Virus record (IMG/VR): IMGVR_UViG_3300002231_000753
Span: 1 to 64,000 of that record
Length of the DNA: 64,000 nt
Source: an uncultured virus (IMG/VR IMGVR_UViG_3300002231_000753)
Taxonomy: Duplodnaviria; Heunggongvirae; Uroviricota; Caudoviricetes; Schitoviridae
Strand: one strand, 5' to 3'
The notes beneath the pieces were generated by a model that had not been told where the DNA came from, searched no databases, and saw only the letters and a program-made list of their open reading frames with translations. The translations under genes and the position numbers were made by a program. This document shows positions 1 to 64,000 of the stretch, in pieces; position 1 is the first letter of the stretch; the number at the start of each line of letters is the position of its first letter.

Positions 1-35
1 AACAAAATTTATACAACAAAATAGCGAGATAATTC

Positions 36-1697
36 ATGCCTTCAATAATCAATCCAGGATTAATGGCAGTAAAGCCGGCATTTGATGGAGTACGTCGATC
101 TATCTACCCAGAAGGAGGTTCCCCCAGTTTATACGCTATCGGTGTACCCCATCCTTCTTACTACTATGGATATGACCCAATAACTGAAGTTATTCCTTCA
201 GATCCTACTGAGTGGGCAACCGACGAAGAACACCCATTATTTTATTACATCAATAATGAAACTGGTAACGATGCAAATGGCAATGGAACTCCAACAAGTC
301 CACGCTTAACTATTCCACAAGACATGGATCATCCTGCAGGTACCGTGATAGTCGTCGAAGCAACAGCTACTACATATGTAACTGGTGGCGACGGTCGATG
401 GCAGATGTACATGAAAGGTAATCGGACTAAGAAGTGTTGGATAGTTGGACGTAATGGTTTGCCTAAGCTCGATGACGAATTTCGCATGATTAGTTGTTAC
501 CACACTATCGTAGATGGATTCGAATGGACGAAGACAGGCAATGCCCACTATCAAGTACATGACAGCGCGTATTCTGAATACTTAACGCTCCGTAACTGTA
601 AGAGTGTAAGCGGTACTGGTGCTGCTTTAAGTGGTGCACTGCATGCATGCGCAGGTTCTAGCAATTTACTAAAATCAAAAGGACTGGTTATTTGGAATTG
701 TGAAATGTCGAATTACGGAGAGAATTTAGCTACCTCTATAGAAAACGATATTCATGCATTTAAGCCTCACCAAAATTACACCGATATATGGATGCTAGAC
801 TGTGTTAGCACAAATTTAGGTGGTGACTGTGTTCAAGTAGGTGGTGCTAATACCCCGGTAGCTAATCGATGCGAACGGGTGTACATCGCTAAAAATGATT
901 TTTCTAATACGTTAGAGAATGCTGTCGATATTAAGTCAGCGCGAGATATCGTTATTAGTCAGAATGAAATGTACAACTTTAATCGGGCAGGTACTTCAGG
1001 CGGATTGGATGTAGCAACTCCAGTAATTATCCATGATGATCCGGTTAATGTCTGGTGTTTGGCTAATACAGCTCACAACATTGCAAATGGTTTGATGTGT
1101 ACCGGCGGTGATGGTGTCCATTTCTTGGGGAATGTCCTCTACGATATCGATCCTGTTATGGCTTATGATCCTGACAATGCTTACGGTATAGGGCACGCGT
1201 TTAATATGCGAGCCACCACTAATGGCACTATTGCATACAATACTGTCTATGATTATTCAGGTGGATTCGCTGGAGCTGGTGCACAAGATATCGATATACG
1301 TGCAAATATTTTCCATACACGTAATCGCGTTGATGGTCATGAATTCAATTTTGCAAACATCAACGATTATGCTGGAGGAACATCTGACAATAACGTATTT
1401 TATCCTGTAATTAATGCAGCAAGTTTCAGACGTTATACTACTGAAGAAACTTTGGCACAGTATCAAGTAAGTACTTCCCAAGAAGCCAATGCTATAACTG
1501 TTGATCCATTATTGAATGCTCCTCTTACTCAAGATTTTAGACTGCAAACAGGCTCTCCTGCAATCGATGCTGGAGGAACTAAGCCAGATGCAATTGCAGA
1601 TTTTTTAACATTGTACGGCATTGGAATCGATGTCGATTATCAAAATGATCCTAGAGGCACGGTAGGTAATATCGGCGCCATTGAAGAGGTGGTGTAA
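36..1697 (+). CDS. Right-handed beta-helix (pectate-lyase-like) virion/tailspike-type protein
   Basis: Parallel beta-helix repeats (ENAVDIKSARDIVISQNEMY, NGTIAYNTVY). C-terminal DFRLQTGSPAIDAG...NIGAIE motif typical of beta-helix/choice-of-anchor Q proteins. Confidence 0.6.
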   Translation: MPSIINPGLMAVKPAFDGVRRSIYPEGGSPSLYAIGVPHPSYYYGYDPITEVIPSDPTEWATDEEHPLFYYINNETGNDANGNGTPTSPRLTIPQDMDHPAGTVIVVEATATTYVTGGDGRWQMYMKGNRTKKCWIVGRNGLPKLDDEFRMISCYHTIVDGFEWTKTGNAHYQVHDSAYSEYLTLRNCKSVSGTGAALSGALHACAGSSNLLKSKGLVIWNCEMSNYGENLATSIENDIHAFKPHQNYTDIWMLDCVSTNLGGDCVQVGGANTPVANRCERVYIAKNDFSNTLENAVDIKSARDIVISQNEMYNFNRAGTSGGLDVATPVIIHDDPVNVWCLANTAHNIANGLMCTGGDGVHFLGNVLYDIDPVMAYDPDNAYGIGHAFNMRATTNGTIAYNTVYDYSGGFAGAGAQDIDIRANIFHTRNRVDGHEFNFANINDYAGGTSDNNVFYPVINAASFRRYTTEETLAQYQVSTSQEANAITVDPLLNAPLTQDFRLQTGSPAIDAGGTKPDAIADFLTLYGIGIDVDYQNDPRGTVGNIGAIEEVV

Positions 1698-4180
1698 TGC
1701 CTACAGATAGAATTAGATACGTAGATCCAGATGCATCGGGTGCAGCTAATGGGCTTACTCGTACAGATGCTTATGTAAGTCAAGTAGCAGCTATAGCGGC
1801 AGAAGTAGCTAATCCTGATTTAGTGAATGATGATGTTAGGCTGGTACTTGTTTGCTTATCTTCTGCAGGTAGTCCAGATGTTGGTGGCCATTCCAGTATC
1901 GCATCCACATGGAATACTAATTACGATACCGGACACTATATTTTAGTTGTATCCGATCTTGGTCATGGTGCTAGCGCAACCTGGGATGCCACTAAATATC
2001 GATGCGAAACTTCTGCAGGCACGATGTCACTGTTTAGGGATATTATTTTTGATAATATTCAGATCGATGCCACAGCAGTTGCTTCAAGTCAGGGATTATT
2101 TTCATTACGTGATGGTGGAGCTAGTCACCGTGAATTTAAGAAGTGCTACTTACGTTATTCAGGTACCGGAGGCAGTAGTAACTATTTTGCAGCCTTTGCT
2201 TCGAGCATAGGAGTACACTTCTCCAACAACATATTTGAAGGTTGGCCCCAAACTGCCATCGACAACACGAGAACTACCGGAGTAAGTTATTACTACTCCA
2301 ACACGTTCATAAATTGCGGTACCGATATCAGCTATGCGAATGCTGATTTGGCAGTACTGAAGAATAACTTATCTTCTGGATCGACTAACGGTTTTGTGGG
2401 CACATATGCAGCAGGCTCTGATTACAACGCTACTGATCAAGTAAGCCTTGGTTACACGGTAACAGGCGGTGGCAATAGCAATGATCGAGCTAGCCAGACC
2501 TTTACCTTTGATGGTTCAGGTTACGAGCCTACAGTTCTTGATGTAGGTGCGTATGGCCATGGTGTAAGCCTTGATACTGATCCAGATTACCCAGTCACAG
2601 ACGGCATTAAGGGACTTCCTAGAGCGGTACCCACGACAATTGGTGCTGCTGATCCTGATGCCGCAATAGTTATACGTCCAGAGATCGATACGGTTACTCC
2701 AGATCCATTAGTGGATGGCGGGAATATAACAATCACCGGTACCAATATGGATCTAACTGATTCATTGGTATTACGTTCAGGTAGTTCTGAGTCTGTCCAG
2801 TTAACAGCTAATCAAACTCCAACGCAGTTAGGCCCAAACTTATTGCAAATGGGCGATTGCCCACATACTGACATTAACCAAACAGTATTTGCTGCAATTT
2901 CTAACGGTATCGATCCGGAACATATTGCGCAGGTTACATATAATCCCAATGCTAATTGGAATCTGACAACTATTTCTACACCAGATTTGGATGCTGCTAA
3001 TTCCTTATTGGGATTTGTAGAAAATGCTCCTGCTGTAGAGGATGATCAGTTACTTACCCCTAAATTAACACGTAATGGTGAAACGCTTGATGTATTTCCA
3101 GATGGTACTTTTGAAATAGGTGGAGGTACCGGTACTGATTATATTGATGGTATTTATTTCTGGTCATCGGTTACAGGAATACGTTCAGGCCCGGTAACAA
3201 TTGAAATAAGTGAAGGGGACATAATAGCGCCACCATTAACTCCTGGATGGTCACAATTCGGGACTATTACTAAAGTAGGTACAGAATTTCCGTTATACGT
3301 ATCAGCTAACCCCGATACAGGGTTAGTAGCTGTAGGCATGGAAGGTACCCTGACAAATGACGAAGTACTTATTACCGGTATCGGGAATGCATACACTAGT
3401 CCAGCTACTTTCCCCAATGGTGNCCCAGGACTAAGCTGTCAGAATAACGTTAATGACAACATTTATGCACTTAAGCCTGAGTATGCTCCAACTCCTGAAA
3501 TATACGTATTAGCCGGTGCCACAGGTTCATGGAGCCTTGCGGTAACACCATTAGGCGGAACATATTCATTAGATGTGCACAGTGCCAGTAACACTCTCTA
3601 CACCATAACTGATAATTCAGGCAGTAAGGTTTATCAGTTTGATAATGCTACCGGTTCAGGCGTGGAATTATCCAGTTATCCTGGAGCCAATCCTTTACAT
3701 CTTTCCGTACAAGAATCTTCAGGGGATTTAGTTGTCTTTGATGCGTATGGTTCTGGTACGGCAGATTTCCATACTTACAACGGTACAAGCTGGTCTTCTG
3801 AAATAGATGCATTTAATGAGATACCTATAGGTCAGGTAGACAATATCCTATCTTTCTCAGTAACCAACGACGGTACTATGTATCTTGTAGTACTCAATGG
3901 TAATACTGAAACGCATCACTTCTTTGTACGTCCTGCTGGAGAAACAGATTGGACTGAAATCGATACAGCTGGTGGCCCTACTGGTGGCGTATATGGAATG
4001 GAAGCATATCCTGATGGTTCCAGANTNTACGTCACTGATTATAATATCTATGATGAAAGCGGTACTCACCAAGTATGGCGATATATTCCCTACACCGTAT
4101 CTGGAGATGTAGACTTAGATTTAGATATAATAACGCCGATATTAATGCCCGTAACTTTACCTATAATTCAACAGTACTAA
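1697..4180 (+). CDS. Large acidic virion protein: beta-helix, Ig/IPT-like middle, C-terminal beta-propeller
   Basis: Coupled to the upstream gene by TAATG. N-terminal RYVDPDASGAANG; IPT-like PEIDTVTP...ITITGTN; propeller-like repeats at the C-terminus. Confidence 0.5.
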   Translation: MPTDRIRYVDPDASGAANGLTRTDAYVSQVAAIAAEVANPDLVNDDVRLVLVCLSSAGSPDVGGHSSIASTWNTNYDTGHYILVVSDLGHGASATWDATKYRCETSAGTMSLFRDIIFDNIQIDATAVASSQGLFSLRDGGASHREFKKCYLRYSGTGGSSNYFAAFASSIGVHFSNNIFEGWPQTAIDNTRTTGVSYYYSNTFINCGTDISYANADLAVLKNNLSSGSTNGFVGTYAAGSDYNATDQVSLGYTVTGGGNSNDRASQTFTFDGSGYEPTVLDVGAYGHGVSLDTDPDYPVTDGIKGLPRAVPTTIGAADPDAAIVIRPEIDTVTPDPLVDGGNITITGTNMDLTDSLVLRSGSSESVQLTANQTPTQLGPNLLQMGDCPHTDINQTVFAAISNGIDPEHIAQVTYNPNANWNLTTISTPDLDAANSLLGFVENAPAVEDDQLLTPKLTRNGETLDVFPDGTFEIGGGTGTDYIDGIYFWSSVTGIRSGPVTIEISEGDIIAPPLTPGWSQFGTITKVGTEFPLYVSANPDTGLVAVGMEGTLTNDEVLITGIGNAYTSPATFPNGXPGLSCQNNVNDNIYALKPEYAPTPEIYVLAGATGSWSLAVTPLGGTYSLDVHSASNTLYTITDNSGSKVYQFDNATGSGVELSSYPGANPLHLSVQESSGDLVVFDAYGSGTADFHTYNGTSWSSEIDAFNEIPIGQVDNILSFSVTNDGTMYLVVLNGNTETHHFFVRPAGETDWTEIDTAGGPTGGVYGMEAYPDGSRXYVTDYNIYDESGTHQVWRYIPYTVSGDVDLDLDIITPILMPVTLPIIQQY

Positions 4181-4190
4181 AGGAACAATC

Positions 4191-4451
4191 ATGAAAACTA
4201 AAAAATTAAACTTCACTGCAAACGAAGCAAAGAATATTGCATTTAAACGTCCACAGAATGTAGTAATCGAAGGCACATTTGATGGTGCCTCTGTAACTCA
4301 TACTATGCAGGATACAGCTACTCCTTTGCGAGCTGCTGACACTGTAGCAACTTCTTATCGTTCGTCTATGATGAAGAATACTTTCACCATTACCAATGCT
4401 GGGGCAAGTACAGATATAACTATATCTTTTGATGAAATCTACAATGACTAA
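4191..4451 (+). CDS. Small beta-rich hypothetical protein, possibly a virion protein
   Basis: AAGGA RBS before ATG; beta-strand pattern with GTFDGASV. Confidence 0.55.
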   Translation: MKTKKLNFTANEAKNIAFKRPQNVVIEGTFDGASVTHTMQDTATPLRAADTVATSYRSSMMKNTFTITNAGASTDITISFDEIYND

Positions 4452-4580
4452 TGATGAAGATTACTCATTAACATATGAAGAAAAAGAATTCATAGGTAAG
4501 TTATTCAAACCTAGACGCAGAAAACGGCGAACAGTAAAAGTGGAGAAGCCTCCTTCTTCACCAACTTCAGGTAATTAAAC

Positions 4581-5996
4581 ATGGCTGTATTTTTTTATTA
4601 TATAAAACTAGGTGGAACAGCAACTGGTGATGGTGGCAGATACGCCACAGAAAAAGTTGGAAGTTGGGCTACTGCTTTTTCTGCTACTTCAGAGTATTAC
4701 AATAGCTTAGAAGAGTGTTTGGATAATGCTACTACTAAGCCTACTGGCGAAGATTCTATTCGTATATCACATTTACATTTATTTGATTCAGGTAATACCG
4801 AAATACGTTATGAGTTGGTTACACCTCCTTCTGCCCCTATTGAGATAATTTCCGTTGATGATGCTAATGTAGATACTCCATTGGCAGGTGCGGCAGAAGA
4901 TGCAGGTACTGCTGATACATATTTCCGTGGCTATGAATTTATAGCTTATAAGTTTTATGGGTTCAAAGTACTTTGTGATGAGCCAACGATAGGTGGAGTA
5001 GGTTCTAACATCTCTCTGTACATGAAAGACAGTTTTTTTGAGTTATTAGGTAATGATCAAATTACTGTTTACGGCGTCAGAGACAGTCATAATGTTCATC
5101 TAGATCACTGCAATATCCACTATACTACCAGTTCAGCCAACTCTACCTTCGATATCCGTGCTAATGGCAAAGTAGTTATGCATGGAGGCAGTATTACCGG
5201 TGATAGTAACGTAGGTGGACTCATATATAATTCGTCTATGGAAGGAGGCATGCGAGGGGAGTTTGTTGGTGTAGATTTAAGTGTATTAACTGGGCCGGTA
5301 ATTAGCGCTACAGGTGCGCAATCCGCAGATGATTTCATAGATGTATTAATTAAAGGATGTCCTTTATCTACTACGAATTATTGTTCTGAAGTATTTAATA
5401 CAGACAATAAACTACTTAAAGTAATTCAGAGTGGGGCTACTGCTGCAATACGTGAGTATCAGTATTTCCAGAGAACTTGGGCAGGTGACGTAAATGCAGT
5501 ACCGGGCTCCAATGACGTATGCCGAGTACAATCTATCCCATTACAATTAAGCGGAGAGAAAGTTAGTCTTAAATTAGATACCCGTGCTGAATGCGAATTT
5601 GGACGTACTCTCGATATAAACTTGAAAGCATATGTACCGTTCTCATCGGGCAAAACTAAGTGCAGAATTTACATCTCACAGCCTAATAGTAATCCAGCAT
5701 TGAACAATGAAAATTGTTACATAGAGGCAAACTACATAAAAGATTCTGATAGCATTTATGAAGTGATAACTACAGAGATGCCTATCATGGGTACCCCTAC
5801 AATACTCTCAGTTGACTTAGATAGTGATTGGGAAGATGGCGGAGTACCTGTAAGCGGATTCAATAAATATTACATCGATGTTGAGATGGATGGAGTAGCA
5901 AATCCATTAGGACAAGATTGCGTTGTAGATATGGTTCTACATGTCGCGAGTCCTTCTGCCGCTATCTATGTAGAGCCAGTTGTTGGAGTTTTATAA
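4581..5996 (+). CDS. Beta-helix-like putative virion/tail protein
   Basis: 471-aa ORF. N-terminal YYIKLGGTATGDGG resembles the start of the 1697 protein; beta-solenoid composition. Confidence 0.5.
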   Translation: MAVFFYYIKLGGTATGDGGRYATEKVGSWATAFSATSEYYNSLEECLDNATTKPTGEDSIRISHLHLFDSGNTEIRYELVTPPSAPIEIISVDDANVDTPLAGAAEDAGTADTYFRGYEFIAYKFYGFKVLCDEPTIGGVGSNISLYMKDSFFELLGNDQITVYGVRDSHNVHLDHCNIHYTTSSANSTFDIRANGKVVMHGGSITGDSNVGGLIYNSSMEGGMRGEFVGVDLSVLTGPVISATGAQSADDFIDVLIKGCPLSTTNYCSEVFNTDNKLLKVIQSGATAAIREYQYFQRTWAGDVNAVPGSNDVCRVQSIPLQLSGEKVSLKLDTRAECEFGRTLDINLKAYVPFSSGKTKCRIYISQPNSNPALNNENCYIEANYIKDSDSIYEVITTEMPIMGTPTILSVDLDSDWEDGGVPVSGFNKYYIDVEMDGVANPLGQDCVVDMVLHVASPSAAIYVEPVVGVL

Positions 5997-8649
5997 TGCC
6001 TAAAGTCTATTTGATTGATGGTACATATTTTACAGATGACGATGCATTCAGACCTTCCATAGTTAATGGATCATTCCTTAATTCATCGACTCCTGGGATT
6101 AAATATACTCTGCAAATTGGCGGAGGTAGTCCCATATCAGATGGAACCAGTATCTCTTGGAGTATTACACCACAAGGTGCTTCCACATTTTATTGGAGAG
6201 TGTATGACTTAAATGTGTGGGGAGGACAAATTCTCACAGATGAAGAAATTATTTCTGGAGATGGTGCACACGTTAAAGGATCTTCTGAATTAACCTCGGG
6301 AGGCGTACAGACTTTTCTAACAGAAGGATTAGTCCAAGATACCCCTTATATACTCGCAGGGTATTTAGATAACTACGGTATATTGTCTGATCCGGTTGCA
6401 GGTAACAACCTGGTAAGAACGGTATTCACGTTCCCTAATATAACTGTGACTCCTGCAACTGTAGGCAGTGATACCGTAAGTTTTGGAGTAACTACAGATT
6501 ATACGGGCACAGCCAATTGGGTATTAGTTAGAGGCGGGACGTATCCTGATGATGACGAGGTGTTATCTGGAGAAGGTGCAGCATATTCTGGAAATGTAGC
6601 TCTAGTTAGTGGCGTAGAACAAGTCATCGAAATAACAGGACTAACTCCCGATTACTCATATATGCTAGCAGTAATCCAAGATAATAATGGCAGTCATTGG
6701 GATGCTGATGAACAAATACTTATCACGGATGGGCTTGATGAAGCTCCTGAGTATTTTGAAATAAGTACATTCGAGCAAGCTGAAGGCTCTCACGGAATTT
6801 ACAGTGTCTCTCTTGATGGCGACAATGTAATAGCAACTACATCTGGAGGTGATCCTGAATTTATTTTTAAAAGGACTCGGTTATCTGAAACCATACGTAA
6901 ACCTGTCTACGAAAACATAAGTCAAAATTACCCGATATTCCTTGGAGTAAATCATAAGGTAGAAACTGCTTATGGTCAGGATGCTTTGTGGGTAGTAGAT
7001 TTTTCAGGTACTCCAAAAATATTTAACGGAACTTCCTGGGAAAATGGGCCTGTTTATAATGGCTCACTTATCGGCATAACATATTGCGCAGCACAAGATA
7101 CTTTTGTGCTTATGGGTAACGATGGTAATCGTGATTATCTTTACACCCTGTCAGATAAAAACAGTACCTATGTACAACTCGATCCGGTATTTTCTGCTGC
7201 TGTAAGATATAGTGGATTTTCCCCAATGTCTTCATATGAAAATGCTGTCACATTTCTTAGTGACGAGGGCGGAACTACTTATGTATTCATATATGACTTC
7301 ATTACTGAATGGGGATTGATAAGTACTCCTGCAAATTACAATCCATTAAGTGTTGTAGTAGATAATATCAATACTAATGCTATTTACTTAACGACACTAA
7401 ATGACGGTGATACCGAGCAAAAGATATTTAAACAATATAACGGTTTTTTTGATTGGGTTGAGATAGAAGATTTTCCTGGCACATCTCCTTATGCACTTAA
7501 GATGGCTGAAAATAATAACCTAGTAATTTCTGAATATGATATCACTGAATCAGGTAATGATTCATTTCCAACTGTTTATGAATATGGATCGGCTTACCTA
7601 TCACTTAATCCGACATACATAGATAATTTCTTAGAAGGAAAGGAATGGACAGAAATACCTGTATCTAATTTAGTAGCACCATTTGCTTATGCGCCAAAAA
7701 TAGATTCTATAAGTAAAGAACTCTATGTAAATACATTCTTGCCAGATAGCCCCTGTACAAAGCTTATATAGACTAAGGGACGATATCACTTACCCTATAG
7801 GACAAACTCTACCTGATGCTCCTGAACAATATGTAACTCAAAGTAGGTATATCCAATTTTGCAAAACTGATTTGGGCATCTCAATATGCGTCAGGAGACA
7901 ATACGTTATATAAATCCAATATGGATACGGTCTTTTGGGAAGCAGGGATCACTTTGCCTAGTGATACGAGCGTACTAACCATTGAAATCGATCAGTCCAA
8001 TAATGATATGTACGTGCTTGTAGTAAATACTGTTACTGTAGAATCTAAGATTTATAAATACACAAACAGTACAGGCACTCCTAAAGAAATATCTACTTCA
8101 TTGGATGCCAGTGCTGCCCCATTTTCCATAGCTTACGATCAGACAAACAAGGTTCTATCGACATTCATGGTTTATACTGTAGATGGTAACTCTGTAGGGG
8201 CGTTAATGGACTACGCTGACGGTACATGGACTGAGAATGCTTACGTCCCTGATATAACTCAAAATAATCAAATTCGTACTATGAGCTATGGTACTGATGG
8301 TACTCTCTATACAATTATGAGTGATACCGCAGAATTCTGGGTAAACTACATTCTCAAAGGTTCGTCTGAATCTGTTGTGATAGATACACTTCCACTGTTC
8401 CGATATCCTTCAGAAATCTCTGTAGATTATGTAGATGATACGGTATACGTGTGCATGTATGACACTACAGATGGTAGTGGGGAAAATATTGTATATCGTT
8501 ATGGCATACCGGAAGAAGATATCGTTCCTCCTGTGTCTGAAGAAGATGCGTACATTCCTCAAGAATCTGCCGTAGATTTGATGAGGAAGTATTTTAAAAA
8601 GAAAACTAATTGTGCAATCAATAAAGTTCGAAAAGGAAAATGGAGGTAA
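5996..8649 (+). CDS. Large virion protein with two FN3-like repeats and beta-propeller modules; ORFs 5996-7771 and 7921-8649 probably one gene broken by frameshifts
   Basis: ATG at 5996 overlaps the upstream TAA. Internal duplication DEEIISGDGA...GLVQDTPY / DDEVLSGEGA...GLTPDYSY. Propeller repeats continue in the 7921 ORF. Confidence 0.5.
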
Positions 8650-8657
8650 ATATTACG

Positions 8658-9359
8658 ATGAGTAATGCCCTTACAATTGAACAATTCCAATCCGTTATGC
8701 CCACTAAGGCTAAAAAGAATATCAGCCAACAGCTTGTAGATAACATCAATAAAACGATGAGTGACCCTATTCTTCGTGAAAGTTATCGGGATAACTTATT
8801 AAGTTATTCCCGTGTAATGAACGAAGGCCGTATACAGATCGAGAAATATATCGATGCTGTACGGTACGTTAGTTTTAAATTAATGGGTGACGATAATAGA
8901 CAAGCGTATATAAAAACATTTCCTGATAGATACCAGCGATTAGTTAACGAGGGTAAAACCTTATCTGATATTGATTGCTATGTGCATGGATACAATAAAA
9001 CTAAAGTTGTTCAATTGGTTTTTGAACAAACGTTAACACCGGTACATGTATTGAATGCCGATCTATTTCAGAAAGCATTGAATACACAAGCAGAATTAAT
9101 GCTGACTGCTAAGAGCGAAAAAGTTCGCTCTGATGCTTGTGATAGTGTTATGCGTCAAACTCGTCCTCCTGAATCTGCTAAGTTAGAGATCGATGTGAAG
9201 ACCAAAGATGATGGTGCAATTAGTGAATTACGTGCAGCTACATTAGCCTTGGCAGCACAACAACGTGAAATGATTCAAGCCGGTGCAGTCAGTGCTAAAG
9301 ATGTTGCCGAGTCTAAAATTATTCATGGAACAGTAGTTGATTCAGAGGAGATGGATTAA
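8658..9359 (+). CDS. terS: Terminase small subunit (N4 gp69-like)
   Basis: YIDAVRYVSFKLMG, YIKTFPDRYQRL and KSEKVRSDA motifs of N4-like gp69; directly precedes TerL. Confidence 0.75.
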   Translation: MSNALTIEQFQSVMPTKAKKNISQQLVDNINKTMSDPILRESYRDNLLSYSRVMNEGRIQIEKYIDAVRYVSFKLMGDDNRQAYIKTFPDRYQRLVNEGKTLSDIDCYVHGYNKTKVVQLVFEQTLTPVHVLNADLFQKALNTQAELMLTAKSEKVRSDACDSVMRQTRPPESAKLEIDVKTKDDGAISELRAATLALAAQQREMIQAGAVSAKDVAESKIIHGTVVDSEEMD

Positions 9360-10954
9360 TGACTGAAGAAATCCAGAAAAAGGGAGTAGACATATTCCTT
9401 AATGAAATCGATTACTCGATTGATCCGAGGTATGTGCCTTCTCAATTTGCTCTGGAATTCGTGTCATTCATTAAATTAGTTGATGGGGATGAGTCAGAGA
9501 ACAAAACCCCAGTAGTTCACTATAAAATGATCGATAATTTTGTGAACTCTGGAGGCAAAGATGTAGCTAACATGTGTCATCGTGGCATAGCAAAAACTAC
9601 CTTGAAAGAATATCTAATTCTCTACTTAGCAGTGTATAGCGAGTTACCTGGATTCGGTAAAGTTCCTTATGCACTCTACGTATCAGATAGCATCGATAAC
9701 GGTGTTAAGAAGATGCGTAAGAGTTTGGAATTCCGGCACAACAATTCTGAGTTCCTTCAGAAATATGTACCCACTATCAAATTTACTGACATACGCTGGG
9801 AGTTCATTAATGCTTCCGGTGCATCATTAGTTGTATCCGGTCATGGTGCCAAAACAGGTGTTCGTGGTACCCGTGAGAATGGTTCACGTCCAGTATTGGC
9901 ATTGCTCGATGATTTGATTAGTGATTCGGATGCACGTTCAGCAACGGTTATTGCCGATGTTGAGGATACGATATATAAAGCGATCGATTACGCCTTACAT
10001 CCTAAGAAACGTAAAATCATATGGTCCGGTACCCCGTTTAACGCAAGAGATCCATTATATAAAGCTGTTGAATCTGGGGCCTGGGCTGTAAACGTGTATC
10101 CGGTATGTGAGAGTTTTCCGTGTACCCGAGAAGAATTCAAGGGCTCATGGGAAGATCGATTTGACTACGATTACGTAGAAACCCAATATAATAAAGCCAT
10201 GGCATTAGGCAAAGTCGATACCTTTAACCAGGAATTGATGCTCCGCATCATGTCCGATGAAGATCGACTGATTCGTGACTGCGATATCAGTTGGTATAAA
10301 CGGGAACTTGTCTTAAGTAACAAAGGCTTATTCAATTTCTATATCACCACTGACTTTGCTACCAGTGAAGAATCTGCAAGTGATTTTAGCGTTATTTCGG
10401 TATGGGCCTATAATAATCAGGGTCACTGGTTATGGGTTGACGGTATTTGTAAGAAACAATTAATGGATCGCAACGTAGCTGATTTATTTAGATTGGTTCA
10501 AGAGTACAAACCCCTGGAAGTAGGTATTGAAGTATCCGGTCAACAAGGTGGATTTATCCCTTGGTTGCAGGATGAAATGTTCACTCGAAACATCTATTTC
10601 AATTTAGCCAGTGAAGGTAATGCCAATAAGCCTGGTATTCGTCCTAATACCAATAAATTTACCCGGTTCAATGTTGTAGTTCCGTGGTTCAAACTTAACA
10701 GGGTATTCCTTCCAGAAGAACGTAAGGGAAGTCCCGAAATAGTTGAGGCCATGGAGGAATTAACTTTGGTGACCATTAAAGGCTTTAAGAGTAAGCATGA
10801 TGATTGGATTGATACTGTATCTATGTTGGCTTCATTAAATGCATGGAAGCCTTCTGAGACAGGAGATATCAGTATGAATCAGACTACCGGGGTTTATGAG
10901 TTAGATGATGACGATGACGACGATATCGATAGAATGGGTTCGTATATTGTATAG
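9359..10954 (+). CDS. terL: Terminase large subunit (N4 gp68-like)
   Basis: Walker A variant CHRGIAKTT, Walker B LALLDDL, SGTPF, nuclease ITTDFA and KHDDWID. Confidence 0.95.
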   Translation: MTEEIQKKGVDIFLNEIDYSIDPRYVPSQFALEFVSFIKLVDGDESENKTPVVHYKMIDNFVNSGGKDVANMCHRGIAKTTLKEYLILYLAVYSELPGFGKVPYALYVSDSIDNGVKKMRKSLEFRHNNSEFLQKYVPTIKFTDIRWEFINASGASLVVSGHGAKTGVRGTRENGSRPVLALLDDLISDSDARSATVIADVEDTIYKAIDYALHPKKRKIIWSGTPFNARDPLYKAVESGAWAVNVYPVCESFPCTREEFKGSWEDRFDYDYVETQYNKAMALGKVDTFNQELMLRIMSDEDRLIRDCDISWYKRELVLSNKGLFNFYITTDFATSEESASDFSVISVWAYNNQGHWLWVDGICKKQLMDRNVADLFRLVQEYKPLEVGIEVSGQQGGFIPWLQDEMFTRNIYFNLASEGNANKPGIRPNTNKFTRFNVVVPWFKLNRVFLPEERKGSPEIVEAMEELTLVTIKGFKSKHDDWIDTVSMLASLNAWKPSETGDISMNQTTGVYELDDDDDDDIDRMGSYIV

Positions 10955-10998
10955 TAAATACCCGCTATACTTGTAATAACTTCGACTGAGGCAGAACA

Positions 10999-11710
10999 AT
11001 GCTCTTATCTACAATATTTGAACAACTTACCTATGGAGAGCTGGCTAATTTGCCCGTATCAGGGGAATTAAATACTCCGGGTATCCAAGTACAAAATTAC
11101 CCTGCAATCATCTCTCACATCAATATGGGGTTAACTGAGTTATATAAAACATTCCCTTTAAAACGTGATGAAGTAACTGTTCAACAGTATGACCATATTG
11201 AGACTTATTACTTACGTAAGAAGTACGCCCAAACCAATGATGATTCTGATGAAACGTATAAATATATCGAAGATACTCAGTTTGAGCCCTTTCTAGGAAA
11301 TGTACTCGTTATCGATGAAGTCGTTAATGAAGATGGCCAAGTACTATTTAAGAATGATGATACTGAATACTGGTCAGTATTTACGCCTACGTTTGATGCG
11401 GTCCAGGTACCGTTTGCTGATTCAAGTAATATGATGATTGTGACGTATCGTGCAGATCATGCGCACATACCCCTGGACTACAACTGAAATTACTACTTAC
11501 GAAGTAGAGTTGCCTACTACTCATTTACAGGCTTTACTCTATTTTGTTGCTCACCGAGCATCTAATGCTTCTCCGGGATTAGAAGATACAAATTCGGCCA
11601 ATGATTACTATGCCAAGTACATGCAGCAAGTCCAATTAATCACTGATTTGCAGCTAAATAATGAAACGTCGACTACCAATTTAAAGTTAGTTGACCAAGG
11701 TTATCCATAA
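10999..11710 (+). CDS. Head-tail adaptor (N4 gp67-like), frameshifted near 11480
   Basis: LTYGELANL, HINMGLTELYKTF and ALLYFVAHR motifs; position after TerL; two overlapping ORFs join to ~236 aa. Confidence 0.75.
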
Positions 11711-11720
11711 GGTGTAATCC

Positions 11721-13968
11721 ATGTCACGAATAAGAAATAGCGCAGTATCGACTACAGGTTTAGTTGAGAAATATATTGGCACTTCTTACGATATTGTTAA
11801 GTTCGTATATGACAATCTAGAACTTGTTGAAGAATTTGTTGATGAACTAAATCAATTCAATAGCGTGTATTACGGCCCTATGAGTGTTGAGCCTACTACT
11901 CGTCCTGATGGCTCAGTAATGTTAGAAGGGGATTTGTATTATTCCAGCACTCTCAATGGCTTAGCTGTATATAACGGCTCTGCATGGCAGATATTGGATC
12001 AATACATTACTAACGTAAATGTCATAACAATTGCTGCTGAACATAATACCGGCGCTACTACGGTTATCCCGGTAAATAATTATACTCCTGACGTTAATCA
12101 CATAAACATCTACGATATCGACGGTAAGCTCATGTTGAGTAAAACCGTCGATAACACGTTAGGGGTGTACACAGAAACTGACTCCAACACGATTACATTC
12201 TCTACGTTACTTGGTATAGATTACCGCGTAACTGTAGTAATTGTTGAGCCTATAAATACGCTCAAGCCTAATATCGGTACTACCAGCGAAAGATACGTTA
12301 CTACAGTCGAGAATGAGCAGAATGTACTCATACCTAATGGCTTTACCTACGAAATGGGTAATGGATCATTAGAAGTACATCTTGATGGTAAGTTGCAATT
12401 TGAGGGTGATGATTACATTGAAGTTGCACCATCCACTGTTTCATTTATCACCCCCATAGCAACTATTGGTACTCCTGTAATATTCCGTAAAGGTACTATC
12501 ACCACCAATACTCCGGTGCCAGATGTTGTAGAAGAAGGTGACATCATTACTCTGGAGTATGCTTTCATATTCCAGGCTATATTTGATGATCCTGGCCAAG
12601 ATCTCGATGAAGATAAGGTTTATCACACTCAGAACTATACAGGCCCTGGTGATGGGTATGGTGGCTTCTATGTGTATGATTCTGCTGTAGATAAATCTAC
12701 TGCCAATGGATTAGATAGACTAGATCCTTCAGTAGCTATAGGCAGTCAGGGTACCGGTGTAGGTACTGGATGCTGGGTACGTCAAACCATGCTTACTGAC
12801 GCTATGAAGGTTGTATTTGATAACTCTGGAACCAGCTTAGCTGGCACTACTACCCAACAAGCTCTCGTAGAAATAGTAGGCCTCATTTCGAACAATAATT
12901 TAGTAAAACCTGGTCAAATTACGAAATCAGCCAATGCTGCAGAACCGGGCTATACCAAACTTACTGCAGTATCTCAGGAAGTAGACCGCCAAAGTGGAGG
13001 CAATGACACCCCATTATTCACTGCAATCGGGACTACTTATGGCGCAGGTGATGGATCAACTACTCACAATTTACCTCCGATAAAGCAGGAAATAATCAAC
13101 CCGGGTACTTTTAACGGGTATGCCCAAGCATTTGCAGAACAGACGCCGGTAGCAACTGGACCTGGGTTCTCCCCAAATATTGCTATTAATCCGTGGACTA
13201 ACGATAAATATAGTTTTGATACTGCTGCATTGCGGAAACAATCGGAAGGTATTGGATCATTCAATACTATAGATGCTACTGCACGTTCTACTGCCTCAAG
13301 TATCCAGTTAGATCGCAATGATGGACATATAATTGTAGTAGCAGATGGCGCGATACTAATCTCTCTATACGGTACTGAGCCTCTAATAGCATTGAATATT
13401 TGGATGGATTCAGGGGAATCCATATCTTTCGCCGCATACGATCAAATAGAGAAAGTAATTTTCTATGCAGTTGAAACTGCTACAACGACAGTGCGGATAG
13501 ATAAGATCACCATGGAGCAATGCTACAATGGACGGAAATATAGTAGGAGAAAATGTTACATCTAACTCTTCTCCACTTGGGTTCCTATTGTTTGATTCCA
13601 TCCACAGGAATATCTATTTTATGGATACTTCAAGTGGACCAATACTCAAATATAGCGTTATTTCCAAAGCTTCTGTCCAAATAGCTCAATACAATTCTGA
13701 GACATTAGTATTTGGTGCTGCTGCTATCGATGACTATAGTGAAACACTGGTAGTTACTGAATATGGTGCAGGAACTAATATCCGTATAGCGGTAGATGGG
13801 GCAACCACGTTAGCAGCATTCGCCGCCTTACCTGGAGGAGAAAATCCAACAGGTTTAGGTATAAATCCGTTTACCCGTGAATTAACGGTTCATGAAGCAA
13901 ACAAAGTATTCTTGGATCAAGCAACATTGGCTAACAGGATTGAGATGCATTCATGGATAAAAGAATAA
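11721..13968 (+). CDS. Tail fibre/appendage protein (N4 gp66-like N-terminus, tail-collar domain), frameshifted near 13525
   Basis: LVEKYIGTSYDIVKFV anchor; YYGP..PTTRPDG...GDLYY module; collar motif LFTAIGTTYGAGDGSTTHNLP. Confidence 0.75.
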
Positions 13969-14345
13969 AGGCTAAATGGCCCTTTAAAAATTTTCCATAT
14001 GAAGAGGTATGTTGTCCCTGTTGTGGGGCATTACCTAAATTGTCTTATGGCCCATTAAACATGATCCAATGGGTTAGAGAACAGTTAGGTTATGCTCTAG
14101 TAATTAATTCAGGTTATAGGTGTTGGTTACATAATGCATTAGTCGGTGGAGCTCCACTTTCTATGCATAAAGAAATGGCATTCGATATTTCATTAATCGG
14201 TAAAAACCGATTTGAAGTACTGGAAGCATGCAAAAAAGCAGGGTTTACAGGATTCGGTTTTTATAAAACCTTCCTTCACGTTGATTGCGGTAGACCTAGA
14301 TTCTGGTTTGGTAGAGGAGCAAAGTCATTATGGCTGGTGAAATAG
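13953..14345 (+). CDS. Endolysin, peptidase M15A (Peptidase_M15_3)
   Basis: INSGYRC..HNALVGGA..SMH...AFDI and FLHVD zinc-peptidase motifs. Confidence 0.88.
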   Translation: MDKRIKAKWPFKNFPYEEVCCPCCGALPKLSYGPLNMIQWVREQLGYALVINSGYRCWLHNALVGGAPLSMHKEMAFDISLIGKNRFEVLEACKKAGFTGFGFYKTFLHVDCGRPRFWFGRGAKSLWLVK

Positions 14346-14881
14346 CAGAAGGGTTATCCGCTTTATTGGGTGCCACTACTTCCGGTTTAGCTGGAGGTGT
14401 TGCAGGTTTAGTCAGTTCCATTGGCGGACAGATTGCTAATTATTTTCATACTAAGAGTGAGCGTGAATTCCAGGAAAAGAAGTGGAGCCATGAAGAAAGG
14501 CTTCACACGCTTAACAATGAAAAAGATATTCAAGATCATAATCAGGATATGGCGTTAAGTGCTCAAGAATCAGAGCAAGCACTTAAACTAACTAGAATGA
14601 CAGGAAGCTATGCTGGATTAAATACGTCGATAGATGCTGATAAATCGATTGGTGATTCTTATTTATGGGTCAATGCAGTTAAATCGTTATTCCGCCCATT
14701 CCTTACTACAATGCTTTGGATTATCTCAATTATTGTGTTCTTTACGACTTACGAAGCTCCCGAAGTATTAGTAGGTAATGTCGTTTATATGGTTGAATCC
14801 ATTTACTTTGCAACCGGTACCGCTACATTCTGGTGGTTCGGGGATCGTTCATACTCACCTAGGGAAATGAAGAATGTCTGA
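14330..14881 (+). CDS. Holin-like membrane protein (3TM-holin type)
   Basis: WVNAVKSLFRPFLT...WWFGDR motif, two C-terminal hydrophobic segments, next to the endolysin. Confidence 0.65.
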   Translation: MAGEIAEGLSALLGATTSGLAGGVAGLVSSIGGQIANYFHTKSEREFQEKKWSHEERLHTLNNEKDIQDHNQDMALSAQESEQALKLTRMTGSYAGLNTSIDADKSIGDSYLWVNAVKSLFRPFLTTMLWIISIIVFFTTYEAPEVLVGNVVYMVESIYFATGTATFWWFGDRSYSPREMKNV

Positions 14882-15227
14882 TAACGATGATATCCGATCC
14901 ACTGACAATAGAAGGGATCATGACATAATTTTGCTTAAACGCGAGTTAGATGAGCACAAAAAAGCATTTGATAAACATATTGAAAATGATAATGCACGAT
15001 GGAAACGTATCCTAGAAATGCATGAAGAAAGCCTCAATGCTGATGCTGAAGTCAGGGCAGGACAGGCTAAAATCATCGAACAAACCTCAGATATTGTGGA
15101 TGCATGGCAAGCTGCGGAAGGTGCAGTTAAAGTAGCTAGAGCAATCGGCCTATTTGTTAAATGGCTTAGTGGTTTCTCAGTTATTGCAGCCATCATCACC
15201 TATGTAATGCAACACACTCCGAAATAA
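14874..15227 (+). CDS. Coiled-coil protein with C-terminal membrane segment (lysis-associated)
   Basis: Coiled coil followed by a hydrophobic helix; lies in the lysis cassette. Confidence 0.5.
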   Translation: MSDNDDIRSTDNRRDHDIILLKRELDEHKKAFDKHIENDNARWKRILEMHEESLNADAEVRAGQAKIIEQTSDIVDAWQAAEGAVKVARAIGLFVKWLSGFSVIAAIITYVMQHTPK

Positions 15228-15269
15228 GATGCTAATATTACTAACAATTACAAGATTGAGACTATTTTG

Positions 15270-17478
15270 ATGAATGATGAAAATTCAAAAGTAGAATATG
15301 ATAAATCTGACATTGATCCTGAATCTCTCGATCCGCTTGTAGATTGGGAGAATGCTCCTACCGTCAAAGATTTGAAGCAGAATTACACGGATGCCAGTTC
15401 AGACAGATCGGTTAACATTAATAAAATCGATAGATGGTTGGATAATCTCAATCAAACTGGAACAGCTAAGATCAAAACTGCTGCTGGCAGGTCTTCTGCT
15501 GCACCTAAAGTAATTCGTAAACAGGCTGAATGGCGTTATGCATCGTTAAGTGAACCATTCTTAAGTACTGACGATATATTTAATACTGCTCCACATACTG
15601 CAGAAGATAAAGAAGCAGCAATACAGAATGGCTTAGTACTTAACTATCAATTCAATTCCCAAATCAATAAGACTAAATTTGTTGATGAATATGTTCGTAC
15701 TGCTGTCGATGAAGGTACTGTAGTAATACGTGTAGGCTGGGATTTCGAAGAGTCTGTTGAAAATATTGAGGAACCTCAATATACGTATATGCAGACCCAA
15801 TCCCCGGAAGCAATGCAAAAATTAGCTGAACTTAATCAGTTATTGATGACTGATCCAAGACAGTATATTGCGCAAATACCTGAACAAGACCAGGAAGCTC
15901 ACCGTCAATCAATGTTAAACGGTACCCCTGTTCAAGCTGTGTTTGATAAATACGAGACAGTAAGGAAGCAGGTAACTTTAAAGAATCAGCCAACTCTTCA
16001 GATAGTTAATTACAAAAGTAGTAACTATCGATCCAACATGTGAAGGTGAAATAGATAACGCTAACTTTGTTATCTATGAATTTGAAACATCCATGGCAGA
16101 GTTAGAAGCTGATGGGATTTATCATAACCTAGATCATATCAATGCAGCCAACAGTTCAATATTGGCTGCTGCTGATGACTCGACTAAAGAGGCGCCTTCA
16201 TTCAGTTTCAAAGATAAGCCTAGAAAGAAATTCATAGCATATGAATATTGGGGCTACTGGGATATTGATGGAGATGGCTCATTGACTCCTATCGTTGCCA
16301 CATATGTTGGTGATGTAATGATTCGTTTAGAAGAGAATCCTTTCCCAGATAAGAAACTTCCATTTGTAGTGGTTCATTACTTACCGGTACGTAAGTCCAT
16401 TTATGGTGAACCTGATGGTGAATTACTTGAAGAAAACCAGAAAGTAATTGGTGCAGTTACCCGAGGCATGATTGATATCTTAGGTAGGGGCGCCAATGGA
16501 CAAGTAGGTGTTCGTAAAGGTGCATTAGACGTAGTTAATAAGCGTAAATTTATTAAAGGCTTAGATTATGAGTATAATGGTGGCGATCCACGTCAGTCAT
16601 TTCATATGCACACTTTTGACGAGATACCAGAATCTGCTAAATTTATGCTTGGTATGCAAAACGCTGATGCAGAAAGTTTAACTGGCGTTAAAGCTTTCAG
16701 TCAGGGTAGCGGTATTACCGGTGATGCTTTGGGTGATACAGTCGGTGGGCAAAAGAATGCTCTTGATGCTACAGCTAAGCGTGAAATGGGAATCTTACGT
16801 AGATTAGCCAAAGGTGTTACTGATATCGGCCGTAAGATTATCAGTATGAATGCCGAGTTCTTAGATGAACGTATGGTTGTCCGAGTAACTAACGATACAT
16901 TCGTTCCAATACGCCGAGATGATCTAGCCGGTAACATCGATCTACGTTTAACTATCAGTACTGCAGAAGCTGACGCAGCAAAGGCTGAAGAATTATCCTT
17001 CATGCTACAAACAGTTGGACCGAATACAGATCCTAAGATGCTGTATTCAATAATGGCTGATATTGCTCGATTGCGTAAGATGCCTGAATTGGCAAAGAAG
17101 CTAGATGAATATGAACCACAACCCGATCCAATTGCTGAAGCTAAAGCACAATTGGAAGTTGAATTACTGAAAGAACAGATCATTACTGAACGTTCTAAAG
17201 CAATTGAAAACAGGGCCTCTGCAGCATTGGATTACGCTAAAGCTGGTACTGAGGGTGAGAAGTCTAGAAACTTGAGTAGCGATTCAGATCTTAAAGATTT
17301 GGATTTCGTTGAACAAGAATCCGGTACTCAGCAAGAACGTGAATTACAAAAGCAATCGCAACAAGCAGCAGCTAATGCTGAATTGAGTACTGTTAATCAC
17401 TTACTCAAGCAAAGAGAAACCCGTGATAAATCTAATGCAGATAACGTCACTACAACCAATGGGCGACAATCAGTTTAG
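15270..17478 (+). CDS. Portal protein (N4 gp59-like), frameshifted near 16015
   Basis: PKVIRKQAEWRYASLSEPFLS, YEYWGYWDIDGDG, EENPFPDKKLPF, AESLTGVKAF motifs. Confidence 0.9.
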
Positions 17479-17529
17479 CCCTTTAAACTATCTCGATCCG
17501 TAAGGTGAGAGGACACACGAGGAAAGACC

Positions 17530-17895
17530 ATGGAACACGAAAATTCATACGAAGAACAGTTGCAACAAGTTGAAATGACTATCGAAGCGGCTAAACCTAC
17601 TATCGAACGTTATGAAGCATTTAGACGGTTAAAAGATAATAAAGATTTTATCGCTATCTTTGAGAAAGATTACTTCGTAGAAGAATCAAGTCGACTTGTG
17701 TTGATGTTAGCTGAACCTGGAATGCAAGCTCCAGAAGAGCAAGCTTCCATACTTAAATCTATCAATGCTATCGGTGAATTACGCCAATACTTAATAACTG
17801 TGAGTCATATGGGTAAACGTGCAATCGAAGAGACTGGAAGCTGTGAAGAAGCTCGTGAAGAAATCCTTATAGAACAAGCTAACTCTGAGGAGTAA
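17530..17895 (+). CDS. N4 gp58-like conserved protein
   Basis: RLKDNKDF...YF.EE..RLV pattern; syntenic between portal and scaffold. Confidence 0.65.
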   Translation: MEHENSYEEQLQQVEMTIEAAKPTIERYEAFRRLKDNKDFIAIFEKDYFVEESSRLVLMLAEPGMQAPEEQASILKSINAIGELRQYLITVSHMGKRAIEETGSCEEAREEILIEQANSEE

Positions 17896-17900
17896 TCACG

Positions 17901-19067
17901 ATGTCAGATACCGATAACGAAGTAGATGATAATGCAGTAAGTCCGTTAGACATGACGGATGAGCAGTTAGAGAATTTTGATTTTTCTACTTTAGATTCCG
18001 AACCAGATTCTGAAGACCCTGAAACTGATGATGATCCTGAACAGGAAGATCCTGCTGATGAAGAAACGCCCGATCCAGAAGAGGAGCCGGAGCAAGAAAC
18101 TGAAGAAGACCAAGATGATCCTGAAGAAGAGAAAGATCCAGAATCAGGTGATGTAGACGATAACGATGATGATCCAGAAAACTTGGATGATGATCCCAAT
18201 AAAGAAGATAAAAAGCCTGATACCGCTGACAAAGATGAAATCGATTATAAGGCTCAGTATGAAAAGTTATTGGCCCCATTTCGTGCCAACAACAAAGACA
18301 TGCAAGTTAACAATGTAGATGAAGCAATCCAACTAATGCAGATGGGTGCTAACTACAGTAAGAAAATGGCCGCTTTCAAACCTATTATGAAAATGGCCCA
18401 GATGTTAGAAAATAATGGCTTACTAAGTGAAGATAAACTAAGCTATTTAATAGATTTGGATAAAAAAGATCCAAGTGCCATTGCGAAATTAGTTAAGGAT
18501 GCAAAGATTGATCCCGATGACATTGACGTTAATGGTGATACTGAGTACGAACCTAAAGATACTTACAATGTTAGTGACAAAGAAGTTGAACTAGAGAGCA
18601 CTCTCGCTGAAATACGAGACACTGACTCTTACGGAAAAACTCTCGATGTTATTACCAATAAGTGGGATGAGTCCAGTAAGCAAACCCTGTTAGATAACCC
18701 GGCCGCTATTCCAGTTATCAATAATCATATAAGCCTTGGCTTGTACGATAAAATAAGTGATGTAGTAGAGCGCCAGCGCATGTTAGGGAATCTAAAAGGA
18801 GTCTCAGATCTTGACGCATACATGACGATAGGAGACAAATTGGAAAAAGAAGGGGCCTTCAATGATCAAGAAGCTACTCCCGAAAAGACCGATGCTGTTA
18901 AACCTAATGCAAGTAAGCCTAAAGATGATGCTGTCACGCGAAAGCGTAAAAAGGCAGCAAGCCCAGCTAAACGTGCTTCTAGCAAAAAGAAAGACATGTC
19001 AGACTTCAATCCATTGAGTATGTCTGACGAAGATTTCGATAAAATAGCTAGTAGCCAATTTACGTAA
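17901..19067 (+). CDS. Scaffolding protein (N4 gp57-like)
   Basis: Very acidic N-terminus; PFRANNK...LMQMGANYSKKM; C-terminal NPLSMSDEDF; precedes the capsid gene. Confidence 0.8.
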   Translation: MSDTDNEVDDNAVSPLDMTDEQLENFDFSTLDSEPDSEDPETDDDPEQEDPADEETPDPEEEPEQETEEDQDDPEEEKDPESGDVDDNDDDPENLDDDPNKEDKKPDTADKDEIDYKAQYEKLLAPFRANNKDMQVNNVDEAIQLMQMGANYSKKMAAFKPIMKMAQMLENNGLLSEDKLSYLIDLDKKDPSAIAKLVKDAKIDPDDIDVNGDTEYEPKDTYNVSDKEVELESTLAEIRDTDSYGKTLDVITNKWDESSKQTLLDNPAAIPVINNHISLGLYDKISDVVERQRMLGNLKGVSDLDAYMTIGDKLEKEGAFNDQEATPEKTDAVKPNASKPKDDAVTRKRKKAASPAKRASSKKKDMSDFNPLSMSDEDFDKIASSQFT

Positions 19068-19089
19068 CTATTTTATAGGACATTAAAAA

Positions 19090-20529
19090 ATGCCTGAATA
19101 TATTAAGTATAATGACCCCGCTGGTGGTAGCCCATCAAGTATTGGTCCTCAGATTCGTACTGAGTATTACCAGAAGAAAGCACTTCAAGAAGCTGCTAAA
19201 GAAACTTACTTCGGTCAATTGGCTGACGTAACTTCTATGCCTAAGCACTTCGGTAAGACCATTAAGAAGTATCACTACTTACCTTTACTTGATGATGCCA
19301 ACATTAACGATCAAGGTATCGACGCAGCAGGTGTTTCATCTGCATTTGAGAAAACCATTATCATTCGCCTTCCTGACGTTGCCTCTACAGGTAATGGCTA
19401 TGTTGAGCGTTACGCTGTTGGCTCTCATGCTACTGTTGAAGCAACTGCTGTCGCTAATGCAGAATCTGCTGCTAACGACATCTTTAAAGAGTTTGGCGTA
19501 TTTAACACTAATTACGCTACGACTAAAGCTGCTGTTGAATTACTTTCTCCAGCATGGACTGTTGACGATACTACTGCGACTGTTCCTCCTTCTGGTAACT
19601 TGTACGGCTCAAGCAAAGATGTTGGTGTTATTTCATCTAAGCTTCCTGCATTGTCAGAAAACGGTGGACGAGTTAACCGAGTTGGTTTCAAGCGTATTGA
19701 ACTTGAAGGTTCTTTAGCTAAATTCGGTTTCTTCGATGAGTACACTAAGGAGTCTTTGGACTTCGATACTGATGCTGAACTTGAAATGCACATTAACCGT
19801 GAAATGGTTCTTGGTGCTAACGAGATCACTGAAGATGCTCTACAGATCGATTTGCTAAACAGTGCTGGCGTTATCCGCTTCGGTGGTGATGCTACTACTA
19901 CTGGTGCAATCACTGGTGAAAATGGTGCTACTGCTTCAATTCTTTCTTACGAAGATTTGATGCGTATGTCTATCGACTTGGATAACAACCGTTGTCCTAA
20001 GCACACCAAAATCATCTCTGGTACACGAATGGTCGATACTAAAGTTATCGACGCAGCTCGTGTAATGTATGTTGGTTCTGAACTTATCCCTACACTACGT
20101 GCAATGGAAGATACTTTCGGTAATCAAGCATTCATCCCTGTACAGAAGTATGCAGCTGCAGGAAACTTGCTACGTGGTGAGATCGGTTCTATCGATCAGT
20201 TCCGTATCGTAGTAGTTCCTGAAATGATGCATTGGGCAGGTGCCGGCGCTTCTGTTAGTACTAACGATGGATACCGTGAAACTGGTGGGAACTACGATGT
20301 ATTCCCAATGCTAGTTGTTGGTTCTGGTTCATTCACTACTGTTGGTTTCCAAACTGACGGTAAGACAGTGAAGTTCAAGATCAAGCACGTTAAGCCAGAA
20401 ACAGATCAGTCTTACTCTAAAGACGATCCATATGGCGAGAAAGGATTCATGTCCATTAAATGGTACTACGGATTCTTCTTACAGCGTCCAGAACGTATCG
20501 CACTAGGTAAATGTGTTGCTGAATGGTAA
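19090..20529 (+). CDS. Major capsid protein (N4 gp56-like)
   Basis: [53 protein letters not shown] motifs; strong codon bias. Confidence 0.95.
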
Positions 20530-20545
20530 TACATAGTTAGACCCA

Positions 20546-20584
20546 GAATTCCCTAGGTTTCGGCCTGGGGAATTCTTTATTTTT
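20546..20584 (+). terminator. Rho-independent terminator after the capsid gene
   Basis: AGAATTCCCTAGGT-TTCG-GCCTGGGGAATTCT hairpin followed by TTATTTTT. Confidence 0.8.
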
Positions 20585-20630
20585 AAAAACCATGCAGGTC
20601 ATCATCCTGCCTAAAAAGAGAAGCTATAAA

Positions 20631-21224
20631 ATGTCAGACGATAACAGCACTAAAGATCCTGAAGATATTCCAGCACAAGATGAACTAACCTTACTGAAAG
20701 ATCGATGTAAACAGGTTGGTTTGCAATTTCACCCGAGTATCAGTTTAGATAAACTCAAAGAAAAATATGCAGCTTTTATGGATGATGATGAGAAATCCGA
20801 ACCAACGGAAACTCTCCAAGAAAAAGCTGACAAAATTGTTCCTAAAGGCGAGTCTGCACGGGCTAAGCGCCAACGCTTACGCAAAGAAGCAGCTCGACTA
20901 GTTCGCGTACGTATTGCGTGTATGGACCCGAATAAGAAAGATTATGAAGGTGAAGTATTTACCGTATCTAATTCGATAGTAGGTACCTTCAGACGCTATG
21001 TACCATTCAATGCTGATGATGGATGGCACGTAGAAAAGATAATCTTAGATCATATGAAAGAAAAGGTTTGCCAAGTATTCGTTACCCGTAAAGACGATAA
21101 AGGTAACAAAGTTAAGCAACCTAAACAGATCAAAGCATTCAGTATTGAAATCCTTGATCCGCTAACTCCAGCTGAGTTAGATAAACTGGCAGACCGTCAA
21201 AAAATGGCTGGCACTGTTGCATAA
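20631..21224 (+). CDS. N4 gp55-like protein
   Basis: DELTLLKDR, RLVRVRIACMDPNKKD and LDPLTPAELDKLA motifs. Confidence 0.8.
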   Translation: MSDDNSTKDPEDIPAQDELTLLKDRCKQVGLQFHPSISLDKLKEKYAAFMDDDEKSEPTETLQEKADKIVPKGESARAKRQRLRKEAARLVRVRIACMDPNKKDYEGEVFTVSNSIVGTFRRYVPFNADDGWHVEKIILDHMKEKVCQVFVTRKDDKGNKVKQPKQIKAFSIEILDPLTPAELDKLADRQKMAGTVA

Positions 21225-21248
21225 CTAGATAATACTTTGGAGTAATCT

Positions 21249-22301
21249 GTGGCTGATATCCCTTTAGCACAACTGACTGAAGAAGTACTTTAAACGGTAA
21301 CGGTATATTTGATGTGATGATGCGTAACGTGTCACTTCACCTCAAAGAAGAATGGAACAATAACCGTTTAAAAGGCTCAGATTATTCCAAGGTATATTCC
21401 GGTGCCTTAGATGTAACAATGCAACAAGCCATTGCATTTGTACTAGGTAAACAGCAAGCCGATAAGCAAGCTGAATTACTAGCAGCACAAACAGCATTAG
21501 CTGTAGAACAAACAATAGGTGTCACTAAAGACAACCTGATAAAAGACAAGCAACTCGAAAAGCTTGATGAAGAAATTGCATTACTTGTTCAACAAATTGT
21601 TAATGCTAAAGAAGCAGAAACTCTTGCCCAGAAACAACAGGTCAAGATCGATGCTGAGACTGCATTGATCAATCAGAAGACTAAGAGCGAAATAGCTCAA
21701 ATCCTAGATCTAGTTGATGGCGCCGCAGTCACTGGTGTCATAGGTAAGCAGAAAGAGCTATACGCTAAGCAACGTGATGGATTTGAGCGAGATGCCGAAC
21801 AGAAGTTAGCTAAGCTAATGACTGATACTTGGAATGTACGAACGTCTTCCGATCCTGATGGCACTCAAGCCAATCTTGCGGGGTTAGGTGATGAGAATAT
21901 CCAGGTAATAATCCGTAAAGCTCTAGAAGGGGTAAATGCTCCGGTAGTGCCTATTACTAATGCGGATGCACCGATCATTATCCGTAATTACTTGGCTTGC
22001 GAAAACAACTCAAGTTAATACAATAAACTTAAATGATTTACGTGCCACTGATGCTGACACCGATGATGCAACTATCATCTACACCGTTGAAAGTGTATCA
22101 CTAGGCAGTCTTACAATTGGTGGATTTGCCTTTGCAGTAGGATCTAACGATACCTTTACTCAACAACAGATCATCGATGAAGATGTAGTTTACACTGCAC
22201 CAGGAACAGCTGGTGTTGCTAACATCATATTCTCTGCCAAAGACACAGATGACAATACCACTGCTAACAGAATATTTGAGATAGCAGTTTCAGCACCATA
22301 A
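21249..22301 (+). CDS. Tail tube protein (N4 gp54-like) with a C-terminal cadherin/CSPG-like domain; frameshifts near 21290 and 22015
   Basis: GTG start after GGAG. GNGIFDVMM, GVIGKQKELY..Q..GFERDAE motifs. C-terminal LRATDADT..IIYTV...TFTQQQI. Confidence 0.7.
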
Positions 22302-22324
22302 GTAAGTAAACAATAGGGGTAGGT

Positions 22325-24422
22325 ATGCCTACAGAAAGAGTTGTAAATACCGCGGTAACTCGATTAATTAACGAGATACCTACCCCCATCAAAGATGCTA
22401 TTCGTGAAGCTATCTTAAAGGATGGTGGATCTATCCCTAATAACCTCATGGCTACTGCATTCACTGGAATGGTGGCCAAGACGGCTAAGTATTACAACTA
22501 CGGAAAAAATCACTATATCCATGGATTGCCTGAAGGTGATACCCGCGCTACCCCAAACTTAGAAGCTGAAGTCATAGACACCATTGATACGATCGAAGGT
22601 GAGCCCATTACTTTGCTTACCCTCAAATACGATATCATCGATGCCATTTTTNNTGGTCACAAATACATGGCAGAANATGAGGCCTGGGATGAGGTAACTA
22701 ATATTGTTGGTTCTCCTCCATTTACCCCTGATCCGGTCACTGCTGATGTGTACCCCTTTGATGCCTCAGTTTGGGATTAACGATGATGAAGTGATAATTA
22801 CCTATACCTATGAAGGTGATGACGGTGGTGGGGGCCTGGAAACTAAGTATGTGGACCATACTCATACTGTTCTCGGTGTAACCCTAACAAACTGGGTTTA
22901 CATGGTCACATACACGATAGATAGCGATGTGACGGCCGATATTAAATATTGGTTCTATGATCCAACTACCGGTACTTATCCTGATCTGGATGCACCAGAG
23001 CCTGATGAGATGATAAGCCCATTCTACCCGGTAGTACCGATCCGTAGAGGTAGGCAGAATGTCATTGATGTTGGTTCAGATGAGGAAGTACATTCATGTA
23101 AGCGCATAATGCAAAAGCTCGCCATAGATTATGAAACGTTAACCAATCAGATAACCGATCCCGCACTCAATCCAGGGCTAGCACAGGAAGATGTAGATGT
23201 ATTGGATTACATTTATATGCACTTTGCTATTAGCCTACGTACCGATACCGAGATGGGTACCCGGTATTTATATGACTTCTTTTTAGAACAAGCCAATACT
23301 GCTACATACACAGAAGGTGATTGGACTACTTGGGCCGCTAGTAGCCCCACAAGTCCTCCTCAGTACAATATCGTGAATGTAGAGGATGACATCTATCGGA
23401 TAACCATTAAGTACGCGTATGCCTTGGTAGAAACCGCTCAAGTGGGGGTAATTGGTGAGGTAGGCGAGTATGAGAAAACATTGGTAGATAATCCTGATAT
23501 TGGGGTAGACAGTTTTACTTTTGTAGATGACTGTGACTTGATACTTCGGCTACAAACTAGTGCAACTGAATACACTCAGATCACCGTGCACAGCATGTAC
23601 CACAATACCATTGCATCACGAGGTTACTTAGTACAGCGAACCATTAAGAGTATCATTGCTTTAGAGGATGATACCTTCTTTATACCGTTAGCTAGGCACT
23701 TAACTGTACCTTACACCGGGGTTGAAGAGACTAAGCTGTACACAGAAGCCCTATCGATACTGATTTACACACTGCAGGAGTATGATCTTGAATGGTGGGA
23801 AACCCCTGAATTTGCTCAATTCCTGACGATAGTGGCATTCATATACTTTGTCTTCACGTTTGATCCTTCCGCATTTACGCTAACGGGATTACTATTATTT
23901 ATTGCTAAAGTAATACTGATTAATCTGACAGTAAATTGGATATCACAACAACTAAGTGCTGAAGATGCATTGAAACTAGCATTCGTAATAGCGGTAGTTA
24001 GAGCATTCTCAGGTGATTCAACCGGGTTCACTAGTTTAATATTTGCAGAATCACTTATGTTTGCTGTAACAGCGCTTATCGGTGCAGCAAATAAGATAAT
24101 TCAGGATGATTTCAAAGACTTATCGGATGAGTACTCCAATTTCTTGGAATCTGCTGAAGAGAAAAGCGAAGATCTGGAGAAGGCACACGAACTATTAGAA
24201 TCAGATGGTATTGACCCCTACCTAATCATAGAAGGTAGCCCTTACTTCAATCCTAATGAATCTCCAGAGGCGTACTATACTAGAACCATACACACCGGGA
24301 ACCCTGGGGTGATATCATTGGATACTATTAGTTCTTATGTAGACGATGCTTTAAAATTACCAGAAGCAAATGACTCCCCATTACCCGTAACAGATATGAA
24401 TAGAGGCTATTACTATGACTAA
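22325..24422 (+). CDS. N4 gp53-like virion protein, frameshifted near 22775
   Basis: YYNYGKNHYIHGLPEG, FYPVVPIR, WWET followed by hydrophobic helices, and ESPEAYYTRT; synteny. Confidence 0.7.
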
Positions 24423-24903
24423 CAACACGAATCTCTCTATCGAGGATTTGGCAGGATTACTTAACTTTGATCCAAGTACGATAACTACCCCCGGTCAAAT
24501 GAACCTCAGTGCTTATCAAGAAGGTATGCAAGCAGGTGGTGGAATGTTTCCTGGTATTGGTATGCCCAATTTAGATGGCATAGATACTTCTATGTTCGGT
24601 GGAAATAATCAGCAAGCTCCTGGAGGCATGTCCAATGCTTGGGGCAATGTAAATAAATCATTAGCTACTATTGGCGGATTAGCCCAAGCATGGCAGGGCC
24701 TTAAGCAATTGGATCTAGCACGAGATCAATTCCGATTCCAGAAAGGCGCCTTTAATACTAATCTCGCTAACCAAGCCAAAGATGTTAATCGACGTTTGGG
24801 AGATCGCCAGAAAGCACGTATAGGTAGTTCTCGTGCAGGTGCATATGAATCAGTAGGTAAGTATCTAAACAAGCACTCCGTATCTGGCGACCCAATCAGC
24901 TAA
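24415..24903 (+). CDS. Ejection protein (N4 gp52-like)
   Basis: LARDQFRFQK.AFNTNLANQAK..N.RL.DRQKAR motif. Confidence 0.75.
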   Translation: MTNNTNLSIEDLAGLLNFDPSTITTPGQMNLSAYQEGMQAGGGMFPGIGMPNLDGIDTSMFGGNNQQAPGGMSNAWGNVNKSLATIGGLAQAWQGLKQLDLARDQFRFQKGAFNTNLANQAKDVNRRLGDRQKARIGSSRAGAYESVGKYLNKHSVSGDPIS

Positions 24904-24915
24904 GAGGAAATAATC

Positions 24916-26419
24916 ATGGCTACTCCTATTACTTGGAGAAATGTTAATGCCCCATCGTTTGGTGAATCCAATCGGTTAATGCAGTCCGGTGGTCAAGCAC
25001 TTGCTGGAGGCATTAATTCGTTAGCTGGTGTTGCCAAGAATATGCAAGACCAAGTTAAACGTGAATATGATAAAGGTACTGCCACCAATACAGATGCTAT
25101 CTTAGGTCAGATTGCCGGCATTAGTACTTTAGAAGATTTGGCTTCACAAAAAGATCAATTCTCTGATGCAGCTTTACGTCAACGCTTCGGCGATCAAGCT
25201 GACTTTGGCGCGATACGTGCTGCTTTAGCAAACCGCGATAATCAAATCCGTAGTGATGTGGCTCAAGGTATTCAGCATACAAATCTATTGGCTTCAGAAG
25301 CAGAGAAACCATTACTTAAACGGATCGATAGTTTACGGGCTCAAGGTAAGTTTACTGAGGCAACCGAACTTGCTAAAAATAGTGAAGGATTAGTTAATCC
25401 TGGTGCAGTAATAGAAGGCATCACTAAATCTAAACGTGCCGACACCGTATTTCGAAGAGAAGAAGATAAAATTGCCAGAGATAAATTTGGTAGTGATGCT
25501 ATTCAAACTACGCTTAACATGAATGAAAATATTCTTGCTAAGAATAAACAAATAGCAGGTCAACTTGGTGTACCTACAGATGAGTCAGGTAATTTAGTTG
25601 CTACTGGCAATATCATGATAGATGAAGCCAATCGCGTTAAAGCAGAACAAGCTGGTTGGCAACCACAAATGAGTAAAGCTCAGTTACGTGAAAATCTTGT
25701 AACCGATCTTAACTCTAAAAATCTTCGCACGAGTGAAATAGTTTCATCATTGAAAGCGTATGATCTTCAGCAAATTGAAGAGTCTCCAATAACTGCTTCT
25801 GAAAAAGCTAAAGAGAAGAAAATTCTAGAAAGAAAGTTCAGAGCAAATGCGAATGAAGCTAGAGTTGTGGATATGAATATTGAACGTATTCAGAAAAATC
25901 CTAACTACACTCAATTCATGCAAGCTTATACTGACCAAGATCAAGTTGCAGATAAAGCTACTAACGATAACACTGCTATAAACTTGGCAGATGCAGGTAG
26001 CCGATTCGGTAATTTAAATGTTGGAGAATACAGTAGTAAAAGTGCAATAGCAGCAGACTTAAGAAGATTTAGGGATCAAGGCCATCCTGAGTATGTCATA
26101 TCTGCTGCCTTACGTGCCGGCACTATTACTGAAACAGATGATGATGGGAATACTGTTTCGTACCTAGATGAGAGTAAGTTCAAGAATGCAGTTAAAGATT
26201 ATGGTAAAGGATCTGCTGAAGGGATAGAAACTAAAAGAAAAGTTAGATGGTTTGTATTCGAAGAAAGAAGGGCTAATCTTAGATGAGCCCAATAAAGAGA
26301 CTCGACAAGAAGCAATATTGCGTAGCAGTACTAGACAGAGTTTAAATAAAGTTCCAGGTTCTGAGTCAGATGCTACTGCATTGTCGAAACTGATTAATCG
26401 AACGCTACAAGACTACTAA
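24916..26419 (+). CDS. Ejection/internal virion protein (N4 gp51-like), frameshifted near 26245
   Basis: MATPITWRNV N-terminus, no cysteines, directly before vRNAP. The shifted frame runs on to a TAA at 26419. Confidence 0.7.
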
Positions 26420-26429
26420 GGTCACTTCT

Positions 26430-29400
26430 ATGTCCATAGATTCACTCAAGGGTATCCTAACAGGGGATGTTACGGATACCTTTACTCCAAGAGATCCCGG
26501 CGTAACTACAGATCAACGATATAAATACGATCAACTTGCAGAAGTTTCCGCACAAAAGATCCGTGACATCGACGCTAAAGCTGAAGCTGCCCAGATAAAA
26601 GCTAAACAAGATCAGATGCTCAGAGATGAGTTAACTCGTTTCAGTATATCTGATGAAAACTTGGATACGCTTCCCGGACAAGTAGTTAACACAGTACTTG
26701 GTGCTGCTACAGGTTTGCCTAAACTTGCTGGGAGTGTGCTAACCTCTCCTGTTAAAGCGTATACCATTGGAGCTAACATAAGTGTTCCTGAAGGCAGTCA
26801 CGAGTTAAAAAAATCTATTGATGTTAAGAAAAAACGTATAGAGCATTTGAACGCTACTTTAGCTCGTGCCGAAGAATTAGATGTATCTGAAGAACAACGT
26901 CAACGGTACCGCCAAGAGATTGATCTTCAGAAAGCTCAAGTAGCCTACACTCCAGAAGAAGAAGCGCTATTTTTAAATACTGATCCCGATAACATCTATT
27001 CAACTAGTATTTACGATAAATTAAACAATATCCAAGAAATAGAAAAACAAATCGATTCTGTAGAAGAAGTATTTAATTGGGCAAGTGATAACTTAGTTAA
27101 TAGACGTGACATAGACATTGCTGCTGAACAAGGTACAGAAGAATTTAAAGATGTAGCTACAGAATTTGAAAAAGGTAATGTAGTTGCCGGTATAGGTGAA
27201 TTCATTTCCGGTACCGGAAATGTCATCGCAGACAATCCTTCAGCTGCGGTATTAACTCTAGCTGAATCATTGCCACACATGTTTGCATTAGCTAAGAATG
27301 CTGCATTTAGTTTACCTGTTGCAGCTGAGACAGCTGATAAAGCTAGAGATGCATTCGTAAAAGAACATGATCGTGCTCCTAATGCAAAAGAGACAGCTAT
27401 CATAGCTGGTTCCGCTTTAGCTGCTGCAGGATTAGATTTAGTAGGCGCAAGAGTAGCATTTAACCCTCTTAAATCTAAGGCAGACAGACAAGCTGCTGCA
27501 TTAATCAAAGCTACTAAGAAGTCCTCTAAAGCTGCTAAGAGAGGTGCTACAGGTACTGCTATATATTCGACAGGACAAGTAATAAAAGCTGCCGGTACTG
27601 AAGGCGGCACAGAAGCGCTACAAACCATGTTAGAGCAGTATGCAGGTAAGCAGGACATTACAAAGTTAGAAGGTGGGGAAGTCCTGACTGCAACCGCATT
27701 AGGTGCATCATCTGGTGGCGGAATATCCGTAGGCGTTAACGCCCCATCTGTTGCCAAGAAAGGTGCTAAAGCTACAAAAGAGACAGCCAAGAAAGTTAAA
27801 GAAGTTGCATCTGAAAAAATACAAAAAGATAAAGTATTACAGGAAGCAATTGAAACTGGGGATACCAGTGAAGTAACCGATCCAGTTGATAAAATCAAAG
27901 CTGACATTAGTGAGAAAGCTGTACCTGAAGATTATGAGGATAAAGTTACTCATATAGGGCAAGTGTATTCTGAAGTTACAGAAATGGCTTCTACCCTGAT
28001 AGAAGAAATTGATACAAAGGTAGCAAAAGGCGAAGCCATTCCAGAAGAAAATGAACGCCTAAGTGAAGTCTTACAATTAGTTGAGCAGGTAAAAGGTTTA
28101 CGTAAGCAGACTACAGTACAGCCTACAGAATTAGCTGAAGTAGTTAAGAGATTGGCTTCAATCAAAGAACCTACTGCACAAACTACAGAAGACGTAGCTA
28201 CAGTGTTTGGATCGCATAGAGTGAATCCGGGTAGCGTTTCAATTGAACAGGCTGAAAGCATTCTAGAAAGTCCTGCAATAACCCCTGAAGAGAAACAAGA
28301 ATTAACTGATTACATCGAGACTCGTAAAGATATAGGTCAAGTAAGCAGAGAAGTGTTTGAAGGCGGGGCTGGTTTTATGGGTATCAATGAACATCAAGCC
28401 GATATCAATAGTGCTGTACGTGACGGTGACCAGAACTTAGTCGCTAAGAAGTTAGGCAGATTACAGGCTTTCGGTGAAAAGCATAAAGCTAAACTGAAAA
28501 CTATGCAGGAAGGTTGGGATGCATTCATATCTATTAAAGATGGTTCCCCTATTCCTAATGCAGCGCAGATAGTAAAAGATGCTGAAGCAAAATTATCTAC
28601 TGAAGTAGATCCAGCTACAAATAAGCCAATCGAGTTCAGATTTATTAAAGGTAAAACTGAAGGCGCCGGTACGCAAAAAATACTTAAGGCATTGCCGTAT
28701 GAAATTGCTGCTATTAATTTAGCAATAAAAGAATCTCAAGGTGTCGCTAAAAGGGAACTTGGAAAAGAAGTTACTCCTACTGAGGCTAAAGCTAGTGTCA
28801 AAGAAACTAAGCCTAAAGCCAAATCAGAAGTTAAGTTTGAGCCTATTATTGATGCTGGCTTGGAAGAAGATACTGCTAAAGTAGAAGCCGAAAAAGAAGC
28901 ACCTAAGTCTATAACTACTGAAGAAGATCGACAATCAACTATAACTAAAGCTGTTGATAGTGAACTCGATTTGAAAAATGTAGACGCAGGTAAAGCTGTT
29001 ACGGCATTGTCTCGTCTATCTGCTGCTATTGCTAAGAATACTCGACTAGATACTGTAACCAAAATAAATGATTACATTGCTGACGTTAAGAAAGGGTTTA
29101 ACGAAGCATCTGAAGTTGGGTTTACTGCACCAGAGACTGTTACTCCTGCATATACTCGCGGGGTAGCCTTAGCCGAAACACTTGGCAAACTACGTACAAC
29201 TGAGCCAGAAAAACCTGTTTCGTATTCTTTAGCAGAAACACTGGTATCAGAAAGAATCACTGCCCCAGAATTTACTACTAAAAGCGGTGAAGCTGTTCCT
29301 TCCCAAAATATCAAAACTATGTTCAAAGCAGTTAAGGATCGTGTAGGAAATAACTACCTACAATCCATTCCTAACTTCTTTACAGCATTAGCGAATACTC

Positions 29401-32400
29401 CTGACTTGATCAAAGGGCTAACTGAAAATCAAAGCCATGCTCTAAATGAAATACAGAAATTTAATCAGTACATGACTGATGCTTTATTCCGCCAGTTTCA
29501 GTTGTTGGATTCAAAGCGACTGTATAAAGATATGGTTCAATACTTTGTTGTCGAAGGGACTGACTATACTAAATCCAGTCCTGAATATAATAAAGACGTG
29601 CTTGAAGAAAACTTAGTTTCTGCAATCAATATGGTAGTACTTAATTGGTTGGCTACTCGATCGGTTGATACGCTGACCAATAATGCAGACAGTATTGCTA
29701 AGTTTTTACACTTACCTAAAGACTCTATACCTACTCCAAATCAATTTGATATGTTAATTGATTCGGGCGTACATGAGGCAACGTTAGCTGAAAGCTTAGG
29801 TAAAGATATCGTCAGAACGTTAGGTATTACAGCTAAAGGGAGTGCCAAAGGAGAAGTAGAAGGCAATATGGAAATGTCTCTAGGACATCTCGCTATCGCA
29901 ACTATGATAGAAGGCGGGTATGTCCAAAAGAGAAGCATAACTGCTGAAGACATGGAAGCCATTACTAAAGATGATAATCGTATTGACGATAAGAATAAAT
30001 ACGTAGCAGAAAGGAGAGCAGAGACATTCTTTATACGTGCTATGAGCGAACCAGATCGGTATGGTAATCCCGTACTGCATAACGGTATACGTACATGGCA
30101 GGAACTCATCCGCAATTCAGAGAACATGCTTGAAGATGTATTCGGTATAGAGGCTCTTACTGAATATCCTACCTTGGATGCGCCTAAGCCTGTAACCCGT
30201 AAAATAAAACGCAGTACTCAACTTGCTCCTAAGAAAGTAGTTGAGATTACTAACAAACACCAAAATGAACCTAATACGCTAAAAACAAATGTATTTGATA
30301 TAGCGGAAAAGTTAACTAAAGAAAACTTATACGATATCAATGATTTTGAAACCAATCATGAAGCCAAAAATCCTAAAGGTTTGTGGAAAAGTATTGAAGG
30401 CAAGAACAGAGCAATAATAGCTGAAGTGGATCAGCTACTTGATTACGTAAAAGGTTTACCTAGTAAAGATACACCGTTCTTTATTCGCCATGAAATCTGG
30501 AAGAATATGCGTATCGGTATGTCTGGAATCATTAATCCACAAGGAAAGAAATTTCATAGACACTTGATAGGCAAAGCTACGCATGAAGTTGAAATTGATC
30601 CTAATAATACAGAAGAGTTAGAAGCATTCTATTTAGCTGTAGCACAGTCGTTAGGCGTATCAATAGATAAGCTATCGAAGAATGATGCTCTGAAAGAATT
30701 CAAAGAAATAATAATGCATCCTGCAATTGTTGAAGGCTTAAATGCTATTCAAGAATTGCAAGGTAAAGACGTTGCTGACATACCTCCAAATAAATTGGCT
30801 CAATTACAAAATGCAGTAGTTGCTGCTACTAAAGCCGGTGGAGAGAATACTCATTCGTTAGATGGTTTGGTTAACTATGCGGAATATCTAAAGAGTGATG
30901 GTAAATTCAAGTCCAATATATCTATTGAAGTGGATGGTATTACTAACGGTATCACCATCGGCATGATTCAGTTATTTGCTGCTAATGATGTACCAGGAAT
31001 GCTTAAACTACTTAAACGTGGTGGACTGTATTCAGGTAACACTACTAGCTATGCTGAATGGTATAGTCGAGTAGGTAGCAATGATAACTATGAATCCATG
31101 ACCATAAAATGGCACGAAAGACTACAGACATATCGGGATAAAGTATCAGTCAAGAAAGATACAACTGAACTCGACAAACTTAATAGCTTAACTGTATTTG
31201 TAGGCGAGATGCTTAATCCTGATGGTACCGTATCTAAGATAGGTAGATCGTTAAGTAAAGATCCATCTATGGTTACGAGTTACGGTGCAGGGTTCTTACG
31301 TGTAGTGAATGTATTCAGCGATTCCATTATAGATAATATCTATAAAACAATTGCTGAAAACAGAAATAAGCCACAAGAGTTAATTAAAATAGGGTACAAC
31401 TTGGATACCATATTAGGTAAGCCAATAGGTACAACTCATCTGTCTCCAAACTCATTCACACAATTTGAATTATCTAATAATGATATCCGCACATTACAAA
31501 AAGCCGTTAATGATTCATATGGTGCCGACGTTAAAGATTGCTGTCAAGTCTGAATATGGTAAGTTTGTAGAGCAACGAGGTAAAATCGATGAAGCCCTAC
31601 AACTGATGTTTAAAGGGTTCAAATTGCGCTATGAAGCAGAAGTAGAAAGAGCTACTGAAGCAAAGAATGGGGATTTACCTACTCGTGAAGAGAAGACGTA
31701 AAATACTAGATCAACTGTTAAATTCTCAGCCTATCTTTAAATCCTTCTTTTCAAGAGGTAGAAAAGATGGGATTTTAGTAATGGACAAAGAATCCGAGCG
31801 TCAGCGAGATTCGAAGTTCATTACGCAATCCCAATTTGCTAAGAAAAACGATATATACCGTATACATCAAGACGGAAAGATTGACGCTAAACCAAGTAGA
31901 AGTTATGCGAGTACATCTAACTATTCATCCTTAGATGCTTTCATAGATGGTGGAGCAGCCGGTGCAGCATTAGGTATCCATGCTATGGATGCTGCTGTAA
32001 TGGTATTACTGGAACAAACCTTCAATGTGCTAAACGTACATGATGCTGCTGTGTTTAGTTTAATGGATTCAAAAGAAGGCTCCATAGCATTCAACAAAGC
32101 ATTTAAAAGGGTAATGACTGAGTATTCTTTAGTAGGTGAAATATACAGATCACTCAAGTCTACGATGAAAGTATTACGTTCTAAAGAGCCTGAACTATTT
32201 AAAAAACTTGATGAAGAAAATACTATTAGAATGCCTAATGGCAAAAGAAAGCCAATGCCTATAGTAGATTACCTCGCTCAATGGCAACGTAATTCTGAGC
32301 GTACCATCAAGTTGAAGTATGAAGCTACAAATGAAATTGATTATTGGAGCCAATACAACTTAGAAGGCGCTGGATACAGTACCCAAACTAATCCAGACAA

Positions 32401-35400
32401 ACTGGATTCGGTTGAAGATGCTACAGATAAGATTGTTACCGAGTTAAAAAGCATACCCAATAAAGAAAGACCGATGACGGTAAGAAGTGTTGCTGTAGCT
32501 AATGCTGTTGAAGATGGTGCTAACTTACCTGAATTGATGGAAACAATTATACAGGAAATTGAGAATAATCCTGGAGGTGAGGCTACTCTAGCAATAGCAA
32601 AACGTATTCAGAAATATTTAACGGAAGATACGAAGGTAATTCGGGTAACAGATGATAATGCTCACAAGCATATTACATCCTTATTTGAAGGCAGTTTAGG
32701 TGCATACAATCCTATTACAGATACCTTATATCTACGTGATTCATTCGATAGCTCTAACGGTATGCGTATTGAGACTGCTTTACATGAAATGATTCATGCA
32801 GCAGCAATAAAAGAACTCCGCAAAGATACTGAGCATGCTAGAAAGCTTCGAAGCGATTTTTATAGATTACTTGTTACAGTACGTAAGAATGTTAAAGCAG
32901 ATAAGTTAGAAGATCAGTTTGGTCCTGCAATAAAAGATGTAGACGAATTGATTGCATGGAGTTTAAGTAATAAAAGTTTTCAAACATACCTACGTACCAT
33001 AACTTCAAATAGAAATACCGTGTACTCTAAGTTTACAGAAACACTGCGTAAGCTGTTAAGAATACCTGAAGATCAGCGTAATGTTCTAAGTGAAATAATT
33101 GAATACACAGATCGTTTATTGCCTGACCTAGATCCAGCAGTTAATGGGACAACTTTTGGTTCATCCCGTAAGTATGTCAGTCCTAATAACTTTGATGAAA
33201 AGCATAAAACTGAATTAGACGGCTCTAATATGATTCAGGTTTATGAGGACATAAAGAAGTTACCTAATACGGTGAAAGATTCAGTTGAACATGATGGCCA
33301 TTTACGTGGCGTATTAAATATGGTCATCAATAATGTGGCTCAACCTTTATCGATATATCGACGTAAGGTAGGCGAAGAATCTCAAGGTATTTATGCCCAA
33401 GGCAACATCTACATGGAAACACCTAAAACCATGAAGACTTTACTTGATGGTACAGAGATGTCACCTAACGAGGTATACGTACACGAATTAATTCACTACA
33501 TCATTAATACTGCTTTAGAGAATGGTTCCAGAGCAGCCAATGAAATACGTAAATTATATGAAGCAGCATTCAGTTCATCGGCAAATTCGATAGTAACTTT
33601 TCTTCCAGACGGTGTTGATGAAGCTACCGCAACTAAAGAGCAGCTTTCAGCAGCTCAAGAACGTAAAGATTATATCTTTGGTACTGGAGCAGCCAATAAA
33701 ATCATTAACCGTAAGGATGATTTATCAGGGTTAAAGTTTACAGATGAAACATCAAATGTCTTGCACGAATTTGCAGCATTTGGCGCAACCAATGCTAATT
33801 TCATAAAAGCTCTAAGTACGGTGAAAGTACGCAAGTCTCGCCGTAATCCTTCTACTAATTGGATGGAGCGTTTTAAAGATTGGCTTCAAGAAACTGTTGA
33901 TAGTCTTACTGATAATATTTTCCGTACTTCAGGCAGTACTGTGGATAAAAAACTATTAAAACTAATAGAACAGTTGGCTTCCGTCGATGCCCGTAAAAAA
34001 TCTACATTAAATAAAGCTTATGATAAGTCAGCAGAATTCACTGCAAAATCCATTAATCAGTTACAGCGGTTAATAGTTGCACCAGCAGAGAAATTAGCTA
34101 AATCTAAAATTGTTAGAAATAGTAAATACTCTCCAGTACGCAATATGGGAAGATTGATTGATGTGTTGCCTACAGTTCAGGTAGAACCATTTATTGAGGC
34201 TACCCAGAAAGTGGGCAAGAGATTGGGACTTGCAGAAGAAGGTATGATCAACTCTTACTTGAGCGAAACTAAGGGATCTACCAAAGGTAAGGTGGGTACG
34301 TATGACAACTCATTTATTCACAATCTAGTGAGATTAAGAAGTCACTTGGTCGACCAAACACGATTAAAAGTTGCAGGTAATTATGCATCCCATTTATTGA
34401 GCCAATTCCGTAAAATTCCTAACAGATTGGAACGTGCTGCAATTACTCGCGGTTTGATTAAAACAGATATGATTAGTTTGATCGATTCTAATCGATACTC
34501 CTGGGCCAATATAATTGGTTTATTAGATGATAGTTCTAAGATCAATCGTAGGATTAAAGCTGTTGAGCTTGAATTACAGAATCACTATAAAACTAACCAT
34601 CAGTGGTACACATTGATGGCAGAGAACCTTGGTCATTTTATGGCTAAGAAAACTGCTTTGCAGGAAGTAACCTTACTTAACGCCCATAACATAGCCATCT
34701 TGGTTAACACTAAGTTAAAGCCTGAAGGTGATTTAGTTAGAGCTGAGAATTTAATAGATGAATTAGCAACTCTCCAATCACTGAAGTACACAGCTAAAGC
34801 TGATAAAGATTTATTGGCAAAAGTTATGCGTAGAGAGTTTGGCTTAACTGCAAATGCTGACATAAATCAATTAATCCAAGACGGCACTACTCAGATTAAT
34901 ATGGATAACGGTATTACTTTTGTCCTACAAGCTCACCGGGCTAATAAGCAGCGAGCTCTAGATGTCTCGTTTAAGGGCCAGAAAGCGTTGATGCAGAAAG
35001 GATATACCAAAGATCAGTACTCACCTTATGCGGGTTGGAGAGTGGCGCCAGGAGATCCTGAGACTGAGAAGGAATTAGCCAGACAGGGTTATACCAAGAA
35101 TGATGCTACTACCAAGATTAATAAAGACCCTAATGACCCTAACAATGATCCAATGTATTTCTATATTACTAAGGATGCTTCACCGGTAGCTATGATGCCT
35201 GGGGCTATGTCATTTACGAGTAAGAAGATGGCCGGCACCGGGTTAGTAGATATTCATACTCAATACGGTCAATCAGATCCTGCTTTAAGTGGCTACATAG
35301 ACGCTACGTTAATTGCACAGGCGAAAGCTAAAGAGATTGATAACATCAGTAAGGGTACCCCTACTAAAGCCAGTACAGGCGATAATATGCTTATACCGGT

Positions 35401-36802
35401 AGTAGATGGTACAGGTAAAATTACCGCTTATCGTTATATGATGAGTCAGGCTACCCGTGATGCAGTGTTACAGCCTAATGAATCATTTGATGAAGTATTA
35501 GGCCATATGGAATCCAGTATTATTGATAAGCACAATTCTGAGTACGTGAATGCCCGAGTCATTAATGAAACATATGATGATTATTTGAACAATTACTCTA
35601 AAGATCCTACTTCATATATCGAGATCAGTGAGACTTCTTCAAATCACTTGTATCGAGAGATCTACCGCATGTTACCTGAATCAGCTAGACAGGAAATAAA
35701 GCGTGTATGGGGGAATAACGCTATGTACGTTAAGGCTGAATATGCTAAGACTATATTCGGTCAACGTAAATATTCCATTACTCAGTGGCAGAAGTCGAAT
35801 GAGCCCGATGCTCAAGGGTTACGTAAATTACGTAATATGACTAATGATGTTGTTCACGGGGTAGTTACTACCAATACTGCAAGACGTATTGAGTCACTGT
35901 GGCAGGAAACTACTGCAATGGTTAAAGATGCCATTGTAATTAAGTCTGGTACAGTACTGACGGGTAACCTTGCCTACAATACGATATTGCTTTGGGCTAA
36001 AGGTGTACCTGCTAAAGATGCAATAACCGGTCAAGCTAGGGCTATTTCATTAGGTAGGCAGTACCAGAAAGATTCAAGGGAATTGGATAGGTTAGTACGT
36101 GAGGTTACGATAATTCCATCAAAGCAAAATGATCCTGAGATCAGATCGAGAATACAGTTCTTAAAGAACGCTATTTACAAAAATCCTATACGGGAATTGA
36201 TGGAACTAGGGATACATCAAAGTATCGTTGAAGATGTAGATATGATTAATGATCAGTACTCAATCAAATCTAGATTTGAAGATGCCTTAGATAGAAATGC
36301 TATTACCCGGAATGTAATAGGTAATACTCCTGAGACAATAAAGAAAGGATTTAAGATAGCAACAATGCAGCATGATACTGCTGTCTATAAATTCTTACGT
36401 GATGCTACTCAAGTAAGCGACTTTGCTGCTAGATTCGTATTGCATGAAAATAATATGAAGAATGGTATGAGTAAAGCAGATTCTATTGATGATATCGTAG
36501 AATCGTTTGTTAACTATGAACTGCCTACACATCGGTATTTACAATACGGTAATGATATAGGTTTAGTAGTATTTACTAAATTCTTTATTAGAATCCAGAA
36601 AATAGTGTTTAATGCTGTCAGAGATAATCCAGGTAGATCTTTAGCCTCGTTAGGTTTTTCAGATCTATCTGGATTCCTTCCACCAGTGACTGAACCAAAT
36701 ATGCTTACAGGCAGTATAGCGAGTAGAGTTAATTTAGATCCTATCAGCTTTGCTTCTAAGATCTTATCAGCTCCAGCGATATCAGGTTCTATTATTGATT
36801 AG
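26430..36802 (+). CDS. Virion-encapsidated single-subunit RNA polymerase (N4 gp50, vRNAP), ~3,450 aa; frameshifts near 31535 and 31690
   Basis: Motif A SIEVDGITNG, motif B RSLSKDPSMVTSYGAG, motif C NVHDA. Essentially cysteine-free. The short 31465-31701 ORF bridges the two large ORFs. Confidence 0.92.
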
Positions 36803-36959
36803 GGTCATCTTCTTCTGCCCACATTATTCCTATTCCAATGGAGATCACACTACAGATCACTATGAACAGGAGTATTGGGGCAAATATGATTATGACAGCA
36901 CTTACCATCAAACCAATAAAAACAATAAAGGCAACCGAAGCTGCCTTTATCTTTTTCAT
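36792..36959 (-). CDS. Small 55-aa membrane protein (not in ORF track)
   Basis: Manual translation: MKKIKAASVAFIVFIGLMVSAVIIIFAPILLFIVICSVISIGIGIMWAEEDDPNQ. Confidence 0.55.
   Translation of the reverse strand: MKKIKAASVAFIVFIGLMVSAVIIIFAPILLFIVICSVISIGIGIMWAEEDDPNQ
36925..36956. terminator. Probable bidirectional terminator where the late and middle transcription units converge
   Basis: ATAAAGGCA...TGCCTTTAT stem with a C(UUCG)G loop on the - strand and T-tracts on both sides. Confidence 0.6.
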
Positions 36960-36973
36960 TAAGCTATTCATGA

Positions 36974-37336
36974 TTAATCGAATAGACTAGTTTGTTCAGT
37001 TTTACCTGGATCTTTTGCAGGAAGTTGAACTGTGCTTTCTTCTTTAACTTCAGTAGAAGTTTCTGTAGTAACAGTCTCTTCTTCCTTAGTATCAGTATCC
37101 GGCTTAGATGCAGACTTCTTAGCAGGAGCTTTTTTAGCTTTAGTAGCTGCCTTCTTTTTAACTTTAGCTGCTGGTTCATCCATTACTTGAATAGTAGCCG
37201 AATGTCCGTTACCGCCACGTCCAGCATGCAATTCAATTGCTAAATGCTTACCTTCAGTAGCAATACCATTGTCTTGAATATGGTTCTCAATGAGATTCTT
37301 AATTTCTTCTTCGTTGAGTTTTAATGTGATATCCAC
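36974..37336 (-). CDS. Conserved N4-like hypothetical protein
   Basis: I.L.AGRG.NG.SATI motif and C-terminal SLFD. Confidence 0.65.
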   Translation of the reverse strand: MDITLKLNEEEIKNLIENHIQDNGIATEGKHLAIELHAGRGGNGHSATIQVMDEPAAKVKKKAATKAKKAPAKKSASKPDTDTKEEETVTTETSTEVKEESTVQLPAKDPGKTEQTSLFD

Positions 37337-37352
37337 AAATGTTCTCCAATAT

Positions 37353-37913
37353 TTAATTTAGTAATACTAGCATTCGCTTAAATTCATCTGTTTTAACTCC
37401 AGCATGAATAGCTGCTGTAGCGTCTGCTAAATGTTCATTTGATTTTACGTGAGTTATTTGGCCTTTAAATTTACGGGTAAGCCAAGGTGCAGTGGGGTAT
37501 TTATTGATAGCCCATTCTATCATCTGTTCTTTAGTGGCGGTCTTCTTACCGACTGCTGCAAGCTTGACCTCGTTAGGTGTTACTTGGATTAGTGGTTTCT
37601 TCATTGAAGCTAAGATGCCAATACATACTCCATAAGAAGCCATAGCTCTTGCTAGTTTTGGCTTCCTACAGGTATTTCTACACAAACTAGATCTGCATCA
37701 GCAGTAAATTCATGCATAGCATCATGCAGTAAGATAGATCTCTCAAGATACCTGAGAATTCTTTCTTACTGTTTTATTCTTGTTATCGGGCTTACTGGAT
37801 TGTAATCGTAATTCCGTTAACTTGAAGTTACCTGAGCTTAGATCCAGAGTACCTTTGCACATTCCAAAGTTACTTAGTGAAGGATCTAAGCCCACGATAG
37901 TAATACTAGCCAT
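37353..37913 (-). CDS. ruvC: RuvC-like Holliday junction resolvase, frameshifted near 37680-37750
   Basis: N-terminal IVGLDPSLSNFG read from 37913; VTPNEVK...ATKEQM; NEHLADA. Confidence 0.8.
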
Positions 37914-38666
37914 TAACCGAATAGAGACTCTTCACCTGAATCAGCCGGTGTATCAGCGGCTCCAGGCATACCTTGAGTAGCACCTGTCTTAGCTGTACCT
38001 TTGGCTTTGTTTACTACTTGGCCTTGATTCTCTGTAACCCACTTATCGTAGAAAGCAGCTTCGTCAGTTTTAGCACGAATCTCGGTAACAGTTTTACGGT
38101 AGTTATTCTCTTTAGCAGAGAAAATTTTAACTACTTCATTCTGTTCACGAGTTTCACCAGTAGGCTCATACTTACCAGTTTTGATCATCTTTCTTAGTCT
38201 TATCGACTACTTGCTTTTCAACGCCAATAATAACTTTGGTACCGATAAGTTCCATGATCATATCGACAGCTTTAGGCATATCTTTCTTTTCATCGTAGTC
38301 ATAAAGATTGATAGTCTTCTTTTCTACAGATGCATTTAAGCCAGCTAGATCTTTACCTGCTGCAACTAAACCAATAGCAGTAGCTTGGTTAAATCCAGGT
38401 AGATAAACTTTCTCACCTTTGCCATTTTCGTAATAAGGCTTACAACCTTTCTTCTTACCAGAAGTGACATAGATGGTAGGTTTTAAAACTTTATCTTGTT
38501 CGTTTTTAAAATGATAAGTTACTGACATAGCACCAGATGCAGCTTCACCTACAAATGCCGCTTCAATTTCACATTCATATGCATCAGTATCCCAGATGAA
38601 ACTACCACCTAAACGATCCGATTCACCTTGAATATCGTTGTCTACACTTAAGCCTTCTAATGACAT
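37913..38666 (-). CDS. ssb: Single-stranded DNA-binding protein (N4 gp45-like), frameshifted near 38180
   Basis: IYVTSG..KG....Y....YLPGF; GETREQNEV.K; C-terminal SLFG. Confidence 0.82.
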
Positions 38667-38678
38667 AATTATTTCCTC

Positions 38679-39109
38679 TTACTCTGAGTAATGTTGTTCA
38701 ATTCTATCCAGGACTAACTGGATATCGTTATCGATAAAAGTTTCTTTTGTACTCCACATGCCTAAAGGACCGCGCATACGTTCGTTTACAGTCTCTTTAG
38801 TTAACTTGGTCTGGAATACATGCTTGTAACCAAGTATTTCTTCTTCTTCCGTAACATTTAGCAAGTCAGACTCATACCCTTCTAACTTCTTTAACGGAAT
38901 TTTCTTGGTACTGACTACGTTTGAAAAGTAGCTCTCAATACCATTGTTCATTAGTGACCCTTTAACCTTAACTAGAGTTTCTAGTATCATGTCATTAGGA
39001 TTACTGTCATTCATTACATCAGCTACGTGTGCAGTGAATATGATTTTCTTATGTGACTTGGCTACATATTGAGTCATTAAGTTCTTAAAGAACTGTGCAT
39101 ACTCGCCCC
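38679..39109 (-). CDS. Sak4-like protein, exon 2
   Basis: YAQFFKNLM.QYVAKS, IIFTAH, VKGSLMNNGIESYFS, NERMRGPLGM. Confidence 0.85.
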
Positions 39110-39917
39110 CGCTAATATTCAACAATGTTCGTTAGACATTGCCAGCAGCTTTACCTGCATCTCATACTTTCATATGAGGCTAGACTATATCATCACCTTT
39201 AGTTAAAACTATTAAGGTGCCAACTGCTTCCACTCACTTGAGTGTACTCCCTTGCGGGATAGTCGTTGCACGTTCTTGACAGTAAACCTGTATTGGATGA
39301 GGAAGATTGTTTTCAACAATAAAATTGTTTCTAGCATTCAGAGCTTCTTCTTCTGTTTTACAGACTTTAGTAAAAAGAGTCTTACCTTTGAAATGAATTC
39401 TAGCTACCCATCTAGTATGGTGCGTACTCCAATTTACCCCAGTGAATTTATTGAATCCTCTGGAATTGGGACGTTGATTTGCTATCTGGGTACTTGAACA
39501 TGTCCACCTTAAATTTGATGGACAATATCCTTCATTGTTATTACGCCTATCGAGCGTGTGCTCTGGCGAATAATTTGGTAAAGATTCTACGATTGAAACG
39601 TATTGTTTAAAGTCCCTAAACTCATCACAAATAGTTATTCCTCTAGCCCCGTAATCACAATATTGTCTATGATTTGGGTTAGTACATCGTTGGGTCATAC
39701 TCAACCATCTACTATATAAAGGATGTAGCTCGTTACCGTATCTCTTTTTACTCATTTTACTTTCCCCTTGTTAGATAATACAAAATTGTATTACTTAGCA
39801 TGGGTACTGTCAAGCTTCGCTCAGGATTGCCCTCATCATTACATGTTAGGGGTTTCCCTGAATTCAATTGGTATTTTTAACCGTCATTTCTGTCCGGCTG
39901 CGCTTAATGGATAGTTA
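39110..39917 (-). ncRNA. Group I self-splicing intron (808 nt)
   Basis: Exon ends in U and intron starts UAA. P (AATTCAGGGAAAC), Q (GGCAATCCTGAGC), R (GTGCAACGACTA) and S (GATGATATAGTCTAG) elements and terminal G are present. Splicing restores TMKAWGEYAQFF. Confidence 0.9.
39234..39755 (-). CDS. Intron-encoded HNH-AP2 homing endonuclease
   Basis: W.SM.QRC.NP....YGARGITIC, TLDRRNNNEGYCPSNLRW, and AP2 domain FTGVNW...RWVARI. Confidence 0.88.
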   Translation of the reverse strand: MSKKRYGNELHPLYSRWLSMTQRCTNPNHRQYCDYGARGITICDEFRDFKQYVSIVESLPNYSPEHTLDRRNNNEGYCPSNLRWTCSSTQIANQRPNSRGFNKFTGVNWSTHHTRWVARIHFKGKTLFTKVCKTEEEALNARNNFIVENNLPHPIQVYCQERATTIPQGSTLK

Positions 39918-40215
39918 ACGCTTTCATGGTATTGGTAGCAGTATTTACATAATTAGACTCATACATGTCCATCAAATAAGTCAGACTATCTATTACGATT
40001 GTATGAATTGATGGTGCAGCTTCTGCCTGTGCAAATGCATTAAAGATCTTTACAGGATCTGTAATATTTACTTGTTGAAATTTGGATGGATAGGGTAACG
40101 CTTTATTGTTTTCACAATTCAAATACGCTACACCTTCAGGATTAGGCAAATTACGGAGACAGGTACTTTTACCTGTAGCAGATTTGCCAGATATCAATAC
40201 TAAATTGTTATTCAT
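39918..40215 (-). CDS. Sak4-like AAA ssDNA-annealing protein (N4 gp44-like), exon 1
   Basis: Walker A GKSATGKS; IVIDSLT; ends ...NTMKA plus T. Confidence 0.85.
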
Positions 40216-40262
40216 GGTTTTTCCTATGAGTTAAACAAGCCCAGTACCAGCCGCAAGGCTGG

Positions 40263-42416
40263 CTATTCTTTAGATTGGATTCGTTTATGTGCTGTATCGA
40301 GGATTGTAGATTTTAGCTCTTTATCAGAAAGCTTATTTGGTAACTTCTCATTTAATGCTTGTACCCTTTCAGATACTTCCGTGAAAGTCATATCTGCATC
40401 TACTAACAATAATGCGAACTTAATTAACTGATTACTTCGATTACCTGAAGCAGTGTTATTTACGAACCAACGTTCTAAATTAGATAGAGACTGTTGATCG
40501 TTAATAATCTTTTTATGTTCATCATTCTTAGAGGTTTTAGGGATGAAGTTTAATGGATCAATGAGTTTACCTTCATTGTAGAAATATTGACAGTTAGCAT
40601 TTGTTTCCCATTTCCTACTACGTTGATTAGTCGCAGTATCTACTTCAAATGGAATCCATTCATATACATTTTCCATGAACTCTTTATATTCATCAGCTTC
40701 TAAATTCAATACGAATTGCATAGGCAATATAATACGGAATCGATGCTTATCAGGAGTATGGCTTTTAGTTGTATGGATTAAATACTTATAGTCATTCAGA
40801 AGCAGTTTGACTGTATCAACACTACTTCCATCATCAACATCTAATACAATTAAAGAGAATCCAGGTATTGAATTATCTTCATTACGATGTCTTCCTACAA
40901 AGTGGTGACTAGCCCAGTGTCTACCGGGTTTCTCCATAAGCGTATGTAGCTTATCGAATGGTACTTTAGTTTCTGGAAAGTATCTCTCAGAAAAATGATC
41001 ACTATGAGATAAAGCCAATTTATTTAAATCAATTTCCTTAAGTGCATCACCCGAGATAAATTCTATACCGTCATTGAAAGCTCTTTTAATAACAATACGG
41101 TGCTTATATCCGTATGCTATTGCCAAGCTCATGAGGTCTTGTTTCTGAGCCATTGAACCTTTATAGAAAGGCAGGTCTTCAACTAAGTCTACATGAGTAA
41201 GTTCTTGCTCAGAGCTTGCAATATATTTAGCCAGCTTAACGTAATTACGTTCTCTGTTTAATAACTGACTGAATGCATCACCAGAATCTTCAGCTAGCTT
41301 TACTGCACTCCAGAAATGATCTGAAGTAAGTTCAGAACTATCTTCGATGAAAGCGTAAGTACCAGCTAATTTTAAAGCTTTGAAATATCTATGAGATAGT
41401 TCAGCTTTTTTGATTTCTTGGTGAGCTGGGAAAGTGCTAGCTAGCTTTTCACAATCTAACCTGTATTGGATTATCTCGATACTAACTTCTTTACTAATAG
41501 CAATGGTTTTATTGAAACGACTCTCATCAGCTAACCCTTCCAGTTGCCCGGATAGATAACTAATGAATGATTCCGTAGAAGTATCTGTAAGCATGTCATA
41601 TACTTCTTCAGCAGTCAGTGTAGAGTTCTTACTGGAATCCCCACTGTAGCCAAAGAAACAGCGTCTAGCGAAGCCTGTCTCTAGGAAAGTATGTAACTCA
41701 TCTTCTACTTTACCGCCATTCAGGAGCTTAGCAGGAGTTCCGTACAACATCATGTTGGTTGGAGTCCTACCATCTATCTCCTCATTACGAATATTTTCAC
41801 TCGTATTTTTAGTAAGCTTTTGTTTAATCTTACCTACATCAAATAATTCTAAATATGCATTAAGCAATTCAGCATTGCCCAATAGATTTGAACCAATCTC
41901 ATCTATCTCTAGATTCATCGATCCTGCATCAGCAAGTAATAGCTTATGTCTCATTTGTTTAACAGCAGCAGTAGTACCACTGTCGAATGAGAAAGCTAAT
42001 GTACCTGCTTCCAGAAATTCTTTTTCAATCTTTTTGAGTTCTTTAGCCTCATCACCGTTAGGTTTTTTAACAGCACGTTTCAATGCTAGTTGAGCTAAGT
42101 GAGTATGGCTTACACTCTCAAAAGTTTCTTCTAGAAATTTCTGTTTAAATTGATGGATTACATGATCTTCTACAACATTTGTTGAGTGACCTTTACCTGC
42201 ACCAGATACAGCTAAATTAATAGCGTACATGTTTATAGGTATGACCCCTCGATCATGGGTACCAATATTTGTTCGCATCATAGAGGCTACTTTACTGAAA
42301 TAGTAAGCAACTAGGATTCTAAAAAATAATGGATTAGTACTTTGGGTTTTCTGACATAAAATCTTAACGAGTTTTTCTGAGGTAGCGTTATAACTAACTT
42401 GAGATAGATCTTTCAT
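40263..42416 (-). CDS. DNA primase (N4 gp43-like; P-loop/DUF3987-type region, primase, PriCT)
   Basis: SGAGKG, EIDEIGSN, LIVLDVD, HTTKSH...RFRIILP, GNRSNQL. Confidence 0.85.
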   Translation of the reverse strand: MKDLSQVSYNATSEKLVKILCQKTQSTNPLFFRILVAYYFSKVASMMRTNIGTHDRGVIPINMYAINLAVSGAGKGHSTNVVEDHVIHQFKQKFLEETFESVSHTHLAQLALKRAVKKPNGDEAKELKKIEKEFLEAGTLAFSFDSGTTAAVKQMRHKLLLADAGSMNLEIDEIGSNLLGNAELLNAYLELFDVGKIKQKLTKNTSENIRNEEIDGRTPTNMMLYGTPAKLLNGGKVEDELHTFLETGFARRCFFGYSGDSSKNSTLTAEEVYDMLTDTSTESFISYLSGQLEGLADESRFNKTIAISKEVSIEIIQYRLDCEKLASTFPAHQEIKKAELSHRYFKALKLAGTYAFIEDSSELTSDHFWSAVKLAEDSGDAFSQLLNRERNYVKLAKYIASSEQELTHVDLVEDLPFYKGSMAQKQDLMSLAIAYGYKHRIVIKRAFNDGIEFISGDALKEIDLNKLALSHSDHFSERYFPETKVPFDKLHTLMEKPGRHWASHHFVGRHRNEDNSIPGFSLIVLDVDDGSSVDTVKLLLNDYKYLIHTTKSHTPDKHRFRIILPMQFVLNLEADEYKEFMENVYEWIPFEVDTATNQRSRKWETNANCQYFYNEGKLIDPLNFIPKTSKNDEHKKIINDQQSLSNLERWFVNNTASGNRSNQLIKFALLLVDADMTFTEVSERVQALNEKLPNKLSDKELKSTILDTAHKRIQSKE

Positions 42417-42437
42417 ATTAATCTCTTGGTTAAATAC

Positions 42438-42815
42438 TTATTTAGGTAACGAGTCCCTATCGACATGCCCATTCCATACCCGAGCTAACGCAGACTTTGA
42501 TTTATTCATATCCAATTCACTGTTAATAAAACTAACTAATGTATCTAGAGTCTGCTTCTCATGATTAAGCAGCATCTTATTAGTTCTCACAAAATCTTTG
42601 TGAGCGTGAATGATAAAATCGTAGTTAGATTGAGTTAATCGAGTGGTATCAGGCTTTTTTCTAGGTCTACTAATTGTAGTACCTTCCAGTGTATTAGCAG
42701 TTAATTTTCGTATTTTATTTTCCTCAATAGTTTCAATAAGATACTCGACCAATCTAGGTAGTACTACCATCAAGGAAGCCTTGACAGCAGCAATAAGGGC
42801 ATTAATTACACTCAT
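42438..42815 (-). CDS. Hypothetical protein, possible C-terminal HTH
   Basis: 125-aa ORF coupled to its neighbours. Confidence 0.55.
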   Translation of the reverse strand: MSVINALIAAVKASLMVVLPRLVEYLIETIEENKIRKLTANTLEGTTISRPRKKPDTTRLTQSNYDFIIHAHKDFVRTNKMLLNHEKQTLDTLVSFINSELDMNKSKSALARVWNGHVDRDSLPK

Positions 42816-43789
42816 TTTTTGATTTCACCACTGAGTACGTATTTTTTAGCTTGCTCGCATATGGTAAATGCATCACAGTAATTGCAGGCTTTAACTTCAC
42901 CGCCTACTTTAACGATTATACCTACATCACCATCGTCAGCTTTACGTTTCATAGCTTCCTGCATGCTGGGGNANTTCTTAGTACTGCGTGACATCTTCTG
43001 AGGGTTTTTATAATACTTATAGGTATCATCCCCTCTCCATAAATCGCCATCGTTACATGGAGGAATATCAGCTTCAGGGGAGTCTTGTATATTTCTCTAA
43101 CTCATTCAACTTATTTTCTAACATAAGCTTCAGTTTCTGCAATGGATTTAAGTGGTAGAGGATGTGCCAATACTTGAGTTGGTGGATAACCTTTTTCTTT
43201 GCTTGGCTTTAGCTTGGCTCCAATCAGTAAAGATAAAATCGATAGCCATATTATCTTTAGTAATAATGTCAGGATTAAGCCATCTATAAATGCTACCTTG
43301 TAAAATGTACTTTGCATCATTGGTTCTATTTACATAAGCAAAAGTACTCGTAGATTTAAAATCACGTAATCTACCTTCAGCTACAAAATCAAATTTACCG
43401 CCAACAGTATAATTACCTACTTCTTTCTTAGTACGTATTTCCATGTAAACTGGAATACTGCCTTCAGTAAGATCTTCTCTTTTAGGGTTGATTTGAACTC
43501 TATCGATTACCTTTTGAGGATAACCAAGATCTTTAAGAGATTGTTGATAGTTATTAAGCCAAGCTTGTTCGATACCGGTGTGTATATCAGTACCTATACG
43601 AGATTTAATTAATGTACTGATATCAATTGTACGATCTGCTTTAGGAATCCTACCAGACATAATTATTTGTTTAGTAGATTTAATTAACTTAGTAGCACTG
43701 ATAGTACCTGGATCGTGATCATATAAATCCTCGCTTAACCAGACTGCTAAAGGTAAAGATAGATTCGATACATTAGTTAATTTACTCAT
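42812..43789 (-). CDS. PD-(D/E)XK Cas4-like exonuclease (N4 gp42-like), several frameshifts
   Basis: ISATKLIKS, GTDIH, GKFDFV...DFKSTS, QGSIYRWLNP; C-terminal ACNYCDAFTICEQ. Confidence 0.8.
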
Positions 43790-44442
43790 TTGGATTTACT
43801 CGTAGGTTGCATAGCTTCACGGACGTTATCTATCAAAGGGATAGGTAATTTTTTGGGAGGAGCTTCGGGGAAGTACTTTAAACCTTCTGGCCAGTTAGCG
43901 GCAATATGATTCAAAGTTTTACATGAGTTTAGGAATGCTGATAGTTCATTTTTCAACGCTTCGTATTCTTTTACAATAGCTAACCCTTCTTTCTGTAAAC
44001 TCAATATTTTATTAATATCACATTTGGCGGTTAGTTCTATTGTTGTACCTACATTGGTAGGCCAAGGCATAGGTTTTTTAAAACAGAACGCTCTATTTCC
44101 TTTTAAATTGTTTAGTGCAGTCCCTTGAGGAGAATTCCAACTGGAAGTATCCTTAGTAAATAAGTGAAGATATTCTGTACTTTTCAGTGCTGACCCGTTC
44201 TCTTGGATTTTTTCTTTTACTATGATCATAGAGATCTCAGAATTAATATTATTAACCCAAGTATCTTCAGTTTTGATAGCATTCACTTCTTTTAAATCTT
44301 TTTTAAATTTCTTCTTATACATCTGCAGAGTAAAGTCTTGTGCCTTAAGTTGCAGAGTTTTTACTTTTTTGTTGAATAGATCGTGCATTGCTGCGGTTAA
44401 TGCACCTGATCGTAATTCTTTAGTTAAACGTAAACTAGCCAT
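43786..44442 (-). CDS. Nmad5-like (nucleotide-modification-associated domain 5) protein
   Basis: N-terminal RLTKELR..ALTAA and C-terminal L.SCKTL..I...WPE...Y.P, characteristic of the family. Confidence 0.6.
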   Translation of the reverse strand: MASLRLTKELRSGALTAAMHDLFNKKVKTLQLKAQDFTLQMYKKKFKKDLKEVNAIKTEDTWVNNINSEISMIIVKEKIQENGSALKSTEYLHLFTKDTSSWNSPQGTALNNLKGNRAFCFKKPMPWPTNVGTTIELTAKCDINKILSLQKEGLAIVKEYEALKNELSAFLNSCKTLNHIAANWPEGLKYFPEAPPKKLPIPLIDNVREAMQPTSKSK

Positions 44443-44642
44443 TATTCTTCATTCCATGTTGAGGGGTCATTGGCATCATGGTCAGTCCAATTACATGGGC
44501 CACAAAGCTCAGTGTGTTGAGACATTTGATGCGTAGTTTTATTGATTACAGTTACTGTAGGAACACATTCACAAGTACGACACGGAGTGCCGTAGTCAGG
44601 CTCATATGCGTATTTATCTTTTGGTTCAGTATCTTCTGGCAT
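44442..44642 (-). CDS. Small Cys-rich hypothetical protein
   Basis: CRTC and CGPC pairs. Confidence 0.55.
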   Translation of the reverse strand: MPEDTEPKDKYAYEPDYGTPCRTCECVPTVTVINKTTHQMSQHTELCGPCNWTDHDANDPSTWNEE

Positions 44643-44643
44643 A

Positions 44644-44868
44644 CTATCCTTCCAATGCCCAAGTTGAATTCATATCACCGCCACCTAAGATGGCGCCATC
44701 TATATGTATTTCAAAATATGTATCTTCTGTCAGGCATGCTCTACGGCCTCTGAAGTACATGTAGCCCAAACTTACTGAGTAAATCGGAAATATGTACAAG
44801 TCTTTTCCATCCTTTTTCAAGAATGTTTTAATAATTGGGCTGCTTGTTTTTTTAAGCAAATTATCCAT
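44644..44868 (-). CDS. Hypothetical protein
   Basis: Tightly packed ORF with AGGA RBS. Confidence 0.5.
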   Translation of the reverse strand: MDNLLKKTSSPIIKTFLKKDGKDLYIFPIYSVSLGYMYFRGRRACLTEDTYFEIHIDGAILGGGDMNSTWALEG

Positions 44869-45046
44869 TTTTATTCCTATTGGATTTGTCTAACCGCCAA
44901 TAGGTAATTAGAGAATCTGTTTTTGGTTGAGATAAATTAAATTTTCTAGATATGTTTGGACCAGACAACGTTACGTCTTGTTTCATGGCTTCGATGTAAT
45001 TCAAATGAGATAGCATTTCATCAGTAATAAAATCCGGTCTATTCAT
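44861..45046 (-). CDS. Hypothetical protein
   Basis: Tightly packed ORF. Confidence 0.5.
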   Translation of the reverse strand: MNRPDFITDEMLSHLNYIEAMKQDVTLSGPNISRKFNLSQPKTDSLITYWRLDKSNRNKNG

Positions 45047-45048
45047 AA

Positions 45049-45255
45049 TTAGATATCCAATTTAGGTAATTCTTCTAGTAACCAATCACGGGTAGCTTTA
45101 TCAAGTAAATGTAAAGCACGCGTACCTGCACCTTTAGGCGGTAAATCATCTTTGATAATTAATAGGTATTGGTCTTTGAATGGGCCGGGAGCTGGTAGCT
45201 GTTCGATAAATATTTCTTCATTCTCTGAATTAGTTAACTGAGTTATTACAGTCAT
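45049..45255 (-). CDS. Hypothetical protein
   Basis: AAGGAG RBS upstream. Confidence 0.55.
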   Translation of the reverse strand: MTVITQLTNSENEEIFIEQLPAPGPFKDQYLLIIKDDLPPKGAGTRALHLLDKATRDWLLEELPKLDI

Positions 45256-45355
45256 TGCTAATCTCCTTTAAAAATTGTGGGGTGGATAGCCTTGCAGAAA
45301 TCCAGGAACACATTTTGTCAACTGAGGAGCTGTCCTACACCTCATTGGAGAAATT

Positions 45356-45865
45356 CTATTCTACAATCATCCAATCTCGTGCGTCCATATCAGATTGACT
45401 TGCTAGCCAACCAGGTAACATAGCTCTACGTCCTTCAGCATTAACGGTGTACATATCAAAGTGAGGCAGTATTTCACATTCATCAACGCCATGTATTTTA
45501 TACACACTACCTTCGAACATTGCGTGAGTTTCGCCTTTACTTCCTGGATTATAAATAACCCACATGCCTTTACCGTTCCAACCTTTGCGAGCAACTTTGT
45601 GGCCTGCTTTAGATGCTTCAATAGCCATACCAAAATCTAGTTCACCGGATAGTTGGTAGCTATGTTCAAATACATCTTTAGGTGACCATGAAATGTATCC
45701 TACATGCCCTGGATGATTTGGTTTACCTCCATTACGGTACTCGACTATGTAGCCTTCTTCATTTGGATCTTCATTAGCTGGAATAATCCACTCTCGATAA
45801 GAGTTATATTCGCCACGAGTCATGGGACGTGCTGATAATACTTTTGTACCTATATAAGTTTTCAT
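45356..45865 (-). CDS. Two-domain protein: YIGTK...WSPKDVFE domain fused to DUF2829/Tad2-like domain
   Basis: C-terminal FGMAIEASKAGHKVARKGWNGKGM...WLASQSDMDARDW is the DUF2829 signature. Confidence 0.78.
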   Translation of the reverse strand: MKTYIGTKVLSARPMTRGEYNSYREWIIPANEDPNEEGYIVEYRNGGKPNHPGHVGYISWSPKDVFEHSYQLSGELDFGMAIEASKAGHKVARKGWNGKGMWVIYNPGSKGETHAMFEGSVYKIHGVDECEILPHFDMYTVNAEGRRAMLPGWLASQSDMDARDWMIVE

Positions 45866-45884
45866 TTTATTTCCTATAGTTAAA

Positions 45885-45919
45885 TTAATTTTCAGGTAGC
45901 ATTACTACCTGAAAATTAA
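45885..45919. repeat. Perfect 15-bp inverted repeat (hairpin, terminator or operator)
   Basis: TTAATTTTCAGGTAG-CATTA-CTACCTGAAAATTAA. Confidence 0.8.
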
Positions 45920-45944
45920 CTTTAATAAACAACAAATCTACGAT

Positions 45945-46286
45945 TTATCGGTGACGAATATCACCGCTCATAGTGCTAGTGCTACCACTGATAGAACCAC
46001 AAGTAACGTCGCCACTCATTGTGCTTACAGAACCGCTAACATCACCACAACGTACATCGCCAGACTGTGTTTTTACAGTTCCAGTCTTCTGAGCAGTCAC
46101 AGTACCTGCGGAGTTCTCAATAGAATCAACATCACCATGAACGGTAATATTAACCTCATCAATCAACTCGCCGGGTTGCCGCTTACCATCAACGGTAACA
46201 GTGCCATTTGTAATGGTTACATTTCTACCAACGAAATCTTTACCATCGATAGTAACTCGATTGGAATTGCGCATATTTATTTTCAT
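45945..46286 (-). CDS. Beta-solenoid repeat protein (DUF4097-like SGDV repeats)
   Basis: Repeats TQSGDV, TMSGDV, TMSGDI. Confidence 0.65.
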   Translation of the reverse strand: MKINMRNSNRVTIDGKDFVGRNVTITNGTVTVDGKRQPGELIDEVNITVHGDVDSIENSAGTVTAQKTGTVKTQSGDVRCGDVSGSVSTMSGDVTCGSISGSTSTMSGDIRHR

Positions 46287-46301
46287 TTTCTTTTCCTAGT
46301 A

Positions 46302-46466
46302 TTAGAGTTTTGATCCAATACGATTAATAATTGAATTTTGTTTATCAGATAATACGTAATCTTCTTCTTTATCGGCGAGATTATTAATGAAGTCATATTC
46401 CCAATCAGTCAATTTTTCTGGATAATCTATTGCTTGACTAACTATCTTTTTCTGTACTCTGTTCAT
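46302..46466 (-). CDS. 54-aa hypothetical protein (not in ORF track)
   Basis: Manual translation MNRVQKK...LTDWEYDFINNL...LSDKQNSIINRI, a motif common in small phage proteins. Confidence 0.55.
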   Translation of the reverse strand: MNRVQKKIVSQAIDYPEKLTDWEYDFINNLADKEEDYVLSDKQNSIINRIGSKL

Positions 46467-46671
46467 TTGCACGTTTCCTTAAAGTATTTTCTATTTGAGT
46501 CATTGCCCAATCTAGCTTATCTGAAGACATATTTTTAATGGTATCGATAATACTTCTTTCGCTGTTTTCAGGAGAATACATCTTATTAAAAACGAGTTTT
46601 TGTTCTTCAGTTAAATAGCCGATTTTTTCTATGAGCCAACTCCGTGCATATCCTTCTAAATAATGATTCAT
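46438..46671 (-). CDS. Hypothetical protein
   Basis: ATGA overlap with the upstream gene; FNKMYS...KLDWAMTQIENT. Confidence 0.55.
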   Translation of the reverse strand: MNHYLEGYARSWLIEKIGYLTEEQKLVFNKMYSPENSERSIIDTIKNMSSDKLDWAMTQIENTLRKRANEQSTEKDS

Positions 46672-47006
46672 GGTTCACACCATCTCCTAATTTCTTGGGC
46701 TACTTTTTTACCGATATGCGGGAGGTCTTCAAGTATAAGTGCTCCTGTACGTATATCGTACAACAGAGATCTCTTATCTCGGTACCCTGCATTAGTTAAT
46801 TGGTTTTTTGCTCTCGATGACAAACCATCTAACCAAGTCATATCGCCTTTATTGATTATTTCTTTAGCTAAGTTATACAGGTCGTATGCGGTACCCGGTG
46901 TTACTGAAAATTCCATGGATAACATGCTGTAAGATAAGTTCCTGTTTTTCTTAGCATTGTATATTTGTAGGGCTAATTCACTATCTGAATCACTGTATTT
47001 CATCAA
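46668..47006 (-). CDS. HTH plus RNA polymerase alpha-CTD-like (HhH) protein
   Basis: LDGLSSRAKNQLTNAGY...LEDLPHIGKKVAQEIRRW matches the alpha-CTD pattern L.L.VR..N.L...GI...L...PN.G.KS..EI. Confidence 0.65.
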   Translation of the reverse strand: MMKYSDSDSELALQIYNAKKNRNLSYSMLSMEFSVTPGTAYDLYNLAKEIINKGDMTWLDGLSSRAKNQLTNAGYRDKRSLLYDIRTGALILEDLPHIGKKVAQEIRRWCEP

Positions 47007-47131
47007 GCAAAATCTCTAATAGAATTCTAAAAATCACAGTTTAGCCTAATCGGCACATCTTTAGATGGAGATTTATACTTTTTATTGTCCTTAAGGACAT
47101 TCTTTTAATTAACTATATAGTGAGAAAAATT

Positions 47132-47692
47132 ATGGATATCGATCCAGGTAGTGTATTAACAAATCGTGGTCTTAATGGTTTCGGATATGGAATTAACAAC
47201 CAAGGTAATTTTGCTGGTGATGGTTCTGCTATCAATGCTAATGTTGAAGCTAATCGTGACTTAGGCGTAATCCAGGCAATTAACCGTTCTAGCTCTGAGC
47301 AGTTTTTATCTGATCGAGTTACTAGTGGTGATCAAGCAATTCAAGCTAGCATTAACACCTCTAATCAATTCCTTTCTGATCGAATTTGGTCACAAGGTAT
47401 TGATACTAAGTTTGCTGCTGTAACAGCTCAGTTCGCTTCTGCTGAACGTTTAGCTTATGCCAATCAAGCAGACACTGATCGTCAAATGGCAGCTAACAAA
47501 GCTGATACAGATCGCCAGTTACACTCTATGGAACTCAAGCAAGTTGAGTGTTGCTGTGAGCTTAAAGCAGGTCAAGCAGCTATCTTAGCTAAGCTTGATG
47601 CTGATCGTGCTACTGCTGCTGAAAATGAAGTTAACAACCTTCGTATGCAAATACAGATTGGTAATGGAAACCGTGGTAACTCGGGAAACTAA
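47132..47692 (+). CDS. Gly-rich/coiled-coil 'CCC-motif' protein
   Basis: GFGYG N-terminus, heptad coiled coil, VECCCELK; capsid-like codon bias; opposite strand to its neighbours. Confidence 0.75.
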   Translation: MDIDPGSVLTNRGLNGFGYGINNQGNFAGDGSAINANVEANRDLGVIQAINRSSSEQFLSDRVTSGDQAIQASINTSNQFLSDRIWSQGIDTKFAAVTAQFASAERLAYANQADTDRQMAANKADTDRQLHSMELKQVECCCELKAGQAAILAKLDADRATAAENEVNNLRMQIQIGNGNRGNSGN

Positions 47693-47760
47693 GTGATAGG
47701 CAATCTAGTGTAGAGCCTATCGATGATGCAATAGAAATCATTGAGGACTAATGCATCTTT

Positions 47761-47790
47761 ATAGGGGGATTACTCCCCCTATTTTTATTT
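47761..47790 (+). terminator. Rho-independent terminator
   Basis: ATAGGGGGA-TTAC-TCCCCCTAT followed by TTTTATTT. Confidence 0.8.
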
Positions 47791-47802
47791 GAGGAAAAGC
47801 CG

Positions 47803-48192
47803 ATGTTAAATATTGCAAGCATATTGACTCACGTTCATAACGGCATAAACCAAAAAGATCCAAGATATGTTATACGTGGCGATGAGCATATTATGGATAC
47901 TAAAACTGGTGCAGTATTCCATGTTTATGATAGTTGGTTCAAAGTTACTTATGATGAAAAAGTAATAGTAACCAAAGAAGATTTTACTCCTGAAGAACAA
48001 AATATCTTCTGGAAAATTAAAACACTAATTACTGATCCAAATAAATTGGAACAGAATAGAACTAATTATATCCCTCTACAAAAAGCACGTAGAAATGCTT
48101 TTTCTAAAGTTTATGAGGAACCGCATCCTGTACATGATGAGACGCCTAAAGTTGCTGAACCAGAGCAAGGTGCTGTCCCATACAGAGGTTAA
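47803..48192 (+). CDS. Hypothetical protein
   Basis: GAGGA RBS; second gene of the counter-oriented island. Confidence 0.65.
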   Translation: MLNIASILTHVHNGINQKDPRYVIRGDEHIMDTKTGAVFHVYDSWFKVTYDEKVIVTKEDFTPEEQNIFWKIKTLITDPNKLEQNRTNYIPLQKARRNAFSKVYEEPHPVHDETPKVAEPEQGAVPYRG

Positions 48193-48194
48193 AC

Positions 48195-48228
48195 TAAAAA
48201 GCCCCTAACAATAATGTATAGGGGCTAT
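48195..48228 (-). terminator. Terminator at the convergence of the island and the polymerase operon
   Basis: AGCCCCTA...TAGGGGCT stem with an A-tract on the + strand. Confidence 0.6.
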
Positions 48229-48244
48229 AGGACTTATTCTAATG

Positions 48245-48565
48245 TCAGTCGTCTTTGAATTTACCAATAATTGCGTTATCGACTTTTTCGAACACAGCTC
48301 CAGCCTCTTTGTTCATACCCAACATCATTTCTACGGTGCCTTTAAACTGTTGAGTAGTTATGCCCGCAACGCCTTCGAAATGGCTCGCTTTTTCCCTGGA
48401 TTCTTTTAATTCCTCAAGCAGTTCTTTGATCTTAACTTCTTGGTTTTTTACGGTGTTTATAGATACTTCACATACCCGTAGTGCTCTAATCAATCCTACT
48501 AGGGCTGCCCCTGTCACGAAAATCATGATCAAGGTTGAAGTTACATTTATTATGATAGGGTCCAT
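48245..48565 (-). CDS. Membrane-anchored coiled-coil hypothetical protein
   Basis: N-terminal hydrophobic helix; TAATG coupling to the PolA C-terminal fragment. Confidence 0.6.
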   Translation of the reverse strand: MDPIIINVTSTLIMIFVTGAALVGLIRALRVCEVSINTVKNQEVKIKELLEELKESREKASHFEGVAGITTQQFKGTVEMMLGMNKEAGAVFEKVDNAIIGKFKDD

Positions 48566-49569
48566 TATTTGTTTCCTTCTTTATATTCTTGTACTGCTGC
48601 CAGTATCTGTTGATTAGTGGCGTCATTAGGGATTTTTACAGTGTCTGCCCAAGTAGGGAATAACTCTAATCCTGCACCTAATTTAACCGTGCCGTGTTTT
48701 ATTTCATCAAGTTCCTGCCATTGCATACATCCGATCAAGTTCTTATTAATCCATTTAACTACATCCATTTTATCAGTGAAGATGAAATAGATAGCATCAT
48801 GGATCATACCTATTGGTTTGATGTCATGTGCATAAGGAGATTTAAGAACTCTATCTTGGAATTCAATAGCAGCTCGATTGTTTAACATTCCATATGATTG
48901 CCCTAAAGCATTACCTGCGGTTCTACTTTCTTTTTGGGCTTCATACGGTGTAGATTTCTTTCCTAGGATAGTTTGAGCTAACATAGGTGTACGTACTCGT
49001 AAACCAAATGCACCCTCTACATAGCCTGTCTTACTGGCTATCTCTAATTTCTTTGCGGTCCAGGCATCAGATTCTTTATATAACTCGTGATAGTTTTTCT
49101 CAATTCTCTTGGCTAACTCTTCAGTTAAACCAAGATTAGAAACTAATGTATGCCATGTACCAAGATACGTTAATGCAAAGGTAGGTACCTTAGAGTCTTG
49201 CCTAAGTAATGGGTATTTATCAGCTATCGAGTTAATGCTTTCTACTGAATTTGGATCAATATCAGGCATTTGATCTCCAAAGTAGGAGTATGCCCGGATA
49301 CAGTGACCACAGTATCCATCGGTATAGACTTTTAATTTATTTTTGTCTCGGGTAGTTAATGCAGAAATCATGTCTTCTAGAGAATTAAAATCAGCTCCAC
49401 CCATGATCCACCCAGCTTCTTGAACACATGCAGCATTAATTTGTTCATACAATTCATCAGAGCAATCGGGGTGCGCTTTAATATTAGTGAGCAATGGTCG
49501 TGTTTTTGTGTTGGATGGGTAAGAACCTAACGAATGTAACTCAGTTACCAGCTGTTTAAGGTCGGTCAT
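48565..49569 (-). CDS. polA: DNA polymerase (family A), fragment 3: palm/fingers
   Basis: Motif A ADFNSLE, motif B RQDSKVPTFALTY, motif C IHDA. Confidence 0.9.
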   Translation of the reverse strand: MTDLKQLVTELHSLGSYPSNTKTRPLLTNIKAHPDCSDELYEQINAACVQEAGWIMGGADFNSLEDMISALTTRDKNKLKVYTDGYCGHCIRAYSYFGDQMPDIDPNSVESINSIADKYPLLRQDSKVPTFALTYLGTWHTLVSNLGLTEELAKRIEKNYHELYKESDAWTAKKLEIASKTGYVEGAFGLRVRTPMLAQTILGKKSTPYEAQKESRTAGNALGQSYGMLNNRAAIEFQDRVLKSPYAHDIKPIGMIHDAIYFIFTDKMDVVKWINKNLIGCMQWQELDEIKHGTVKLGAGLELFPTWADTVKIPNDATNQQILAAVQEYKEGNK

Positions 49570-50233
49570 ATCGCAATGCCTTTAAGTGTTCTTGCATGTC
49601 ATTTTTTATCATAAAATCTACTCTAGCTTGATACCCTTCTTCAGCAGTATCGAATGTACCAAGATGTTTGCGTTTACCTTTTAAGGTAATACTAGCTTGC
49701 CACCTATTACTATTTTTTCTGAAGCTTACGCCTTTAAATCCCGATGTATTATTGCTAGGCATACCTCTATTAATTGCTTGTATGTCCATAGTTACCCATC
49801 TACAATTTTCGGGGCAGTAATTCCCATTATTGTCTTTACGATCTAATGATAATCCTTCTGTGTATCCTGTCTTTATTGCCCAAGTTTTGAATGCTTCATA
49901 GCTATCTTTCCATGCTGCACATACACTACGTCCTATAGCACCGTACTTAGGATATCCTGCATCGGTTGGAACATGGCATCGAGCTAACATGGCATGGTAC
50001 ATTTTATAAAGCTTTGTGCCGGTATCGCCATGTTTAGTACGATCAAGTGTTTCTTTACCCCGGCAACCGCAGCTTACTGTGTGACCTGTACGTAGATGCG
50101 ACATACTAACTATCGTTGATTTACCGCAGTCACAGTCACATAAGAATTTTTTCTTGTAATTAATATTTGAATGTAATGAAAGTACGGTTAATCGGCCATA
50201 CCTATCCCCTATAATACTTTGCCCATATTTCAT
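49556..50233 (-). CDS. Free-standing HNH-AP2 homing endonuclease
   Basis: GDRYGRLTV...CDCDCG...SCGC, SLDRKDNNGNYCPENCRW, and AP2 domain NTSGFKGVS...HLGTFDTAEE. Confidence 0.88.
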   Translation of the reverse strand: MKYGQSIIGDRYGRLTVLSLHSNINYKKKFLCDCDCGKSTIVSMSHLRTGHTVSCGCRGKETLDRTKHGDTGTKLYKMYHAMLARCHVPTDAGYPKYGAIGRSVCAAWKDSYEAFKTWAIKTGYTEGLSLDRKDNNGNYCPENCRWVTMDIQAINRGMPSNNTSGFKGVSFRKNSNRWQASITLKGKRKHLGTFDTAEEGYQARVDFMIKNDMQEHLKALRYDRP

Positions 50234-50252
50234 ATTGACCCCACTATAAAGT

Positions 50253-51089
50253 TTATTGGATGGAGTCAATTATAGAACTTAATTTTATTAAGTCAATTCG
50301 GGTATTACCTGAAGGTGCTTTAAAACATTTTTTAATTAGTTTTGCGTATGTACTGTTACTTGGTAGGTTCTGCAAGTTTGGGCCGCTGCTAGACAGCCGC
50401 CCACTTACAGTACCTCCCAAGTTAAAGTTTCCATGGAGATAGTAGACACCATCTTCTTTGAGAATGCTGTTCTCTTTGAATGCTTTAATGAAAGTATCAA
50501 GTATTTTACTTACTTCACCTAAGTCGATGAGAGCTTTAAGTAAATCAGCATCTTCTGAGCATTTAGCTACATGGATTAATTTCTTAAGAGTCTTACCGCC
50601 TACTGCTGGCTGTTTCTTCTTGGTTCTATCGATAATTTTATAACCAAGGAAATCATATAACAGTTGGCTTACTTGAGGATTGCTTGCTGGGTTGAATTCA
50701 AAATAATCGAAGTACTCGATAGGTTCTGTTTTCTTTTTCCATTTTGCATGCATTACATCAGATTCACGTTTACGTAGAACCTTAGTAAATTTCTTTATAA
50801 TAGGAGAATTGAATACAGTATGAGAAAACTTCTTACGATAGCCTTCCATAATAGTTTCAGTCTTAAGTACCTGATCCATATCTAAAGGCATACCGGTTAA
50901 CTCCATTTGGAGTATAACTTTAATGCTTGGGATCATTATCTGGTTGTAGATTTTTTCTTGATGGTCTGTAATGAGCTTAGGTTTGTTTTTGTTATGAACA
51001 TACCAAGTACTTAAACAATCTTTAAGATTGTATTCTAAGAGCTCATCTGTAGGAATATCAGCTGTAGTAACTTCTTCTTCTTTAGCCAT
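50253..51089 (-). CDS. polA: DNA polymerase (family A), fragment 2: ExoIII, thumb and start of palm
   Basis: ExoIII YNLKD, MELTGM, FNPASNPQ, TVSGRLSSSGPNLQN. Confidence 0.9.
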   Translation of the reverse strand: MAKEEEVTTADIPTDELLEYNLKDCLSTWYVHNKNKPKLITDHQEKIYNQIMIPSIKVILQMELTGMPLDMDQVLKTETIMEGYRKKFSHTVFNSPIIKKFTKVLRKRESDVMHAKWKKKTEPIEYFDYFEFNPASNPQVSQLLYDFLGYKIIDRTKKKQPAVGGKTLKKLIHVAKCSEDADLLKALIDLGEVSKILDTFIKAFKENSILKEDGVYYLHGNFNLGGTVSGRLSSSGPNLQNLPSNSTYAKLIKKCFKAPSGNTRIDLIKLSSIIDSIQ

Positions 51090-51595
51090 TATATATGTCT
51101 ACTGGTTTTAAGTTCCTGGACACTATCGGCAGGAATCCATGCACCAAATTTATCGAATATACTTTCTATAAATTCGTCTTCGCTTTTATCAAATTCCCTG
51201 AAGTAAGGTGATGCCATCCATCCTATACCAATCATATGATGTTCGTTGCACGTATGAAGTAATTCCACATGTTGCTTGGATGCAGCTGTATCAAGGTCAC
51301 TCTGTTTACAATGTACATTGGTATCCCCTATCTGCATGCGCATGTAGTGTTCACCATGCTGATCTACACAAAAGACAACTAACAAAACACTCCACTTATA
51401 TTCACGTTCTTTAATAGCACGCTCAATTTCTGGAGATACATTAATTATCTTACCGTTATTCATATCGATAAGATTAGCGAATGGTTTGTCATTAAGTACG
51501 TAGATTACTGCAGAATGCTTTAATACCTTTTGGATTAACTTATCCATGCGATCATTCGGATTGTACTGTTTACGTCTTTTCTTAGTCCTAGCCAT
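51089..51595 (-). CDS. Conserved phage hypothetical protein inserted within polA
   Basis: RKQYNP...KWSV...GWMASP...IFDKFGAW pattern; TAATG coupling to fragment 2. Confidence 0.65.
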   Translation of the reverse strand: MARTKKRRKQYNPNDRMDKLIQKVLKHSAVIYVLNDKPFANLIDMNNGKIINVSPEIERAIKEREYKWSVLLVVFCVDQHGEHYMRMQIGDTNVHCKQSDLDTAASKQHVELLHTCNEHHMIGIGWMASPYFREFDKSEDEFIESIFDKFGAWIPADSVQELKTSRHI

Positions 51596-51600
51596 AATAG

Positions 51601-51804
51601 TTATGTCTTTTTCTTTTTGCGACTTTCAATGAATTTTTTACGCATCTCGGGAGTAGTAATATCTTTGTCATCTCCAAAGACATCATTATCTATTTCTTTT
51701 ACTGCATTACCTTTAGCTAAAAATTCTTTTGTAGCTTTATCAATAGCATCACTATTAATATGTTCGTGTTTAATTTCTTTTTTATTATGGTAATGTTCGC
51801 CCAT
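51601..51804 (-). CDS. SutA-like RNA-polymerase-binding small protein
   Basis: DAIDKATKEFLAKGNAVKEI resembles the SutA core L..A..EFL.RGG.V.EI. Confidence 0.55.
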   Translation of the reverse strand: MGEHYHNKKEIKHEHINSDAIDKATKEFLAKGNAVKEIDNDVFGDDKDITTPEMRKKFIESRKKKKT

Positions 51805-52763
51805 TAAAAAACTCCGTAATTGCCCATGAACTCGTGGCTAGTTGATTTAAGATCTAATTCATTTCTAGCAGTACTGTTAGTAGCTAGATATGTAATGATT
51901 TTTGTATCTTCAATATTTTTAGTCATGACTTGAATACCTTCAATCATACCTGCTTGATCAAGTAAGGAATCCATCCATAACTCATGAACTATTACTTTAG
52001 TATCATAATTAGCATTCTGCCAAATAATCTTGCCTTCGTAAGCTTCAAAGAATTGTTTTAATAATCCTTTAATATTGTTGGCTACAGCTTCGGTATTATC
52101 TCTTTCTACGCAGAAAGCAACACCGTTATGTTGATCCCATGCAAAGCCAATAGTTACTATCCCAGCTTCATTGAATCTGAGGCTATTGGTTTCTATGTCA
52201 CAGGATAGAGCATCATATTTTAGTAACTCTAATAAAGTATTTTTTATATCGGTAACAGATTTAGGATACTTAAAAGAGTGAATAACATTCTCACCTAACT
52301 TAGTAACAACACCGTTAGCAAGATCTTTAAATATCTTGAGAGATAAATCCAATTTTTCTTGAATATCTGGGTTATAGAATAAAGCTTTATAATTGGCAGC
52401 TAAAACCATACGCATATGATTGTAGTCTTTATGCTTACAATCATATATCTCACCATGATGGTTTTTTACTTTAGATACTCCAGATAATTTTTTGAAATAT
52501 TCCCCATCACATACAAGTAAGTAATCAGTGTTAAGTGATCGCAATGCTTTAAGAAGTTTTTCTATGTAAGCATTAGCTTCTTTAGCAGGACATTTATCTT
52601 TATCGTTATAAAATAAACTGACTGCAATGCAGTCTTTATGATCTAAGCCTAATGGTTCGAGATAGTGTTTAAGTATCTCATGTTTTTTAAGTGCAGCTTC
52701 TTTTATTAAGATAGCTACCTTATATTCATTATCAGGATTCTTATTAAAAATTATGTGCTGCAT
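51804..52763 (-). CDS. polA: DNA polymerase (family A), fragment 1: N-terminal domain plus ExoI/ExoII
   Basis: N4-type N-terminus (LLVCDGEYFKKL), ExoI CDIET, ExoII QNANYD, DTKIITYLATNS; ends EFMGNYGVF. Confidence 0.88.
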   Translation of the reverse strand: MQHIIFNKNPDNEYKVAILIKEAALKKHEILKHYLEPLGLDHKDCIAVSLFYNDKDKCPAKEANAYIEKLLKALRSLNTDYLLVCDGEYFKKLSGVSKVKNHHGEIYDCKHKDYNHMRMVLAANYKALFYNPDIQEKLDLSLKIFKDLANGVVTKLGENVIHSFKYPKSVTDIKNTLLELLKYDALSCDIETNSLRFNEAGIVTIGFAWDQHNGVAFCVERDNTEAVANNIKGLLKQFFEAYEGKIIWQNANYDTKVIVHELWMDSLLDQAGMIEGIQVMTKNIEDTKIITYLATNSTARNELDLKSTSHEFMGNYGVF

Positions 52764-52822
52764 GTTATTCCAAGTGTGTCAGGTCTATGTGTATTAATTG
52801 TAGGGGGATATCCAAATGCACT

Positions 52823-53149
52823 TTATGCATGTAATTTTACAAAATTCTCAGTATATTTGGTTATAAATGCTTTATTCAAAAATAATGCCCCATACTTAAC
52901 AACGTTTTTATCGTCGTATACATCGAAAATAATGTACTCTTTTAACGGCACTTTATTCCTAAAGTAGTTTAATATGTCTCTTATGGGAGATGAGAAATAT
53001 TTATTGCTTGTTCCAACATACAGTCTCCATTCCATAAAGTCTTTTCTAGATATAGGCTTTATTTCCGATAAGGATTTAGGGAGATCATCCGCTAACATTT
53101 TATGGTTGATATAGAATTCTTTGCTTACGCAGATCACATAATAAAACAT
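52823..53149 (-). CDS. Hypothetical protein
   Basis: 108-aa ORF coupled to the upstream gene. Confidence 0.45.
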   Translation of the reverse strand: MFYYVICVSKEFYINHKMLADDLPKSLSEIKPISRKDFMEWRLYVGTSNKYFSSPIRDILNYFRNKVPLKEYIIFDVYDDKNVVKYGALFLNKAFITKYTENFVKLHA

Positions 53150-53700
53150 CAGTCATCACCTAAGATTAATTTCTTAGTCATTATTTCCTTTATGATTTGT
53201 TCCGCTTCCTTTGTTGAAGGAAGTTCTTTGAAATCCCAGATATTTACATTACCTGTAGCTCTAATTTTTTCTTGTTCAAAAGAAGGACGTTTAGATAAAT
53301 TACCATCTGCTGATTCTAAGTATTTATGGATACACTCAGGTAATACAACTACAGCTCCTGCTGGAGAATGAATAAGATTCTCTGCTTCAGTGAAGTATCT
53401 TTCTACAGCTCTATTTTTATTATCATGGATACGTTTATTATCTATGACAATTTTAAATTGATCCTTAAGGGATTCATGTAATTCAGGTATCTCAGTCCAA
53501 TCTTTACCTAGGTAAGAGAAGTCTCTATAAGCTTTACCTTCATACAAGAATCCTCTCATACTGGATTTATATAGTTCATCATTTTGATTAATGATATTAA
53601 TAGTGTCTTCTTCTATTCTTATAGTTTCAGCGCCAAATAATTTATTTAAAATTAAATAACATTCACTTTTAAATGAATATGCTCGTCGGTGTTCTGACAT
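53149..53700 (-). CDS. Hypothetical protein in the N4 gp38 position
   Basis: GGAGG RBS before MSEH; lies between helicase and polymerase. Confidence 0.6.
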   Translation of the reverse strand: MSEHRRAYSFKSECYLILNKLFGAETIRIEEDTINIINQNDELYKSSMRGFLYEGKAYRDFSYLGKDWTEIPELHESLKDQFKIVIDNKRIHDNKNRAVERYFTEAENLIHSPAGAVVVLPECIHKYLESADGNLSKRPSFEQEKIRATGNVNIWDFKELPSTKEAEQIIKEIMTKKLILGDD

Positions 53701-53704
53701 ACTA

Positions 53705-55006
53705 TTAACCTCCATATTTAGCCGGTAACTTGCCGTATAGGTAAACTGTGTTTTCTGCTCGGGTATACCCTACATAGAACATACGTGCAACGTCTGTTCT
53801 GTTATGACACTCAGCTACATCAGCCAAATTGATAAAAACATTATCGCAAGTAGTGCCTTGAGCTTTATGGATTGTTGATGTATACGAGGGACGTAAATCA
53901 GCAAAAGTATTTTGTAACTTATACTTGTATGCCCAATGCTTCATCCTATTAGCTTCTTTAATTTCATTCATTATATCGGCATGATTTTCAGCAGCGATAC
54001 AGTCAATAAAGTTATTGGTTCCTAGAATACGTAATCTAAGTAAATAGCAATCAATGCTTTCACGTATAGCTCTGGTTCTAGTGATTACTTCTACTTCTCT
54101 ACTACCTGGAAGTAATACATCCCCGCTATTATTTTTAATAGGTTGGTTAGTAATAAGTTTTTCGCCTATTGCATATACTTCAGTGAATCCTCTTAACTTA
54201 CGGATATAGTTATTATACTGAATAACCTTACTGTTCTGCCAAGCCAATACTTTACTGTATTTATGAGGTCTAGCGATTTTAAAAGTCTCATCCATTTTCT
54301 GTTGGAAATCGGGACCTGATAAATGTTGAATATACGGATAAACCAATAAATCTTTTAGTTTAGGAAATGGTTTGCCATCTATTACATTACGGTAAGCTTC
54401 ACCTGCTAATTCAATAGGGTGAGCTTGTTCTACACCATTAATAGTTACAGGCTTTTGACGACATACTTCAGTTAACTTGGCTCGGTAAGTACATTGCTCA
54501 TATGCAGGTACTTTATTGCCCTTGATAGGTACTGTTTGATAGTGATCCATTACATAAAGAATTTTGCTGTCTGGAGTAGACTTACGGATCATGTCCAATA
54601 AAACTTCATCAACAGTTGAAGCTTCATCAATAATAATTAGGGTGTTATGTAATGGCTTATATCTGCCTTTAATTTTACGTAAACTTGTCTTCACCGGTAC
54701 GTCTATCAAAATAAGGAATAATGCCTAATTTAGAATGAATAGTAGTAGTATCTTTACCGGTTTTATCGCATAGCTCAGATGCAGCTTGGTTAGTTGTAGC
54801 TGTGAGCTCTACATTTAAAATCACCATCTTTTGCAGATTAATTTAAGTACCTTACTGTACTTACCTGCTTCATCGATAAGGTGGTTAACTAAAGTAGATT
54901 TACCGGTACCACTCCATCCAGAGATAACCATTTCTTTTATATCTTTACTGATAATAAATTTAATGAACGCATCTGTAGCGTCCAATTGGCCTTGAGTTAA
55001 TTGCAT
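53705..55006 (-). CDS. SF1B Dda/RecD-like DNA helicase (N4 gp37-like), frameshifted near 54830 and 54710
   Basis: LTQGQ, GWSGTGKS, TATTNQAA (shifted frame), IIIDEAS, TIHKAQGTT, YVGYTRA. Confidence 0.88.
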
Positions 55007-55039
55007 AGATATTCCAAATAATGACAAATTCCCTTTTAG

Positions 55040-55052
55040 CTGCCGAAGGCAG
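55040..55052. promoter_or_regulatory. GAA-triloop hairpin upstream of the helicase
   Basis: CTGCC-GAA-GGCAG. Confidence 0.4.
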
Positions 55053-55239
55053 TACTCTATGGGAAGTATTTAGATAGGAGTTTAGGTACTTACATTCGTG
55101 AGGAGGCTTATCTACTGGATTACATGCACCAGTACCGGTTTCAGCAATAACTATCAAATGCTTGCACCCGTTACAATTACGAATGCTAGCATTTTTTTCT
55201 AGTTTGGTTTGTATTTCATATATGTCGATGTGTTTCAAA

Positions 55240-56424
55240 TTACTGCCTCGTTGAATAATCGATCTTGTCTCCGAAGAATACTTCAGCTTCCGGATTATCA
55301 ATGACTACCCACAATACTGGATACCCTGGATCATTCTGTATTGCAGTACAGTATAGATCACTGAACACAATGAGCACTTCAGGAGACTTATCTTTATAAT
55401 AATCAAATACTGGCTTTAAGTTGGTACCACCATATCCACTGAATGTAATATCATCTAATCCTTCGTCCTTGCTCAAATTATATACATTTTTGATACTAGT
55501 GTCGAAATCGATGATGGTTAATTGACTCGGGCTCATAGATTGTTTGATATCAGTTACTTCTGACATGAAGCACTTGAAGTCATGATCGCTTACGGAACCA
55601 CTGGTGTCGATTGCTACGCATATCTCACCTAGCCCTTCACTATGTAACCCCGGTAAGTAAAAGTCCGGCATGAAGCGTTTATTGGGCTTACTGAAGGAAT
55701 AGTCATCCTTAGCAAATGCAGTCATATAATTCTGCAATAATACATTCCATGGAAGTTTTGGATTAAATAGATTGTCCAATAGACGCTGTGCATCACCCGG
55801 TACGGTACCAGGAGCATCACCTTGCATCTGGGATTCCATAGAAGCTTTGGCCACTGTCTGGGCTATTTTAGCTTCCTGTTCCTGTATCTGCTCTTGATCA
55901 CCTTTTAATGGCATGATGTCTTTATCATAACCACTGCCATCATTAGGGCTTGTACCTAATCCACTGCTAGGTGGACTGTTAGGTGGAGGATTCTGGTGCA
56001 GAATGGTATAGACTTCTTCAGTCGATTTACCGCGGTATTGGGGATCACAAGCACCACCACTAGGAATAGTAATGTTGGCATCTTTTAAGAGATTATTAAT
56101 TACATGATCTGCTGCTTCATTAAAAATCTCAGGATCTCTAATACCAGTTCGACACATATGTTGTAAAGCTACGTGCATTACTTCATGACAAATTAATCCA
56201 ACTCTTTCATCTGGACTTAGTTGTAAAAACCAGTCCGGGTTAATAACCATATCGATACCATTAGTACCGGCAGAAGGAATAGAATCATCCCATGCATACT
56301 TAAGCGAGAATGCTATGGATATATAAAAGGCAGTGTTAGACATCTGCATCAAATTAATTTTGGCTTTACTTAAAGCTTTATTGGCTTTTGTATAATCTCT
56401 TTGTACTACGGGTGCTTCTGACAT
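55240..56424 (-). CDS. vWA domain/metallopeptidase protein (N4 gp25-like, DUF2201)
   Basis: HEVMH zincin motif, N.AAD..IN, MIDAS DTSGS, GYGGT, VFSD. Confidence 0.9.
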   Translation of the reverse strand: MSEAPVVQRDYTKANKALSKAKINLMQMSNTAFYISIAFSLKYAWDDSIPSAGTNGIDMVINPDWFLQLSPDERVGLICHEVMHVALQHMCRTGIRDPEIFNEAADHVINNLLKDANITIPSGGACDPQYRGKSTEEVYTILHQNPPPNSPPSSGLGTSPNDGSGYDKDIMPLKGDQEQIQEQEAKIAQTVAKASMESQMQGDAPGTVPGDAQRLLDNLFNPKLPWNVLLQNYMTAFAKDDYSFSKPNKRFMPDFYLPGLHSEGLGEICVAIDTSGSVSDHDFKCFMSEVTDIKQSMSPSQLTIIDFDTSIKNVYNLSKDEGLDDITFSGYGGTNLKPVFDYYKDKSPEVLIVFSDLYCTAIQNDPGYPVLWVVIDNPEAEVFFGDKIDYSTRQ

Positions 56425-56702
56425 AATTCTTTTTCCTTTTGTAAAATTTCAGATAGTTGTTTTAATGTGTTTTCGTATGTATTAGTTCCGTTAGAAGGTA
56501 TAATGACTCCATCACATATATCGCGAGTATCATCAAAAATAATAAATTGACTTTGTTTTTTGTGATTATAGTGTCCTGAAAATACATACGCCCTTATGAC
56601 AAGGGAATTGTCGATATTAGTGTATCGATAAATATGAGGTTTGTGGGGCATTAAAGTAAAACCCATCAACGATAAATTAGTTATATATTCTTCTCTATTC
56701 AT
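56406..56702 (-). CDS. Array paralog (MNREEYITNLSLMGF)
   Basis: Shared N-terminal motif; overlaps the vWA start. Confidence 0.75.
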   Translation of the reverse strand: MNREEYITNLSLMGFTLMPHKPHIYRYTNIDNSLVIRAYVFSGHYNHKKQSQFIIFDDTRDICDGVIIPSNGTNTYENTLKQLSEILQKEKELCQKHP

Positions 56703-57001
56703 TATGGATTCAACCTAATTAAATTATCGATAGTCTCTATGGCATCTTTATAAGTTGTCCATACGTTATGTGAGTATGCTCTAATACGCGTTCGAGTATC
56801 TATATCAGGATTTTCTAAAGATACTGATACAGGGCATTGATCCTGAAATTTATCTTCGGTTTCTACGTAGATAATTATTTTCTTATTAGTTTTAAGTTTG
56901 ATTATGTATTTTTCCACACTACCAAATACTGCTGAATCATTTGTAGATACTTTAGTTGCACTGAGGATAGTTATGTTAAGTAAAAATTTATCTTTGTTCA
57001 T
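56702..57001 (-). CDS. Array paralog (MNKDKFLLNITILSA)
   Basis: Shared N-terminal motif; YKDAIETIDNLI. Confidence 0.75.
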   Translation of the reverse strand: MNKDKFLLNITILSATKVSTNDSAVFGSVEKYIIKLKTNKKIIIYVETEDKFQDQCPVSVSLENPDIDTRTRIRAYSHNVWTTYKDAIETIDNLIRLNP

Positions 57002-57294
57002 GACAACTCTTTTAAATATTTATCTATAGCTTCCATAGATTCAGCATAATTTACCCATATTTTATGAGTTAAACTTGAGTATGATTCACTATATATCCCT
57101 ATTCTTACTGGCTTTTTATCGAAAGGATCTTCTTCAACGATTTCAACATAAATATCTTTTCCATTAGGTACAGGTATTACATAGGACATATTACATATAT
57201 GATTAAGCCTTATAGCCTGATTATGGCTATATTCGCAGGTAGCATTCTTAGCACCAAGAATAATTATATTAGCTATAAAAGTATCTCTATCCAT
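56998..57294 (-). CDS. Array paralog (MDRDTFIANIIILGA)
   Basis: Shared N-terminal motif; YAESMEAIDKYL. Confidence 0.75.
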   Translation of the reverse strand: MDRDTFIANIIILGAKNATCEYSHNQAIRLNHICNMSYVIPVPNGKDIYVEIVEEDPFDKKPVRIGIYSESYSSLTHKIWVNYAESMEAIDKYLKELS

Positions 57295-57586
57295 TTTTAG
57301 TTAACTCTTTAGCAACAGCATCTAATATTTTTTCATAAGAAGGGAATTCATTAGGATTATCTGCGACTATATCTGTACTCCACGTATCAGGATACTGAAC
57401 AGTTACTTTTCTTTTAGGGGGCGTAATATTATCTAAGTATACTGTGTGTTTGATAATTAAATTGGTTGATCCCCTAGACCAAAATAATTCTAAAACATTA
57501 GTTTTGTCATAGGCTTTAAATGATTGTTCACCTAAATATTTATATCCTAGTATCAGTAAATTGGTTTTGAATGTTTTGAAGTTCAT
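57287..57586 (-). CDS. Array paralog (MNFKTFKTNLLILGY)
   Basis: Shared N-terminal motif. Confidence 0.75.
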   Translation of the reverse strand: MNFKTFKTNLLILGYKYLGEQSFKAYDKTNVLELFWSRGSTNLIIKHTVYLDNITPPKRKVTVQYPDTWSTDIVADNPNEFPSYEKILDAVAKELTKNG

Positions 57587-57876
57587 CGTCTATAAATCTC
57601 AATATGCCTTTAAAAGAAGTACCTAAAATTCCAAACTTTTCTCTGGGGTACACCATAACTGAAGGCCCATTAGGATCATCACTCATTAAGCAACTAATGT
57701 TGTATGTAATTCCAGGCATACTCTTATCAGTAATATGGAATTCTAAATTGAATTCAAAGTTTTGTTTACGCCAGACAAAATATTTAAATTTATCTACCAG
57801 ATTACCGTCTGTCGCATCTTCTACTAATTTGAAATCCATTAATAACATATTAGTTTTGAATTCGTTGTAAGGTCAT
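57540..57876 (-). CDS. Array paralog (MTYNEFKTNMLLMDF after removing one T)
   Basis: ATG at 57876; a single-base correction restores the motif. Confidence 0.65.
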
Positions 57877-57950
57877 GCTGTCTCCCCNCAATATATCTAT
57901 CCACTCTTTTAAGTACTTCATCGTAGTTAGGACATTTGTACGTAGTTGCT

Positions 57951-58260
57951 TCATAAGTCATCTTCTTTGGCATCGGGAATCTCATTTAATAAGTAATGGA
58001 AATGTTCCATTACTTTTTTAGTAGAAGTTGCTTTATAGGTAGTAAAATTTCTACTACTTATTTTATCAATTGTGGTTGAATGAAGTATAATTTCCGTAAA
58101 TGGCCAAAAAGAATAATTAAACATGCTGACAATAATAATATAGCTAAACCCATCTACTTTTTTCGTATACTTATAAGTGTGCTGACGTGTAGATTCCTCT
58201 TCTACCTCTAAACCTAAAATAAATAACTCAAACTTAATTCTTTTAAAGCGTAGTTCTTTT
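57951..58260 (-). CDS. Degenerate array paralog (RFKRIKFELFILGL); start uncertain
   Basis: Partial motif and similar length. Confidence 0.5.
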
Positions 58261-58506
58261 CTCTTGAGTAAGTTTGTTAATTTCTTCCATAATGCCTTTA
58301 TAAGAGTCAAACCATTTTCCTCCAATAGTTCCGCCTAAACAGTATCCACCATACTCACTTACATAAGTTCGAAAGGTTAAATCAGATCTACCGCTGTTAT
58401 CACGCCATTCTGTATATTCAGCAAGATGGGGTATATCTGCATCTTCTTTATTTACTGGAAGTATATTTAATAGAAATAGATTGGCTTTAAATTCATTGAA
58501 CGTCAT
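58243..58506 (-). CDS. Array paralog (MTFNEFKANLFLLNI)
   Basis: Shared N-terminal motif; YKGIMEEINKL. Confidence 0.75.
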   Translation of the reverse strand: MTFNEFKANLFLLNILPVNKEDADIPHLAEYTEWRDNSGRSDLTFRTYVSEYGGYCLGGTIGGKWFDSYKGIMEEINKLTQEKRTTL

Positions 58507-58804
58507 ATTTAATATAACCTGTTAAGTGTTCTAGCATGTGGGAATAAGAATGAGTTTTTGTTAATATTTTACCTGTAGATCTTACGACTAAAGTCATAGA
58601 ACCATCAGGTAAAAAACGAATCTGAAGAGAGTATCCTTCATTTACAAATACCGTATAAGAACTGACATCTAAGTTGGAATGATTTAGTTCATACAGTAAT
58701 GTTGCATTATCCTGATATAAATACTGTAAATATTCCTTAGGGCCAGTCTCTTTTATACGGAAGCCTAGGATAATTAGATTGGCTTTAAATTGTTTTCTGT
58801 TCAT
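58493..58804 (-). CDS. Array paralog (MNRKQFKANLIILGF)
   Basis: Shared N-terminal motif. Confidence 0.75.
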   Translation of the reverse strand: MNRKQFKANLIILGFRIKETGPKEYLQYLYQDNATLLYELNHSNLDVSSYTVFVNEGYSLQIRFLPDGSMTLVVRSTGKILTKTHSYSHMLEHLTGYIKYDVQ

Positions 58805-59051
58805 GTTTAATTAACTCATCTATCCATTCAAGAGCATCTTCATGAAAAATCATGCATCTACTTGTAGGCGTATTTTTTACAGATATAGGTTGTACAGTTA
58901 CATCTGCAGTACCGTTCCTATATATATCTATAGTTATTATGATGGATTCATGCAGTTCATTACGTATATACCTTTGACCATTTTTATAATGTGAAAGAGC
59001 TTTAGTAAATTTTAATAATACTAAATTACTTATAAATTCTTTACGCGTCAT
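58785..59051 (-). CDS. Array paralog (MTRKEFISNLVLLKF)
   Basis: Shared N-terminal motif; ALEWIDELIK. Confidence 0.75.
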   Translation of the reverse strand: MTRKEFISNLVLLKFTKALSHYKNGQRYIRNELHESIIITIDIYRNGTADVTVQPISVKNTPTSRCMIFHEDALEWIDELIKHEQKTI

Positions 59052-59289
59052 TGTATGCCTTTATGATTTCATCTATTTTATTGACAGCTTTCTGGAAAGT
59101 AGGCATTTCGTTACGAATTACTCTGATATAGCCATTTTCCCTTATACGTATATCAATGCCTTCAGTTAAAACTCGTACATAGATGCTATAGTGCGATGTA
59201 TCTAAGTCATACCAAGTCCTATCTGAATAGGCTTTATTTAATTTAAAGCCAAGGATCATTAAATTGGATATGAACTGCTCTTTATTCAT
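59041..59289 (-). CDS. Array paralog (MNKEQFISNLMILGF)
   Basis: Shared N-terminal motif; FQKAVNKIDEIIK. Confidence 0.75.
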   Translation of the reverse strand: MNKEQFISNLMILGFKLNKAYSDRTWYDLDTSHYSIYVRVLTEGIDIRIRENGYIRVIRNEMPTFQKAVNKIDEIIKAYNDA

Positions 59290-59518
59290 CTTTAATAAGC
59301 TTATCGATTATTCTTAGTCCAGCCATATAAGGTAAGCTAGTGTATCCATCATATTCTTCGTAAAATCCTGGAACATATTTAACTACATTAATTAAAGGAG
59401 TTTGTCTGAATACAGTTACTTCAATAGAATATCTAGGAAAATCTAAATCATATTTAGTTGAAGTACGTTGCTTAAATCCCATTATCATTAGGTTAGATAT
59501 AAACGCTTTTTTATTCAT
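59282..59518 (-). CDS. Array paralog (MNKKAFISNLMIMGF)
   Basis: Shared N-terminal motif; YMAGLRIIDKLIK. Confidence 0.75.
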   Translation of the reverse strand: MNKKAFISNLMIMGFKQRTSTKYDLDFPRYSIEVTVFRQTPLINVVKYVPGFYEEYDGYTSLPYMAGLRIIDKLIKDE

Positions 59519-59762
59519 TTTGTTGGGTCAACGTATCAAGTATTTTTAAGGCTTCTTCGTAGGTATTAGTAGGATAGCGAATTGAATCGCGGTGATAGAA
59601 TCCGCTTTTATGGGGATAAACATCTATATCTACGCTATCGAAATCTTTCCATATAGCTACAGTTATTTTTACAGATTTAAAATCTCGTTTATAGTTATTA
59701 CCATAATGCTGTTTTAATTTATGGATTAGGGTCAAATTAACTATGAATTCTTTTCGGGTCAT
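59511..59762 (-). CDS. Array paralog (MTRKEFIVNLTLIHK)
   Basis: Shared N-terminal motif; YEEALKILDTL. Confidence 0.75.
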   Translation of the reverse strand: MTRKEFIVNLTLIHKLKQHYGNNYKRDFKSVKITVAIWKDFDSVDIDVYPHKSGFYHRDSIRYPTNTYEEALKILDTLTQQNE

Positions 59763-60015
59763 GTTTATCCATAAAACTATCTATGTCACGTAGGATTTGT
59801 TTGTATTCTTTATGTATGTATTTTTTGTTATTTGAGCCCAGAATATCGTAATAATCTACACGTATTAATTTACCAAAAAAGATTACATCAATGGCATGCT
59901 CTTTACTTAGATCTGTTTCATAAATAGGGTTAACTGAATCACTTTGAGAGTGATCTAGTTTAAATTCATTAAATCCTAAAATGATAAGATTACTTATGAA
60001 CTCTTTCTTGGTCAT
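59737..60015 (-). CDS. Array paralog (MTKKEFISNLIILGF)
   Basis: Shared N-terminal motif; YKQILRDIDSF. Confidence 0.75.
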   Translation of the reverse strand: MTKKEFISNLIILGFNEFKLDHSQSDSVNPIYETDLSKEHAIDVIFFGKLIRVDYYDILGSNNKKYIHKEYKQILRDIDSFMDKHDPKRIHS

Positions 60016-60025
60016 ATTCTTTAAT

Positions 60026-60262
60026 CTATCTATCAATATATTTCAGACCTTTCTCATATGAGATAGTATTTATATCATGCAAAAGAATTCCTGAATCTAA
60101 CTCATATGAATACAGATTATAAATATGTTGTGGTTTTTCATCTGAGCATACACTTATAGATATTTGTGAATTTACTGTTTTATCGTACCATTTAGTTGTT
60201 AAATCAGCTGCCGGTTTAAATCCTAATATCAGTATATTAGTAATAAATTCTTCATAGGTCAT
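60026..60262 (-). CDS. Array paralog (MTYEEFITNILILGF)
   Basis: Shared N-terminal motif; YEKGLKYIDR. Confidence 0.75.
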   Translation of the reverse strand: MTYEEFITNILILGFKPAADLTTKWYDKTVNSQISISVCSDEKPQHIYNLYSYELDSGILLHDINTISYEKGLKYIDR

Positions 60263-60529
60263 AAGATTTAATCACCTTATCGATGTGCTCTATAGCACTT
60301 TGAAATGAGATATTACGCCTATTATCTTTTCCCCTATTTATGGAACCTCCTGTTATATTATTATTAAAAACGACTACGTCTTACTTTGTTTTCTGATATA
60401 TGTACTTCTATGTTTAAACCACGTTCAGGTAAACTTAGATCATACCAAGTATGGACTACGTCACTAGACTTAATATCTTTAATAGATCCTAATATAGTTA
60501 AATTAGCTATAAATATTTTTTCATTTCAT
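60252..60529 (-). CDS. Array paralog hidden by two single-A insertions (MNEKIFIANLTILGS...FQSAIEHIDKVIK)
   Basis: Manual translation with two single-base corrections restores both motifs. Confidence 0.6.
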
Positions 60530-60562
60530 AAAAATAAGGGAGTACCATTAAAGTACTCCCTT
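60530..60562 (-). terminator. Terminator-like hairpin between the AAA ATPase and the array
   Basis: AAGGGAGTAC-7nt-GTACTCCCTT followed by ATTTTT on the - strand. Confidence 0.65.
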
Positions 60563-60582
60563 TCCTTTATTAACAAAGTTCT

Positions 60583-61626
60583 TCAGTGTTTTCTGTTACC
60601 CCACTTTTGAATTTCACTGCGTTCACGTAATTCAATTCTACGGCGCATCATGTCTTGCATCGTTAATACCTGGAATTCTTTAGGCATACGATTCAATACA
60701 TCCATCAATGAACCTAGAGTTTTATCATTTACATTAGCTGCAATGATTCCAGATAATGCAAAGTTTACTGAGGGCTCATTCTCATCATATTTAAAGCCTT
60801 TAGGATCATTCAGAATATCTTCAATCTTAGGTAACTTATCGAAGATCTTACAGAACGTCATAAACTCATTTGCAACACCGGTACCAAGGGTACCAACCAA
60901 AACAGGACGTTTACTGTTTGGAATGGTAGGCCAGTCTTTAATGATACGAGAAGCAAACTCAAGCGTACGTGGGCATGAGAATGTTTTGTCATCCATATTC
61001 GAATTAAAGCTGTGAAGTGAATCAGGCTTATAAGCGATATACGAAGTAAGTCGAGTATCGATGTCATTATCTGCTGCCCAAATTAACCACTCTTTATGGC
61101 TTACTTCTAATTCAAAGTGAACCATACGTGAAGCCATAGCTGTCGATAGTTTATTTACAATGGCTTTATCAGTAATCAAGTTACCTGCTGCCATCATAGC
61201 TACATCTTTGTGCAAATCGAATTGTCCTACTTGTCGATCCAATACTAATTTATATGCACTGGCTTGAACCATTAGAGGAGCTGAATTAATTTCATCTAAT
61301 AGTAGGAGCCATCCGCTATAAGAAGTACCATCATCCTTTTTAGGGAATGGGGTATTTTCAGTAGGGAATGTATCCATAGGCACATAACTAGCGATATTAT
61401 TTTCTCTATCAATAGAAGGAAATCCAGATAGATCAGTCGGGTCACATTGACTTAATCGTAAATCAATTACTTTTAAATTATGTGCTTTAGCTAAATCTTT
61501 AGCTATAGATGATTTACCGATACCCGGACTTGAGTGCATCATTGGCACTAAGCCAGCTCTAAGTACATCCTTCAATAGCTCAGGAGCTTGTGAAGTAGTA
61601 ATAGTGGTTTTCATTGTTGCTTTCAT
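60583..61626 (-). CDS. MoxR-like AAA+ ATPase (N4 gp24-like)
   Basis: Walker A SSPGIGKS, DLRLSQ.DPTDL.GFP, Walker B LLLLDEIN, AAGN, SRMVH, CPR. The true C-terminus probably runs to ~60570 after a frameshift. Confidence 0.9.
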   Translation of the reverse strand: MKATMKTTITTSQAPELLKDVLRAGLVPMMHSSPGIGKSSIAKDLAKAHNLKVIDLRLSQCDPTDLSGFPSIDRENNIASYVPMDTFPTENTPFPKKDDGTSYSGWLLLLDEINSAPLMVQASAYKLVLDRQVGQFDLHKDVAMMAAGNLITDKAIVNKLSTAMASRMVHFELEVSHKEWLIWAADNDIDTRLTSYIAYKPDSLHSFNSNMDDKTFSCPRTLEFASRIIKDWPTIPNSKRPVLVGTLGTGVANEFMTFCKIFDKLPKIEDILNDPKGFKYDENEPSVNFALSGIIAANVNDKTLGSLMDVLNRMPKEFQVLTMQDMMRRRIELRERSEIQKWGNRKH

Positions 61627-61645
61627 TAAAATATTTCCTTTTGGT

Positions 61646-61900
61646 TTATTGTTTAAGTTGTTTAAGTTTATTTTCTATTTGATCTAAAATTTCTTTATAG
61701 GAATGAGTATCAAAGAATACATATCCACCATCCCATCTACCTCCTATAAGATATACCCTAATTTTTCCATCAATACCTCGATTTTTCCTTATATGGATAG
61801 CTACATCTTCAATAGGACCTATTCTACTGATGTTTTTTACAGGTTTATGTAGTTTTAATCCCAGGATTAATAAATTCATTTTGAATTCTTTTTCAGTCAT
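61646..61900 (-). CDS. Array-family paralog upstream of the ATPase (MTEKEFKMNLLILGL)
   Basis: GGAGAG RBS; shared motif; YKEILDQIENKL. Confidence 0.72.
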   Translation of the reverse strand: MTEKEFKMNLLILGLKLHKPVKNISRIGPIEDVAIHIRKNRGIDGKIRVYLIGGRWDGGYVFFDTHSYKEILDQIENKLKQLKQ

Positions 61901-61920
61901 GGTAATGCTCTCCACAGAAG

Positions 61921-61936
61921 GGTGCCGAAGGCAACC
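61921..61936. promoter_or_regulatory. GAA-triloop hairpin, candidate vRNAP-type promoter element
   Basis: GGTGCC-GAA-GGCAACC on the template strand just upstream of a leftward gene; repeated at 55040 and 63965. Confidence 0.45.
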
Positions 61937-61944
61937 ATCTATAA

Positions 61945-62526
61945 TTACCATCCAGTTAAAACGAGATAATTCTTATCCCAATCAAAAATTTTATATAGAT
62001 ACATGTAATTCATTAAACCAACTTCTTTAGTCCAAGCACCTGTTATCTCATATTCAGATGTTTCTTTAAGATAGACGCCATTTTCCCATTCACTTGTTTT
62101 ACGTTTTAAATAGTTTCTAGCAGTAACTAATGCTGCTTTATTTAATTCGGTTGTATATTTATCGTAATTAACGATTTGTTCTATGCATCTCTCCAAATCT
62201 TTAGAGATTTTTGTGATATAAGCTTGTTGTTGCCATATTTCTTCATGAATTAATTTACTGAATTGTTCTTTAGTAAATATTTTAAATTCATGTTCATCAA
62301 TATTTACAGGATAAAAGTTTTCGAGCTTATTTATTACTTTTTCCTGTATAGCACCATCAATCACAATTTCAAATATTCGTTCAAATTGAGGTGGCTGATA
62401 AGGTGTGTAATCATCATTTGGATGTAACAGGGTAATGCTACATGTTATTTCTTCTTCGGATGTAAACTTTGTATAAATACTTTTTTCATATTTAGGTATG
62501 CTGCCTAGATAATTACGGTATCCCAT
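61945..62526 (-). CDS. Hypothetical protein
   Basis: AGGAGA RBS before MGYRNYLG; C-terminal FDWDKNYLVLTGW. Confidence 0.6.
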   Translation of the reverse strand: MGYRNYLGSIPKYEKSIYTKFTSEEEITCSITLLHPNDDYTPYQPPQFERIFEIVIDGAIQEKVINKLENFYPVNIDEHEFKIFTKEQFSKLIHEEIWQQQAYITKISKDLERCIEQIVNYDKYTTELNKAALVTARNYLKRKTSEWENGVYLKETSEYEITGAWTKEVGLMNYMYLYKIFDWDKNYLVLTGW

Positions 62527-62704
62527 CTTCTTTTCTCCTAGAAATGAGTTTAATGGTTTCATTATTTCTATGTTTTATATGACAGCTGCTATGGCTAGTA
62601 AATAATTTAGTGTAATCACTAGGCTTGCCTCCAAATTTCTCGGCTCTTTCTTTAGCACTAGGTATCAAAATTATTTCTTTACCGCAGTATGTGCATTTAG
62701 CCAT
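62513..62704 (-). CDS. Small zinc-binding hypothetical protein
   Basis: CTYC...H..C; GGGGAG RBS. Confidence 0.6.
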   Translation of the reverse strand: MAKCTYCGKEIILIPSAKERAEKFGGKPSDYTKLFTSHSSCHIKHRNNETIKLISRRKEDGIP

Positions 62705-62715
62705 ATACTCTCCCC

Positions 62716-62749
62716 TAAAATAAATAAGCCTCCAATTAAGGAGGCTTAT
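62716..62749 (-). terminator. Rho-independent terminator
   Basis: ATAAGCCTCC-AATTAA-GGAGGCTTAT with a T-rich tail on the - strand. Confidence 0.75.
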
Positions 62750-62893
62750 CAACTGATTATATCTCTATAGTATTTCTGTTTTAGTGCAGCATAGGATACA
62801 TGGCCCAGAACCATGCCCTGGTTATACTGCTATATATGGGAGTGCTGCTCTCCCGGTGAATCATTAAAAGTATGGATAAGATCATTTCAATTC

Positions 62894-63163
62894 CTATAGA
62901 GGAGAGGCTTTACTCAAATGTCTTTGCATGTCTGCAAGTTCAGTACATTTTTTTATGTACCTTGATGTTATTTTACAATAATCACAATTAGTTGGATCGT
63001 GCATTGCTCCAGGTATCTTTGGTTGATGCTTACTGCATAGGTTTACTTTTTCTCTATCATTAAGTATTTCAGCACGTTTCTTTTCTTTGATTTTATCTAA
63101 AATAATTTCTCCTAATTCTGAGCCATACTTTATAGCCAGACATACTCTTTTAAAAATATTCAT
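62894..63163 (-). CDS. Hypothetical protein
   Basis: AGGAG RBS; C..H and CDYC. Confidence 0.55.
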   Translation of the reverse strand: MNIFKRVCLAIKYGSELGEIILDKIKEKKRAEILNDREKVNLCSKHQPKIPGAMHDPTNCDYCKITSRYIKKCTELADMQRHLSKASPL

Positions 63164-63211
63164 TACTGACTCCTGTTATGAAGTAAATAGTAAAAACGAC
63201 AAAATCGCGTC

Positions 63212-63598
63212 TTAGTTGCCAAAGTGCTCGACGGCCTTGGCGTAAATCTCTTTTATGGTGTCCCAGCCAACGGGCACCCTGTACGTGTAGCTCCCATTAC
63301 CGCTACATACTTCGCAATCTTCATCATCTTGATCGCAAGCTGAACATTCGAGTTCAGAAACCTCAAAAAACTCACCAATCATCAAACCTTTTGCGCCGTT
63401 TTCTGCTGTTAGTTCTAATGGCATGGTGCTAAGGCCGCTTGGGATATCAAACAAAAATTTGTCTGTTGTTGTGTCTGTCCCGCCATGCTCATAACGAATG
63501 TAGATGCCGCCCACCATACTTGGGTTTTCGCCAAGAACTTCCACAACTCGTAAATTTCCACTGGACCGGCTTTCTAAAAATAGTTTATGTTTTAACAT
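63212..63598 (-). CDS. Zinc-finger protein with LTAENGAK domain
   Basis: LTAENGAKG...GEF...CSAC...CEVC.G.G...W.TIKEIY; appears more GC-rich than its flanks. Confidence 0.6.
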   Translation of the reverse strand: MLKHKLFLESRSSGNLRVVEVLGENPSMVGGIYIRYEHGGTDTTTDKFLFDIPSGLSTMPLELTAENGAKGLMIGEFFEVSELECSACDQDDEDCEVCSGNGSYTYRVPVGWDTIKEIYAKAVEHFGN

Positions 63599-63682
63599 TT
63601 CATTCTCCTAATTAAATAAATATTGAATGCGATACTGCTTTTGAATTGGTGCAGTACTGCAATCGATATTTATTTAAATAAG

Positions 63683-63737
63683 TAAATACCCTATATACTA
63701 CATGCGTGTGTTAGGTTTGGCGTATATAGGGTATTTA
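63683..63737. repeat. 16-bp inverted repeat with 23-nt spacer
   Basis: TAAATACCCTATATAC...GTATATAGGGTATTTA. Confidence 0.8.
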
Positions 63738-63964
63738 TTGTGTACGTCACTGTTGTAAATTGTACGATCGGTTAATTAGTTCATTGGGCTAAATCCTCCA
63801 TGTTGATTAATCCAGTATTGGCATGAGTTTTGTATAGAGTTATCAATAGAAGCCCTAAAACTGTCCTTAGACTTTAAGTGCCATTGAGTAGTATTAAGGG
63901 TTTTGGGTACTCTTACACTTTCAGTAGAGCAATTTTAGAACTTCTATCATAACTATNATTGGCA

Positions 63965-63979
63965 GGNGCCGAAGGCACC
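63965..63979. promoter_or_regulatory. GAA-triloop hairpin
   Basis: GG(n)GCC-GAA-GGCACC. Confidence 0.45.
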
Positions 63980-64000
63980 CTATTAACTGAGTGCATATTC

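Follow-up and report, generated by a model that had tools for sequence, protein, structure and literature searches.

In the vWA-MoxR conflict systems described by Kaur et al. (2020; PMC7159879), a zincin peptidase cuts small fast-diverging proteins, and the systems are also linked to small domains that occur in tandem. For the pair formed in phages by a MoxR ATPase and a metallopeptidase-vWA protein, Iyer et al. (2021; PMC7824862) propose a role in virion assembly with peptidolytic processing. Tandem strings of non-identical small paralogues with conserved 5' and 3' blocks and variable middles are described for the immunity genes EsaG and TipC, which lie next to polymorphic toxins (PMC9484751). 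In phage T4, the first 10 residues suffice to target internal proteins to the capsid, and the diversity of the mature proteins is read as an arms-race feature (PMC9026906); the small inhibitor gene tifA was gained in tandem copies under host-defence pressure, as segmental amplifications during laboratory evolution (PMC9391042).

Here we analyse a window of 64,000 nucleotides from the 76,093-bp record of an uncultured N4-like (Schitoviridae-type) virus, in which an array of small paralogues lies at the genes of a MoxR ATPase and a zincin-vWA protein. The locus resembles other pairs of the N4 gp24/gp25 type in having both genes, in their conserved order and in the intact Walker, HExxH and MIDAS motifs, but here 4.2 kb and 15 copies separate them, whereas the gap is below 2 kb in 66 of 73 relatives. 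The vWA-MoxR ternary systems likewise bring together a MoxR ATPase, a vWA domain, a zincin peptidase and small diversifying or tandem proteins in one neighbourhood; as described (PMC7159879), however, they are cellular and include VMAP and effector domains, neither of which is seen here, and their small proteins are unrelated to ours. A literature search found no published account of a paralogue array inside the gp24/gp25 pair.

Results

Sixteen small paralogues at a MoxR/zincin-vWA locus

Using the ORF listing and a family profile over the whole record, we assigned 16 members to the family, all on the minus strand, and all 16 profile matches in the record fall inside 56406-61900 (Table 1). 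Fifteen copies score E 2.8e-23 to 8.9e-15 and the sixteenth match is a weak N-terminal piece (60382-60525, E 1.3e-4); the family is far beyond chance, because the best unrelated ORF after its members in a six-frame scan of the window scores only E 0.37. An earlier note on this DNA had claimed about 16 divergent paralogues embedded in the MoxR/vWA locus, and both the number and the embedding were borne out: one copy precedes the ATPase gene by 19 nt and 15 (14 open and one broken) occupy the 4,158-nt interval that runs from the ATPase stop (60583) to the vWA start (56424), placing copies on both sides of the ATPase. The five N-terminal strings that it quoted are all present, in c2, c3, c6, c8 and c12. 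Its description of consecutive, overlapping genes applies to most of the array: neighbouring genes overlap by 1-47 nt except at two short gaps (c2-c3 and c10-c11), and 13 copies are clean ORFs, while c10 has no ATG, GTG or TTG at the start of the motif and c11 and c16 are frame-broken, c16 consisting of an N-terminal piece and a C-terminal helix in another frame.

Table 1. Features of the array and its flanking gene pair. Positions are those of the window; copies are numbered c1 to c16.
Feature	Position	Strand	Evidence or remark
Copy c1, 84 aa	61646..61900	-	Profile E 9.3e-23; ORF listing
MoxR-like AAA+ ATPase (N4 gp24 type), 347 aa	60583..61626	-	PHROG 1297, E 8.4e-117
Terminator-like hairpin, 11 pairs and T-run	60536..60562	-	Between ATPase stop and first array copy
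Copy c16, full-length, frame-broken twice (after codon 2 and mid-gene)	60252..60529	-	N-part E 1.3e-4, 24.3 bits; C-helix piece 10.4 bits
Copy c2, 78 aa	60026..60262	-	ORF listing and family profile
Copy c3, 92 aa counted from ATG at motif	59737..60015	-	ORF listing and family profile
Copy c4, 83 aa	59511..59762	-	ORF listing and family profile
Copy c5, 78 aa	59282..59518	-	ORF listing and family profile
Copy c6, 82 aa	59041..59289	-	Best profile match, E 2.8e-23; AlphaFold pLDDT 90.5, pTM 0.79
Copy c7, 88 aa	58785..59051	-	ORF listing and family profile
Copy c8, 103 aa	58493..58804	-	ORF listing and family profile
Copy c9, 87 aa	58243..58506	-	ORF listing and family profile
Copy c10, ~99 aa	57951..58250	-	E 8.9e-15; frame open upstream to TTG at 58325
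Copy c11	57540..57876	-	E 6.9e-15; 1-nt frame break just after ATG at 57876; N at 57888
Copy c12, 99 aa	57287..57586	-	ORF listing and family profile
Copy c13, 98 aa	56998..57294	-	Profile; AlphaFold pLDDT 79.4, same topology with low-confidence insert
Copy c14, 99 aa	56702..57001	-	ORF listing and family profile
Copy c15, 98 aa	56406..56702	-	Last copy; overlaps vWA start by 19 nt
Zincin-like metallopeptidase and vWA protein (N4 gp25 type), 394 aa	55240..56424	-	PHROG 1314, E 1.8e-129

The copies range from 78 to 108 aa in size and from 4.9 to 9.7 in pI. Together they take up ~4.4 kb. This is 5.8% of the 76-kb podophage genome, much to spend where the capsid limits genome size. Their G+C content (0.30-0.32) is the lowest in the window. 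The array lies within a block of replication genes, with the head genes on the opposite strand; it is flanked by the genes of the ATPase and the zincin-vWA protein, by a 205-aa ORF that matched nothing and by helicase pieces.

The PHROG match of the ATPase spans 4-344, its translation contains Walker A (GIGKS) and Walker B (LLLLDE) motifs, and relatives are annotated as MoxR-like ATPase; in Pfam, AAA_3 and AAA_5 stay below their cut-offs. The zincin-vWA protein matches DUF2201_N (E 5.6e-40) and DUF2201 (E 2.5e-28) in Pfam and holds HEVMH (HExxH) and DTSGS (DxSxS MIDAS), with H80, E81, H84, D273, S275 and S277 (nearly) invariant among 43 homologues.

Divergence and selection among the copies

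Mean identity among the copies is 22%. Where two copies have the same residue, the codon is identical at a frequency of 0.50 in the N-terminal block and 0.52 in the C-terminal block, compared to 0.52 and 0.55, respectively, expected from the array's own codon usage, and the best 50-nt blocks between copies reach a DNA identity of only 60-74%. No DNA-level excess similarity was found that would mark conserved blocks driving recombination between copies. Judged from these sequence comparisons, the copies are old duplicates kept by selection on the protein, not by gene conversion. Thirteen clean ORFs keep the same hydrophobic core pattern at so low an identity, which requires long purifying selection and speaks against a neutral or decaying array left behind by unequal recombination, in which most copies would have no specific function. 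The two frame-broken copies, the one without a canonical start and the low G+C content would suit such decay, but the frames may have been broken by an error-prone assembly: the record contains further split genes and an N, and the likely source run has a read depth of ~3. We regard neutral decay as improbable.

Predicted fold and the N-terminal segment

In the AlphaFold models, c6 comprises a helix (residues 3-12), five strands and a second helix (residues 65-81), and c13 has the same order of elements plus an insert. The input to AlphaFold was the paralogue alignment itself, so that the shared fold is partly built in; single-sequence models from the ESM Atlas gave pTM of 0.71 and 0.69. The copies are accordingly modelled as one alpha-beta5-alpha domain, in agreement with the shared fold and with the divergent beta-strand middles between conserved ends (strands appear in both AlphaFold models) that the earlier note had anticipated. 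Over 17 sequences, conservation reaches 88% at F6, 94% at N9, 76% at L10 and L13, 71% at G14 and 94% at Y27, and on the C-terminal side 71% at Y65, 65% at L69 and I72 and 53% at D73. In the same sequences F6, L10, I12, L13, F15, Y27, I36, I38, V40, I49, Y65, L69 and I72 are 88-100% hydrophobic, and the alternate strand positions 35, 39 and 48 are variable and 0-6% hydrophobic. The conserved family positions are mostly hydrophobic core.

The N-terminal segment had been taken for a free tag or docking peptide, which the models do not favour: the segment forms helix 1 of a compact domain in both (pLDDT 94 for residues 1-10), the conserved positions are hydrophobic, and the N- and C-terminal motifs are predicted to be the two helices of the domain and not a detachable tag. 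The same evidence bears on the other proposal of the earlier note, a sorting tag like that of T4, by which the copies would be internal proteins packaged in the virion and ejected, their N-terminus a capsid-targeting signal perhaps processed by the zincin-vWA protein in place of a prohead protease. There is a short N-terminal likeness to the T4 signal, T4 internal proteins likewise carry a short common segment on otherwise diverse small proteins (PMC9026906), and the virion-assembly role proposed for the phage pair (PMC7824862) would fit. In T4, however, the segment is described as a cleaved propeptide of head-packaged proteins (PMC9026906), whereas here it is an integral predicted helix with core-type residues, not a removable propeptide, and the genes are non-structural, in the replication block and on the strand opposite to the head genes. 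Moreover, no prohead protease match turned up when 39 larger ORFs of the window, which covers the first 64 kb of the 76-kb record, were scanned. We consider packaging of the copies improbable.

A small toxin of the HicA or dsRBD-like type, which the N-terminal motif had suggested, was also considered and rejected: the 15 members searched gave no HicA row at E up to 10, and the models are five-stranded, not alpha-beta3-alpha. Fold neighbours are all weak, with Z of 5-7.9 (Z < 8 is typical for models without real relatives), and include small proteins that act in immunity, as inhibitors or as chaperones (TriTu, CdiI, PsiB, AcrIIA11 and T3SS chaperones). Hydrophobic residues are unusually frequent in helix 1 (positions 6, 7, 10, 11, 12 and 13), which could point to a common surface for docking or dimerisation, as the client or adaptor role considered below would require.

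Distribution of the family and of the gene pair

No copy matched Pfam, PHROG, NCBIfam or PDB sequences, tblastn with two members found no match in 50,697 phage records, and the family was seen in 0 of 80 related IMG/VR loci and 0 of four isolate-phage loci. Matching neither a profile library nor the sequence of a solved structure, the family is new at this level of comparison. Two members outside the record were found by exhaustive search and a third separately. P0016 and P0019, outside full-length members with a JGI record, have an identical 20-residue start and unrelated middles; each of them, and a vWA orthologue with 52% identity (P0022), comes from a JGI contig of 2,301 bp of the same source, and very probably all three share one contig. 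Outside the record, the family thus appears linked to a vWA gene on this contig, and it is absent from 80 of 80 related loci.

The ATPase gene is upstream in all 73 IMG/VR loci holding both genes. Its gap to the vWA gene is <500 bp in 28 of them, lies between 0.5 and 2 kb in another 38 and reaches 2-8 kb in the remaining 7, so that the earlier note's description of gp24 and gp25 as normally adjacent is only partly right. In relatives the interval holds unrelated accessory genes (for example, cold-shock, HNH, SPFH and GIY-YIG), and the array may be located here for no other reason than that the interval is a hotspot for accessory genes. Some relatives have small paralogues of their own at the pair, unrelated to the family: six Cys-rich ones ending 22 nt before the ATPase gene in locus L014, and two between the ATPase and vWA genes in locus L033. 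By iterative profile search, any family of at least three co-directional small paralogues occurs in 8 of 85 loci, two of which look like dispersed endonuclease-size ORFs and one of which is a DNA repeat.

Possible roles of the array

That copies flank the ATPase on both sides and apparently co-occur with a vWA orthologue on the 2,301-bp contig argues that the position of the array is not accidental. This counts against the explanation that we prefer and in favour of the main idea of the earlier note, that the copies are clients or adaptors, which would dock via their conserved helices on the vWA (MIDAS) domain as the exchangeable third part of a machine and be remodelled by the MoxR ATPase, be cut by the zincin domain or deliver bound host proteins. 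The overlap of c15 with the vWA start, a hydrophobic arc on helix 1 wider than a surface helix needs, the unrelated small paralogue arrays adjoining the same pair in L014 and L033, and the small fast-diverging proteins linked to the vWA-MoxR conflict systems (PMC7159879) are all consistent with such a role. Yet the pair occurs without the family in all 73 IMG/VR loci holding both genes, small paralogue families of any kind are as infrequent as noted above, a terminator-like hairpin stands between the ATPase gene and the array, and neighbourhood alone says little, because the pair borders a block of small early/middle genes in N4-like genomes. A client or adaptor role is the main rival to our preferred explanation, and we hold it to be somewhat less likely. 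If the copies do work with the pair, they would open a way to the function of two N4-like core genes that have no assigned role, and a client-adaptor model that can be tested would replace the vague 'chaperone' label.

A broader proposal, which we find less likely still, is that MoxR and zincin-vWA are the invariant parts of a widespread machine whose third part would be lineage-specific, tandem, 'handle-bearing' small proteins, unrelated between lineages and serving as exchangeable clients or target adaptors, with the largest all-alpha/beta version found here. Were this true, the long-unexplained core genes gp24/gp25 of N4-like phages would act in phage-host conflict as a programmable hub for remodelling and proteolysis.

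Our preferred explanation, held tentatively, is that the array arose by an ancient expansion, kept by selection, of small modules that bind proteins in phage-host conflict; the binder role is suggested by size, fold, divergence pattern and genomic setting. One orphan gene would have expanded in tandem long ago, in a lineage-specific manner, giving small soluble single-domain proteins of 78-108 aa with a predicted two-layer alpha-beta5-alpha fold. In these, the two conserved helices would pack on one face of the sheet as a scaffold, while solvent-facing strand positions and loops would have diverged in sequence, length and charge. Transcription of the copies would accompany that of the middle/replication genes, with polymerase probably reading through the terminator behind the ATPase gene, and the last copy would be translationally coupled to the zincin-vWA gene. 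Every copy may have a protein target of its own, in host defence or in takeover of the host, or bind a variant of such a target, making the array a hard-wired binder panel from a phage-host arms race. Should the copies prove to be specific binders, they would amount to a natural collection of small inhibitors built on one scaffold, and would record which hosts or defences the phage lineage has met.

This explanation can be set beside two of the known systems. The EsaG/TipC immunity gene strings (PMC9484751) share with the array the tandem arrangement of non-identical small paralogues with conserved ends and variable middles, a pattern that P0016 and P0019 repeat, and the size-matched fold neighbour TriTu (Z 7.4) is an immunity protein. 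In contrast to those strings, as they are described, the array resides in a lytic phage, lacks DNA-level excess similarity and has no sequence homology to them, and the scanned flanking genes match no toxin family that would supply a cognate toxin. In T4, tandem tifA copies were likewise gained under host-defence pressure (PMC9391042), but the ~22% identical, individually distinct copies found here point to an old diversified family and not to a dosage increase.

An array of paralogous small proteins at the MoxR/vWA locus

The earlier note had placed a run of paralogous small proteins at the locus of the MoxR-like AAA+ ATPase (N4 gp24 type) and the zincin-like metallopeptidase-vWA protein (vWA protein; N4 gp25 type), and this was borne out: a family profile built from 15 of the copies gave 16 matches (c1-c16) in the whole 76,093-bp record, of which the window covers bases 1-64,000, every one at the array locus. 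Fifteen matched with E 2.8e-23 to 8.9e-15, compared to E 0.37 for the top unrelated ORF in a six-frame scan of the window, and all the N-terminal motifs quoted in that note were found in the translations. Neighbouring array genes overlap by 1-47 nt, except for short gaps between c2 and c3 and between c10 and c11, and c15 overlaps the start of the vWA gene by 19 nt, so that the array is co-oriented and tightly packed with the latter. The 205-aa ORF next to c1 had no match in Pfam or PHROG. A second strong terminator-like hairpin lies further upstream, and between them the two hairpins would enclose a unit made up of a 79-aa ORF, the 205-aa ORF, c1 and the ATPase gene. Most array genes lack a Shine-Dalgarno-like purine run, perhaps a sign of translational coupling or of a host in which initiation does not need such pairing; the 20 nt before their ATG are A/T-rich, frequently with ATTAAA. 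The G+C content at the array is the minimum of the window (0.30-0.32, vs 0.32-0.43 elsewhere).

Coordinates of the features discussed, in the window or, where a handle is given, in related loci
Feature	Position	Strand	Remark
Second terminator-like hairpin	62723-62750	minus	11 pairs and T-run; ~2.2 kb upstream of the ATPase hairpin
205-aa ORF	61945-62562	minus	directly upstream of c1
Copy c1	61646-61900	minus	upstream of the ATPase
ATPase	60583-61626	minus
Terminator-like hairpin with T-run	60536-60562	minus	directly after the ATPase stop
Fifteen copies	60529 down to 56406	minus	between the hairpin and the zincin-vWA gene
Frame-broken copy c16	60252-60529	minus	16th profile match
Array gene starts considered for Shine-Dalgarno-like runs	56400-60300	minus
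G+C minimum	56001-60000		array
Zincin-vWA gene	55240-56424	minus
Split core genes	53705-55027; 15267-17478; 26430-36802; 48565-52763
HNH endonuclease ORF	49556-50269		between pieces of the DNA polymerase
K/R-M-x-x-L-L family	L009 800-2210; L013 10166-10944, 4754-5017; L010 2528-2836
Cys-rich paralogues	L014 6061-8299		six in tandem
DNA tandem repeat	L080 1848-2550		directly upstream of the vWA homologue
Leu-Leu-acidic/Gly ends	L012 1964-3058; L013 1990-3086

The record is an uncultured N4-like phage, judging by its PHROG-matched genes and by the nearest relatives of its ATPase and vWA proteins, which are marine Schitoviridae (42-49% identity) including Vibrio phages PJN101 and VBP47 and Pseudoalteromonas phage pYD6-A. 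Among the PHROG-matched genes of the window, those for the portal, major head protein and large terminase are plus-strand, those for a primase, an SSB and a Dda-like helicase, together with pieces of the DNA polymerase, are minus-strand, and two ORFs of 1707 and 1711 aa match the virion RNA polymerase. Megablast against the phage collection found no close DNA relative of the region.

Several core genes in the window are split: the Dda-like helicase into three ORFs, the portal into two, the virion RNA polymerase into two of ~1700 aa each, and the DNA polymerase into three pieces or more, between which an HNH endonuclease ORF lies. Some splits may be real, through homing endonuclease insertions or a split virion RNA polymerase, and others may stem from frameshift errors introduced by assembly at low depth. 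In the array, c16 is a full-length copy with its N-terminal half and C-terminal helix in separate frames and its ATG one base out of frame, c11 has a one-base frame break right behind the ATG, and c10 lacks a canonical start where the motif begins. These defects may likewise be assembly errors, since helicase, portal and virion RNA polymerase are also in pieces, an N stands at position 57888 and depth is ~3 in the contigs of the probable source run; the frame-break sites lie outside the contigs of both runs checked.

Predicted fold and conserved positions of the copies

Pairwise identity among the copies averages 22% (range 9-43%), and adjacent copies (23.8%) are no closer than distant pairs. 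AlphaFold2 modelled c6 as a single confident domain (pLDDT 90.5, pTM 0.79) with a helix at 3-12, five antiparallel strands and a helix at 65-81, and c13 (pLDDT 79.4) likewise, its elements in identical order but with an added insert of low confidence, with the caveat for this shared fold that the input alignment consisted of the paralogues themselves; single-sequence models of c6 and c13 in the ESM Atlas had pTM 0.71 and 0.69. Conserved positions are nearly all hydrophobic by column statistics (F6, L10, I12, L13, F15, Y27, I36, I38, V40, I49, Y65, L69, I72), with N9 (94%) the sole near-invariant polar residue. Along the strands, conserved positions take turns with variable polar ones, the pattern of a sheet that packs one face on the two helices and exposes the other to solvent. 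The pI of the copies ranges from 4.9 to 9.7.

From these hydrophobic positions and the order of helices and strands in the models, the N-terminal segment and the C-terminal helix are predicted to form the scaffold of a common fold, in which the variable residues make up the loops and the exposed surface. Hence, the earlier idea of a conserved N-terminal tag followed by a divergent sheet stands in part: the copies share a predicted fold and their divergent middles correspond to strands and loops, but the conserved ends are scaffold and the supposed tag is a helix of the domain. An extra interface on helix 1 is possible, since its hydrophobicity exceeds the needs of a surface helix. A complex prediction that paired c6, on its paralogue alignment, with the vWA protein, on an alignment of 43 rows, gave no answer (score 0.00, no controls) and counts neither for nor against an interaction. 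The other role proposed for the shared N-terminus was a sorting tag, modelled on the T4 capsid targeting sequence (PMC9026906); a phage MoxR and peptidase-vWA pair has been proposed to act in virion assembly (PMC7824862), but both the integral nature of the N-terminal helix and the location of the genes conflict with such a tag, which we regard as highly improbable.

Conservation of the ends was also examined at the DNA level. The direct repeats at the 5' ends (family D1) have only 60-74% identity to the reference copy, and codon identity at same-residue pairs (0.50 in the N block, 0.52 in the C block) does not exceed that predicted from the array's own codon usage (0.52 and 0.55 respectively), so that conservation of the ends through gene conversion or recombination blocks was rejected for this array, which shows no sign of either. 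The ends are maintained by protein-level selection, and the duplications are old. Neutral decay of the array is given little credence.

Foldseek of the model against PDB and BFVD gave no match at E <= 1e-3. A wider structural search was topped by the Med17 C-terminal domain (Z 7.9, rmsd 3.0, 81 aligned) and also returned the TriTu immunity protein (87 residues; Z 7.4, rmsd 2.8, 74 aligned) and, at Z 5-6.5, T3SS chaperones, a CdiI immunity protein, PsiB, frataxin and AcrIIA11, Z values in that range being, by the search tool's own note, typical for models without real relatives. The modelled fold is a two-layer alpha/beta arrangement of a common kind, one that small binders often use, with no family nameable. 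In the ESM Atlas the top feature scores for c6 and c13 (0.86 and 0.85) are leads only, and no named family scored above 0.80. A HicA/dsRBD identity suggested by the N-terminal motif was rejected: Pfam support is absent and there are five strands, not three.

Family members elsewhere

Sequence matches to the copies were absent from Pfam, PHROG, NCBIfam and PDB. When 1.84 billion representatives were searched exhaustively with the profile, 18 hits passed E <= 1e-3, 13 of them the window's own proteins. Three outside hits (P0014, P0017 and P0018; 888-1160 aa) were rejected as repeat proteins matching the C-helix motif only, in 6-13 repeats of <=7 bits each, and two are true members: P0015 (78 aa; 1,247-bp contig) and P0016 (83 aa; 2,301-bp JGI contig). 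Word-based search added P0019 (83 aa; 2,301-bp JGI contig; 27.8 bits across the whole profile), and a search with the vWA protein yielded P0022, an orthologue 52% identical to it, on a JGI contig of 2,301 bp. Since their contigs agree in source and size, P0016, P0019 and P0022 very probably lie on one contig; if so, a second phage has at least two family copies beside its vWA gene. The first 20 residues of P0016 and P0019 are identical, their middles unrelated and their C-termini only loosely alike, which hints at cassette-like exchange or very recent 5' conversion, unlike the present array. A match of P0016 in a metagenome contig (L011) was spurious, lying antisense within a 322-aa gene (profile E 3.7).

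Two family members had no match in 50,697 phage records, and a search of viral contigs with the ATPase or P0015 as query found no relatives. With the family profile, no member was found in any of 80 IMG/VR loci centred on vWA homologues of 33-51% identity, the best E being 0.28, or in four isolate-phage loci.

The ATPase-vWA interval in related phages

Both genes are present in 73 of the 80 IMG/VR loci, with the ATPase upstream every time; 28 of them have a gap of <500 bp, 38 one of 0.5-2 kb and seven one of 2-8 kb. In PJN101, pYD6-A, pVa5 and 1.097.O, unrelated genes (for a cold-shock protein, HNH and GIY-YIG nucleases, an SPFH protein and single-copy small genes) fill a gap of 4.5-6.5 kb. 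Because the gap varies in size, holds unrelated genes and lacks the family in relatives, the interval is a variable accessory region, and the pair has no need of the array family.

Other small-protein families do occur around the pair. The closest long IMG/VR relative (L014; vWA 51% identical) carries six tandem Cys-rich paralogues (64-101 aa) with C-x-x-C motifs and ends like L-x-x-L-L, the last ending 22 nt before the ATPase, while a 218-aa gene fills its ATPase-vWA gap. Five small paralogues lie 2.6 kb upstream in loci L076/L078, and two lie between the ATPase and vWA genes in locus L033. PJN101, 1.097.O and pYD6-A have, upstream of the ATPase, a tandem family of 73-102 aa with a K/R-M-x-x-L-L end, kinship of which to the array family was rejected (hhalign probability 0.2%). 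Iterative profiles picked out a family of at least three co-directional small paralogues in 8 of 85 loci, two of these being dispersed endonuclease-size ORFs and one a DNA repeat. In locus L080, a DNA tandem repeat generates spurious N-E-S-rich 'ORFs' that are no gene family. Many unrelated small proteins of marine N4-like phages, including many in L009, L010, L014 and L076, end in a Leu-Leu-acidic/Gly motif just before the start of the next gene; these ends may reflect constraint from the downstream gene's overlapping ribosome-binding site and not a protein motif.

Possible role of the array

We tentatively favour the reading that the array is a read-through-expressed panel of specific protein binders from the phage-host arms race. 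The hairpin directly after the ATPase stop leaves no room for a promoter ahead of the first copy, and the array would be transcribed by read-through together with middle/replication genes; every copy would be a specific protein binder, and the panel would have been built by repeated duplication and divergence during that arms race. The main rival, in which the MoxR/vWA-zincin machine has the copies as its clients or adaptors, draws on the linkage to vWA on the putative single 2,301-bp contig, on the copies flanking the ATPase on both sides, and on a published parallel: vWA-MoxR systems are linked to small, fast-diverging proteins that a zincin peptidase cuts (PMC7159879). We consider such clients or adaptors rather unlikely and rank the binder panel above them as the simpler reading.

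No description of an array inside the gp24/gp25-type pair of N4-like phages was found in the literature, bioRxiv supplements excluded. This is a new protein family, expanded to an extent that is unusual in a phage of 76 kb; small accessory proteins in tandem families are as such already known. Segmental amplification of tifA, the ToxN inhibitor gene, in evolving T4 is alike in gene multiplication (PMC9391042), whereas the present array is far older and diversified.
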